NCBI GenBank assembly: GCA_964016885.1
Contig: OZ024741.1
Coordinates: forward strand, 172,980,001-173,044,000
Direction: 5' to 3'
Origin: Eledone cirrhosa
Lineage: Eukaryota
DNA length: 64,000 bases
This document shows, in pieces, positions 1 through 64,000 of the stretch; position 1 is the first letter of the stretch, and each line of letters starts with the position of its first letter. The position numbers were made by a program, and so were the translations under genes. Under the pieces are notes generated by a model. It saw only the letters and a list, made by a program, of their open reading frames with translations. It was not told the DNA's origin and made no database searches.

Positions 1-37
1 TGCTGTCTGGAAATGCAACAGCATTTACATACATACA

Positions 38-600
38 TGGTGGCTGCCAACTCGTTTTCGAGTACGGCCACTACTTTATATCCATGTAGGAGAACCCCTA
101 CCGATGCGCTGAACGAGTGTGACTTTTTAGTCCAGTCAGCGACTTGAAAACTCTGGTACAAACACTACACTTGTGACAATTATTGACACATAGTGCTGGG
201 CCCATGGTACCATGTGACGACAAGTGCAGAGAGATCTCCAGATATAAGTAATGCCTGTGACGTGAAGCTTTTATAGTGAGCAAAGGCACTGCACAAAGCC
301 AGTCCCACTCTCTTAACCAAGATGATATTTACCAAAAAGAAGAACAAGTCAACATCATTGGATACCATCAGAGTTACAGGTGTTATATCAGAGTTTTCCT
401 TCTCCTAGAATTCTGCCTTGACAAAGGCTAAGGGGTCATCTCTCCCGGTGATTTTGGATGGCCATTGACTCTTAAGAGCTCCATTGCCCTTTGACAGGAT
501 TTGTTTTTAGTCCTGCAGGATGTCCAAAGTCACCCTCCTCACCAAGAAACCTTGGTTGGGTTGCCAGTTTAGTCGCCAACGACCAGACCATGGACAGGTT
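38..600 (-). mobile_element. Bipartite RTE-derived non-autonomous element, family A (RTE 5'UTR-like head + RTE 3' end with C2H2 finger, (TATG)n tail)
   Basis: Minus strand encodes CSVCTRVFKSLTGLKSHTRSAHR and ends gtactcgaaaacgagttggcagccacc(atgt)n. It carries the RTE-5'UTR-like motif ctaggagaaggaaaactctga. Near-identical copies at 1455-1803 and 3781-4390. Confidence 0.75.
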
Positions 601-1116
601 GCCCCCTCGTTATCGAGTATGGCCATTGCACGATATACGGTTATTAATAATTATTAATTAATTCTATCCTGCAATGCCTGTGCGTGAAGATATTTTTTAA
701 AGTGAGGAAAGACTGTGCACTGAGCCAATCCCACTCTCTGAGCGACAGTAGCTATAACCCGAAAAGAAGAAAAGATCAACATCATCGGTAACTACTGAGC
801 CGCAGGTTTTATATCGGAGTTATCCCAGTTTCCTGAGTTGCCTTCTCCTAGAAGAATACCCTGACAAAGGCTAGGGGTCCTTCACTCCCACTGGTTTAAC
901 CGCGCGATCGGGTGTCCAGCCCGACTATTTCTATGTCCCCGCGCATATACCTACACATGCACCCATGTATATACACATATACATATACATATGTACATGT
1001 GCATATACATATTTACACACTTTTGGATGGCCGTTGACTCTTATGAGTTCTTCCGCCCTTTTTCAGGTTATGTTTTTTGTCCTGCACGGTGTCCAAAATC
1101 ACCCTCCTCACCAAGT
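601..1116 (-). mobile_element. RTE-related non-autonomous element/SINE, family B
   Basis: Reverse complement of about 12530-13055. Shares head and central motifs with family A. RTE-type 3' end ggccatactcgataacgagggggc. Confidence 0.7.
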
Positions 1117-1156
1117 AAAGATACATATATACATACATACATACACGCATACATAC

Positions 1157-1421
1157 ATGTAAAACATTCCAAAAATGTTGCATCTAATAACTGCATATAC
1201 ACATGTAGATACAAAGCGTATACACATGCACACATACAACTCAAAACATATACATCCACACATACAATAACATCCATACCTACATATGCATGCATGCAGA
1301 CACGCATACATATCTACCTAGTTGATGTTGTGTAAATTCCAATGAGAGAGTCTTGTGTCTATGTTAGAAACCGACTCTCTCTCTATTGGTAAAACTTTGT
1401 GAAATTATAAAACCAGAAGAA
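1157..1421 (+). mobile_element. R4/Dong-type LINE family D1, extreme 3' end
   Basis: CKTFQ C-terminus plus 3'UTR matching about 2455-2721. (CATA)n on both sides. Confidence 0.8.
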
Positions 1422-1454
1422 CATACATACATACACACATACATACATACATAC

Positions 1455-1803
1455 ATGGTGGCTGCCAACTCGTTTTCGAGTACGGCCACTACTTTACATC
1501 CATGTAGGATAACCCCTACCGAAGCGCTGAACGAGTGTGACTTTTTAGTCCAGCCAGCGACTTGAAACCTCTGGTACAAACACTACACCTGTGACAATCA
1601 TTGACACATAGTGCTAGGCCCATGGTAGGACAATTATTGACACATAGTGCTGGGCCCATGTGAGGACAAGTGCAGAGAGATCTCCAGATATAAAGCAATG
1701 CCTGTGCCGTGAAGCTTTTATAGTGAGCAAAGGCACTGCACAAAGCCAGTCCCACTCTCTTAACCAAGATGCTATTTACCAAAAAGAAGAACAAGTCAAC
1801 ATC
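1455..1803 (-). mobile_element. Family A element, 5'-truncated
   Basis: Matches about 38-357. Flanked by (CATA)n. Confidence 0.75.
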
Positions 1804-1869
1804 ATACATACATACATACATACATACATACATACATACATACATACATACATACATACATACATACAT

Positions 1870-2721
1870 AACACCTAAATGTGATAACAAGTGCAGACTC
1901 TGCAGAACTAACATCGAGGATATCACCCATGTCATCAGCAACTGCCCAAAGATGTCATCGCGGTACTATCTACCTATGAGGCATGATGTAGTGGCCAAAA
2001 CACTGTACAATGCAGTTCGTAAAAAAGATAGCCCCGATAACAAACACATTAAAAGCTACAATAATGTGGAAGACATCCATGTACATAATATGAAAGAGTA
2101 CTGGTGGAATGTTCCAGTAAAAACCCCAATAAAATGCAGGCATAACAGACCAGATATTATGATATGGGACAGGGAGTAGAAGACATGCACAGTAGTGGAA
2201 ATTAGCTGCCCAGCAGATGCCAATATAATATCAAAGATTAGTGAAAAGGAGAATATTTATGCAGAACTGATGAGAAATCTGCAGATACTCCACCCTGATT
2301 ACACCTTCAGATTTATGCCTGTGATTATTGGGGCACTGGGATATGTTAGTAACTGCCTGAATATAAATCTTGAGAAGCTAGGCTTCACAGGAACAGAAAG
2401 AACACAACTAGTTAGGAAATTACAAGTACAATCCATTAATGGAACAGTAAGAATATGTAAAACATTCCAAAAATTTTGCATCTAATAACTGCATATACAC
2501 ATGTACAGATACAAAGCATATACACATGCACACATACAACTCAAAACATACACATCCACACATACAATAACATCCATATCTACACATGCATGCATGCAGA
2601 CATACATAAATATCTACCTAGTTGATGTTGTGTAAATTCCAATGAGAGAGTCTTATGTCTATGTTAGAAACCGACTCTCTCTCTATTGGTAAAACTTTGT
2701 GAAATTATAAAACCAGAAGAA
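1870..2721 (+). mobile_element. R4/Dong-type LINE D1, 5'-truncated (CCHC finger + restriction-like endonuclease)
   Basis: CRLC..EDITHVISNC..MRHD, then HNRPDIMIWD..VEISCP..EKE, with one in-frame stop. Flanked by (CATA)n. Confidence 0.88.
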
Positions 2722-2807
2722 CATACATACATACATACATACATACATACATACATACATACATACATACATACATACATACATACATACATACATACAT
2801 ACATACA

Positions 2808-3237
2808 TAAGCACAACCGGCCTGATATTGTAGTTTGGGACCACACATTGAAAACGTGTTCTGTTGTGGAGATCAGCTGCCCACTTGATGTAAACGTTGT
2901 CAGAAAAATACAGGAGAAGGAGGACATCTACGGACCATTGATGAGGAGCTTACAAATCCAGTATCCAAGATACACCTTTAGCTTCATACCCATCATTATT
3001 GGTGCTACGGGTTATATACCAACCCGCTTGGACCAAAGTATGACCGAACTTGGATTTGCGGACAAAAAGCGCAGCTCCCTAATTCATAGTCTACAAATGG
3101 CTGCGATAGCTGGCACCTTCAAAATATGCAAAACATTCTTGCGATTCAAGGGATGACAATTTCTTTTCTTTTACAACGTTGCCACCAGGAAGGTGGCCGG
3201 TCAAAAAAATATACTCGAAATTAAGAGAAAGAGAAAA
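2808..3237 (+). mobile_element. R4/Dong-type LINE family D2, 5'-truncated
   Basis: KHNRPDIVVWD..VEISCPLD..CKTFLRFKG, near-identical to about 35982-36410. (CATA)n flanks. Confidence 0.88.
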
Positions 3238-3300
3238 CATACATACATACATACATACATACATACATACATACATACATACATACATACATACATACAT

Positions 3301-3706
3301 GAGGATTTCGGCGTCTTCACAGTCGATTGCCGTCTCTTATTGATTTTTGTTATCACCCCATCTACGTCCATGACTTCGTAGATAACTTTGTAGACCAACT
3401 GTAGATCTGCATGGTTTACGACACAGGGGACAGAGAGAGTTTTGCTTTCCACAGGACCGGTGGTGTTACCCTGTGGGATACAATCTTTATGCACCACCAT
3501 GTCCTTTTTTTAATCGGAAACTAGTTCTACACACTTTGTTGTATATCATTCGCGTTGTTTCGCCAGGTCTTTGTTAAGAGGTGTTGCAGGTGTTTATCCT
3601 TTCATGTGACTTCAGGTGATTAATATAACCAGCCTTTGAGAGGAGTACACGCTGAGAGAAATTGCATATCCAACAACTGATGACTTCATTAAGACTATGA
3701 ACACGT
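3301..3706 (-). mobile_element. 3' end of an RTE-like LINE with tandem C2H2 zinc fingers and (TATG)n tail
   Basis: [39 protein letters not shown] and a frameshifted C..CRKPCRS..GLQS.LRSH. Flanked by (CATA)n. Confidence 0.6.
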
Positions 3707-3780
3707 ACATACATACATACATACATACATACATACATACATACATACATACATACATACATACATACATACATACATAC

Positions 3781-4390
3781 ATGGTGGCTGCCAACTCGTT
3801 TTCGAGTACGGCCACTACTTTATATCCATGTAGGAGAACCCCTACTGATGCGCTGAACGAGTGTGACTTTTTAGTCCAGCCAGGGACTTGAAAACTCTGG
3901 TACAAACACTACACTTGTGACAATTACTGACACATAGTGCTGGGCCCATTGTACCATGTCACGACAAGTGCAGAGAGATCTCCAGATATAAAGCAATGCC
4001 TGTGCCGTGAAGCTTTTATAGTGAGCAAAGGCACTGCACAAAGCCAGTCCCACTCTCTTAACCAAGATGATATTTACCAAAAAGAAGAACAAGTCTACAT
4101 CATTGGATACCATCAGGGTTGCAGGTGTTATATCAGAGTTTTCCTTCTCCTAGAATTCTGCCTTGACAAAGGCTAAGGGGTAATCTCTCCCGGTGATTTT
4201 GGATGGCCATTGACTCTTAAGAGCTCCTTTGACCTTTGACAGGTTTTGTTTTTAGTCCTGCAGGATGTCCAAAGTCACCTTCCTCACCAAGAAACCTTGG
4301 TGGGGTTGCCAGTTTAGTCGCCAACGACCCGACCATGAGACAGGTTGTACTGGGATACATGTTACCAGTAGCACCAACTGGTGACCTGAC
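3781..4390 (-). mobile_element. Family A element, apparently full length (about 610 bp)
   Basis: Longest copy. Head gtcaccagttggtgctactggtaacatg is similar to the family B head at 12446. (CATA)n on both sides. Confidence 0.78.
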
Positions 4391-4559
4391 ATACATACAT
4401 ACATACATACATACATACATACATACATACATACATACATACATACATACATACATACATACATACATACATACGAAATTACGGGATGAGAAGCTTGCAA
4501 AAGAGACATGGATTATAGTGACAAATGCTTGTGCAATATGAATGCCAGTCTCTACGTCT

Positions 4560-4866
4560 CTGGACCATTGATGAGGAGTTTACAAATCCAGTATCCAAGA
4601 TACACCTTTAGCTTCATACCCATCATTATTGGAGCTACGGGTTATATACCAACCCGCTTGGACCAAAGTATGACTGAACTTGGCTTTGCGGACAAAAAGC
4701 GCAGCTCCCTAATTCATAGTCTACAAATGGCTGCGATAGCTGGCACCTTCAAAATTTGCAAAACATTCTTGCGATTCAAGGGATGACAATTTCTTTTCCT
4801 TTACAACCTTGCCACCAGGAAGGTGGCCGGTCACAAAAATATACTCGAATTAAGAGAAAGAGATAA
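4560..4866 (+). mobile_element. Dong D2, 5'-truncated
   Basis: GPLMRSLQIQYPRY..CKTFLRFKG plus the D2 3'UTR hairpin gccacc-aggaa-ggtggc. Confidence 0.85.
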
Positions 4867-5299
4867 CATACATACATACATACATACATGAATTCATGCA
4901 TGCATACATACATACTTACACACACAGGCACACACAGGCACACACAAGCATACGCAGGCACATGCAGACATACATACGTATTTACCTAGTTGATGTTGTC
5001 TAACATCAACTGTCTTGTGCCTATGTTAGAAACCTTCTCTCTCTCTCGATATATGAAATTTATAAAATGATAAAATCAGAATATACATAAAATGACGATC
5101 GTTTTTGGTCAGTCCGATACTCGTGTGTAAATACTGCTTATATGAAGGCAACATAACATATATTGGAAAAGTTGAGTTACAGAATTTGGTAGGATTACAT
5201 ACGAATATATCTACATAAGTGTTTAAACATTACATATATTGTGACAACCTGAAAGAAAAGATTACCCAAGACATAAACAATTCTAAATTTAGTTCAGAA

Positions 5300-6895
5300 A
5301 AAACTGTGTCGAAACTTTTAAAGAAGGGCATCGTCTATTTTGAAAAATAAATACAAATATCAGTGAATAGACAAAATTATCATGATTAAACGTAGTAGTC
5401 TCCTTCGACCAATTCTTAACTACTATCATTGTATTCAATGGAGCTACAATCTTAACAAAGATCTATATGAAGCATATATACAATCTAATCCAAAAGATTT
5501 CGGATTTATGCAAAGGTTAAAACATTTGTGGAAGTCCAAATACCCAGAATTAAAATCATTAGATATCAATTGATGCATTTAACGGAACTGTCTGATTCAA
5601 ATAAAGAGGCTGACACTACAAAGCCAACCATTGAAGGCAACTGCTAAATGGTTTATTTGCCAGAGATTCCAAGTCAGTCTACACTAGATTCAAAGTGAGA
5701 TGCACACTCTCTGCAAAAGACAGAAGATCAGGTTGAGAGCTACGGAGGATCTGTATGGGAAAGAAATGGCGAATTTAACAAACAAGCTGTATGACTAAAA
5801 GAACTGGAGTAGGACTACTGTCAGCATATCCTGCAAAAGCAATACGAAATACGCAGTGCAGTACTGGAAACAGCTCTACAGAAAATGTCAAACAGGAAAT
5901 CCCCTAGCCTAGGCCTAGACCTCATAATAGATTACTGTTGGAAGGATTTCACCAATTGTCGGTGAGATCCCATACGGTTGTATGGAAAAATGATCAAGAG
6001 GAGACAATAACTGTCCCAAGTTATCAACTGACACTACTCTCCTCGTCCATAAAATAATCAAACCACCTTTGCTAAACATTGCCGCCCAGTAGCCTGTCAG
6101 AATATCATCAAATAATTGTACACTGGAGGCCTCAATCACTTCTTGCAGGATTGTTGTGCTACCAACAACAGTATAACACCTGAGCAAGCCGGGAAAAAGA
6201 ATGGGTTGTGGGGCTGTATAGAACAACTACTTATTAACAAAATGATCCAGGAAAAAACAGTAAAGAATCGCAGGAACTTGACTATAGCATGGTTAGACTA
6301 CCAGACGTCTTTTGATAGTATACCACATGGGTGAATTATCAAAACTTTACAGTTAGCCCAAATCTCCAAACCATTAGAAGATGCTATCGAACCCCTGACC
6401 AATACTTGGTACACCAATTTTCTCCTTATGAGCAAATTAAATCTAATAGCAGTCACTATCAAAATAAATATTTCAGGGTGACAGATTGTCAGTGCTGCTT
6501 GTCATCCTTTTATTAAACCCCCTATCATAACTGCTCACAAAACATAGTTGCCATAGAAATAGATCCCATCTTTTCTTTGTCGATAACTTAAAATTGTATG
6601 GGCCAAATACCAACCTGATAAAAAACAAGGTATTTCCCAATTTTCTGCTGTCATTTGAACGAAATTTGGTGAGTCGAAATGTACATATTTTACAATAAAA
6701 CGTACAAAAGTTGCGCCCGCCTCTGAAAACCTGCAAATGAACGACATAACGATACAACCTCTACATTCAGATAACTATTATAGGTATTTGGAACAGGATG
6801 AGAATGTCAGATATGACGGGTCCATAAATAAGGAGAGGAATAGGAATAAATTCTTCAGAAGAGTAAAGAGAATATAGAACTCTCAGCGTACAAAG
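5300..6895 (+). pseudogene. Decayed, internally deleted Dong D2-like LINE (N-terminus + RT)
   Basis: WSYNLNKDLYEAY..GFMQRLKHLW N-terminus and PEQAGKKNGLWGCIEQLLINKMI..WLDYQTSFDSIPH. Homologous to about 33900-35120, with many lesions. Confidence 0.75.
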
Positions 6896-7197
6896 AACAC
6901 ACGAAGTTTCTTTTTAGAAACATCTAATACAAATACAATGCCGAAAAATAATGGATAAATTAGTTTTTGATACTTAATGAGATAATATTTAAAATCAATC
7001 CGGGTATCCTAGGATTTGCTTTATGCAAATACTGAAAAACTATGGTGAAGAAATTAGATATTTACAATATCAAGAAGAGGAATTTCATTTTACTCTTCCT
7101 TTTGATAGCAAGAAACGGTTTAAAGACATAAGGGTGTCCTCATTCGCTGTCGGTTGTCTTCTGATAATTGTGACCATAATAATAGTTGATCCCAATA

Positions 7198-7372
7198 AAC
7201 AATTGTTTCTACTTTTGGCACAAGGCCAGCAATTATTCCAGTACATTACTGGTACTTTATTTTATCGACCCCATAAGGATGAAGTTAACCTCGGCGGGAT
7301 TTGAACTCAGACTGTAAGGGGCCATAACTCTATGCTGCAAAGCAATGCATCCGATCTGCAGTCGATTCCAAT
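7198..7372 (-). mobile_element. tRNA-derived SINE (Nin-like body, (ATT)n tail)
   Basis: B-box gagttcaaatccc and ggggtcgataaaataaagtaccagt body on the minus strand. More than 10 copies or fragments in the window. Confidence 0.75.
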
Positions 7373-8229
7373 AAATAATAGTTGCGAAAATTGATTATTA
7401 TAATTATCGTTATTATTGTGGAAATTTACGTTGGGACGACTACATTTCAAATTTCAAATTTGCCCAATGCTTCTTCAGTGAACCGGTTGTTTATAATTCT
7501 ATCTAAAATCTTAAATCGAAAGTTGGGGATTGGGAAGAGGAAGGAACGGACAAAATTATTTTGAGAAAAAGCACGTGAGAGTGTTGGGGGAGAACGTAGG
7601 TACATGTGTGTGTGTTGTGTGTTGTGTGTGTGTTGTGTGTGTGTACTGTGTGTACTGTGTGTGCGTGTTTGTGTTGTGTGTGTGTGTGTACTCTGTGTAT
7701 GTACTGTGTGTGTGTGTATTTGTTCCTGTTTGTCCCCTCTATCTTCCTTTCTGGTTTCCCTTTGGGATATGATCACGAAAACGGCAAGACGGGCTTTGTC
7801 CCTTATGAGATACAAGTCTATATTACCTTACGCCTTATCATTGTTCATCTACTAAACTATTTGTCCTTCTTGTATAATGTCACTAGAGCCCTTGCCATTT
7901 CCTTCCCTTTTCCGTTTTTTTTTTCTTTCTTAATTTTTCCTCTTTTACATTCTATTCTTTCTTCTCAATCTAAATTTTCTGTCTTCTTTTTCTATTAAAT
8001 CATATTTACATCGGTTATTGTTTCTGGCTTGGTTTGTCTCAGTCGTAAGACTAACTCTGTTGCTTTTGTTTACATTGTCTTACAGTACATTTTTTGATGG
8101 GGTAGGATAAAGGTGATAATTGTGGTGGCAGTGCTCATTTTCGTTATGATGGTAGTGGAGGTGGTGGTGGTGGTGATGGTGGTGGTATTTGTGGGTCTAT
8201 CAGAAATTATATTTTTATGGTGGTAGTTG

Positions 8230-8403
8230 TAATGTATTTATGTTCGCTGGTTTTAATATTTTATGAATTTTCACACATAGAGAAAGTGCCGGTCTCTAAC
8301 ATAGAAACAAGATTCTTTCATTGGAACTGAGACAACATTATCCAGGTAAATATATATGAATGTCTGTATATGTTTGTGTGTGTGCGTGTGTGCGTCTTTG
8401 TGT

Positions 8404-8487
<84 letters not shown>

Positions 8488-11400
8488 AGGTATGGATGTT
8501 ATTGCATGTGTGAGTCTGTATATTTTGAGTACACGTGCATATGGTTCTGTATCTGTATATGTGTATATGCATTACATGCTGAATTTCTGAAATGATTTAC
8601 ATATTTTTACAGCTCTTTTAATGGACTGTAATTGCCATTTCCTAACTAGACATGCTTTTTCTGGTTCTGTGAAACCCACCTTCTCAAAATTTGAACCGAT
8701 ACAGTTCGTAACATTTCCAAGAGCCCCAATAATCACAAATACAAAGGTATATCTGCAGATTCCTTATTAGTTCATATAATTAGCATTATGTTGATATCTG
8801 ATGGGCAGATGATTTTCACTACTGTCGATGCCTCCTTTTGTCTGTTCCATATACCTATGTCTGGTCTGTTTTGTTTTAATTTTATTGGGGATTTTATTGG
8901 GACATTCCACCAGTACTCTGTCTCATATTATGTTTGCATATGCCCTTCACATAACAAACTTTTTATATTTTTATTCTCAAGATTATGCTTTCTATGGATA
9001 TCATTGAATAGTATTTTGGCCATTATATAACGCTTCATAATATCGTGATCACATCTTTAGAAAACTAATTATGATGTGGGTGCCATCTTCAATGTTCATT
9101 CAGCAAATTCTCCATTTGTTGTCACATCTAGGTGCTTTGGCTGCATCCCTAAATCTTTTAAAAATCAGATATTTTCTTATTTCCTGTTCATGGTTTGCAG
9201 AAGTATATCCTTCAAAGTGAGAGCTAATATACCGGTTGTTGATCCAAGATAGGCTACTTTACTTATCTATACTACATTACTCTCACTTTGAAGCGTTCTA
9301 GCAACATAACCATGCATATGTTTTGCTGATAAGCATGCATCGTTTCATTCATGTATTCGTTGCGGTATTGTAGTGCAATTTCTATGGATTTTATATTTTG
9401 GTTATCATGCAGGAATTATTTCTCAGGGAGCTCCTTCCCAACTTTCATGATGCTATCTGCTTCATGTAGACAGACTTGTTCAATAGGTACGCTTCTACGC
9501 TTGGTTCGTAGATGTTGTCGGGGGATATGTTGCCACACTCAAATGCTGTTTAGATTTTAAACCTGTCTCTCTGTTTAGGTTTTAAGTAAAGGCGGCTGTT
9601 GATGTCGAAATTCCCGATGCCCGTTAGAACTTTTCGGGCTTTAACATCAATGGCTCGGTTCTCATATAGCTTCTAGTCAATGTTGATGTCAACACGGGCA
9701 CACCAAATACATTGAAGACCACTGATTTAAATTGCGAAAACCATATTTTTCTTACTCAGATGATATATTCCCTGGTTGCTTGTTCCATGTTGAAATTCCC
9801 TCATCAGATATTTTTTCATCTATCACTAAGTATCTGTAGCAGTCCTCGTCAGATACCGGTGAAACAGTCATGTCATTGATAAAGATGTTGCTTGATTGGC
9901 TGGTAGTTTTTCCCTCGCTTTACAATCAAAGAGTACTTTTATCCTGGTCACACTCCATCCCTATACTTTTCCAGAACGTCGTAACCAGGTCAAGGTTTTT
10001 CTTCATACCAATTATATTCTTGGCATACAGTTTCCCGTCATCCACTAAAACGCTCTGTCTTAGGTTTGTGTTTCTGACCTCCTTTGAACCAATTACGTAT
10101 CCATATTTCCTCGGCGTGAAGGACAAGAGGTTTACTGACTGTATATATAGGATCACAGAGAGAGACAATCTCCTTGATATTTTATTTTATCAGTGACAAT
10201 ATAGTCCTCCTTTTTTAGTATTTAGCTTCAGGATAGTGGCCCAGGAAGAAGATAGGTTTTCTATGGCTCTGATTATGGTATCTGGGACTTTAGCAAGTTG
10301 AAAGGCCTCTAGTATACAAGAGTGGACAACAGAATCGAATGCTTTCCTGTAGTCCAGCTAGACTGTAACCAAGTTTCTCCTATGTCGCCGCACCTCTGAC
10401 ATCGCAAATTTGTTAATTAGGAGTTGCTCAGAAAACCTAAAACTCCTTTCTTACCAGCTATTTGCTCATCTGTGATCATATTGTTATTGCCACAGTGGTC
10501 TTGGAAGAATATGTTCAGACAGGCTTTATACACTTTATATATGAGGTTATAGCATACAATAGGTCGGTAGGCTTTTGCCAAGTGATTTTCTTTTTTTTTT
10601 GGGGGGGGGGGTCTGCTAATATCAACCGGCTTGGTATATATACATCTCCATTGAGAGATTGCTGGTAGAACTTGATAAGGTACATCGGATGGAAAGCCAG
10701 TGTTTTGTACCAGTAGCCAACAATCAAATCTCTCTTTGGTACTTTCTTACCTTGAAGTTTTCCTATCACAGTCTAAAGGGTATCATCATTGACGCTGTAC
10801 GTTTTAGGGGCAATGCAAGAACAATAGTTCGTTCGGATCTCTTTTAACCACACTGCATCATGGTTGAATTTCTTTTCCTCGTCTCATATTTTTCTTTAGA
10901 TGGAATCTATGTCTTTCTGGGACGGGACCTCAGTGACATTTATTAAATTGCCCCTCATATTTCTATAGACTGATATTTGGTTTTATTAATCATTTTCCTT
11001 TCAACCTCTCTCTTCTTAGATCGGTGTTTCTCGCTGCTGACAGTTCTCAATTCTTGTTTGAGGGCAATCAACTTGTATTGACGAGTTCTGCTTGTACTGA
11101 CTCCAAACATCCTTTCTATTCTATTTTTCACTCTTTGATTTTTGATTTTGTTTATATGTGATAAGCATTGTAACATGGCCGATAGTTTTCCCTAGGTCAA
11201 CGATCTTTTTTCTATTTTTAAAATATACGATGGCATTTCTGTGTTGTTGTTTTTTTTTACATCTCTATTTTCACCAAGATAATGTTTTACTGTCGTTGCT
11301 AGGGCATATAGATAAACGTTAATTTAAAAAATTGTAGGGTTTTTAATTTTTTATAAATATTCACCCCCAATTTCGTCGATAGCACGCAGAAATTCTTTAG

Positions 11401-12390
11401 TTAGCTTCTTGTTTAATATTGTTGTTTTAAGTTTTCTTTTTTCTTTTCGGAGGAGAGAAAGTTTCATACATAAATTAATCTATTTTTGGAAAGTTTTACT
11501 ACAGATAAATTTTAACTCTGTATTCTTCAAATTTTGATGTTGATGGTTAACTTAACTGCGAGATATAGCAGTCGAATTAAAGTCTGTTGTGATATGTGGT
11601 GTAAAATTTGTCGCGAGCATGGTCGTTTCAAGAGTCTTTTCATGTATAACTGTTGTTTGCTGTTGATGGTCAGACTGGCTACGAGAAAATGTAGTAACAT
11701 GGCTACCTGTTGTGAAACGTGTTGATTGTATGTCTGATCTAGGAGAATGCTCACTTGGTGTTGTTATTTATAACGGTTTCATTTTCATTATTGTTTTCAA
11801 TAATATTTATGTTATTTTTACGTTCGACAAACGTTGCTTGTTGGCGTGATTGTTTGGCTGTCAAATAATTTAGCTCTGGGTGAAGTTTGTTCCAGTGTAA
11901 TTTCATTCTGTTCATATAGCCAACAGAGGGATATTTTTTGCCATTTTATAACAATCAAATATGTCGTTATTCAGTTCGTAGCTCCAAGAAAAAAGCGATT
12001 TATAGTTTCGGTTCCTCCTTTAACTACAATTAAAGAGATTCTGTTTACCTTTCTCGTTGTTGTTTTTCTTCCATTCTTCACTAATGTTGTTGATGTTGTT
12101 GTGTCGAGCAACGTTGTTAGTAGCAGGTGAATTGAATTGTTAGACGGATATCTCTACAATTTCGAATAAAAGTTGTCTGTGTACATTATGTGCACATTAT
12201 GTATTCCAGCCGACAGGCTGAGGCCATACTGGGGCACCACCGCAATGAATATCATCAAAAGAATGGCCAATTATTTAACAAGACTGGTAATTGTAGAAAT
12301 TACTGTTAGAGATAGTATTCATCTTAGATTTTATTAATAATCTCCCACACCGTATTTGCGACTATTCGCATCAAAGTTATTGAGTATCAT
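8230..12390 (-). mobile_element. Near full-length decayed R4/Dong LINE (D1-related)
   Basis: D1-like 3'UTR at about 8230-8570, RLE at about 8580-9000 and RT motifs at about 9900-10700, all homologous to 18262-20990. Basic N-terminal region extends to about 12100. Confidence 0.8.
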
Positions 12391-12445
12391 ATATATGCAT
12401 ATATGTATATATGTATATAAATATGTATGTACGTATGTATGTCGA

Positions 12446-13058
12446 GTCACTCCTGAGTGCTACTGGTAACATGTAAGCCAGTACAACCTGTCGCATGGTC
12501 GGGTCGTCCGGCAAGCCCACCAAGTTTACTTGGTGAGGAGGGGGATTTTGGACACCCTGCAGGACAAAAAAACAAAACCTGACAAAGCGCAGAACAACTC
12601 ATAAGAGTCAACGGCCATCCAAAAGTGTGTAAATATGTATATACACATGTACATATGTATGTATATGTATATGTGTATATACATGGGTGCATGTGTGTGT
12701 ATATGTGTGGAGACATATAAATAGTCGGGCTGGACACACGATCGCGCGGTTAAACCACTTGGGAGTGAAGGACCCCTAGCCTTTGTCAGGGCATTCTTTT
12801 AGGAGAAGGCAACTCAGGAAACTGGGATAACCGCGATATAAAACCTGCGGCTCAGTAGTTACCGATGATGTTGATCTTTTCTTCGTTTCGGGTTATAGCT
12901 ACTGTCGCTCAGAGAGTGGGATTGGCTCAGTGCACAGTCTTTCCTCACTTTAAAAAATATCTTCACGCACAGGCATTGCAGGATAGAATTAATTAATAAT
13001 TATTAATAATGGTATATAGTGCAATGGCCATACACGATAACGAGGGAGCAGCCATCAT
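12446..13058 (+). mobile_element. Family B element, full length
   Basis: Reverse complement of 601-1116 plus head. Flanked by (TATG)n. Confidence 0.75.
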
Positions 13059-13086
13059 GTATGTATGTAAATATGTATGTATGCAT

Positions 13087-13394
13087 GTTAAACCACTGGA
13101 ACTGAAGGAGCCCTAACCTTTGTCAGGGCATTCTTCTAGGAGAAGACAACTCAGGAAACTGGGATAACTCCGACATAAAACCTGCCGCTCAATGGTTACC
13201 GATGATGTTGATCTTTTCTTCTTTTCGGGTTATAGCTACTGTCGCTCAGAGAGTGGGATTGGCTCAGTGCACAGTCTTTGCTCACTTTAAAAAATTATTC
13301 ACGCACAGGCATTGCACGATAGAATTAATTAATAATTATTAATAATGTTATATTATGCAATGGCCATACTTGATAACGAGGGGGCAGCCATCAT
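13087..13394 (+). mobile_element. Family B element, 5'-truncated tandem copy
   Basis: Matches about 12750-13058. (ATGT)n tail. Confidence 0.75.
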
Positions 13395-13482
13395 GTATGT
13401 ATGTATTGATGATCCTCCATATTGGAAGAGATTAAAGCTAGTGTTGAACACTGGTAAAGCACCTGGGAAATGTAATATAGTG

Positions 13483-16400
13483 ACTGATATAGTGTAACAA
13501 GGTGGTCCTAAGGTAAAAGATCTGTTGCATAACATATACCAGGTGGGGTTGAAGACTGATATAGTGTAACAAGGTGGTCCTAAAGTAAAATATCTGTTGC
13601 ATAACATATACCAGGTGGGGTTGAAGACTGATATAGTGTAACAAGGTGGTCCTAAAGTAAAATATCTGTTGCATAACATATAACAGGTGGGGTTGAAGAC
13701 TGATATAGTGTAACAAGGTGGTCCTAAAGTAAAATATCTGTTGCATAACATATACCAGGTGGGGTTGAAGACTGATATAGTGTAACAAGGTGGTCCTAAG
13801 GTAAAAGATCTGTTGCATAACATATACCAGGTGGGGTTGAAGACTGATATAGTGTAACAAGGTGGTCCTAAGGTAAAAGATCTGTTGCATAACATATACC
13901 AGGTGGGGTTGAAGACTGATATAGTGTAACAAGGTGGTCCTAAGGTAAAAGATCTGTTGCATAACATATACCAGGTGGGGTTGAAGACTGATATAGTGTA
14001 ACAAGGTGGTCCTAAGGTAAAAGATCTGTTGCATAACATATACCAGGTGGGGTTGAAGACTGATATAGTGTAACAAGGTGGTCCTAAGGTAAAAGATCTG
14101 TTGCATAACATATACCAGGTGGGGTTGAAGACTGATATAGTGTAACAAGGTGGTCCTAAGGTAAAAGATCTGTTGCATAACATATACCAGGTGGGGTTGA
14201 AGACTGATATAGTGTAACAAGGTGGTCCTAAGGTAAAAGATCTGTTGCATAACATATACCAGGTGGGGTTGAAGACTGATATAGTGTAACAAGGTGGTCC
14301 TAAAGTAAAAGATCTGTTGCATAACATATAACAGGTGGGGTTGAAGACTGATATAGTGTAACAAGGTGGTCCTAAGGTAAAAGATCTGTTGCATAACATA
14401 TACCAGGTGGGGTTGAAGACTGATATAGTGTAACAAGGTGGTCCTAAAGTAAAATATCTGTTGCATAACATATACCAGGTGGGGTTGAAGACTGATATAG
14501 TGTAACAAGGTGGTCCTAAAGTAAAATATCTGTTGCATAACATATACCAGGTGGGGTTGAAGACTGATATAGTGTAACAAGGTGGTCCTAAAGTAAAATA
14601 TCTGTTGCATAACATATACCAGGTGGGGTTGAAGACTGATATAGTGTAACAAGGTGGTCCTAAGGTAAAAGATCTGTTGCATAACATATAACAGGTGGGG
14701 TTGAAGACTGATATAGTGTAACAAGGTGGTCCTAAGGTAAAAGATCTGTTGCATAACATATAACAGGTGGGGTTGAAGACTGATATAGTGTAACAAGGTG
14801 GTCCTAAAGTAAAAGATCTGTTGCATAACATATACCAGGTGGGGTTGAAGACTGATATAGTGTAACAAGGTGGTCCTAAGGCAAAAGATCTGTTGCATAA
14901 CATATACCAGGTGGGGTTGAAGACTGATATAGTGTAACAAGGTGGTCCTAAGGTAAAAGATCTGTTGCATAACATATACCAGGTGGGGTTGAAGACTGAT
15001 ATAGTGTAACAAGGTGGTCCTAAGGTAAAAGATCTGTTGCATAACATATACCAGGTGGGGTTGAAGACTGATATAGTGTAACAAGGTGGTCCTAAGGTAA
15101 AAGATCTGTTGCATAACATATACCAGGTGGGGTTGAAGACTGATATAGTGTAACAAGGTGGTCCTAAGGTAAAAGATCTGTTGCATAACATATACCAGGT
15201 GGGGTTGAAGACTGATATAGTGTAACAAGGTGGTCCTAAAGTAAAAGATCTGTTGCATAACATATAACAGGTGGGGTTGAAGACTGATATAGTGTAACAA
15301 GGTGGTCCTAAAGTAAAAGATCTGTTGCATAACATATAACAGGTGGGGTTGAAGACTGATATAGTGTAACAAGGTGGTCCTAAGGTAAAAGATCTGTTGC
15401 ATAACATATACCAGGTGGGGTTGAAGACTGATATAGTGTAACAAGGTGGTCCTAAGGTAAAAGATCTGTTGCATAACATATAACAGGTGGGGTTGAAGAC
15501 TGATATAGTGTAACAAGGTGGTCCTAAGGTAAAAGATCTGTTGCATAACATATAACAGGTGGGGTTGAAGACTGATATAGTGTAACAAGGTGGTCCTAAG
15601 GTAAAAGATCTGTTGCATAAAATATAACAGGTGGGGTTGAAGACTGATATAGTGTAACAAGGTGGTCTTAAGGTAAAAGATCTGTTGCATAACATATAAC
15701 AGGTGGGGTTGAAGACTGATATAGTGTAACAAGGTGGTCCTAAGGTAAAAGATCTGTTGCATAACATATAACAGGTGGGGTTGAAGACTGATATAGTGTA
15801 ACAAGGTGGTCCTAAAGTAAAAGATCTGTTGCATAACATATACCAGGTGGGGTTGAAGACTGATATAGTGTAACAAGGTGGTCCTAAGGCAAAAGATCTG
15901 TTGCATAACATATACCAGGTGGGGTTGAAGACTGATATAGTGTAACAAGGTGGTCCTAAGGTAAAAGATCTGTTGCATAACATATACCAGGTGGGGTTGA
16001 AGACTGATATAGTGTAACAAGGTGGTCCTAAGGTAAAAGATCTGTTGCATAACATATACCAGGTGGGGTTGAAGACTGATATAGTGTAACAAGGTGGTCC
16101 TAAGGTAAAAGATCTGTTGCATAACATATACCAGGTGGGGTTGAAGACTGATATAGTGTAACAAGGTGGTCCTAAGGTAAAAGATCTGTTGCATAACATA
16201 TAACAGGTGGGGTTGAAGACTGATATAGTGTAACAAGGTGGTCCTAAAGTAAAAGATCTGTTGCATAACATATAACAGGTGGGGTTGAAGACTGATATAG
16301 TGTAACAAGGTGGTCCTAAGGTAAAAGATCTGTTGCATAACATATAACAGGTGGGGTTGAAGACTGATATAGTGTAACAAGGTGGTCCTAAGGTAAAAGA

Positions 16401-16578
16401 TCTATTGCATAACATATAACAGGTGGGGTTGAAGACTGATATAGTGTAACAAGGTGGTCTTAAGGTAAAAGATCTGTTGCATAACATATAACAGGTGGGG
16501 TTGAAGACTGATATAGTGTAAGAAGGTGGTCTTAAGGTAAAAGATCTGTTGCATAACATATAACAGGTGGGGTTGAAG
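13483..16578. repeat. Tandem satellite, 43 x 72 bp
   Basis: Unit actgatatagtgtaacaaggtggtcctaaggtaaaagatctgttgcataacatataccaggtggggttgaag. 3096 bp = 43 units with substitutions only. Confidence 0.97.
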
Positions 16579-17085
16579 AATGCAGTCCCACAGGACTGGA
16601 AGGATGGAATTCTCATTTCCCTCTGTAATAAGAGACCCAAGGATGTGTGACAACTACCGACGGATCTCTTAAATATCAGTTGTCGGTAAAATATTTTCCA
16701 ATATTCTTCTTAATCATCTGCTGATGCACATTGCACGTAATATTCTGCCAGAATCCCAGTGTAGTGTTTGTCCATATTGGGGCATTGCAGATATGATCTT
16801 CACTGCGTGGTAGATGTAGAAGTGCGAGGAGCAACAGCTTGATCTGTACAATTTATTTATTGATCTTATGAAGGCATTTGAACCCTAATTAAGAAAGCCA
16901 TTTGTTGTATTCACATGTCCTGAGATGTTTACGGGGCTTATGAGAGCTTGTGTTTGGGTCAGTGGTGAGCTCCTAGTACCTTTCAGTTGAGACAGGTGTA
17001 AAGCAGGGTGACACGCTGGCGCCCACTTTGTTTATTTTATTCTTTGTAATTGTTTTGTTAAAAGCATTCATCAACACCAATATTG

Positions 17086-17184
<99 letters not shown>

Positions 17185-17199
17185 TGTGTGCCAATATTG

Positions 17200-17765
17200 T
17201 GTGTGTGTGTTATCGAACAACACAGTGTGTCCTCAATGAGATTAATGCAAGTTCCACAATAAGGGTGACCACAATTTTTTAATGTTAGTGTTATGTTTGT
17301 TGCTGAAAATTTGGCGCTAGTGAATAGCTTTTTAAGCGATTTCGGTTCTCTTTTGCTTTTGATTATTTTATATTTCGAGTGCTATTTCTATTCTTGGGTC
17401 TTGTCTCAAATGTGAGATGTTCTTGTGGTATGGCTCTGTATGTCTTGGATTGTGTGTTGAGATATAGAGTAAATTATTGGATGTATCTGAAGTTGTTTTT
17501 GTTTTTCGCAATTCTTCAATGTCTATTGCTTTGGCACGTTCTATTCCGTTGTCTATTAATAATGATGGATACTGTCTTCCGGATAGAATTCCTTTTAGTT
17601 GTTGGATTCTTTTATTCCGAGTTTCATGATTTAAGACAATTGTATAGATTCGACTTGTTCTCTTTGTGATTAAAATGTCCAGGAATGCAAGTTGGTTTGG
17701 AGTATATTCCATTGTGAATTGGATATTATTTTTGATGCTGTTAATTAGGGTTCTGAATTCATTGA
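17200..17765 (-). mobile_element. Penelope-like (Neptune-type) fragment
   Basis: IQFTMEY..LAFLDILI, GRQYPSLLIDNGIERAK and LLYISTHNP. Homologous to about 24440-25185. Confidence 0.75.
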
Positions 17766-18261
17766 CAGCCTACTCGCTAAATCTGAATGCTACCGGTGTT
17801 CAAGAATTTGAAAAGAAGAAAAAGACCTAAGCTGAAGTGAAGCGAGCAACTAAATATATGAGGGATGTTTGTCCGCTCCCAGAACGGGGTTCGTAAGAGA
17901 TTCTTAACTTTGACTTGTATGCATCTCAAACGTCGGGCCACTAAGCCATAGCAGACTCCATACTAAGAGAAATAACGCATTTGAGTACCCCGTATACCTT
18001 GATTTTGCATCTGGCATCTGCAGCAAAGTGTATCACTCTGCAGGTGGGTTAACACGGCACCATAAATCATCCCAAGCCGATCAAACAGCCAACGTACCTG
18101 CATTCTGTGTGGTGTAATATGTAAGTCAGTTCCTGGTTTCATGAGCCATCTAAGGTGACATACACGATAGCAACATAAATAACACGTTTTTGCCAATGTT
18201 TGGCTTTATGTCTAAAAAATATTCGTACTTGAATACGAGTTAGCTTCCACAATGTATGTAT

Positions 18262-20990
18262 GTTCTTCTGGTTTTATAATTTCACAAAGTTTTACCAATA
18301 GAGAGAGAGTCGGTTTCTAACATAGACACAAGACTCTCTCATTGGAATTTACACAACATCAACTAGGTAGATATGTATGTATGCATGTATGTGGATGTGT
18401 ATGTTTTGAGTTGTATGTGTGCATGTGTATACGCTTTGCATCTGTACATGTGTATATGCAGTTATTAGATGCAAACGTTTTGGAATGTTTTACATATTTT
18501 TACTGTGGATTGTACTTGTAATTTCCTAACTAGTTGTGTTCTTTCTGTTCCTGTGAAGCCTAGCTTCTCAAGATTTGTATTGAGGCAGTTACTAACATAC
18601 CCCAGTGCCCCAATAACCACAGGCATAAATCTGAAGGTGTAATCAGGGTGGAGTATCTGCAGATTTCTGATCAGTTCTGCATAAATATTCTCCTTTTCAC
18701 TAATCTTTGACATTATATTGGCTTCTGATGGGCAGCTAATTTCCACTACTGTGCATGATTTCTTCTCCCTGTCCCATATCATAATATCTGGTCTGTTATG
18801 CCTGCATTCTATTGAGGTTTTTACTGGAACATTCCACCAGTACTCTTTCATATTATGTACATGGATGTCTTCCACATTGTTGTAGCTTTTAATGTGTTTA
18901 TTATCGGGGCTATCTTTTTTACGAACTGCACCGTACAGTATTTTGGCCATTACACCATGCATCATAGGTAGATAGTACCGCGATGACATCTTTGGACAGC
19001 TGCTGATGACATCGGTGATATCCTCGATGTTAGTTCTGCAGAGTCTGCACTTGTTATCACATCTAGGTGTTTTGCCTGCATCCCTATCTCTTTTGTGAAT
19101 CAGGTATTTCGTGTTAATCTCCTGTTCTTGGATTGCAAAAGCGTATCCTTCAAAGTGGGAGCCAATATAGTGGTTGTTGGTCCAAGACAGACTACTTTCC
19201 GTATCTATATTACTCTCACTCTGGAGCTTCCTGGCAACATATCTATGCATGATTGTTTGCTGATAAGCATGCAGTTTTTCATCCATGTATTCACTGCGAT
19301 ACTGCTGAGCGACATCCCTGGATGTGAGTTTTTGATTATCACACAGGGAATATCTCTCGAGGAGTTCCTTCCCAACTCTCATGATCTTATCTATTTCATG
19401 CAGATAGACTTGCTCGAGAAACGGGCTCCTATGCTTCGAGGTTCGTAGCTGTTGTCGGAGAGATATGATGCGATATTCAAATGTGGTCTAGACTGATGTT
19501 AGGCCTCAGCCTCCCTGCTTACGTTTCAAGTAAAGACGGTCTATGTCACTGTTGATGTGGAGGTTTCCGGTGTTGTTTAGTATTTTTTGAGTTCCAACAT
19601 CAACTGCTCGGATTTCGTCTATCGTCCAATTGAGTATTCCAAACGTTAGTGTTAGGACAGGCACAGCAAACACATTGTGAGCCACTGTTTTGTTTTGCGC
19701 AGAGAGTTCCAATGACCAGATCTTTCTTAATCCGGTGTAGTATTGCCTGGTTACGCGTTCTTTATTACAGATACCATTATAGGATATGTTCTCATCTACA
19801 GGTATCTGTAGCAGTCCTCATCAGATATCGGTGAAACAGTTAGGCCATTGATGACAATGTTGCTAGATTGGGTTGTTGTTTTTCCCCGCTTTACAGTCAT
19901 GTATGGCATTTATCTTGGCCAAACTCCATTCCTATATCCTTTGAGAACGTTGTAACCAGATCAACATTTTTCTTCATCCCATCCATATTCTTGGCATAGA
20001 GTTTCAGATCGTCCACAAAGAAATTATCGGTTAGGTTCGTATTTCTGTCCTCCTATGAGCCAATGATGTATCCCTCACATTTCTTGAGCAGAAGGGACAA
20101 GGGGTTTAATGACAAGATGAATAATATCACAGAGAGACTGTCCCCTTGAAATATACCTCTGCAATATTTTATTTTATCAGTGACTCCTCTCTCTCTGTCT
20201 TTAACCTTAGGATAGTAGCCCAAGAAGAAGACAACCTCTCTATGGCTCTGACAATAATGTTTGGGCCTTTAGCAAGTTGGAGGGCCTCTATCATCCAAGA
20301 GTGGGGAACAGAATCAAAAGCTTTCCTGTAGTCCTGCCAGACTGTAGCCATATTCCTCCTAAGTTGTCGCACCTCCGACATCGCAGTTTTGTTGATTAGG
20401 AGTTGTTCAGCACATCCCCAAACCCCTTTCTTTCCAGCTGCTTGTTCATCTGTGATGATGTTATTATTTTCACAGTGATCTTGGAGGAATAGGTTCAGGC
20501 AGGCTGTATACATCCTATACATCAGGTTCTGGCATGCAATGGGTCGGTAGTTTTTTGCCAAGTGGGTGTCTTTGTTCTTGGGGACTAGTAATGTTTGTGC
20601 TAATGTCAACCATTCTGGTATAAGTGTATCTCCCTTAAGAACTTGTTGGTAGAGGTCAGTAAGATACCTCCGATAGAATATCAGTTTTTTGTACCAGTAG
20701 CCGACAATCATGTCTCTTCCTGGTGTTTTCTTATCTTGGAGTTTTCCTATCATAGTCTCAAGGGTACCCTCACTTATTTCGTATGTTTTTGTTGTAGTGT
20801 AGGAGCAATAGTTCTTTCGGATTTCTCTTAGCCACACTGCATCTTGGATGAAATTCTTCTTTTTCTCCATATTTTGCTCCAAAAGGAATCAATGTCTTTC
20901 AGGGATGGGGCCTCAGTGACACTTATTATTTTGCCCTTCATATCTCTATAGACTAATGTTTAGTTTCGTCTGAATCTTTTATTAAGCACT
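18262..20990 (-). mobile_element. R4/Dong LINE D1, 5'-truncated (RT + CCHC + RLE, disrupted)
   Basis: ORFs 20169-20882 (NYRPIAC..DYRKAFDSVPH) and 18465-19382 (AIQEQEI..CRLC..RPD). FVDD near 20010. (TATG)n on both sides. Confidence 0.92.
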
Positions 20991-21008
20991 TGTATGTATG
21001 TATGTATG

Positions 21009-21443
21009 TTTCTCATTCTCTTAATTTCGAGTACATTTTTGACCGGCCACCTTCCTGGTAGTAAGGGTGTAAAAGAAAAGAAATTGTCATACCTTGAATC
21101 GCAAGAATGTTTTGCAAAGTTTTAAGGTGCCAGATATCGCGGCCATTTATAGTCCATGAATTAGGGAGCTGCGCTCTTTGTCCTCAAATCCAAGTTCAGA
21201 GTTCAGTTATACTTCGGTCCAAGCGGGTTAGTATATAGCCTGTAGCTCCAATAATGATGGGTATGAAGCTAAAAGTGTATCTTGGAAACTGGATCTGCAA
21301 ATTCCTCATCAATGGCCCTAGATATCCTCCTTCTCTTGTATTTTTCTTACAACGTTGACATCAAGTGGGCAGCTGATCTCTACAACAGAGCACGTTTTCA
21401 ATGTGTGGTCGTTTGTGTAGCAGATATTTGGTAGGGTTTTCTT
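21009..21443 (-). mobile_element. Dong D2, 5'-truncated and internally deleted
   Basis: Reverse complement of the D2 3' end. The 5'-most ~33 bp match D2 at about 35697-35730, then jump to about 36013. Confidence 0.8.
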
Positions 21444-22001
21444 GTATGTATGTATGTATGTATGTAGGTAGGTAGGTATGTAGGTATGTATGTATTATTG
21501 TATGTATATGAATGAATATATTTTTTTGTGGAGCGAGAGTGAAGTATTGTTGGAGATGTGGATGAGGGTAATGGTGGGTGTTGATAGTGGTGGTCGTCGT
21601 TTTGGAAGTGATGTGAGAAATGGTAGCAGTGGTCTTGATAATAATTGCGGTAGTCATGGTGATTTTGGGGCGCAGTAGTAGTGATGATGGGAGTAATGGT
21701 GGTTGATTTGATGATAATGGTAGTTGTAGCTGCCTAGTGATGTTGGTAATGTTAATGGTTACGAAGTTGGCGGTGTTGATGTTGATGGAGATAGAGAGAG
21801 TGTTTATGATGATGGTGGTGGTGGTGGTCGGGGGGGGGGTGATGGTGGTTGCGGTGGTGGCGGTGGTTATGCTAGAGGTGTAAGCGGCTCGGGCGATTGT
21901 TACAGAGAATAATATCAGTGAAACAATGACACCTCAAGGGGCCGACTGTCATATCCAGACGAGAGAGTATTATGCATGTAGGTGGATAAATATATATATA
22001 T

Positions 22002-22111
<110 letters not shown>

Positions 22112-22321
22112 GGTTGTACGTAGGTATGTGTATATGTATGTGTACGTATGTATAATTATGTATATGAATGTATGTACGTGTGTGCGTATGTATGTGTATG
22201 TATGTAGGTAGGTATATATATGTGTGTGTAGCTGTGTGCATATGAGTATATATATCCATATATACGCATATACATATATACAGACACACACACACACACA
22301 CACACATATACATATATATAT

Positions 22322-22393
<72 letters not shown>

Positions 22394-22424
22394 CTGCTGT
22401 TACTAACATAACTAACATATATGT

Positions 22425-22950
22425 ACATATATGTATGTACGTATACATACCTACATTTAAGTATCAGTCGTACTAAAAGTGAGAAATGAAATTTCTTTTC
22501 ATTCTTTTCCATTTATCGTTTTCGGTGTGCCCGGCCGACTAACTCACTCGATATGCAAATTAGGCTGCTCAGCCGTTAATATGTATAAGGAAAGTATATA
22601 CTTTCAGACGTTCAATCATCTGACAGGAAGGTATACGATGCTGACGATAGCTAATAAGCTTGAAACTAGTACATCGTTCCTGTGTCAGTGTTGAACAAAA
22701 AGGCGCCGATGGTTGCCTGAACACTGTACGGCGTTATTCGGGCTGTTTGTTTACAAACAAACCGAACATTATAATAAATGTTCGGTAAACCCTTACGTAC
22801 ATATATATATGTGTGCATGTATGTATATATATATACATACTACTGTGCGTCTGTATACATATATGTATGTACGTATACATACATACTTACATTTAAGTAT
22901 CAGCCGTCCGAAGAGTGAGAAATGAAATTTCGTTTCATTCTTTTCCATTT
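22425..22950 (+). mobile_element. Retrozyme-like unit (436-bp period, about 90-bp terminal redundancy) carrying a hammerhead
   Basis: tacatttaagtatcag..gtgagaaatgaaatt..cattcttttccatttat recurs at 22452 and 22888. Ends in (TA)n. No credible ORF. Confidence 0.65.
22635..22677 (+). ncRNA. Minimal type I hammerhead ribozyme
   Basis: acgatg-CTGACGA-t-agct-aata-agct-t-GAAA-ctag-TA-catcgt: 6-bp stem I, intact core, palindromic stem III. Confidence 0.85.
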
Positions 22951-23224
22951 ATATATATATATATATATATATATACTGGAATTTCGTATTTCGAAAGATA
23001 TACGCTATGTATGTAAATGAACATTTAGAAAGTCGTAGCTATGCCAAAACACAGACGGCTATTGCCACCTGGCGGCGTCCAGCAGAAGCAAGGGGGCCAA
23101 TCGTCGATGCATTTCGAACTGAACTGGTTCTAATCAGGACGATCCCTCCCGCTTTTGCAACTGCTGGACTTGAAAACAGATCTGTATACAGCTTTGCCCG
23201 AAGCTAAATTCTAATTCTATTCTA

Positions 23225-24060
23225 GAGTTGTGGCCCTTTACGTTCTGAGTTCAAATCCCGCCGAGGTTAACTTTGCTTTTCATCCTTAGGGGTCGATAAA
23301 ACAAAGTACCAGTCAATTACTGGGGTCGATTTAATCGACTTTCCCCTCCCCCAAAATTGCTGGCCTTGCGCCTATATAAGAAACCATTATTATGTTATCA
23401 CATGACCCTCTGTACCCGAACAGAGAAGGGAATAAAATCACTATTGCTACACCCCTTTCCCCCTACACACACACACAGACCACGCAAGAATAGATAAAAG
23501 AGAATATATTAATTCAAAGTAAAGAAAATATATTTGTGTACCCGGCTACTTACTGAATCATTACAATCCAACCAACACACGCACACACGCACACGAACAT
23601 ACACGAACACACACACACACACACACACACACGCACGCGTACACAGTCATGTGCAATTCTTGTTTATTTTGCTGATTGGTTCCTCATTATTGAGGTTTAC
23701 ATTGCCTTTCATCCTTACCGGGTCGACGAAGTAAAGTACCAGTAATACACTGCGATAATTACTGGCCTTGTGCCAAAAGTAGAAACAATTATTATTGAAG
23801 GTAATAATCATTTTATCGACCCCGTAAGGATGAAAGGCAAAGTTAACCTCAGCGGGATTTGAACTCAGATCATAAAGGGCCGTAACTCTAAGCATGGTGT
23901 CCGACCCTCTACCGATACTGCCAATCCACCGCCATTATGTGATTGAGTTCAAATCCCGCCAAGGTTAACTTTGCCTTTCATCCTTACGGGGTCGATAAAA
24001 TAAAGTACCAGTAATACACTGGGTAATTGCTGGCCTTGTGCCAAAAGTAGAAACAATTAT
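23225..24060. mobile_element. Cluster of four tRNA/Nin-like SINE copies or fragments (about 23225-23390 +, 23690-23790 +, 23810-23935 -, 23944-24060 +)
   Basis: Same B-box and gtcgataaaataaagtaccagt body as the other copies. Confidence 0.7.
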
Positions 24061-24179
24061 GTGATAACATAATAATAAAATCAAAAACAGTAACATAATG
24101 ATGCTAATAATTCTATTAGTAAGGAGAGAAATGTTAAGTGCGGGTGGGGGGGGGGGCATGTGGTTAGAGTTTATTGAGT

Positions 24180-25430
24180 CGTGGTTTGTATTTTTGAATA
24201 AATGTATTTTCTTTATTCATTCGTGCTTGATCTGTACCAACATCTGGACAACGGTATAGTGAACAGACCTGGGATTTGAGGGTTTGTCCCTTCTACACAA
24301 ATCTAAATGCTCACTAAAAGGTATCTGTCTTGTGGCGAGGAATCGCGATTGTTGGCGGTGAATTGTTATTCTCATTCTGGAGCCGAGTTTGGTTTGCCCC
24401 ATATAGTCTTCGTTATGTTTGTGCTGATTTATAATTGTGTAGTGTGTCTTCAATGAGGTTAATGCAAGTTCCACAATAAGGGCGACCACAATTTTTTTAT
24501 GTTAGTAAAGTTTGTTGTGGAAAATTTGGCGCTAGTGAATAGCTTTTTAAGAGATTTCGGTTGTCTTTTACTTTTGCTTATTTTATGTTTCGAGTGTTAT
24601 TTTCATTCTTGGGTCTTGTCTCAATAGTGGGATGTTCTTGTGGTATGGCTCTGTATGTCTTGGATTGTGTGTTGAGATATAGAGTAAAGTATTGGATGTA
24701 TCTGAAGTTGTTTTTGTTTTTCGTAAATCTTCAATGTCTATTGCTTTAGCACGTTCTATTCCGTTGTCTATTAATAATTGTTTCTACTTTTGGCACAAGG
24801 CCAGCAATTACCCAGTACATTACTGGTACTTTATTTTATCGACCCCATAAGGATGAAAGGCAACGTTGACCTCGGCGGGATTTGAACTCAGAATGGAAGG
24901 TGCCGTAATTCTATGCGTCAAAGCATGACGTCCGACCCTCTACCGATACTGCCAATCCACCAAAGATGGATACTGTCTTCCGGGTAGAATTCCTTTTAGT
25001 TGTTGGATTCTTTTATTCCGAGTTAAGATTCTATACAATTATCTTTTATTAAGACAATTGTATAGATTGGACTTGTTCTCTTTGTGATTAAAATGTCCAG
25101 GAATGCATGTTGGTTTGGAGTATATTCCATTGTGAATTGGATATTATTATTGATGCTGTTAATTAGGGTTTTGAATTCATTGAGTTGGTTGAGTGTGTGC
25201 GTCCATAGAATAGGGCAGTCATACAAGTAGGGTTTCCAGTTGTCTAGAAAATATTTGTGGAAATTCAAGTCATATTTTAATCTGGATTGTTCATATATCT
25301 GGACTTCCAGGTATACCGTGACTAAATTTGGGTACGTCAGAGCAACTTTTGTACCCATCGCACTACAGGATATTTCTTTAAAATCATTGCCATTGAAATA
25401 AAAAGAATGTTTGTAGAATAAATTTTAATC
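24180..25430 (-). mobile_element. Penelope-like (Neptune-type) decayed element, RT to GIY-YIG
   Basis: AMGTKVALTYPNL..WKPYLYD (degenerate YxDD), YMGQT..RMRITIHRQQ..FSEHLDLC. Contains a SINE at 24779-24961. Confidence 0.78.
24779..24961 (-). mobile_element. tRNA/Nin-like SINE nested in the PLE
   Basis: Absent from the paralogous site ctattaataat|gatggatac at about 17563. Confidence 0.85.
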
Positions 25431-25746
25431 CCTCGGTGGTGAAACTTTTTTCTATTTTTTCCGGGATTGAATTAGGGAATATTTCGAGGAAGAAATCACG
25501 CCTAACAAAAATATTTATTGGCAAGGAAAATAAAGATAAGTTAATTGTACTGAATAAAACCAATAAATTAGATGCGAGGTACAAGTCAGCATAGCTATGC
25601 ATTCCTCCACACCCCTTGTAAAACTTGTGAAACCGGCAGAGTCATAAATTATTGTAAATAAACCTACTTTAAGACTCCAATTGTATTTTCAACTCCTTTT
25701 TCCTGTTTTTACCCGAGTGGGAAATATAAAAAAACATTACTTTTGA

Positions 25747-25844
<98 letters not shown>

Positions 25845-25869
25845 ATATTAGAAGATAGGAAACGAAAAC

Positions 25870-28560
25870 AAGGCATATTAAACTTAGCACTAGTGGACAT
25901 TGCTGAGTTTTTGAGTATCAGGTATTTGGAGGCCATGGATTTAGCGTAGTGTGAGTGGAGAATTTGGGCTCTCTCGTCTATAGTGTTAATCCAGAGTCGC
26001 GTGTCTAATGTAGGTAGTCTATTGTTAGGGTGTTTGGAAGGGTAGTCGATAGTTACAGTTATACTCTGGTATATGGTGTTAGCTATCTGCTGGATGCTTT
26101 CCATTGTGCTACATTCTAAATCATATTTGTTAGTACTCTCTTGTGGGGGTGTCCTTATTACTATATTAATGTCGTCTACATAACCAGAGTACATGATGAG
26201 GTCTATGGAGCTCTTATCAAGGAGATCTTTGAGTCTCTTTTCCCACCATACCATAAAAAGGTTGGCAACGTCACCAGCTATGCTGACGCCAATGGCTGCT
26301 TCCTCATTTTGGGTGTAGATCTTTTCGTTGAATTTGAATATGTGGCCCTTTAGGGTAGTTTTAATACTAACCCCTATTGCATGCGCGACCATTTTTCTTA
26401 CCTGATCATTGTTTTGGGGGGGGTCCGTATGGCTTTGGTCCACCCAATCCACCTTCCCATGGGAGTCTTTTTTGCATCTCCACACATTTTTCCACAGCAA
26501 AATCAATGTTAATGGATGGGTATAGTGATACCACATCCAGACTGCCTATTATGCAGTTAGACAGGTTTTTGTTTTTGTTGCATTCATTAATTCTGCTGAG
26601 GTGGTCCTCTGTACTGTCACATACATCTGGGGGACATCTTGATGGGGCGTATAACCATTGGTCGTATAACCATATGGGGCGTATAACCATTGAGAGGAAG
26701 TAGGAGATCCTGTAGTTGCTAGCGATATTGGCTCCGCATACAGGTCTTGTTGGTGGTCCTGTTGTCGGGTCCTCGACTGTCTTATGGTCTTAGCGGAGCC
26801 CATACAAGGGTGGTATGTCATTGTTAGACGGTTGGAAGTTGTTGGCAGTGCGTCTGCTTGGCTTTAGGATGTCGGTCCACATCATCATGTGAGCGTTGAG
26901 GATCTTCTCTCTCCCTTCATGTATTTGTTGTGTAATTTCGATCGTGTTGGTGATGTGAGGTTGCATAGCCTTGATGTAGTTCGGCATTCTGTCTATTGAC
27001 ATCCTACCAGACTTATCTGTGGGTAGACACGCTACCTCACCATCCCTTGTGCGCTGCTTGAGGCTAACTAAGCCTTCTACAAGTTTCCTTCCAAGTTGTT
27101 GGACCTCTGGTCTGCTTTGTCACTCAGTATATCGGTCTACTATTTGTTTAATCGTATTTCTAGCTATGGTGAACTGTGCCTCTGTCTCATCATCTATTTG
27201 TTGTGGTATACTAACCTTTTTATTAAAGGGTAACCTCGTAGGATAAATTTTACTCATCTTATATGTTTTGTCAGCTGGGTTGAAGAATAGTTTCTCTAAG
27301 GGATTGTCATTATATCTATCGCCATAGTTGTGTGTGTTGCTATTATTGTTATTATGGTTGTTGTTGTTCCTACCATTAACATTATTGTTATTGTTAAATA
27401 AAAAATAAATAAATAAATAAATTAAATAAATAAATAAAGAAAGAAAGAAAGAATAAAGAAATAAAGAATAAAGTAATCATTAGTGTTATGATTGCTAGAT
27501 GTTTTGTTGTTATTATTGTTAGATGTATTGTTGTTGTTTTCTCTATTGTTATTATTGTTGTTACTGTTATTTTTACCATTGTGGTTGTTACTTTTATTAT
27601 TATGTTTCTTATTTGTTGTTGTTGTTGTTGTGTTTCTGTCTATCATTAATGTTGCTACTCGTATTATTTCCATTATTACTACTGTTGTTGTTGTTGTTGT
27701 TACTCGTATTATTTCCATTATTACTACTGTTGTTGTTGTTGTTACTCGTATTATTTCCATTATTACTACTGTTGTTGTTGTTGTGTCTATCATTAATGTT
27801 GCTACTCGTATTATTTGCATTATTACTACTGTGGTTGTTGTAGTTGTGTCTGTCGTTAATGTTTCCATTATTAAATGCACTGGTTAATAGCTGGCCTTGT
27901 GCCTAAAGTAGAAACAATTATTATTACTACTGTGGTTGTTGTTGTTCTGCCTATCGTTAATATTAGTACCACTATTATTATTACTATTTCTCACTCTCCT
28001 GCTATTGTCATTGTTATGACTATTACTATTACAGCTGTTATTTCTATACTCAGAGTTATTGTTTATATTACTATTATCGTTATTGTTGTTGTTGTCCGTA
28101 TAGTTGTTGTTGTTGTTTACTTTTGCATTCCAACGTATTTTTGTGAAACACTTTTCCAGCTCCGTTTTACACTCGATTGGATTTATCTTTTTGTAGATAG
28201 CAAATTTCGGTGGGAGCTGTAGAGCTTGTTGTTCTTGTTCATTGATTAAAGTGTTCCCATAAATATTTATTGTATGGTCTTTGGTAAATTCTGCCGGTAA
28301 TGCTACGTCTGTCATACGGACATTGTTGATGTTATCTGGGTATTTTTGTAAATTTTCTATTTTCCTTTCTTCGTGTTTTTTTCTTCTTCATCCATTCTAA
28401 TTTCATATTGAAATGTCTATTGCATTCGTTTTGAGCATATTTTGTTTCATGTCGAATGATACTTATGAGTTCATCTATCTCGTTTGGTGTGGTGAGATTT
28501 TGAACTTCCTTAACGTTAACGCGTTTCTGTTCGTTAACTTTTGTATATGTTATTCTTTTC
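25870..28560 (-). mobile_element. Penelope-like element, 5' part (N-terminus with Asn-rich insert + RT), 3'-truncated
   Basis: ALQLPPKFAIY..ELEKCFTKIRW, PPLYGLR, SLDVVSLYPSI and AAIGVSIAGDVANLFM..YVDD. Confidence 0.85.
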
Positions 28561-28562
28561 AT

Positions 28563-28748
28563 ATTTGTTTCTACTTTTGGCACCAGGCCAGCAATTATCC
28601 CAGAGCATTACTGGTACTTTATTTTATCGACCCTGTAAGGATGAAAGGCAAAGTTAACCTCGGTTGGATTTGAACTCAGATCATAAAGGGAGGTAACTCT
28701 ATGCTTCAAAGCATGGCGCCCAACCGATACTGCCAATCCACCGCCCTT
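28563..28748 (-). mobile_element. tRNA/Nin-like SINE
   Basis: A-box tggcagtatcgg and B-box gagttcaaatcc on the minus strand. Confidence 0.8.
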
Positions 28749-28796
28749 TTCATATTGACTGTTAATGTGTATTTTAGTCGTTCAGCTTGTGTTTTG

Positions 28797-31500
28797 TTTA
28801 ATAAAAGGGTTTGTATATCACAACAAATAGATGACGAGACAGAGGCACAGTTCACCAAAGCTAGAAATAAGATTAAACAAATACTAAGAGACAAAGCAGA
28901 CCAGAGGTCAAACAACTTGGAAGGAAACCTGTAGAAGGCTTAGTTAGCCTCAAGCAGCGCACAAGGGAGGGTGAGGTAGTGTGTTACCCACAGATAAGTC
29001 TAGTAGGATGTCAATAGACAGAATGCCGAACTACATCAAGGCTATGCAACCCCTACATCACCAACACGAGCGAAATTACATAACAAACACATGAGGGGAG
29101 AGAGAAGATCCTCAACGCTCACATGATGATGTGGACCGACATGCTAAAGCCAACAACTTCCAGGCGTCTAACAATGACATACCACCCTTCTATGGGCTCC
29201 GCAAAGACCATAAGACCTGTATGCGGAGCCAATATCGCTAGCAACTACAGGATCTCTTACTTCCTCTCAATGGTTATACGCCCCATAATCAAGATGTCCC
29301 CAGATGTATGTGACAGTACAGAGGACGTCCTCAGCAGAATCAATGAATGCAACAAAAACAAAAACCTGTCTAACTGCATAATAGGCAGTCTGGATGTGGT
29401 ATCACTATACCCATCCATTAACATTGATTTTGCTGTGGAAAAATGTGTGGAGATGATCAGTGAGAGTGAGGTGGAGTTCAGCGACGTTGACACGGACGAA
29501 CTGGGCCTCCTACTTAGACTTACCTATGACACCGACTACCTAGACAGCCATGGCCTTAGCCGTTTCTGCTCCAGTATACCCTTAAAGGGTAGACCAACCC
29601 ACCCCCCACACACACACACACCATTATGGCAAAAAAGACTCCCATGGGAAGGTGGATTGGGTGGACTCCCTAAAACAATGATCAGGTAAGAAAAATGGTC
29701 GCGCATGCAATAGGGGTTAGTATTAAAACTACCCTAAAGGGCCACATATTCAAATTCAACGAAAAGATCTACACCCAAAATGAGGGAGCAGCCATTGGCG
29801 TCAGCATAGCTGGTGACGTTGCCAACCATTTTATGGTATGGTGGGAAAAGCGACTCAAAGATCTCCTTGATGAGATTTCCATAGACCTCATCATGTACTC
29901 TCGTTACGTAGTAGACGACATTAATATAGTAATAAGGACACCCCCACAAGAGAGTACTAACAAGTATGATTTAGAATGTAGCACAATGGAAAGCATCCAG
30001 CAGATAGCTAACTCCATACACCAGAGTATAACTGTAACTATCGACTACCCTTCCAAACACCCTAACAGTAGACTACCTGTATTAGACATGGAACTCTGGA
30101 TTAATACTATAGACGAGAGGGCCCAAATTCTCCACTCACACTACGCTAAACCCATAGCCTCCAAATACCTGATACTCAAAATCTCAGCAATGTCCACTAG
30201 TGCTAAGTTTAATATTCTGATCGCAGACTTGGTACGAGTGATGGAGAACGTGTCCCGCATGTGCGACCCAACAGAAATGGAAAGACACGTCCAACACTTC
30301 ATCAACTGCATGCATTTCTCTGGCTACAACCAAAGAGATAGAATCGGAGTATACAAAGGAGCCACGGAGAAGTATAAGACCCTCATAGAACTGGACATGA
30401 AAGGAATTTACCCATTATACAGGAGCAAATCATGGAATAGCTTAGATAGGACTAAACATAAGATAGGGAAAGCCACCTCATGGCACGACAACCAAAGATA
30501 CCAGAGTGTCATGGTCGTGGACGCTACCCCTGGAAGGAAATTAGCTAACCAGTGTAGAAAGGCCCTGAGAAAGACCCACTTAAAGATTAAAGTGGTAGAA
30601 AAGCCAGGAACTACCATAAAATCCCTGATCAGCAAAACATACTTTTTTAAGAAAACCCACTGTACTAATAGGAAATGTGTTATATGTAAAGTAAACTCCC
30701 AGATAAACTGTAAAACACAAAACGTAGTCTATAGCATAAGATGTACAGAGGGTACTTGTAGAAACATGACAACAACATACATAGGCGAGACAGCTCGTAG
30801 CATAGGTGAAAGGATAGACCAACACTGGGGGAACAAAAGGACGAAAAAACGGTTCAGTACTATACGAACACGCCAGAAAACAACATGACGATAACATAGA
30901 CAACATAGAAATTAAAATAATATCTAAACATAGAAATGACCCAGCAGATAGGCAAATCAGAGAGGCAAGCAGAATAGAGCTTAGAAGGCCAAAGCTAAAC
31001 AGAAAAAATGAATTAAATAACAACACCCAAACAAACAATACTGACTTATGAGAAATATAAGTAAATAAATATATATATACAAGCACAATAACAACAAACA
31101 CATATAAACACACACTAGTAAACTAAGATAGAATACAATAACCGAAACACAGTCACCTAATCAATAACACACACCAAACACTATACACACACGCAAAAGC
31201 ATGCGCAAAGAAGACAAAAATAAATAAATAAATAAACAGACAAAATTAAAATGGCGTAGATATACAATACAACAGTAGGAACATAATAGTACCACTGATG
31301 ATGTTGCAAATGTGCAACGAAAGAATTTTGTTAGACTATATATTTGTGTTTATATCTATATTATATCTGTATTTTTGACCGTTGGTCAGTCAATGGTAAA
31401 CATTGAGGACAGAATGAATTAATTGTGGAGATATAAAAGATACAGATGCAAAAACCAACCAAACAGTGAGTGTGTTCTGATATTATTTCTGGCAATATTA
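28797..31500 (+). mobile_element. Penelope-like element (tentatively Nematis-like), 5'-truncated, RT + GIY-YIG, frameshifted
   Basis: ORFs 29123-29689 and 29695-30888: IRPVC, SLDVVSLYPS, GAAIG, RYVVDD, C-x4-CxxC linker, VVYSIRC..YIGETARSIGERI..H. A hammerhead motif lies in the 3' region. Confidence 0.9.
31287..31340 (+). ncRNA. PLE-associated hammerhead, partly degenerate
   Basis: CTGATGA-t-gttgca-aatg-tgcaac-GAAA. Stems I and III are imperfect. Confidence 0.55.
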
Positions 31501-31791
31501 TTACAACAATATAACCCTCCCCAAGTATAACCCCGGAGTCTTACTGGTTCCTATTACCCACTCTACTACCCTAAGTATTGAGTACTTTGGTGCGTTATGG
31601 TCCACCTGGTTCCTTACCACATTTCCTTCGTTATATATATATATATATATGTCCGCGCCTTGCTTTCTGCCTTTGCACACGGCACTAGACAAGATTGTTA
31701 CTTCTCTCATTCACTCTCATTCGGGAACAGTTTTGTATGGCGCCAGTTTGTGATTTGAACTCGAGAATTTTATATTCTCCGAGTCAGAAAA

Positions 31792-31873
31792 GCCTTCTGA
31801 CGAAGATCTCTTTCTCAATGGAAATCCGCTTGGATTATCTGTTTATTTTGGGATCAGAAACCGCGGTAAAGGC
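31792..31873 (+). ncRNA. Type I hammerhead with extended stem II, in a (TA)n-terminated element (about 31690-31945)
   Basis: gcctt-CTGACGA-a-gatctc..gggatc-a-GAAA-ccgcgg-TA-aaggc. Homologous to 61814-61897. Confidence 0.78.
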
Positions 31874-31960
31874 ACATATAGTAAGTACAGTAAACCTTTT
31901 GAAATTTATCTTAAAACTTTTTCTCTATTTGCTAAACCTTGATTTTATATATATATATAT

Positions 31961-33214
31961 ATATTAGAAAGATCGAGTATCGAAAAATCGGCGCACGAGT
32001 TCACGATAAACAAAATTCGAAATGAGCGGCAGAGGGCTCAATAATTCAGATGAATCAGAGCTATAACTATCGTTAAAATACCGTCACATATAGAACAAGT
32101 CTACAATCAACCATACGATAAAAAATCGATAAAGGAAGATTCGGGACAAACAGATAAAAAATATCAATAAAACAATACATCAATAATTTAAATGAATGTA
32201 AAATCATACCCGGACCCACTAGAAAGGTGTTAAATCTAGCTTCATGGGTTTCTGTAAATCCTTAGACTGTACTCTATCAGCTCACATATAAATATAAAAG
32301 CCTACTAGAGTAAGCGGAACGGAGTTTACTTTCTCAACGAGCTTTTTTCCTAGCGGAAAAGGGGCTAACTACCAGTGAAAAACGCACATGGCATTAGACA
32401 AGGGAGATAACCCCTATATCCGCGAAAACAATTCGAGGGAATGTGGAAATACACATATCGAATAAGAGTGCTCAATAGACATGTTAAAATAAAACAAAAG
32501 CTATTCATCACTCAATAGAATCGACAAAAAATGAGCAATAAAATTAACTGGTGGATAGCTATGTCCAGAGCTAAAAATATTAGAAAGATCGAGTATCGAA
32601 AAATCGGCGCACGAGTTCACGATAAACAAAATTCGAAATGAGCGGCAGAGGGCTCAATAATTCAGATGAATCAGAGCTATAACTATCGTTAAAATACCGT
32701 CACATATAGAACAAGTCTACAATCAACCATACGATAAAAAATCGATAAAGGAAGATTCGGGACAAACAGATAAAAAATATCAATAAAACAATACATCAAT
32801 AATTTAAATGAATGTAAAATCATACCCGGACCCACTAGAAAGGTGTTAAATCTAGCTTCATGGGTTTCTGTAAATCCTTAGACTGTACTCTATCAGCTCA
32901 CATATAAATATAAAAGCCTACTAGAGTAAGCGGAACGGAGTTTACTTTCTCAACGAGCTTTTTTCCTAGCGGAAAAGGGGCTAACTACCAGTGAGAAACG
33001 CACATGGCATTAGACAAGGGAGATAACCCCTATATCCGCGAAAACAATTCGAGGGAATGTGGAAATACACATATCGAATAAGAGTGCTCAATAGACATGT
33101 TAAAATAAAACAAAAGCTATTCATCACTCAATAGAATCGACAAAAAATGAGCAATAAAATTAACTGGTGGATAGCTATGTCCAGAGCTAAAAATATTAGA
33201 AAGATCGAGTATCG
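31961..33214. repeat. 616-bp tandem dimer plus 22-bp terminal redundancy between (TA)n tracts
   Basis: atattagaaagatcgagtatcg occurs at 31961, 32577 and 33193. One difference seen (A32379/G32995). Confidence 0.95.
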
Positions 33215-33330
33215 TATATATATATATATATATATACACATACATACATACATACATACATACATACATACATACATACATACATACATACATACATACA
33301 TACATACATACATACATACATACATACATA

Positions 33331-36300
33331 CAAAAGATACACAGCCTTAATGTGAGTGACAGACCATACAACACTAGAGTGAGTAAAGAACCCACTAAAT
33401 TGGAATTGGAAGCGGTGAACGAAATAGCTGGCAATTATCTGAAGGCTATACGATCTAAAGGTGTAGAAACGACATTTGAAACGCTTAATATTTTGTTATA
33501 TGTTTCAGCTGTCACATTGCTATCATATAACACACATCTAAAACCACGCAATCAAGATACAAACAAAAAGCCTGAACCAGCGTGGATGCGAAATTTAAAA
33601 ACCAAAATTTTGTCCCTGAAACGAAGTATCTCACACATCGCAGTCGTTATGAAATGCAGCATAGAGAGCAACTTCACACGACACCAGGAAGACCTAAAAA
33701 AAAGTTAGAGAGACGATTTGGAGATACAAAATTTAAAACTTTGAACTCCAAATTACACCAGTTGAAATAACAACTCACAGCTACAACAGAAAGACTAAAA
33801 TATAAGTCAACAGCACATAAACGACAAGCGCTAAATAGATTGTTTGACAGAGATCTTAAATCAGTTTATCGCAGCTTCGGTGGCAAAAGCTCAATCCCTG
33901 TAAATGACACCCCTTCAAAAGAACAGGTTGAGAGCTATTAGAGATCTGTATGGGAAACGGATGACGGTTTCAACAGTCAAACTAATTGGCTAAAAGAACT
34001 GGAACAGTACTACTGCCAACATGTCCAGACAAAACAATATGACATAGATGGGTCAATACTGGAAACAGCTCTACAGAAAATGGCAAATAGGAAATCACCA
34101 GGCCCAGGCCCATTACAAGATACTGGTTGAAGAATTTCACTTTCTATCGGCAAGATCTCATACGGCTGTTTACAGAAACCATTAAAGGCACACAAGAACT
34201 GCCCAGATGGTTATCAACTGCCACTACTCTCCTCATTCCCCAAAATAGCCAAACCACCCTTGCTAAAAATTACCGCCCAATAGCCTGCCAAAACATCATG
34301 TATAAATTATATACTGGGTGCCTTAACCTGTTCTTACAGGATCACTGTGCTACCAACAACATCATAACACCTGAGCAAGTTGGTGGAAAGAGGAAGGTGT
34401 GGGGTTGCATAGATCACCTACTAACTAATAAAATGATTCAAGAAAAAACAACAAAGAATCGCAGAAACATGACTGTGGTGTGGCTGGACTATCAAAAAAG
34501 CATTTGATAGTGTACCTCTTGGGTGGATTGTTAAGGCTTTACAGTTAGCCAAGATCCCACAACCACTGGTAGCTGCTGTTGAACGTCTGACCAAGAACTG
34601 GTACACCAATTTGATCCTTAGAGGTGAGAAGGAGCAAGTTAAGACTGATAAGATACATTACCAGAAGGGCATCTTTCAGGGTGATAGCTTGTCAGCGCTA
34701 CTCTTCATTCTCTCACTAAATCCACTATCTTACCTACTCAGGAAACAAAGTGGACAAAGAAGTGGGTCCAGAAGTATCTCCCATCTTTTCTTTGTTGATG
34801 ACCTGAAGTTGTATTTGGCCAAATATCAATGACATCAAGAAAAAATTGGACCTCATTACACAATTTTCAACAGACATCAAAATGAAATTTGGTGAGTCCA
34901 AGTGTGCATATTTGGCAGTAAAACGTGGAAGAGCTGGCCCTCCTCTAGAAATCTAGAGATGAACGGCCTGACAATACAACCTCTACAGTCAGGTGACAAC
35001 TACAGATATCTTGGACAGGATGAGAATGTCAGATATGATGGACCCATAAATAAGGAGAGAACCAGAACTGAATACCTCAGAAGAGTAAAGAAAATATGGT
35101 CATCAGAACTGTCAGCGTACAACAAATACATTGCCCACAATACTTATGCTGTGCCAATTCTAACGCTAACATTTGGCCTGCTGAACTGGTCATTGCAAGA
35201 ACTAAGTGAGATGGATGTTAGAACTCGCAAACTTCTCAGTGTTACTGGGAACTTTAATATCAATGGTGATGTGGATAGGCTATACCTCTCACGCAAGGAA
35301 GGTGTCCGGGGTCTAAAATCCATATTAACATCATATGAGACCCGGATAGTAACACTGAAGCAACACCTGCAACCGAGGAAAAAGGTTGGCAACCATCTTG
35401 CCCAGGTTTATGAGCATGAAAAAAAATATATCATTAGAATAGCGACTGATACTGATCTGGAGGAGAGATATGGAATAAAGCCTGATATAAATCTCTCACC
35501 CAGAGAAATCGGAAGATCCTATTCAATGTTCAAACAAGATCAAAAAATTGACCAATTTACAGAAAAAGTTGTGCATGGATACTTGAGACGTAAAACACAG
35601 ACCATAGAGGGGATAAACCACTCAAAAAGCCTGGCATGGAGTTCCGACAAGTTTATGACATCACACCTTGAGGAATATCTCTATGCAATACAGGAACAAG
35701 AACTCCCTACCAAATATCTGCTACACAAAAGGGGAGGGCCATCAGCTGACAATAAATGTAGGCTATGTAAAACAAAGATCGAGGATGTAAGCCACATTGT
35801 TGCCAGCTGCGAAAGAATGTCATCTCGCTACTACCTACCCATGAGATACGATGGGATAGCTAGAACCATCTGGAACGCACTTCGGAAAACAAAATTAACA
35901 ACAAACGAGGAAGAATATATTGAGACAGATGGCACTAAGGAATACTGGTGGAACCTGAAAATAAAAACTGCCACCAAATTAAAGCACAACCGGCCTGATA
36001 TTGTTGTTTGGGACCATACATTGAAAACGTGTTCTGTTGTGGAGATCAGCTGCCCACTTGATGTAAACGTTGTCAGAAAAATACAGGAGAAGGAGGACAT
36101 CTACGGACCATTGATTAGGAGTTTGCAAATCCAGTATCCAAGATACACTTTTAGCTTCATACCCATCATTATTGGAGCTACGGGTTATATACCAACCCGT
36201 TTGGACCAAAGTATGACTGAACTTGGATTTGCGGACAAAGAGCTCAGCTCCCTAATTCATAGTCTACAAATGGCTGCGATAGCTGGCACCTTCAAAATTT

Positions 36301-36410
36301 GCAAATCATTCTTGCGATTCAAGGGATGACAATTTCTTTTCTTTTACAACCTTGCCACCAGGAAGGTGGCCGGTCAAAAGAATATACTCGAAATTAATAG
36401 AAAGAGATAA
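33331..36410 (+). mobile_element. R4/Dong LINE D2, long 5'-truncated copy (RT + CCHC + RLE, frameshifted)
   Basis: [46 protein letters not shown] and HNRPD..EISCP. Flanked by (CATA)n. Confidence 0.93.
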
Positions 36411-36411
36411 C

Positions 36412-36518
<107 letters not shown>

Positions 36519-36637
36519 TTGAAATTTGTATGAGTCCACAACACTTCTGGTAACATAACGCATGTTTATACCAAATTTGAAGAAAATCGGTTGCAAACTG
36601 TAGAAGTTATGTGGGTACGGACACACACATCATCAGT

Positions 36638-36686
<49 letters not shown>

Positions 36687-36715
36687 TTAACAGTGAGATT
36701 TAGTTAACGTGTTGA

Positions 36716-36795
36716 GCACTACTGAGGAACGATGCCAACCGTGACTAACCCCACTGAAAAGTTTCCTGAAATAGTCTTTTAAGACTATATAGTGC
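36716..36795 (+). ncRNA. Type I hammerhead (stem II base degenerate) in an ~360-bp (TA)n-flanked segment 36683-37045
   Basis: gcacta-CTGAGGA..GAAA-tagtct-ttta-agacta-TA-tagtgc, with perfect stems I and III. Confidence 0.65.
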
Positions 36796-38559
36796 ATTTG
36801 TAGATTTCCCCAAATTGAAAACTAAGTATTTCGTTCTTGATTTTATTTTGAGTTAAGATCGTATGGTTTTTTCCCCAGCTTACACAAAATCTGAGGATAA
36901 AATTTTTCTTCTTGACTTGTTTTGAATTAGGATGAATTATTTATCCCATATCTTACGTTAACAATTGTTCATCTTCAGGCTATAGTCACTTATATGTCTG
37001 AATTATTGTCGGCTTTTTGCTTACATTAATTTCTCTATTTTCATTTATATATATAGAGAGAGAGAGAGAGATGCGTGTGTGTATGCAAACATTGCAGCTT
37101 CGCCGGACACACATAACACACACACACACAATCACAGTACCTGTTGTGTGAAAGAGAGAAAGAAAGAGATGTAAGGTTTAGGGGGAGAGTTAAACAGTGC
37201 GTAAAGAATAAATAAATAAAAGTTAAAGTTATCGAACGCTGCTATCATTTTCTCCCCTCCCCAATCCCTCTCACTCTCTTTCTGTCTTTCTCAACCCTCT
37301 CTCTCTCTCTCTTTCTCTCTTTCTCTTTCTCTCTTTCTCTCTTTCTCTCTTTCTCTCTCTCTCTTTCTCTCTTTCTTTTCATACCCTCTCTCTCTCTTTC
37401 TCTCTTTCTCTCTTTCTCTCTCTCTCACTCTCTCATACACCCTCCCTCTTCCTCTACAGGATGGAGAACAATCAAGTACGTTCATTGTCGTCTGTTTTGT
37501 TTGAAATTTCTTTATGTATATTTCTAATAAGTTGTTGCCTCGTTTTGGAGGACTAAGTTGTGGGAAGAGGAAGGAGAATAGTGGGAGGGAGGATTTAACA
37601 TACAGTAGTAGTATCTCCTCTTCCCCCTCTCTCACTGAAACGTCTTCTCTTTCCACTTCCATTGTAAAGATGTGTCCAGGGGTTCTATTATTGATTTTTA
37701 TTGAAATCCAATTAGCCAGTCCTGCTTATGAATATTAGTTTAACATGTGTGTAAAGTTTCATCAGGATCGGATCACTGGTATAGACGCCAACTGGTTATA
37801 CACAGATACATATATACACAGATACACAGACAGACAGAAATTGCCATTTATATAGTAGTTTCAAAAAGCCGGTATAATGCGCTTGAAATATAAAATATAT
37901 AAAGGGAAAAGGGTGACAAATGAAACAAAACAATGTAATCTTTTCGCCGCCGCCAGTACATTTCTGTCACCACAGAGACGACGGAAAGGAAATCGGACAG
38001 TTAAATATCAAGGTGGGGGAGGGGCATTATCATCAACCAGAAGGAAACACAGATAAATAATAGATTGGAAATGCACGAAGCAGATTGGCTCCTATAACGA
38101 CTTCATGCATGTTTAGTTCATACACGTAGACCAGTTAAGGAAGACCACATCGATCATTAGTTTTTATTTTGAACTGTTTTCGTTTCACATTTGAGAAAGA
38201 GGCAATAGCTCTGAAATATGCTGCATAAACATTACTTTGGTTGTTTCATTTGTCATCCTTCTCCTTTATATATTTCTACCGCATTGTATCGGCTTTTTGA
38301 AACTTATCAATCATTTATTCCATATCTCACAAGGCTTCGTATTAACAATACTAGTATATATATATATATATATATACGTTTATTTGTTTATATAAAATCA
38401 AAATAAAATAACATTGTAAAGATATTCATTATATTAGCCAAATCTTTTAAAACTCTAAAGATATTTATTTATTCATTGTATCAGCCAAATTTAACCAGTT
38501 TGTGTTTTATTTTATTTGTTTCTCTTTTTACAAACGATATCTCATGTAGATTATTTTCA

Positions 38560-39300
38560 TATGTTTTACTGTATCAGCTCACCGCCTAATTAATCATTTG
38601 GCAGCCTTACAAACTTCTTTCAAGATGTTGATCAAAGTTCATAAATTGCTACTTCAATTCTACAACACGATGAAATATTTTCTGAAACATTTCACCTTTT
38701 CGAGCGCTTTCTTCCTTGATGTGTTCCTCATCGCCGAATTCATATGCTTGCTGTTGATGATGCTAACGAGATTGCTATCCCTCAACTCTTCATACAGTGA
38801 GTTCAATAATGCCTGCAAATCTGTCGAATCTGCTACACTAAAGCTTAGTTCTAAAAGAATTGACTGGAAAACTCTACAATATCATTTGAGCAATATTGTT
38901 TGATGTCACTCACAGCCATGATTCTCGAATATATTCAGCGGCATTTTTTTATGTTAAATTTATACCAGAAATCGACGAATGACATTAGGTTATCACTCTT
39001 AATAGCTTGTACAACTTGTTCAAAAGAGTTTGTTTTGATTTTTTAAATGAAAATTACAATGACACCAAGATTCATAGATTGCAAAATCAATGTCGTATCT
39101 GGAGGCAAAATATGATTTTAAAATTTTTATTCAATTATTTGTCGCACTTGGTTGGTCAGGCACTTCAACTAAAAGAAGCAAAAGTTTCAAGCCAAGGTTA
39201 TTTTGTATGCCATATCCTTTTAATGATATTAATGGTAGACAGTAAAAGGTCCTGAACCAATTTTTAAAACGTGACCCCCTTTACTCACCCTTTTTTGTGC
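38560..39300 (-). pseudogene. Decayed pogo/Tigger-like DNA transposase fragment
   Basis: Frameshifted II(F)LPPDTTLILQSMNLGVI resembles FLPPNTTS.IQPMDQGVI. Downstream FSVADSTDLQALLNSLYEEL. Confidence 0.6.
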
Positions 39301-39639
39301 ACTAAATGACAAGTAACACTTGCAGACTGTCAGAACTACCACTTGAGATCCTTTTGGGTTCACCGCATCATTCTCTCTTTTCAGTGTGAAGATAAGCTTA
39401 TAGGTTTTCTTTTAATAGTGCAATTATGTTCTGGAATTTGGTTCTGATAGTAGGCTTCTGTCCATATTAAAAATAAGGGTTCTATTTTAATTATGTATTA
39501 TATATTTAATTATGTATTATAAATTTATTTATCCATCTGGTCTCCAGACCTGATTAGATCTTCCTGAGTTTGTATACTATGAACAGTAAATGCATATTCT
39601 TTCTATGGTGAAGGTATGCCAAGACTAGAAACTACTCAG

Positions 39640-41711
39640 AGTTAGATAAGTGTTTTCCTAAATCCCATAGATACCACTCTATTTTTAACAGGCATTCAAT
39701 CAAACTCTCTTACTCTACTACTATGAATATAGCATAAAATATTAATAGAGTTAATAATAGGAACTTAAAATTAAATCCAACCCAAATAAACCCTAATAGC
39801 AATAATAAAATTACTAGTAACAGTACTTATAATAATCATACCGTTCCTCTAGACAACAATTCTAGAAAATGTAACTGCAGAAACAGATTATGTTGCCCTC
39901 TACAGAATAATTGTCTAGATAAAAACTTAGTATACAAATGCACCATAAAAACTAGAGATAAATTATTTAACTATATAGGAGCCACTTCTACAAAAATTAA
40001 GGAACGCTGGTATATTCATAAACACACATTTAATAGATCAAACAAAAAATTCTCAACATCACTTTCACATTTAATTTGATCCTTAAAAGACAATAATATT
40101 GACTATTCGATCTCTTGGAGAACGATTTCGAAAGCACCCGCATACCGGAATATGGCTGTCTCAAGAATTTGTCAACTCTGTATTGAAGACATTTTTCACA
40201 TAATTACCAATCATAAGAATGCTATAAACAAAAAGAAAGAATTATTTAATTCTTGTTTGCATCGACCATCCAAGACTTTTAAAAGTAGCTATAATCTATA
40301 GAAAATATTATATATAACCTCTATATCTTTCCCAGTTACATTTTATATGTCTTCGCTGTTTTTTGTGATGTTTTAATGATATTTTTAAAGGTATTTTTGA
40401 TGTTTGTTGAACTTTTTTCTCATAGGCTTTATAGGTCTTTTAAATCCAAAGATACAAATATTTAATATCATCAAATTTATACATAGGTATAAGTAATGTT
40501 ATCAAAATATATACATAAAATGTTTATCTTAGAACATATGAAATATATGATACTCTAAAATCATATATAAAATAATTTTTCCATATACTAGAATTAGATT
40601 ATAAGTTGAAAGTAAATTCGAGACTAAACGATAAATATAACTATAACTTAACTCCTTAAACTAATAAAAATTAGAGTTATCTTTTCCTTTGAAAAGAAAC
40701 ATGTTTACATCTAATATCTACGTAACATTTAAACTTTACATAAATATTAAAATTTCGTAAATTTATTTCTATCTTGATACAAATATAGAATATACAAAAT
40801 AATATACATCTTCTATACTAAAATAGAATTACTTCCATATTCTTAAGCCATATACTGAAAATGTAAACTTATCTTCGCCCAACATATCATAACTCTTCTT
40901 ATATAAAGCTATCTATATCTATCTAAAATTATTTATCTATTAAATAAATAACATATATACTCACCAAAACTATTTATATATATACAATTAACCTGTAATA
41001 ATATAATAAAATATACTTATAACTGCAATCTTCTTAATATTAAAACACACCAGTAGATAGACCCAACCTTATATATAAATATAAGATACCTTTCACATTT
41101 TAAATTAATATTCTCTCACTTTAACACATTTATTTATAATTCACACGTTATATTATAAATACTTCCAAAATTTATAATTAAATTATAAAATAAATAAAAA
41201 TAAATATAATTATTTCATTCTCTCTACACACTTACAAATATGTTCCGGACAATTATATACGTACATTCCTATAAATATTCTGTTAATAACTTTAACATAT
41301 TTTTTTCTTAAAATCTTTCCTTAAATATTCTTCCACCCTAATAATAACCCCTATTTCCTTTTCTTATTAAAAAAAATAATCCTAATAATTATTTAAATTT
41401 ACCTAGCGTCTAAACATAACGAGCTTTTTCAGTTTTGAAGTTTTTCTTCACTATTCAATAGAACTCACAACATTAAGTTCTTGTCTGAATATGTCACTAT
41501 CTGTAAACCACCTTTCGTATTATATCTGATGAGTGCGTACTAAAATGTTGGTACCCTTGAAATATATATAATAAAATAAATATGGTTTTATAAAGATAGC
41601 TTCCATTTATTAATATTATTGATATTATACTCCAGAAGAAATTCTGTTGAGTGCTTCTAATCTGTTATAAATTAAATTTGTTGAATAATCAACAAATTAA
41701 ATAACTCATTG

Positions 41712-41713
<2 letters not shown>
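39640..41713 (+). mobile_element. Naiad-type Penelope-like element, 3' part (linker + GIY-YIG, long AT-rich 3'UTR, hammerhead)
   Basis: CFPKSHRYHSIFNRHSIKLSYS and KCNCRNRLCCPLQNNCLDKNLVYKC..YIGAT..KERWYIH..CQLC..INKKKELFNSCLH, stop at 40299-40301. Ends in (TA)n. Confidence 0.82.
41518..41578 (+). ncRNA. Minimal type I hammerhead of the Naiad-type 3' end
   Basis: tattatat-CTGATGA-..gtact..ggtac..-GAAA-tatata-TA-ataaaata. Confidence 0.7.
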
Positions 41714-41743
<30 letters not shown>

Positions 41744-41747
<4 letters not shown>

Positions 41748-42328
41748 GGTATGGATATTCCAACAGGTACTATGTACCCACAGAAATATGCATGGTATTT
41801 ATAATAGTTGTGGTTCGATGGTACTAATTTAAGATACCAGAACTATAAAAATGAGCGGAACAAGTAATCACCAAACAATCTTTTAAATAAATTTTAAAAA
41901 GATTTAAATATTCACCTGTTCTATTGCTGTTACCGACGGTTTCATTAATCAAAAGATTGGAAATTCAGAGAATTTCCAATGGAAAGAATTAGATCTTCAG
42001 ACAGCTATTTCCATACTATAAGGGTATAAGGCTTCCTGCCCGTTGCATGGGGTCAGGCCGTTAAAGTGACCTACACACAAAAATAGGCCATAAGTAAAAG
42101 CGGGATATTATAAACTTGTTGATCATGCCGCTAAAAATAGCAGCGTGATACAACGTTTTGTTCTCTACATATAAGGAGAATAAATATAAAAGGTATGTTC
42201 CATTGGAAATTCTCTGAATTTCCAATCTTTTGATTAGTGAAACCGTCGGTAAGAGCAATAGAACTGGTGAATATTTAAATCGGATTTTAATTTATTTAAA
42301 AGATTGTTTGATGATTACTTGTTCCGCT

Positions 42329-42335
<7 letters not shown>
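41744..42335 (-). mobile_element. PLE-type terminal element with inverted partial copy, between (TA)n tracts
   Basis: About 140-bp inverted repeat (about 41846-41984 vs 42198-42335). Contains a hammerhead. Confidence 0.7.
41926..42005 (-). ncRNA. Type I hammerhead with extended stem II
   Basis: Minus strand reads gctgt-CTGAAGA-tctaatt..attggaaattc-tct-gaatttccaat..gattaat-GAAA-ccgtcgg-TA-acagc. Confidence 0.75.
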
Positions 42336-42374
<39 letters not shown>

Positions 42375-42559
42375 GGTATATATATATTATGGGTATGGGA
42401 TGAGTCTTGAAAGTGGGAAGTTTCATCTGTGGACTCATAGAATCATCAGATAAGACTAAATTTATAGTAGCAGAGACAGTATAAATATGGGAAGACTCGG
42501 AGTAGGGGAGTGGGGTGGATGGATGTTTTTTAATGTATACTCCCAGCTCTTGAATAATC

Positions 42560-42634
<75 letters not shown>

Positions 42635-43401
42635 CGTGTGTGTGTCGCTAGTTAAAATTCCAGATTTTTTCACACACAACCAACACCACCACCACCACCC
42701 CGCTTATTAAATTTTACTAATCTATATCCGGTGTAATTTTATTGTAAGTGATTCATATTGATACAGCAGCCTTATAAACACTACGTGTTAGATGACAACG
42801 TCATTCTTTTGTTCCAGCGGTAGCTAAGAGACAGCAATCCAACAAGAAATTCCATATTTACGAACGTACATTATACAATTACCGATTCCAGTGTTATGAG
42901 GATACGTTACAGGTGTTTATGACATGATAATGATAGTGGCTGGTGTAAAACGAATGAAACAGGCCAGTAGTTATCTGCTAGAGAAATCTTTTATAGATTA
43001 ATGCTGCTTATGAAAAATACAATTTGTTTTCGCTCTTAACATTGTGGATACCTAAATGTATTCATGATTGAATAATAATATTATTATAATATCATATAAT
43101 AAATATTCGGTTTGTTTGCAAGCAAACAGCCTCATGAACACCACGTGTTAGATGACAACGTCATCCTTTTGTTCCAGCTGTAGCTAAGAGAAAATATTCG
43201 ACAATTGACAATTGACAATTGTTTCGGAATGTTTTTCTCATTGTCAACGTTGTGTAATCTGGTCGCTGCTACCCCTGGAACTGCTGAGAACACATAGTAT
43301 TCTCAAATGTATATACATCGGCTGATTAGCCTCATTTACATACCGAGCGATTTTACGGCCGGCTTTATGGTGTTTAAGGTGATGTGATGATAAATAGGAG
43401 A

Positions 43402-44480
43402 TAATTGTTTCTATATTTGGCACACGATCAGCAATTACCCTGTACATTACTGGTACTTTATTTTATGGACCCTGTAAGGCACAGTTAACTTCGGCGGGAT
43501 TTTAACTCGGAACGTAAAGGGTCATAACTCTATGTTACAAAGCATGGTGTCTGACATTCGACCGATACTGGAGATAATGATAAACAAAATGAATAGAAAA
43601 TAAAATTAGTGGTAGGTGAGTTCATATCAATTAATAAGGGTGGGATTGCGGTAAATGTTTATCAATTCAAATAACCTGGCACTACTTTCGTTGTCACAGA
43701 CGAGGGTAATAGCACAAGTAATGGCATAGCTAGAGCGTGTGCCGCCCGTGACATACCCTTAAGTTTGCTGCTCTCTGGTCCCTCACATGCTCAAATATCA
43801 ATAGATATATACATATATATATTAATTCTTTACACTTTTGGCACAAGGTCAGCAATTATCCCAGTTTATTACTGGTGCTCTATTTTATCGATCCCGTAAG
43901 GATCATAAAGGACCGTAACTCTATGCTACACAGCATGGCGTCCGACCCTCTACCGATACTGCCGGGGATGAATAACAGTTAACGGGTGGAAAAAATAAGA
44001 TATTTAATGAATAGATGGCAGATAATGGTATTACTGCTATTAATTTCAATTGATATTTGAATAATTAATGCTTGAATATTTTGAAGAGTACATACACCAG
44101 GTCCGGACACAAGAGAACCGAATCACCACTGTCACTGCCTCCGTCTCTCCCACTTTCCCAATCTCTCACTATTCTGAGCAAATGCGGCCCATGTGCTGGC
44201 CGCCCCACGTGGACAGAATAGTTATGATGCTGGTGATGAGAAAGAAGACAGTGAGGATAGTGCATGTGATGATGATGATGGTGGTGGAGATAAAATAGCA
44301 AGAAATAGCATTTAATGAAATTAAATCGACACAAGTGCGTGACTGGTACTTTATTTTATCGATCCCGTAAGGATGAAAGTCAAAGTTAACCTCGGCAGGA
44401 TTTGAATTCGGACCGTAAAGGGTCGTAACTCTATACTGCAAAGTATGGTGCCCGACTCTCTACCGATACTGCCAATCCAC
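43402..44480 (-). mobile_element. Three tRNA/Nin-like SINE copies (about 43402-43570, 43825-43965, 44340-44480)
   Basis: Match the SINE consensus seen across the window. Confidence 0.72.
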
Positions 44481-44738
44481 CCCCCTAGCATTTAATGAAA
44501 TAATAAAATTAGTAAAATGGCAAAATATTATTTGGCAATGATAAGAAGTAATAAAGTGGTAGAGAATGAAAAATAGTACTGTCCTGTAGCAAGGTGTTTC
44601 AGTGACATTTACTTCTAGTTTTAATGAAGATTACAGTGATAACAAATTAGAAATAGTGGAGGCGATAGTGCTAAAGTAATTGAAATACAGACACGATGAA
44701 TTAGTGATGGTGAAGAAAATATAGATGAGAATTTAATG

Positions 44739-44989
44739 TACTAGCAAAATGGCCCGGCGTTGCTCGGGATTCTAAACATAGATTCGCATGTTTATCCCTC
44801 CTTTATGAAACAGTACAGAGAAGTACGGAATACCTCGGCCTCGGGATGATGTCTACATTTTGTGCTTATAAAAAAATTCGTCGTATATTACCGGGATTTT
44901 TTTTTCGTGCGAAGAAAATCAATACTTTATCGCGAAATAAATACTTTTGTTTATATTTTGTTATTGCGTATGCAAAAATATCTGTACAC

Positions 44990-45037
<48 letters not shown>

Positions 45038-45494
45038 ACAGATTAAAGTTTAAACAAAGAATCGCTGCTTTCCCCCTTAACGGTATCTTCTGAAACTAAA
45101 AAAAATCAATCTGTGAACGCAGAAGTAAATATTTCGAAAAACGTTACACACTATATATATACACACACTATATATACATATATATACACACACACATATA
45201 GCGTCATAATGTCGTAATGCAGACAGCCAGATATACAGACAGATATTATAAGGGCGCAACGTTATATCTATGTATCTATCTAAAAAGAAAGACTAGAATT
45301 ATAGAGAGAGATCGCTAAATCGCCTAATGCGGTCCCTGGGGCATTGAAAATTTGAAATATGTTTTGTTCAAAACTCTCATACGACCAGAAGTATTACATG
45401 TGTAAACTTTGAAAACAATCGGTTGGGTGGTTCTTGAGTTTTAGGGAGTCAGACAGACAGACAGACAGACATTCTCTGTTTTAGATATATAGAT
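44739..45494 (+). mobile_element. Non-autonomous Helitron-like (Lep1/HINE-style) element
   Basis: Starts tactagc..cccggcgttgctcggg, has internal aaactttgaaaacaatcggtt and (gaca)n, and ends atatagat. Related pieces at about 36510-36645, 37740-37860 and 59396-59560. Confidence 0.55.
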
Positions 45495-45831
45495 AAAAAT
45501 ATGGGGCGGTGGTGGTCGTCGTGGTAGGGGGCAATAACCGAAGTATGTAAAGCTGAAAGATTTGCACTAGTTTTGCAAAAGAGATTTAGAAGAAGAAACG
45601 AATGTTGGATTACCCAGAGTCTGCAAATCTCTCGCGATTATAATAGTAATATACATAATATGTAGATTCCCGAGTTGTGTTGTGGAAGAGGGAGGTGGGT
45701 AATCACAATTACAAAAGGTACTCAATACATTGGTAGAGTATAGGCATTTTTTATTTATGTAGAAGTGACTTCTACGGCACTAGAAGTCTTTCATTCCTGA
45801 TGATTTCATTCCTGATGATTTCATACGAATA

Positions 45832-46105
45832 TATAAGCAAAAGAGATATTCAATTTGTTGGTAATTCAACAAATATAAATGTTTATAACTGATTCAGAGC
45901 ACTCGGCAAGTTTTCTGGAGTATAATATTCAATGATATTTAATAAATGAAAACTATATATATAAAACCATATTTATTCTATTATATATATTTCAAGGGTA
46001 CCAAAACTTTGGTACACTTTCATCAGATAAAATACAAAGTTTGTTTTATAAATGTTGACATATCCAAGAAAAGATACCTTAGCGGTTCAAGTTTTTCTTG
46101 GATAG
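45832..46105 (-). mobile_element. Solo 3' end of the Naiad-type PLE family
   Basis: Reverse-complement homology to about 41470-41715. Confidence 0.72.
45974..46034 (-). ncRNA. Minimal type I hammerhead
   Basis: Minus strand reads tattttat-CTGATGA-aag-t-gtaccaaa-gt-tttggtac-c-ctt-GAAA-tatata-TA-atagaata, with an 8-bp stem I. Confidence 0.8.
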
Positions 46106-46218
46106 TCTATCCAAGATAAACATATATATATAACTTGTATATATATATATAACTTGTATATATATATATAACTTGTATATATATATAACTTATATATATA
46201 TAACTTATATATATATAA

Positions 46219-46253
<35 letters not shown>

Positions 46254-46263
46254 ATTATTATTA

Positions 46264-46295
<32 letters not shown>

Positions 46296-48329
46296 CTTTG
46301 AGTCTCAGTGATTGATGTTATTTAACTGGAAAGTTTGTTGAAATGAATATCAAGCTACTACCTGCAGCCTCAGATATTCAGGAGGTATCGGAGGGTTCTT
46401 GCTGTTCCCAGCAAGCATGCCTTTTGAAGTGTTCCAAAGAGCGGGGCTGGACTAATTTTCTTTAACCATACTTGGAAACTCTTTGAGATAGTACCTAGTG
46501 CGCCTAATACAATCGGGACGACTCTGACTTCTTGGCAGTTCCAAATCATTTTTACCTCCCACTTTAAGTCCTGGTATCGGTTAATTTTCTCCATCTCCTT
46601 TTCTTGCACTCTCATATCAAATGGGCAGGCTACATCTACAATCAGGCATGATCCTTTTTCCTTGTCCAAAACCACCAGGTCAGGTCTATTGTGTTCCAGT
46701 TTCTTATCCGTCTGTATCCTAAAATCCCATAGCACCTTCACCTGATCGTTTTCTATCACCGACTCTGGCTTATGATCATACCACTTGTCAGAATGTGGTA
46801 AATTGTTTACTTTGCATAGGTGCCTGTGGATCACCCTGCCCATCACATCATGTCTCCAGCCTTTATAGTGAGTCTGGGCTAGGTGTTTACACTCGGATAC
46901 AATGTGAGCCACAGTCTCCTCTCTCTCTCCACAGATCCTACACAGTGGGCTTGCCCCCTCCTTGTAAATATGGTGTTTCAACCACTTCGTTCTGAGGTCC
47001 TGCTCTTGCGCAGCCATTAGCATTCCTTCTGTAGCCTTTTTAAGTTCTCCTCTTTTTAACCAGTTCCATGTCTGTGGATCTCTAAATTCAGTTTTCTCAA
47101 AGAAGGTACTATGAAGGGATTTTCCCTGAAGGCTGCTCTTTCTCCTTGATGTTATTTCCTCCTTGGACATCCCCTGGCCTACTGTCCCCTCCTTCAGTAC
47201 AGTTCTGAGCATTGGCTCCTTACTATCAGTCACGTATTTGTATAGGTTGTTTTTCTCCATCTGAACACAGTCCTCTATGCTGATAAGACCTCTTCCACCC
47301 TCAGATCTCCTTAGGTAGAGTCTATCGACATCACTCCTCTTGTGGAACATGTTGTAGATAGTCAATAGCTTCCTAGTCTTCCTATCCATTTCTTTTTGTT
47401 CAGCAACATTCCATCTCAGAATTCCCGCACTGTACCTAATAATAGACACAGCTCGGGAATTTACTGCGCTTATGGCATTTCTGCTGTTCAGATGTGACTT
47501 CAATACGCTCCTTACTCTCCGAATGTATTCAGTTCTTAACAATTCCTTCATTTTTTTGTTCTTTATGCCATCAGCCTCCAGAACGCCCAAATACTTGTAT
47601 CCTTCCTCAGAGTCAATTTCCTTTATCATCTCACCTGTTGGTATCTGGATTCCGTTACTTCTGCTCAACCTACCCCTCCTCATCACAATGACTCCACACT
47701 TACTAATACCAAACTGCATACATATATCACTGCTGAAAATGCGGACAGTGTCAACAAGCACATCCAACTCCTTCTCACTCTTCCCGAAGAGCTTAAGATC
47801 GTCCATGAAGAGGAGGTGATTGATGGTAAGCTCTCCCTTTCCCAACTTGTATCCTGCTCTCACTTTTCGCAGCATAATGGTCAAGGGCATCAGGGAAAGG
47901 ACAAACAACAGAGGGGACAGGCTATCTCCCTGGAAGATACGTCTCTTGATCTTCACGCTTCCCAAGGATTCTCCAGTTGATGTCAACTCTGTCTCCCAGG
48001 ACCCCATACTCCTGCCCAGCAACTGTCTGATGTTATCTGCCACCTTGAAGATCTCCAGGCTTTTGGTGATCCAAGAGTGAGGCACCATGTCAAATGCCTT
48101 TCTGTAGTCTATCCATCCCATGGCAAGATCAGTGTGTCTCCTCCTGCAATTCCCCATTACCATCTTATCAATAAGCAACTGGTCCTTTATACCACGTAAC
48201 TTCTTTCGGCATCCTTTCTGTTCGTCCGGTAACAAGTTGTTTGTGTGGAGGTGATGGTAGATTTCCTCAGACACAATGCTCGTCAACAGTTTCCACATTA
48301 CGGACAGACATGTGATAGGTCTATAGTTG

Positions 48330-48330
<1 letters not shown>
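46296..48330 (-). mobile_element. R4/Dong LINE family D3 in (TAA)n, 5'-truncated
   Basis: Flanked by (TTA)n on both sides. Dong is an established (TAA)n-targeting R4-clade element. Confidence 0.92.
46370..48298 (-). CDS. Dong-type RT-CCHC-RLE polyprotein, open but N-terminally truncated (642 aa)
   Basis: [52 protein letters not shown] and HNRPD..IVDVACP..EK..RY. Confidence 0.88.
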
Positions 48331-48362
<32 letters not shown>

Positions 48363-48570
48363 GGCGACCTACGTAGTAAATCGTATCATCGTGAGCTCCG
48401 CAAAGGTTTGTTATTTCCGTTTGTTAAAAATTGCCATTTATAGAAAATTTTATTGTTAACTGTTTATAAGCACACATACATTGTTTTCCGAAAAGGACAC
48501 CCAAAAAGATTGGGGCCTTGTGCCCAAAATTTTAACTTTTATTATTATCCAAAAATTTCTTTGAAAAAGA

Positions 48571-50578
48571 ATGGCTAATTCCCCTCTGCACGAAGCAGCT
48601 GAAAGCCTTCCTCACAAAATAACACCTCACACCGACACCACCATTGTAAATGTTACTACGTTTGCCAACACAAAAAAAAATATAAGCAGTAGCAATATTT
48701 TAAATTTGTCTCAGGCAGACATTCATTTCCCGCCATTACCAATGACTGCAGGTGTTAAAGCCTCCACCACCACCACCACCGCGACAACCACAACCCCACC
48801 ACCACCGCGACAACAGAAACAAAAGAAGAAAAAAATAAATTAACTCGTGATGTCGAAATGAAATCAAGCAAAATGGACTCTTCCGCACCAAAAGACGACT
48901 GACGTCACCACCACCACAACTGAAACTAAAATTAAGATTAACACAAATAACGATAGCAACAACAACAACAACAATGACATTATAAAACCGACCCTCAGTT
49001 TCGCCATCGTAGCAAAACAATTCGAAGCGTTCACGGTAACTCAAGAGGATTTAGAAAATGCCAAACAAATGGTAAAGAAAGATGGGTACAGGGTCAGCCT
49101 CACCCCCCCCCCCCACACACACCTAATAAAATGGAGCATCGGCGCCTATGCACCGTGTCGTATAGAACAATAAATGTAAAATCGCGCCGAGTGGAACGGG
49201 CATCCGAGTCCCAAATCCAAAAAGCTTTGGGACATGTGTGGGCAAGAAAAACCCACATCAGACGTGGGCAAAAGTATGGAACCGTGGATGTGTTCTTTGA
49301 AACACCAGAGGAGGCTAGAGAACACTCCATGGCCTAATTAAAAAGTGACGACTTCACACTCGTCCCAAGCTATTGTGGCCAGAGACTCGTAAAGATCAGG
49401 GTGACCCACGTTCCACCGGCCATCGAAATTCCCTGGCTAATAGCGGCTGTCCTCGCCGGCATCGAAGCCAACACGAAAATAATAGCAATAGCAAAAGAAA
49501 AGCAGGAAAACTGGTCCGGATCTGGGATGGAGCTCCTGATCCAAGCGGACCAAAAAAGCATTGAGGAGATCCCAGAGGTAATAGACCTCACTGACGGCAG
49601 CCACCTCACGGTAATTGTCGAGGGCAGAAGACCTAGGTGTGTCGTTTGTGATGAAGGAACCCACCTAAGGGCTTTCTGCCCTCAGGCTAAAAGGTTGAGG
49701 CTACCTCTCCTACCCACCCCAGTGACACAACCATCAACACCACCAGTAGCAGAGATGGCAGCAACAACTGTAGCAGCAACAACAGAAGCAACTATAACAG
49801 CAACAACCCCAGCAACAGTAGCAAAACCAACACCACTACCACCACCAGCAAAACCAACACCACCACCACCCAACGCTTCAGAACTAGCACCAGCGCCTAC
49901 ACCATCCACCGCACCACAACCAAAATTAACGGCTGTGGAGGATTTTCCACTCCCCGGCCTATCACAACTGGAGACAGATTGTGACGACGAGGAGTGGGAA
50001 ACGATATCCGGAAAAAAAAAAGAAACCAAAAAAGAAAAAATTCTCTTCCTTCCCCCTCCAAAAACAAAATACAGAGGGAAACAAATAAACTAAGAAACAA
50101 AAAAGTTAGGACAGATATGCCACCATCCACACCAGCATCACCAACCCCATCAACCCAAACACCAACACCATCACCATCATTAACTCCAACACCACCATCA
50201 CCTACACCACAAAAGTCACCAAAATGCGAAACAGAAACAAACCCACAACAAACGCAAACAAAACAAAACAACCAAAACGATACACACTACACAGTATTAA
50301 ATTTGAACAACAAGCAATTATTACACTACATCCAACACAACACCAGCATCACAGAAAAAGACTACACAACAACCCCAAAATTCACACCACCTCCACACAT
50401 ACAAATCACTCGCATCACACAGAAAACGTACATGACACTAAAACAAAAATTCCCCAAAGACATCGGAGACTTCCGACAAGCACTCTCCAGGAGGATTTAT
50501 AAGGACATCCTTCCTGAGGAGGCCACAAGCAGTGAAAAGGATGGAAAAACCGTCCTTCCCCTACGAGAAGTAAGGTAA
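48571..50578 (+). pseudogene. Tx1 ORF1 (gag-like, CCHC knuckle, Pro/Thr-rich), disrupted
   Basis: RPRCVVCDEGTHLRAFCP (CX2CX4HX4C). In-frame TAA at 49335-49337 and frameshifts near homopolymer runs. Confidence 0.8.
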
Positions 50579-50612
50579 GTGGTCTTTCCCATCTTTTCCA
50601 CTCCTTTTCAAC

Positions 50613-53600
50613 ATGACCTCACTCAGAATAGGCAGCATAAATGCGCGTGGCTTGGGGTCGTCATGGAAGCAGGGCCACCTGCTCAACGACCTCAGGTCAC
50701 TAAACATAGATGTAGTGGCCATCAGCGAGACCAGAATCTCCGAAGCACAGGCTTTCGCACCGATCTTCGGCGGCTACGATGTGTACGCATCTCCCAGCCG
50801 TCCGGGATCGGGGGGAGGAGTTGCTGTGCTTTTTCGGAGAGGTTTGGATCTTGCCATACGGGCCATCTTCCTGGACCCAGAAGGTAAGTTGGTGGTGCTG
50901 GACGTGACCAGCGGAGACGGGCAAGCTTTCAGGTTAGTGGCCGTCTATGCCCCGACAGGAGCAGGGCGGCCTGATTTCTTCCGGCGTCTGGAGACCTTTC
51001 TTGGAACGTCCCGCTCTTTAGTGTTAGTGGGCGACTGGAACGGGATCTTAGATGCACGCTGGGATTGTGTGGGATTAGTGGATAGGGAAGGAGGGTGCAA
51101 GAGTCTCACCAACCTGCTCAGACGTTTTGAACTGTCTGACAGGTACCGAATGGATTTCCCGAATGTACCAATGTGGACTTGGACAAATCGCATAGGGTCA
51201 TCCAGATCATATCTAGATAGAGTATTTTGTAGGGAAATAGATAGGTCTACCATAGGCTGTCCACAATTCAAGATAGTCAGCTACACGGACCACAAATTCG
51301 TGATCTGTGTGCTTGACTTAGATAGGCTTCATAGACGAGGACCCGGCTACTGGAAGCTAAACGCGTCCTTACCAGCGCGCAAGGCCTACAGAGACCAGAT
51401 TAGCGAACTAGTTAAGCGGGCGTTGACGGGGGCCATCGTCAACAACAAGTGGTGGTTTGCTCTGAAAAGAGCAATTAGAATAGAGTCCATTAGGTTTAGT
51501 AAGACTTTAGCAATAGAGAAAAATAGAGCAGAGGGAGAATTAGTTAGAAAATTAGATGAGGCGCTTAGCAAAGGCATCGCGACCGACGTACTTGCGGCGA
51601 AATTGGCCCTTGACCAATTCTTCAATGCAAAGCACGAAGGCTGCGTTGTCAGAGCTAGGGTGCCTGCTCTCAGACACGAGGGGACGAAAGCCGTTCAATG
51701 GGCCCGAGTGGCGGAGGCGCGTCGTGGCAACAAAGCCACGATCCGGTCTTTGGTGGACCACGACGGGCGCATGCTACTCGATCCCGGGCAAATGTGTGAA
51801 GCTTTTCAGCGACACTTCGCTCAACTGTTCGGTGGCAGTGGCGGGCCGGATCGAGGGATGGACTTTAGTGTCTACCTCGACGGACTGCCGCGGCTTTCGG
51901 CCACTGAGGCGGAGTGTTGCGAAAAGCCGATAACAATCGCTGAAGTACGGGACGCAATGACTAGTTGCACAAGGGGTAAATCGCCTGGTTTGGATGGTCT
52001 GCCCTATGAACTTTACGTACAAATGACAAACTTGTTCGGAGGCCTCTTGGCGGACGTCTACTGCAACTGGCAACAGAACGGGAGAATTCCCAGCTCTGTG
52101 AGCCGAGGAGCGGTGGCGCTGCTGAGAAAGGATCCGAACAAGGGGGATAACATAGATAATTTTAGGCCCATAACTCTGCTAAACACAGAGTTCAAGATTT
52201 TGGCCAAGGTGCTAGCAAAGAGGTTGGCGCTTGTCGTTGGTGGTCTGGTGGGAGAGGCACAGACATGCGCCATTCCCGACAGATCCATCCACGACAACCT
52301 CCACCTCATGCGATACATCGTAGAGAGGGTAGCTAGGGAACATGGCACGGGTGGGTCTTTGATCAATTTAGATCAGTCGAAAGCCTTCGATAGGGTCGAC
52401 CATCGTTACCTAGCGGCAGTCCTGAGGGCGGCTGGCTTTGGGCCCGTCTTCAGAGGCTGGATCGCTGCCATGCACAGCGACATCTGCTCTGTAGTGAGAG
52501 TGAGCGGTCACCTTTCGGAACCGTTCAACATCATGCGCTCGGTCCGCCAAGGATGTCCCCTCTCGTCCCTATTGTACGTATTGACTCTCGAGCCATTACT
52601 GCACAAACTGGAGACGTTGAGGGGGGTCCCGCGCGAACTAGGATGCGGAAGATCCGTGTCAGCATATGCGGACGATGTCACCGTAGTGGTGTCGAACGCC
52701 AAACACATCGAGGCGATTGGCACTACACTAAGAGAATACGAAGCGGTGACAGGAGCAATGATCAACCAGGAAAAGTCAGTGGGCCTGCAGCTCGGCACCT
52801 GGAGAGGCAGGTCCATGCCGTCCAACAGCGTCGTCGGGCGCTGGACGGACGGACCGGTTAAATTGCTAGGGGTCTGGTTCGGTCCAGACCTCCAGACGGA
52901 CAAAAACTGGGACGAGGTGACGAGCAGGGTGGCTTCTCTCACCCAGAAATGGGCCGAGAGGAAGCTATCCCTGAAAGGTCGAGCGGAGGTGGCGAATGCG
53001 TACATCGCATCCGTCATCTACTACCGCCTGACCGTCGTACCTTGTCCTAAGCCCCGCCTGACTGCGCTGGAGCGTTTGCTCTTTCGCTTCTTGTGGAAGG
53101 GACGCGCTCCGATGGTCAGGCGGTCCATCTGCTGTCAACACCCGCTACGTGGAGGGCTGGGCATGCCGTGGCTGATGATGCGCAGACACGCGCTAAAGCT
53201 ACGACATCTCCACCTCTTCCTCGACGGTGATCAGGTGTGGTTGCCGTTTGCAAGACACGTTTTTCCCCAGCTCGTCTCCTTGACGGAGCTGCAATCCTGG
53301 GTCAAGCGAAGACCGAGAGGGAGCGCTTGGAGACTGGAATGTCTTCAGGCGCTCACAGCCCTCGACCAATCGGGCAATGTGATCGGTGGAAACTCCACCT
53401 TGGCGTTCTATAGGGGATTAGTGGAGGGGAAGAGCGACGACGTACTTGGAGAAACTCTAGGCGTCGACGAAAATCAACTAGCCAATCTCTTCGGAAGGAC
53501 TTTCGGGCCGGGGCCTATGGACAACTTCCAGAAATCCCTGGCCTGGCAGTGCTACCGAGGAGCTTTGCCAGTTCGGGATAAACTCTACAGGCATGGAGGT

Positions 53601-54017
53601 GCCGTCAGCCGGGCATGTCCGAGATGCGCGCAGGGCGACGAAACCGTCCTGCACGCACTCGTCCAGTGTCCGAGCATTGCTCACTTGTGGGTTTATGTCG
53701 AACACCTGCTGTCACGTGTAGGACGGATCCAGCTATCAGCTGAGTCCATCGTGAGGATTGCCCCGCCCCCTTCCTTTAGCCTGGAAGGACAGGCAGTTTT
53801 TATCTGTCTGGTGGCCATGGCGAAAGAGATAGTATGGTGGACACGTTTGAAAGGGCTGAAGACAAGCACTTACCTCTTCGGTGATGCCCTGATTAACTTT
53901 TTCAAATTTCATTTGAAAAGGAAAATCAGGGTAGAGAGGGAAGTGCTCTCTTCCCAGCATTTTGTTGAAAGATGGGTGAGAGAAGCAAGTATGGCCCGAA
54001 TGAGTATGTGTCTGTAA
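50613..54017 (+). CDS. Tx1/L1 ORF2p: APE endonuclease + reverse transcriptase + C-terminal CCHC (intact, 1134 aa)
   Basis: SINARG, ISET, GDWNG, SYLD, TDH; NFRPITLL, LDQSKAFD, RQGCPLS, YADD; CPRC..ETVLHALVQC. Confidence 0.95.
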   Translation: MTSLRIGSINARGLGSSWKQGHLLNDLRSLNIDVVAISETRISEAQAFAPIFGGYDVYASPSRPGSGGGVAVLFRRGLDLAIRAIFLDPEGKLVVLDVTSGDGQAFRLVAVYAPTGAGRPDFFRRLETFLGTSRSLVLVGDWNGILDARWDCVGLVDREGGCKSLTNLLRRFELSDRYRMDFPNVPMWTWTNRIGSSRSYLDRVFCREIDRSTIGCPQFKIVSYTDHKFVICVLDLDRLHRRGPGYWKLNASLPARKAYRDQISELVKRALTGAIVNNKWWFALKRAIRIESIRFSKTLAIEKNRAEGELVRKLDEALSKGIATDVLAAKLALDQFFNAKHEGCVVRARVPALRHEGTKAVQWARVAEARRGNKATIRSLVDHDGRMLLDPGQMCEAFQRHFAQLFGGSGGPDRGMDFSVYLDGLPRLSATEAECCEKPITIAEVRDAMTSCTRGKSPGLDGLPYELYVQMTNLFGGLLADVYCNWQQNGRIPSSVSRGAVALLRKDPNKGDNIDNFRPITLLNTEFKILAKVLAKRLALVVGGLVGEAQTCAIPDRSIHDNLHLMRYIVERVAREHGTGGSLINLDQSKAFDRVDHRYLAAVLRAAGFGPVFRGWIAAMHSDICSVVRVSGHLSEPFNIMRSVRQGCPLSSLLYVLTLEPLLHKLETLRGVPRELGCGRSVSAYADDVTVVVSNAKHIEAIGTTLREYEAVTGAMINQEKSVGLQLGTWRGRSMPSNSVVGRWTDGPVKLLGVWFGPDLQTDKNWDEVTSRVASLTQKWAERKLSLKGRAEVANAYIASVIYYRLTVVPCPKPRLTALERLLFRFLWKGRAPMVRRSICCQHPLRGGLGMPWLMMRRHALKLRHLHLFLDGDQVWLPFARHVFPQLVSLTELQSWVKRRPRGSAWRLECLQALTALDQSGNVIGGNSTLAFYRGLVEGKSDDVLGETLGVDENQLANLFGRTFGPGPMDNFQKSLAWQCYRGALPVRDKLYRHGGAVSRACPRCAQGDETVLHALVQCPSIAHLWVYVEHLLSRVGRIQLSAESIVRIAPPPSFSLEGQAVFICLVAMAKEIVWWTRLKGLKTSTYLFGDALINFFKFHLKRKIRVEREVLSSQHFVERWVREASMARMSMCL

Positions 54018-54259
54018 ATTAAAGGTGGAAAACTGGGAGAGGGCAATTGCCCTGGTGGTCAGGGCCACTGTGGTCTTTTAATGGGCTTTCTCCACAAATG
54101 TCCCTTGGAAGTCTCCCCCCTATTGGGGAATTTTTCTTTGTTATTTTATTTCAACCTCTGTTTTTTTACACGCAGAAATGCCCATTTGTACCGTCCTGTA
54201 TTGTCCTGTACTGTCCTTAATGTCTACTTTATGTGAACCCTTGTGGTTAATAAAAAAAA

Positions 54260-54311
<52 letters not shown>

Positions 54312-54710
54312 AGGCGGTGGATTGGCAGTATCGGTAGAGGGTCAGACGCCATGCTTTGACGCATTGAGTTACGACCCTTGCCATTCTGAGTTCAAATGGT
54401 TCAAATGCCGCCGAGGTTAACTTTGCCTTTCATCCTTACGGGGTCGATAAAATAAAGTACCAGTAATACACTGGCCTTGTTCCAAAAGTAGAAACAATTA
54501 TTATTATTATTATAAACAAGTGGATTGGCAGTATCGGTAGAGGGTCGGACGCCATGCTTTCAAGCATAGTTACGTCCCTTTACGATCTGAGTTCAAATCC
54601 CGCCGAGGTTGACTTTGCCTTTCATCCTTACGGGGCCGATAAAATAAAGTACCAGTAATGCACTGGGTATTTGCTGGCCTTGTGCCTAAAGTAGAAACAA
54701 TTATTATTAT
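54312..54710 (+). mobile_element. Two tandem tRNA/Nin-like SINEs with (ATT)n tails
   Basis: aaggcggtggattggcagtatcggtagag..gagttcaaat..gaaacaattattatt occurs twice. Confidence 0.82.
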
Positions 54711-54805
54711 AAACAAGAAAGACGTGTGTATTTATATATATATTCATCTCAAGTATCCGGGTACTTTCCTATGCAATTTTTCTATACATATGTGTGCGTG
54801 TGTGT

Positions 54806-54866
<61 letters not shown>

Positions 54867-56082
54867 GTGTATGTGCGTGTGTGTATGTGCGTGTGCGTGC
54901 GTGTGCGCGTGTGTGTGTGTGCGTGTGTGTACGTGTGTGCGTATGTGTGCGTGCGTGTGTGCGTGTGTGTTTAAGTATTATAATGGTTAATATGAATCTG
55001 GGTAGGAAAAAGCAACTGGAGATTCTTGAATATACTCCAACAGAACATTGTTTATAATGAAGACCCCCATCCTTCTGTCATTACAACCCTTTCAGTTTCA
55101 GAGCCATAATGTAGTGAATCTTATTAAACAGTTCAAGGAACTGAAATGCATTCAAATAAAATGCCACTCGACTCTACGACCTATATCTTAATATGATTAA
55201 ATTCTTGGTTACGAAGAAACCTGTGAAAGGAGACAAGACAAAACAAAAATCTAATGAAACGCATACAAGTAATTCATAAACTTCAGTTTCAGTTTAATAC
55301 AAGGATTCTATCAACATGTGTTAGACAACTCCTGCATGCTGTTGTTGATTATGTTAAAGCCACAGGCAATAGAATAGCTAAAATAAAAACTCACAAAAAG
55401 CCACGGGGAGATAATTAAAGAAGTAAATCCAATTATTGAATTTGATGATGTCGAGACTGTTAAATTCATTTTATATGGTATATCATCTAGGATACATAAT
55501 TCTGGGAGAATATGGCTAAAATGAAATTTTAACGTAATATTAAAGTATTAGTCTTTATTTTTCAATAGTTATCTATATCGGAATCCTCTTTGTCCTTCAT
55601 CCTATCTTATCGGAATCCGCTTTGTCATTTATCTATCTGAGGTTGTGATTTAACCGCACACAAGTCAATCCTGATCGAATATTCCTTATGATCTAAAACA
55701 GAGGTTCTGAAACTTGTGGGGCCATCGTGGGCACGAACCCGCCTAACCATATTTCCAGAGAGACCTACCAACCTACATGCATATTGTAAATAATATATCA
55801 TAAATAAAGTCGTTATTTTGTATATAACAAATATAATATATACTTTGTATAAATAAATATATATTTTTTTTATTTTACTATATTTATATATAACACTAGA
55901 TCACCCGTGACCAGTTGGGTCACGTTCTCTTCAAAATATTTTTTTTAAATCCTGTTCACTTTAAAATAATTTTTAAATAATACAAATATACACAGACATG
56001 TATATAATGTGAAATGGAACTGGAAAGCCCATATATATACGTGTGTGTATGTATATATATATAAATATTTGTGTGTGTATAT

Positions 56083-59025
56083 CACCTTGACCACCTTGAC
56101 CGACCAGTCTGTCGGTCGTCCATTCAGCGCCGCTGGTCACAGCACGTCGCCCATTCCTCTCTGGATCGTTCTTTCCACATCCATGTATTCCCAATCGTAT
56201 TCTTAAAATCGTAACTCCACCCTCGTGGAGGCCTTCCGAGTGGTCGTTTCCGCTCGCGCGGGTACCACTCGGCAACTGCGCAGGTCCACTGATTATCGGT
56301 GAACCGAGCGACGTGTCCAGCCCATCTGAACTTGCTGCGCATATATTCCGTGATGACGTCCCTCACGCCGGACTTCTGTCTGATGACTTCGCCCCTGATG
56401 TGCTCTCTCAACGAGATTCCTAGCATTGATCTCTCCATGGCTCTTTGAGCCGTTACCAGTCTCTGCTGTTCTCTCTTCGTTGTAGCCCAAGTTTCACTGC
56501 CATATAACATTGCAGGTAAAACTGTGCTATTGAAGAGGTTGGCGCGGGTGGTCTTGTCCAACCTCCCCTTGAGCACATCCCTTATGCCGTTGAACGCCTT
56601 CCATCCGGCCCTTACTCTCCGCGAGATCTCCTTCTCAATGTCTCGGCGCATGTTCACTTCTTGTCCCAGGTAGACGTATTCCTCCACCTCCTCTATTTCA
56701 TCACCGCCAACCACCATTCGACCTGTTGGTACGTTGTCGTACCGCATGAACTTCGTTTTCATGCGGTTCATCTTGAGGCCTACTGCAGAGCTTTTGATGT
56801 CGAGCTCCGTCAGCATGGTCTGAAGCTGATCCGTGGTTTCAGCGATGAGTACGATGTCATCAGCGAAACGGAGATGGGTAAGTATCTCGCCGTTGATGTT
56901 GACACCGCCTTGCTAGTCAATGCCTCTGATGATCTGCTCGAGACACGCGGTGAAAAGTTTTGGAGAGATCGTATCTCCTTGCTTCACTCCCTTCTCGACC
57001 GGCACTCGTACGGGTGATGACAGCAGAGCCTATGTCGGTGGTGCATCCGGAACTCGCCTCCCTGAGCAGTTGAACGTATTGCGCTTCGACTCCTTGCCTC
57101 TGCAGCGAGTTCAGCACTGCGTTGATTTCGACGCTGTCGAAGGCCTTCTAGAAGTCTACGAACGCGACGCAAAGAGGCATCTTGTACTCTTTTGCTCGCT
57201 CAAGCAGTTGTGTCAGAGTAAATATGTGGTCCATCGTGCTGTAATTTTTCCGGAAGCCGGCTTGTTCTCTCGGTTGCTGTTCATCCAAATGACGTGATAA
57301 CCTGTTCAGGATTATCTTCGTGAACAGCTTGTTCACGTGAGACAGCAGGCATATGGGTCGGTAGTTCTTCAGATCTTCTCTATCACCCTTCTTGTATAGC
57401 AGGATGGTATTCGACTCTTTCCACTGCGAGGGTATTCTTCCCTCGTCCAGATAGTGTGTGAATCGCTCGGCGAGGATTTTCAAGAGCTGCTCTCAGTCTG
57501 ACTTCAACACCTTCGATGTTATGCCGTCTTTCCCTGGCGCCTTTCCGCTTTCGACCTCACCGACAAGGATGGGTGGCACATTTTCTTCCTGTTGGAGTGA
57601 CGGCAACGGCTGCACACTCCCGGCAGACTTGAAGAGCTTGGTGTAGAAGTCTTCGCAACCCTTTTCCACCTCACTCTTGTCGCTGACCGGTACTCCAGCT
57701 GTGTTTTTCAGGGTCGTCACCTCCGATCTGTACATTGTCATGTCCCTCTCGCATTTCTTGAGGCTCTTCTTTTCCTTTGCGGCCTTCAGGAGCTTCTCCA
57801 TCCGGTATGCCTCGAAGTCTCTCTTCAGTTGTTGACGTATCACTCTGCTGAGAAGGGAATATTCAGGTGTCCTCTTCATATTCTTCATCTTCTTAAGTAA
57901 CTTCATAGTTTCCTCCGAGACTCTTCCCTTCGGGCACACACCCTTAGCCTTCCTCAAGCACTCCTTCAGTTTCCTTATCAGTGATTTGTAGTCAGCGTCT
58001 ATGCCGTCTCCTTGACGCCACTTTTCCTGCATAATGGCTTCCTGCAGCTGCGCCTCGTTGAAGACCCGGATGCGTTCTCCCTTCGACGCCAAATGCGGCG
58101 CCTTCTTCTCCCTCGTCCGGTCGATGACGACCCTCGCCCTCACCATACGATGATCACTGCCAGTGTTGAATGGCGTGATGACGGAGACGTCCTGCAGTAT
58201 GCGTCGCTTGTCGACCAAGATGTAGTCAATCTCGTTTCGGTGCTCAGAATTTGGCGATACCCAGGTCCATCTCTTCTCGTTCTTCCTGAATAGACTGTTT
58301 CCGATGTAGAGCCGTCTCGCCTCCACCATGGTGACCAGACGCTCTCCTCTCTCATTTCGCTCTCCTAGGCCGAATCTTCCGACATACTCTTCCCCTTGCC
58401 GTCCCTGTCCGACCTTTGCGTTGAACTCTCCCATTACGACAGTGTAAGTGGACTTCACAGCTAGCACTTTGTCTAGCTGGCGATAGAATTCTTCCACCTC
58501 ATCGTCGTCGCTGGCACTTGTGGGAGCGTAGGTCTGGAAGATCTTGAGGGTGACCTTCTCTAGAGAGGTTCACGTTCAGTACACCAATCCGTGACGATAT
58601 GAACTGGCAAGAAGCGACCTTCGAAGCCCATTCCTTGCTTACGATGAACCCTATACCTCCGACCGATCTGGCACCCTCTGCTTTCCCGAGTCTCAAGGCG
58701 CATCCATCTTGCCATCGCGAACTCGCCTCCTTCTTCTGGTGGGTCTCGCACAGCCCTACAACGTCGCACCTAATCTTCTTCTTCTCCTCCATTAGGTGGT
58801 TCAGTCCTTGCCCCCCTTTTAAAGACCTGCAGTTGTAGGTGCATATGGCAAGGTTAGTCCTGTTCTTTGGCGGCCTTCGGGAACCTGTGATTCTTAGCAG
58901 CCTCTCGTCGCTCGGGTTGCACTCCGCCGTCGGGGAGTGGCCCAATTGACGCGCACGGTACTGAGGCCCTTTTCTTCGTGCTGTTTTAACCATAAGATCA
59001 CGCCATCCCACTGGCTGGACGGGCA
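56083..59025 (-). mobile_element. Near full-length RTE-clade LINE (APE + RT), frameshifted
   Basis: CTYNCR, GLCET, GEFNAKVG, EIDYIL, GSDH; NYRPICLL, EQAGFR, VKQGDTISP, LRFADD, YVYLG, WAGHVAR. (ggtcaaggt) tail. Confidence 0.92.
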
Positions 59026-59774
59026 CATATATATATACACACACCACTCATATGTATCTATCTATATATATATATATACATGCACAACAACACCACCAGC
59101 TCTCTTCCATTTTCCAGTCTCTGTCTCCTCTCTCTCTCTCTATGTCTCTCTTTCAATCTACTCTGTCACAACCACTATCTCTTCTTCTCTCTCTCTATCT
59201 CTCACTGTTTATGAAGGTACCCGTAAAAACCCATACCTTGGGAACCCGTGGTTCGATTTACGTGAAACTTGTTTTATTCTATTTGTATTCCCATTTCAGG
59301 GTCAACTTCCTTTCAAAGTATTTTCCCATTATGCGCTGTGTTGGTTGTATTACATTACAGACAAGCAAGTAAGCAACCACAGACCTTTAGTATTATACTA
59401 GCAGAATGGCTCGGCGTTGCTCGGCATTTGCTCTAGGGTTGTTATATATTTGATATATATTTATCCTTATTGAGCCTCGTGAAATAAATACGCTTGTTTA
59501 TATTTTGTTATTGTGTATGCAAAAATATCTGTACACGAATATATATATATATATATATCCCACAATGTGTCCAAAATCACCCTCCTCGACAAGCAAGCTT
59601 AGTCGGGTTACCTGTTTAGTCGCCCACGACCCGACCATGCACATACATACACACTCACGCACATACATACATATTTACATACATACATACAACATACACA
59701 CACATATATATACACACATACATACATACATACATACATACATACATACATACATACATACATACATACATACA

Positions 59775-60310
<536 letters not shown>

Positions 60311-60493
60311 CTCTCTCTCTCCCTTTCTTTCCTTCTCCCTCTCTCTTTCTCTCTCTCTGTGCCATTCTTTCACTCAATCCACCCTGCATTCAATGTTAGC
60401 GTAAGTATATGTGTAAATATATATCTTAGTGTAGATGTATGCGTGAGACCAGCGTCTATTTATATAAATGTCTATACATTTTTATGTATAAGG

Positions 60494-60562
<69 letters not shown>

Positions 60563-60618
60563 CGCGCGTGCGTGCGCGTGTGCGTGTGCGTGTGTGGGGG
60601 TGTGGGTGTGGGGGTGGG

Positions 60619-60668
<50 letters not shown>

Positions 60669-60724
60669 AACCAAGTCATCCTCGATTATAAGTCATGACC
60701 ATAATTGTAAGCGTGTCTGTGTAA

Positions 60725-61050
60725 AGGCGCATGTCTTCGTAGTTAGAGCGTATGGCTCGCGATCGCAAGATTATGAGTTCAATTCCTAGCAACATGGTGT
60801 GTCTTTGAGTAAGAAACTTTATTACACGTTGCCCCAGTACATTCTGCTTGCAAAAATTAGTTTTATTTGCATTTCAAAGGACCAACTTTGCGACACACCC
60901 TGTCATGCTGGATCTCTCAATGAAATACGTAACGGACACACGTTTCTGAGAAATGCTCAATCACTTCCGCGTTAACTTCTTGGCCGGGCTGTTCCGGTGT
61001 TCGAACAACTGGAACACTCGTCGCTGGAACCGACGGAGGTCCAACAACAA
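60725..61050 (+). mobile_element. tRNA-derived CORE-like SINE
   Basis: A-box-like cgtagttagagcg, B-box gagttcaattcc and CORE-like tgtgtctttgagtaagaaacttt. (caa) tail. Confidence 0.65.
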
Positions 61051-61134
61051 TAACATGTGTGTCTGCATACATCTCACTGTTATCACTCAGATAGTGATAA
61101 TACTAACATCCATGTTTATGTACATATAACAGTA

Positions 61135-61394
61135 AAAAGGTAAAGACCCCCCCCCCCTTTGTCACGAGTGTCCAATTGATTTGTACCTCCGAGGGACAAG
61201 CCCTGGCAAGGTTGTTTGAGGAAGACCAGCAGTCGCCCATGCATACCAGCCTCCTCTCTCCACTTCGCTGCTTAAACTGGAACAACGTGAAATAAAGTGT
61301 CTTGCTCAAGAACACAACGCAAAGCCTGGCCCGAGAATCAAACTCACAACCTCACGATTGCAAGCTCATCGCTCTAATCACTAAGCCATGCGCC
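61135..61394 (-). mobile_element. tRNA-derived CORE-like SINE with a different tail
   Basis: Minus strand reads ggcgcatggcttagtgattagagcg..gagtttgattc..tgtgttcttgagcaagacacttt. Confidence 0.65.
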
Positions 61395-61680
61395 CTCACT
61401 TATATGACAGTATTCACCCACATATTTATGCATATAGTTGTGTGTCTATGTGCATGTCTATGTGTATGTATATGTGTATGCGCGTCTGAACGTTTTCAAT
61501 TATTCGTCAGATAGTTTATAAATATAAACGTATCTATTTGTTTATGCATGAAATTAAATGTGGCGACGGCTGACTCCAATAGCGTCTAGAGTGGCAAACC
61601 AAAGACTGGCTGCACTAACTGCAGAAACATGATTGATGTGTGTGTATTTCTTTTTTGTTTGTTTGCTTTTTGTTGAGGAG

Positions 61681-61712
61681 TATCACTAGTTAGATGTGTG
61701 TTGTTGGAGGGT

Positions 61713-61760
<48 letters not shown>

Positions 61761-61792
61761 ACCCTCCAACAACACACATCTAACTAGTGATA
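61681..61792. repeat. Perfect 112-bp palindrome (34-bp arms + (AT)22 centre)
   Basis: tatcactagttagatgtgtgttgttggagggtgg-(at)22-exact reverse complement. Confidence 0.95.
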
Positions 61793-61813
61793 TATATTCT
61801 TCGAATGAAAAGA

Positions 61814-61897
61814 ACCTTCTGACGAGAATCTTTCTTTGCAACGAAGGCCGTATGGTCTCCGTTTATTTTTGAGATTCGAAACCGATTCGGTAAAGGT
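61814..61897 (+). ncRNA. Type I hammerhead with extended stem II, in a (TA)n-terminated element (about 61793-61968)
   Basis: acctt-CTGACGA-gaatctt..gagattc-GAAA-ccg-att-cgg-TA-aaggt. Fully canonical core with a GUA cleavage site. Confidence 0.88.
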
Positions 61898-61965
61898 AAC
61901 CATAGTAGGTAAAGTCAATTTTTTAAAATTTATTTTGAAACTTTTTCATTATTTGCTAAACCTTG

Positions 61966-62033
<68 letters not shown>

Positions 62034-62054
62034 TTTATTTATATTATATATGTA

Positions 62055-62372
62055 ATAATTATTTCTACTTTTGGCACAAGGCCAGCAATTACCCAGTGCA
62101 TTACTGGTACTTTATTTTATCGACCCCGTAAGGATGAAAGGCAAAGTTAACCTCGGCGGGATTTGAACTCAGACCGTAAAAAGACGTAACTCTATGCTGG
62201 AAAGCATGGCGTCCGACCCTCTACCGATCCTGCCAATCCACTGCCCTTTTACATTTGTATATGTAATAATTGTTTCTACTTTAGGCACAAGGCCAGCAAT
62301 TACCCAGTGCATTACTGGTACTTTATTCTATCGACCCCGTAAGGATGAAAGGCAAAGTCAACCTCGGCGGGA
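62055..62372 (-). mobile_element. Two tandem tRNA/Nin-like SINE copies
   Basis: Match the SINE consensus. Confidence 0.8.
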
Positions 62373-62706
62373 TGTGTGTGTGTGTGAACATATTTATATT
62401 TAGCAACAAGCTTTCAACCACTGGTGATGCTATGATGCCGTACTTAAGAACCACCATCGTGCCAACTTCAGCGTGCTAAACCTTAACTTTTTAAGATTCT
62501 GAAATGTTTGTATTACTGGAAACGAGAGTTATGAATGGATATATGGAGTGTAAGAGTAGAAAAGCGACCTTAATATGTGTAGAAGCTGGAGAAAAGAAAA
62601 GAATTATGACAGACAGAGTTAGGAGAGAGAGAGGCAGACGGGAGACTAGACAATTGAGAACGGAAGCTGGATAGATAGATAGATATATAGATACATAGAT
62701 AGATAA

Positions 62707-62777
<71 letters not shown>

Positions 62778-62780
62778 TAT

Positions 62781-64000
62781 TTCTTTATTAGCCACAGGGG
62801 CACAAAAGAAGGGGACAAATACAAAGGGGGAAGTTTACATACAATAAAAACGTGTAAAATGTTATCACAGATGGAATTTAAAAGTTAGTCGATTTTCCCC
62901 AATAGAGGGAGACAGTTTATATGGGTAACACATGCCCCCGAAAAAAAATGTGCAACCCTCATCTCCAGGAGTACGAAGAGTTTGTACTCCATTCCTCTCC
63001 TCCTCCTTTTCCTCAACCTACAGGCTGATATAGAGAGAAGGCCCATTCACTCGGGCCATTCTCGCCACTTTCACCCACCTTTCATAAAACTTGCTGGGGT
63101 ACAGCACCTCTCTCTCCATCCTGATTCTTCTTCTTAACTGGAATTTGTAAAGAAGAATCAGTTGTTGGCCGGAGAGAAAGGTGTCTGACCTCAGCCCTTT
63201 TAACCTCGTCCACCATACAACCTCTTTCGCCATAGCTATCACACAAAGGAAAACCGCCCCTCCTTCGTTTTTGAAGGAGGCTGGCGATTTGATCATGACA
63301 ATGGACTAGGTGGTCAACCGGATTGGTCCCACCCGCGACAATAACCGTTCTACATAGCCCCACAGGTCGGTAACGCCGGGGCAGTGTATGAATGCGTGCG
63401 CGACGGTTTCTTCGTCTCGCACGCATCTCGGACAGATCTTTTTAGAAGGGTCCCTGCCCGGGCGCCCATGTCTGTAGAGCTTGTCTCGAACTGGTAGAGC
63501 TCCTCGGTAGCACTGCCAGGCCAGGGACTTTTGGAAGTTGTCCATCGGTCCCGGGCGGAAGGTCCTACCGAACAGACTGGCCAGTTCGTCTTCCTCTACG
63601 CACAGAGTTTCTCCGAGCGCGTCGTCGCACTTGCTGCGGATCAACCCTCTATAGAATGACGAAGTGGAGTCTCCACTGATCGCCGAGTCCGCCTGCCAGA
63701 GGGCTGTGAGCGCCTGGGCCCATTCGATGTGCCAGTCGCCCATTTTCCTCGGTCTTTGCTTGACCCAGGACTGTAGCTCAGTCAGCGAGACGAGTTGTGA
63801 GAAGGCTCGCCTCAGGAACGGGGCCCACACCGGTTGTCCGGTGAGGAATACGTAGAGATGCCGTAGCCTGAGCGCGTGTTTGCGCATCGTCAGCCACGGC
63901 ATCCCCAGCCCTCTGTTGGAAGGGTGTTGGCAGCAGATGGATCTTCTCACCAAAGGAGCCCGCTTGTCCAAAGGAATTGGAAGAGCGCGCGCTCCATTTT
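62781..64000 (-). mobile_element. Second Tx1/L1 element, 3' part (runs off the window), adjoining (TATC)n
   Basis: RRSICCQHP..GLGMPWL..PGPMDNFQKSLAWQCYRGALPVRDKLYRHG is homologous to the 50613-54017 C-terminus. Frameshifted; ends aataaagaaata. Confidence 0.9.

What the first reader, a model, noticed from the sequence alone, without database searches (positions are those of the whole stretch)
26..4890. (CATA)n-nucleated retroelement train with a strict antisense rule between Dong and RTE families
Seen: in the first 4.9 kb, nine (CATA)n tracts separate about nine insertions from five families. Every Dong (D1, D2) copy has (CATA)n on its sense strand, and every RTE-type copy (A, B, zinc-finger RTE) has (TATG)n on its sense strand. 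The rule also holds at 12430-13406, 18252-21500 (mirror image), 33237-36425 and 59560-59900. Inference: RTE-type tails seed or extend (TATG)n, Dong endonucleases target the complementary strand, and each insertion leaves two tracts, giving a self-amplifying landing pad shared by two unrelated LINE clades.
Basis: partly seen in the sequence, partly recalled or inferred. Interest (0 to 1): 0.75.

Follow-up and report, generated by a model that had tools for sequence, protein, structure and literature searches.

The report
Two retrotransposon clades share one microsatellite
In this likely octopod genome, two unrelated kinds of jumping gene sit inside the same CATA/TATG repeats facing opposite ways and pile up into chains like this one, likely because their enzymes cut opposite strands of a repeat that was already there, not because one kind builds it for the other.

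Summary
In detail: nine CATA tracts separate nine insertions of five families at 26-4890, Dong-like copies on +, RTE-type on -. Genome-wide, neighbouring Dong/RTE-type pairs are opposite in 88 of 89 cases. Truncation points differ, so it is not tandem duplication. The seeding idea fails. RTE-type families carry repeat on both flanks (A 83 of 106, R 15 of 25 at the 5' end), often plain (TA)n, and the two flanks of a copy resemble each other (rho 0.52), so they are co-tenants of existing tracts. The oldest copies here are Dong-like. The 'rule' is two fixed, family-level polarities. A third RTE family lacks it. Nearly all 3' junctions open at the A of the repeat's TpA step, which fits nicking at TpA on opposite strands, as with silkworm TRAS1/SART1 (inferred). 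Trains are overdispersed and common: one of nine elements turned up in 800 kb of random sequence. Feedback is plausible, not proven. This scan already reported the same system on other pieces of this genome. New variant of a known kind; the unusual part is an RTE lineage tied to a repeat.

The parts
26..37 (+). (CATA)3 tract, left edge of the train; no family match upstream
38..601 (-). Family A copy 1, non-autonomous ~610-bp RTE-type element (positions 42-607), fused to B by a CAACC microhomology
597..1119 (-). Family B copy, non-autonomous, shares 5' region with A, carries an internal TATG-like stretch; 5'-truncated, last bases lost at the fusion
1121..1158 (+). CATA tract (head-to-head B/D1)
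1157..1420 (+). D1 Dong-like 3' fragment (3834-4094 of 4094)
1421..1456 (+). CATA tract (tail-to-tail D1/A)
1457..1802 (-). Family A copy 2, 5'-truncated, internal 36-bp duplication
1803..1870 (+). (CATA)17 between the 5' ends of A and D1, so it is nobody's 3' tail
1871..2720 (+). D1 Dong-like 3' fragment coding CCHC finger and RLE (RHD, RPD, VEISCP), one in-frame stop
2721..2808 (+). (CATA)22 tract
2809..3236 (+). D2 Dong-like 3' fragment, youngest copy (99.8% to its closest sampled relatives)
3237..3300 (+). (CATA)16 tract (tail-to-tail D2/R)
3301..3705 (-). Family R: 3' fragment of an APE+RT+C2H2-finger RTE-like LINE, old (about 88% to relatives)
3706..3781 (+). (CATA)19 tract
3782..4388 (-). 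Family A copy 3, full length; C2H2 finger remnant at 3845-3958
4389..4472 (+). (CATA)21 tract
4473..4553 (-). Internal scrap of an older unrelated family fused to the 5' end of D2; not an element end
4554..4865 (+). D2 Dong-like 3' fragment (3910-4220 of 4222)
4866..4924 (+). CATA tract, degenerating to the right
4899..5081 (+). Old D1-like 3' UTR remnant (about 74-77%)
5092..6901 (+). Old D2-like copy starting at its 5' end, internally deleted (73-81%)
8247..12369 (-). Old near full-length D1-like copy (72-81%)
12443..13392 (+). Two B copies (full length and 5'-truncated) in TATG-phase repeat
18263..21442 (-). D1 and D2 copies in TATG-phase repeat (CATA on their sense strand)
33330..36409 (+). 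3.1-kb 5'-truncated D2 between CATA tracts
59560..59965 (.). A/B 5' fragment (-) and old D1 fragment (+) either side of a CATA tract

Best explanation
The train is a stack of separate insertions of R4/Dong-like LINEs (D1, D2) and RTE-type elements (R, A, B) that sit in the same CATA/TATG microsatellite with fixed, opposite polarity, likely because each family's enzyme nicks one strand of a pre-existing repeat and its RNA end primes there. Shown: both groups have repeat at both ends genome-wide; polarity is fixed per family; most 3' junctions open at the A of the repeat's TpA step (Dong ..A|ACAT, A/B/R ..C|AT[G/A]T). Inferred: both nick TpA. RTE-type RNA ending in AU needs a primer ending AT, which a TpA nick gives only on the CATA strand or in (TA)n. 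Dong RNA ending in ACA needs TGT, which only the TATG strand gives. The antisense rule is therefore the product of two independent polarities, not an interaction. Inferred: each insertion leaves tract on both sides, slippage regrows it, and occupied sites draw more insertions, giving trains.
For: Polarity: 88 of 89; 30 of 32; head-head 15, tail-tail 15, as independent polarities predict; random sample: 6 of 6 D1/D2 ends in CATA; none of 14 A and 5 B ends opens in CATA phase. Bilateral flanks: D2 48 and 47 of 53, A 89 and 97 of 106, R 5' 15 of 25. Locus-determined flank: rho 0.52, n=83. Register: after A's terminal CAT, 59 G-starting, 31 ATAT/ATGT, 1 ACAT, 2 other of 93; C in CATA register in 41 of 49 D1 and 33 of 37 D2 ends. 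The same register is seen for D3 (AAC|AAT) and one Tx1-like copy (C|ATT) in (TAA)n. Intact enzyme source: full-length 4.2-kb D2 copies 99% alike with a 1174-aa ORF, R2-like fold. Clustering: RTE-type neighbour in 14 of 29 D2 and 14 of 29 D1 loci versus 12 of 120 random windows; variance 3.9 versus mean 0.9 over 21 tract clusters; 20 D2-anchored trains average 3.1 versus 1.9 under Poisson. Precedent: TRAS1/SART1 insert in opposite directions in (TTAGG)n, TRAS1 nicking at T-A (PMC7265360 passages); RTE RNA-end repeats may guide nick or priming (PMC6007223 passages).
Against: No nick was measured; the junction register only bounds it, because microhomology hides the exact site. Informative target-site duplications were not above shuffled pairings (D2 2 of 19 vs 1.5; A 5 of 30 vs 4.3; B 2 of 30 vs 0.7). 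The flank correlation was not significant in the first 29 A copies (rho 0.24, p 0.22), and the larger set mixes loci chosen through different anchors. Overdispersion rests largely on one random nine-element train and could reflect permissive regions; tracts joined to elements are no longer than isolated ones (25 vs 15, p 0.54). Neighbour pairs within a locus are not independent. No autonomous partner of A/B was found. 10 of 25 R copies fail the strict 5' tract test.
Confidence: 0.7

Rival explanations
1. RTE-type elements make the (TATG)n repeat as a 3' tail (or by RT slippage), and Dong elements then use it: the first reader's seeding model.
For: RTE elements are described as non-specific inserters whose 3' repeats lie between target-site duplications and so create microsatellites (PMC2887409 Discussion). 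R opens in ATG at 26 of 30 ends; 10 of 25 R copies lack a clear 5' tract. A and B show short variable (CCA)n/(CAT)n tails.
Against: Repeat at 5' ends, flank type set by locus, 27 of 93 A ends open into ATAT, 12 of 21 tract clusters are empty, tracts between two 5' ends exist (1803-1870), and the oldest local copies are Dong-like. A contribution to tract growth is not excluded.
Confidence: 0.12
2. No sequence-specific enzyme on the RTE side: a relaxed endonuclease nicks fragile alternating purine-pyrimidine DNA, RNA-primer pairing alone sets polarity, and trains mark regions that tolerate insertions rather than feedback.
For: A uses (TA)n, mixed and TATG tracts alike; RTE2 uses (TA)n with no TG bias; TA-type tracts are 7.2% of the genome; tract length does not differ with occupancy.
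Against: Bilateral occupancy of 83 of 106 against a 7% background still needs strong preference; phase is kept (G at positions 5, 9, 13 but not 7, 11, 15). For D2 the target is the 0.24% pure-CATA class.
Confidence: 0.13
3. Opposite orientation is selected or evolved as niche partitioning between an RLE and an APE element sharing one target.
For: The same opposition recurs in a second repeat in this window: D3 (-) and a Tx1/L1-like element (+) in (TAA)n (one copy pair checked here).
Against: Two contrasts agree by chance 1 time in 4; Dong keeps an A-rich sense strand in both repeats, so its polarity looks inherited; same-polarity families (D1/D2; A/B/R) coexist freely.
Confidence: 0.04
4. The train arose by tandem segmental duplication or assembly error.
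For: Tandem duplicates exist elsewhere (L118-L120, L019, L094/L095).
Against: Here truncation points differ (A 42, 286, 1; D1 3834, 3246; D2 3795, 3910) and identities to relatives run from 73 to 99.8%.
Confidence: 0.01

Closest known systems
Dong (R4 clade): Bombyx Dong, DongAg, snail DongBg, ostracod Dong1/2
   Same: Single ORF with N-terminal Myb/SANT-like helices, RT, CCHC finger and RLE; inserts into a microsatellite with repeat on both sides (PMC7998251, PMC3812793 passages).
   Different: Described target is (TAA)n; D1/D2 use (CATA)n, while sister family D3 in this genome keeps (TAA)n (34% identity to D2).
TRAS1 and SART1 of Bombyx mori
   Same: Two families insert in opposite directions into one short repeat; TRAS1 nicks at T-A; RNA-target annealing aids SART1 priming (PMC7265360 passages).
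   Different: Both are APE elements on telomeric (TTAGG)n; here an RLE and an APE lineage share dispersed microsatellites genome-wide.
RTE clade LINEs and their non-autonomous derivatives
   Same: APE+RT single ORF, short 3' UTR ending in a small repeat; RNA-end repeat linked to the first base of the target (PMC2887409, PMC6007223). A 3' microsatellite is noted for an Octopus RTE (PMC9115989 passage).
   Different: RTE sites are described as not sequence-specific and the repeat as one-sided; R, A and B have repeat on both sides with fixed phase.
WaldoAg/WaldoFs (ACAY), Mino (AC), Kibi (TC), Koshi (TTC)
   Same: APE-type elements that target microsatellites; Waldo's ACAY includes the same ACAT unit (PMC3812793 passage).
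   Different: R1 or Tx1 lineages in insects and fish (clade labels recalled), not RTE; no opposite-strand Dong co-tenant is mentioned in the passages read.

Membership tests
R4/Dong clade (D1, D2) | Single ORF with RT and C-terminal CCHC + restriction-like endonuclease, no APE | tested here: met
   1174-aa ORF with RVT_1, zf-RVT, RHD / RPD / VEISCP motifs; no APE hit; best folds are R2 proteins, E 3e-34
R4/Dong clade (D1, D2) | N-terminal Myb/SANT-like domain without N-terminal zinc fingers | tested here: inconclusive
   Three-helix domain at 27-79 (pLDDT about 85); top structural rows are mostly Myb/SANT-like (Zeste Z 6.3, TRF1 Z 5.6) but all Z<8; Pfam and Foldseek give nothing; no N-terminal finger seen
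R4/Dong clade (D1, D2) | Insertion into a microsatellite or rDNA target | tested here: met
   CATA at both junctions
R4/Dong clade (D1, D2) | RT phylogeny inside R4 with named Dong/R4 references | not tested
   No named R4/Dong sequence was returned, so no tree was built; only likeness to the (TAA)n family D3
Dong in the narrow sense | (TAA)n target | tested here: not met
   D1/D2 use CATA; D3 meets it
R4/Dong clade (D1, D2) | 5' HDV-like ribozyme (shown for Bombyx Dong, PMC3774820) | tested here: inconclusive
   No Rfam match and no hit of my own descriptor at D1/D2 5' ends
RTE clade (R) | APE and RT in one ORF of about 1100 aa, short 3' UTR | tested here: met
   Decayed APE and RT read from R copies; relatives of 1050-1200 aa carry APE+RT+C2H2; closer to RTE2 than to Tx1-like or D2
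RTE clade (R) | RT phylogeny with named RTE references | not tested
   All 49 relatives unnamed or hypothetical; the RTE label rests on architecture and recalled motifs
RTE clade (R, A, B) | Non-specific insertion with one-sided 3' repeat between TSDs (typical trait, PMC2887409) | tested here: not met
   Repeat on both sides
RTE-dependent non-autonomous element (A, B) | 3' end shared with or derived from an RTE LINE | tested here: inconclusive
   A ends in a C2H2 finger 54-59% like fingers of R-lineage proteins, terminal in two of them, over 22-24 aa and in CAT like R, but no autonomous copy with A's or B's 3' end was found

The most novel reading that the evidence does not exclude
A general strand-partition rule: in this genome an RLE element and an APE element split each palindromic TpA step of a shared microsatellite by strand (Dong vs RTE in CATA, Dong vs Tx1-like in TAA), set by the last 2-3 bases of the RNA; an RTE lineage has become repeat-targeted; and insertions regrow their own targets into self-feeding trains, helped by a ~110-bp RTE-dependent mini-element that carries (ATT)n pads into TA/TATG tracts.
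Probability: 0.3. Interest if true: 0.65.

Novelty: new variant of a known kind. Interest (0 to 1): 0.42.

Why it matters
It gives a natural, high-copy test of how non-LTR retrotransposons choose target and orientation: sister Dong families on (TAA)n and (CATA)n, an intact young D2 enzyme, and RTE-type families with and without polarity in one genome. A repeat-targeted RTE lineage departs from the usual description of that clade. It also offers a route by which tens of thousands of insertions (A about 60,000, D1 and D2 about 10,000 each, extrapolated from 16, 3 and 3 ends in 800 kb) stack in low-harm sites, and warns that CATA/TATG markers in these animals have multicopy flanks.

Tried and rejected
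Exact TSD detection: not above shuffles; single clear cases exist (L055 30 nt, L129 22 nt). Ribozymes: Rfam gave only repeat-driven microRNA noise; my HDV-like descriptor gave no convincing hit for A, B, D1 or D2; the A/B 5' end folds with 2 of 31 pairs changed on both sides, too weak to name. Internal CATA-like stretch of D1's 3' UTR or of B as carried landing pad: 0 of 47 D1 and 0 of 5 B copies split by these families. 5' tract longer than 3' as an amplifier: D2 38 vs 12 (p 3e-4), but 8 vs 3 in singletons (p 0.23), D1 15 vs 16, A 37 vs 39; unresolved. Autonomous partner of A/B: none; R's 5' region showed no match to A or B. R 5' counts were dropped because the reference was short or deleted; redone. 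One anchor row (L287) was mis-assigned and corrected (mean 3.15 to 3.1). Two of three peptides were out of frame and say nothing. Foldseek found no match for the N-terminal domain. No read evidence for empty alleles was obtained. Xiong and Eickbush 1993 is not held.
Full report
Setting. The window lies in G000:C2, a 3.0-Gb animal genome. The best named relative of the D2 protein is from Argonauta hians (65% identity over 61% of the query), so the animal is likely an octopod. RTE and Dong-R4 are reported as recently active LINE groups in Octopus vulgaris (PMC13282606, passages).

The observation. Nine CATA-phase tracts separate nine insertions between 26 and 4890: A(-), B(-), D1(+), A(-), D1(+), D2(+), R(-), A(-), D2(+). 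B and the first A are fused by a CAACC microhomology. The piece at 4473-4553 is an internal scrap of an older family. Truncation points differ among copies of each family. Identities to sampled relatives run from 99.8% (D2 at 2809) to 88% (R); the adjoining Dong-like copies at 4899-6901 are oldest, at 73-77%. The train is therefore a stack of separate insertions over a long time, and Dong-like elements were at this site early.

What the families are. Full-length D2 is 4222 bp; sampled copies are about 99% alike, and three (L153, L154, L158; also L156) hold an open 1174-aa frame. It has RT, a CCHC finger and RLE motifs, folds like R2 proteins, and begins with a three-helix domain whose best structural matches are Myb/SANT-like but weak. 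This fits the R4/Dong anatomy described in PMC7998251 (passages). D1 is a 4.1-kb sister, 52% identical in protein. R is a decayed APE+RT element with C-terminal C2H2 fingers; the RTE label rests on architecture and recalled motifs, not on a tree with named references. A and B are ~610-bp non-coding elements that share a 5' region. A ends in a finger like those of R-lineage proteins. Their driver was not found.

Genome-wide polarity. For each of five families I took the 30 best-scoring 3' ends (of 161-754 candidates; a sample biased to young, similar copies). D2 had CATA at 29 of 30 3' ends and 19 of 20 closed 5' ends, D1 at 22 of 30 and 17 of 24, and neither had TATG; A, B and R never had CATA. 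In 145 non-window loci, Dong/RTE-type neighbours were opposite in 88 of 89 pairs, RTE-type pairs parallel in 93 of 99 and Dong pairs in 32 of 35 (pairs are not independent). In 20 wider D2 loci plus 80 evenly spaced 10-kb stretches, adjacent mixed pairs were opposite in 30 of 32, split 15 head-to-head and 15 tail-to-tail. The evenly spaced sample agrees.

Targets, not tails. If RTE-type tails built the repeat it would be one-sided and uniform, as described for lepidopteran RTEs (PMC2887409, abstract and Discussion). Instead A has repeat at 89 of 106 5' ends and 97 of 106 3' ends, and the G content of the two flanks correlates (rho 0.52, n=83; not significant in the first 29). R has it at 15 of 25 closed 5' ends. 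B's figure (20 of 44) is diluted by a mini-element sharing its last 38 bases. After A's terminal CAT the next bases are GTAT in 52, ATAT in 27 and ACAT in 1 of 93 copies. Twelve of 21 random pure-tract clusters hold none of these elements. Exact duplications could not be shown above shuffles. The rule is also not clade-wide: RTE2 (56064-59062) sits in (TA)n with C- and G-type impurities alike.

Mechanism (inferred). Most 3' junctions begin matching the repeat at the A of its TpA step: D1 ..AGA|ACAT, D2 ..AAA|ACAT, A/B/R ..C|ATGT or |ATAT, RTE2 ..G|ATAT, D3 ..AAC|AAT, and one Tx1-like copy ..C|ATT. TpA is self-complementary, so each CATA unit offers it on both strands. A nick there on the CATA strand leaves a primer ending AT, which pairs with an RNA ending AU. 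A nick on the TATG strand leaves TGT, which pairs with ACA. This one rule accounts for the polarity, the phase, A's free use of (TA)n and D2's need for C. It is not measured, and microhomology hides the exact nick. Precedents: TRAS1/SART1 in opposite directions on (TTAGG)n, with a T-A nick and RNA-target annealing (PMC7265360, passages); RTE RNA-end repeats guiding nick or priming (PMC6007223, passages).

Trains. D1 and D2 loci have an RTE-type neighbour in 14 of 29 each, against 12 of 120 random windows, which shared targets alone would give. Beyond that, counts per tract cluster are overdispersed (mean 0.9, variance 3.9, n=21), 20 D2-anchored trains average 3.1 elements against 1.9 for Poisson, and a nine-element train fell in the random 800 kb. 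The train here holds 480 bp of pure tract, while the longest of 15 isolated pure tracts was 72 bp, so tract has grown. Feedback is likely but not separated from permissive regions; occupied tracts are individually no longer than empty ones (p 0.54).

Known and new. Microsatellite targeting is known for Dong (TAA), Waldo (ACAY), Mino, Kibi and Koshi (PMC3812793, passages), and RLE elements are mostly target-specific (PMC4640811, passages). I found no paper describing a CATA-targeting Dong, a repeat-targeted RTE lineage, or their opposite-strand sharing (searches; listings only, apart from the papers named). The library lacks most subscription papers and Repbase, Kojima and Fujiwara 2004 was seen only as a citation, and no supplements were opened. 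PMC9115989 (passages) notes a 3' microsatellite on an Octopus RTE; PMC3774820 (passages) shows a 5' ribozyme in Bombyx Dong, which I could not find here. Earlier notes of this scan report the same CATA system on three other pieces of this genome and the TAA system on five; they agree with, but are not evidence for, this reading, which I had stated before looking.

Verdict. Real, genome-wide and ordinary for this genome. A new variant of known repeat-targeting retrotransposons, working like TRAS/SART but across two endonuclease classes. Interest 0.42.

Noticed in passing
window 46296-54308: Second guild: Dong-like D3 (-), an (ATT)11 tract, then a Tx1/L1-like element (+) with an open 1147-aa ORF2 ending in (ATT)16; opposite strands of (TAA)n. 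D3 had (AAT)n after all 20 sampled 3' ends.
   Followed up: partly
L021, L022, L068, L070, L128, L143, L150, L161, L163, L198, L287, L292: Mini-element of about 110 bp: T-rich/(ATT)n body plus the last ~38 bases of family B, lying in TA/TATG tracts; 12 distinct copies. It would carry the D3/Tx1 target into new sites.
   Followed up: partly
window 56064-59062 (-): RTE2, a near full-length RTE-like LINE ending in a short CAAGGTGAT-type repeat, in (TA)n; 9 of 25 sampled loci have an inverted RTE2 piece at or near the 5' end, suggesting twin priming.
   Followed up: partly
L314:1548-7253: Nine-element A/D1/D2 train found in an evenly spaced random stretch.
   Followed up: partly
window 13482-16579: 72-bp satellite, 43 copies, 98% matches.
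   Followed up: no
window 4473-4553; L237-L245: Older non-coding family with a motif like A's GAGAAGGAAAACTCTGA, not tied to microsatellites.
   Followed up: partly
window 4280-4390 (-) and 12441-12550 (+): A and B start at a sharp GTC(A/G)GGTCAC 5' end with several hairpins and slight covariation; a self-cleaving RNA is possible but unidentified.
   Followed up: partly
window 25712-30885: Broken RT-like frames (YxDD-type, GIY-like end) among (AAT/TGT)n repeats, possibly Penelope-like (label recalled); no Pfam hit.
   Followed up: no
L322, L339, L304: Other short elements also end in B's last 60-70 bases, so several families may share that 3' signal.
   Followed up: no
L118-L120, L019, L094/L095: Tandem or segmental duplicates of element-plus-tract units occur elsewhere in the genome.
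   Followed up: no
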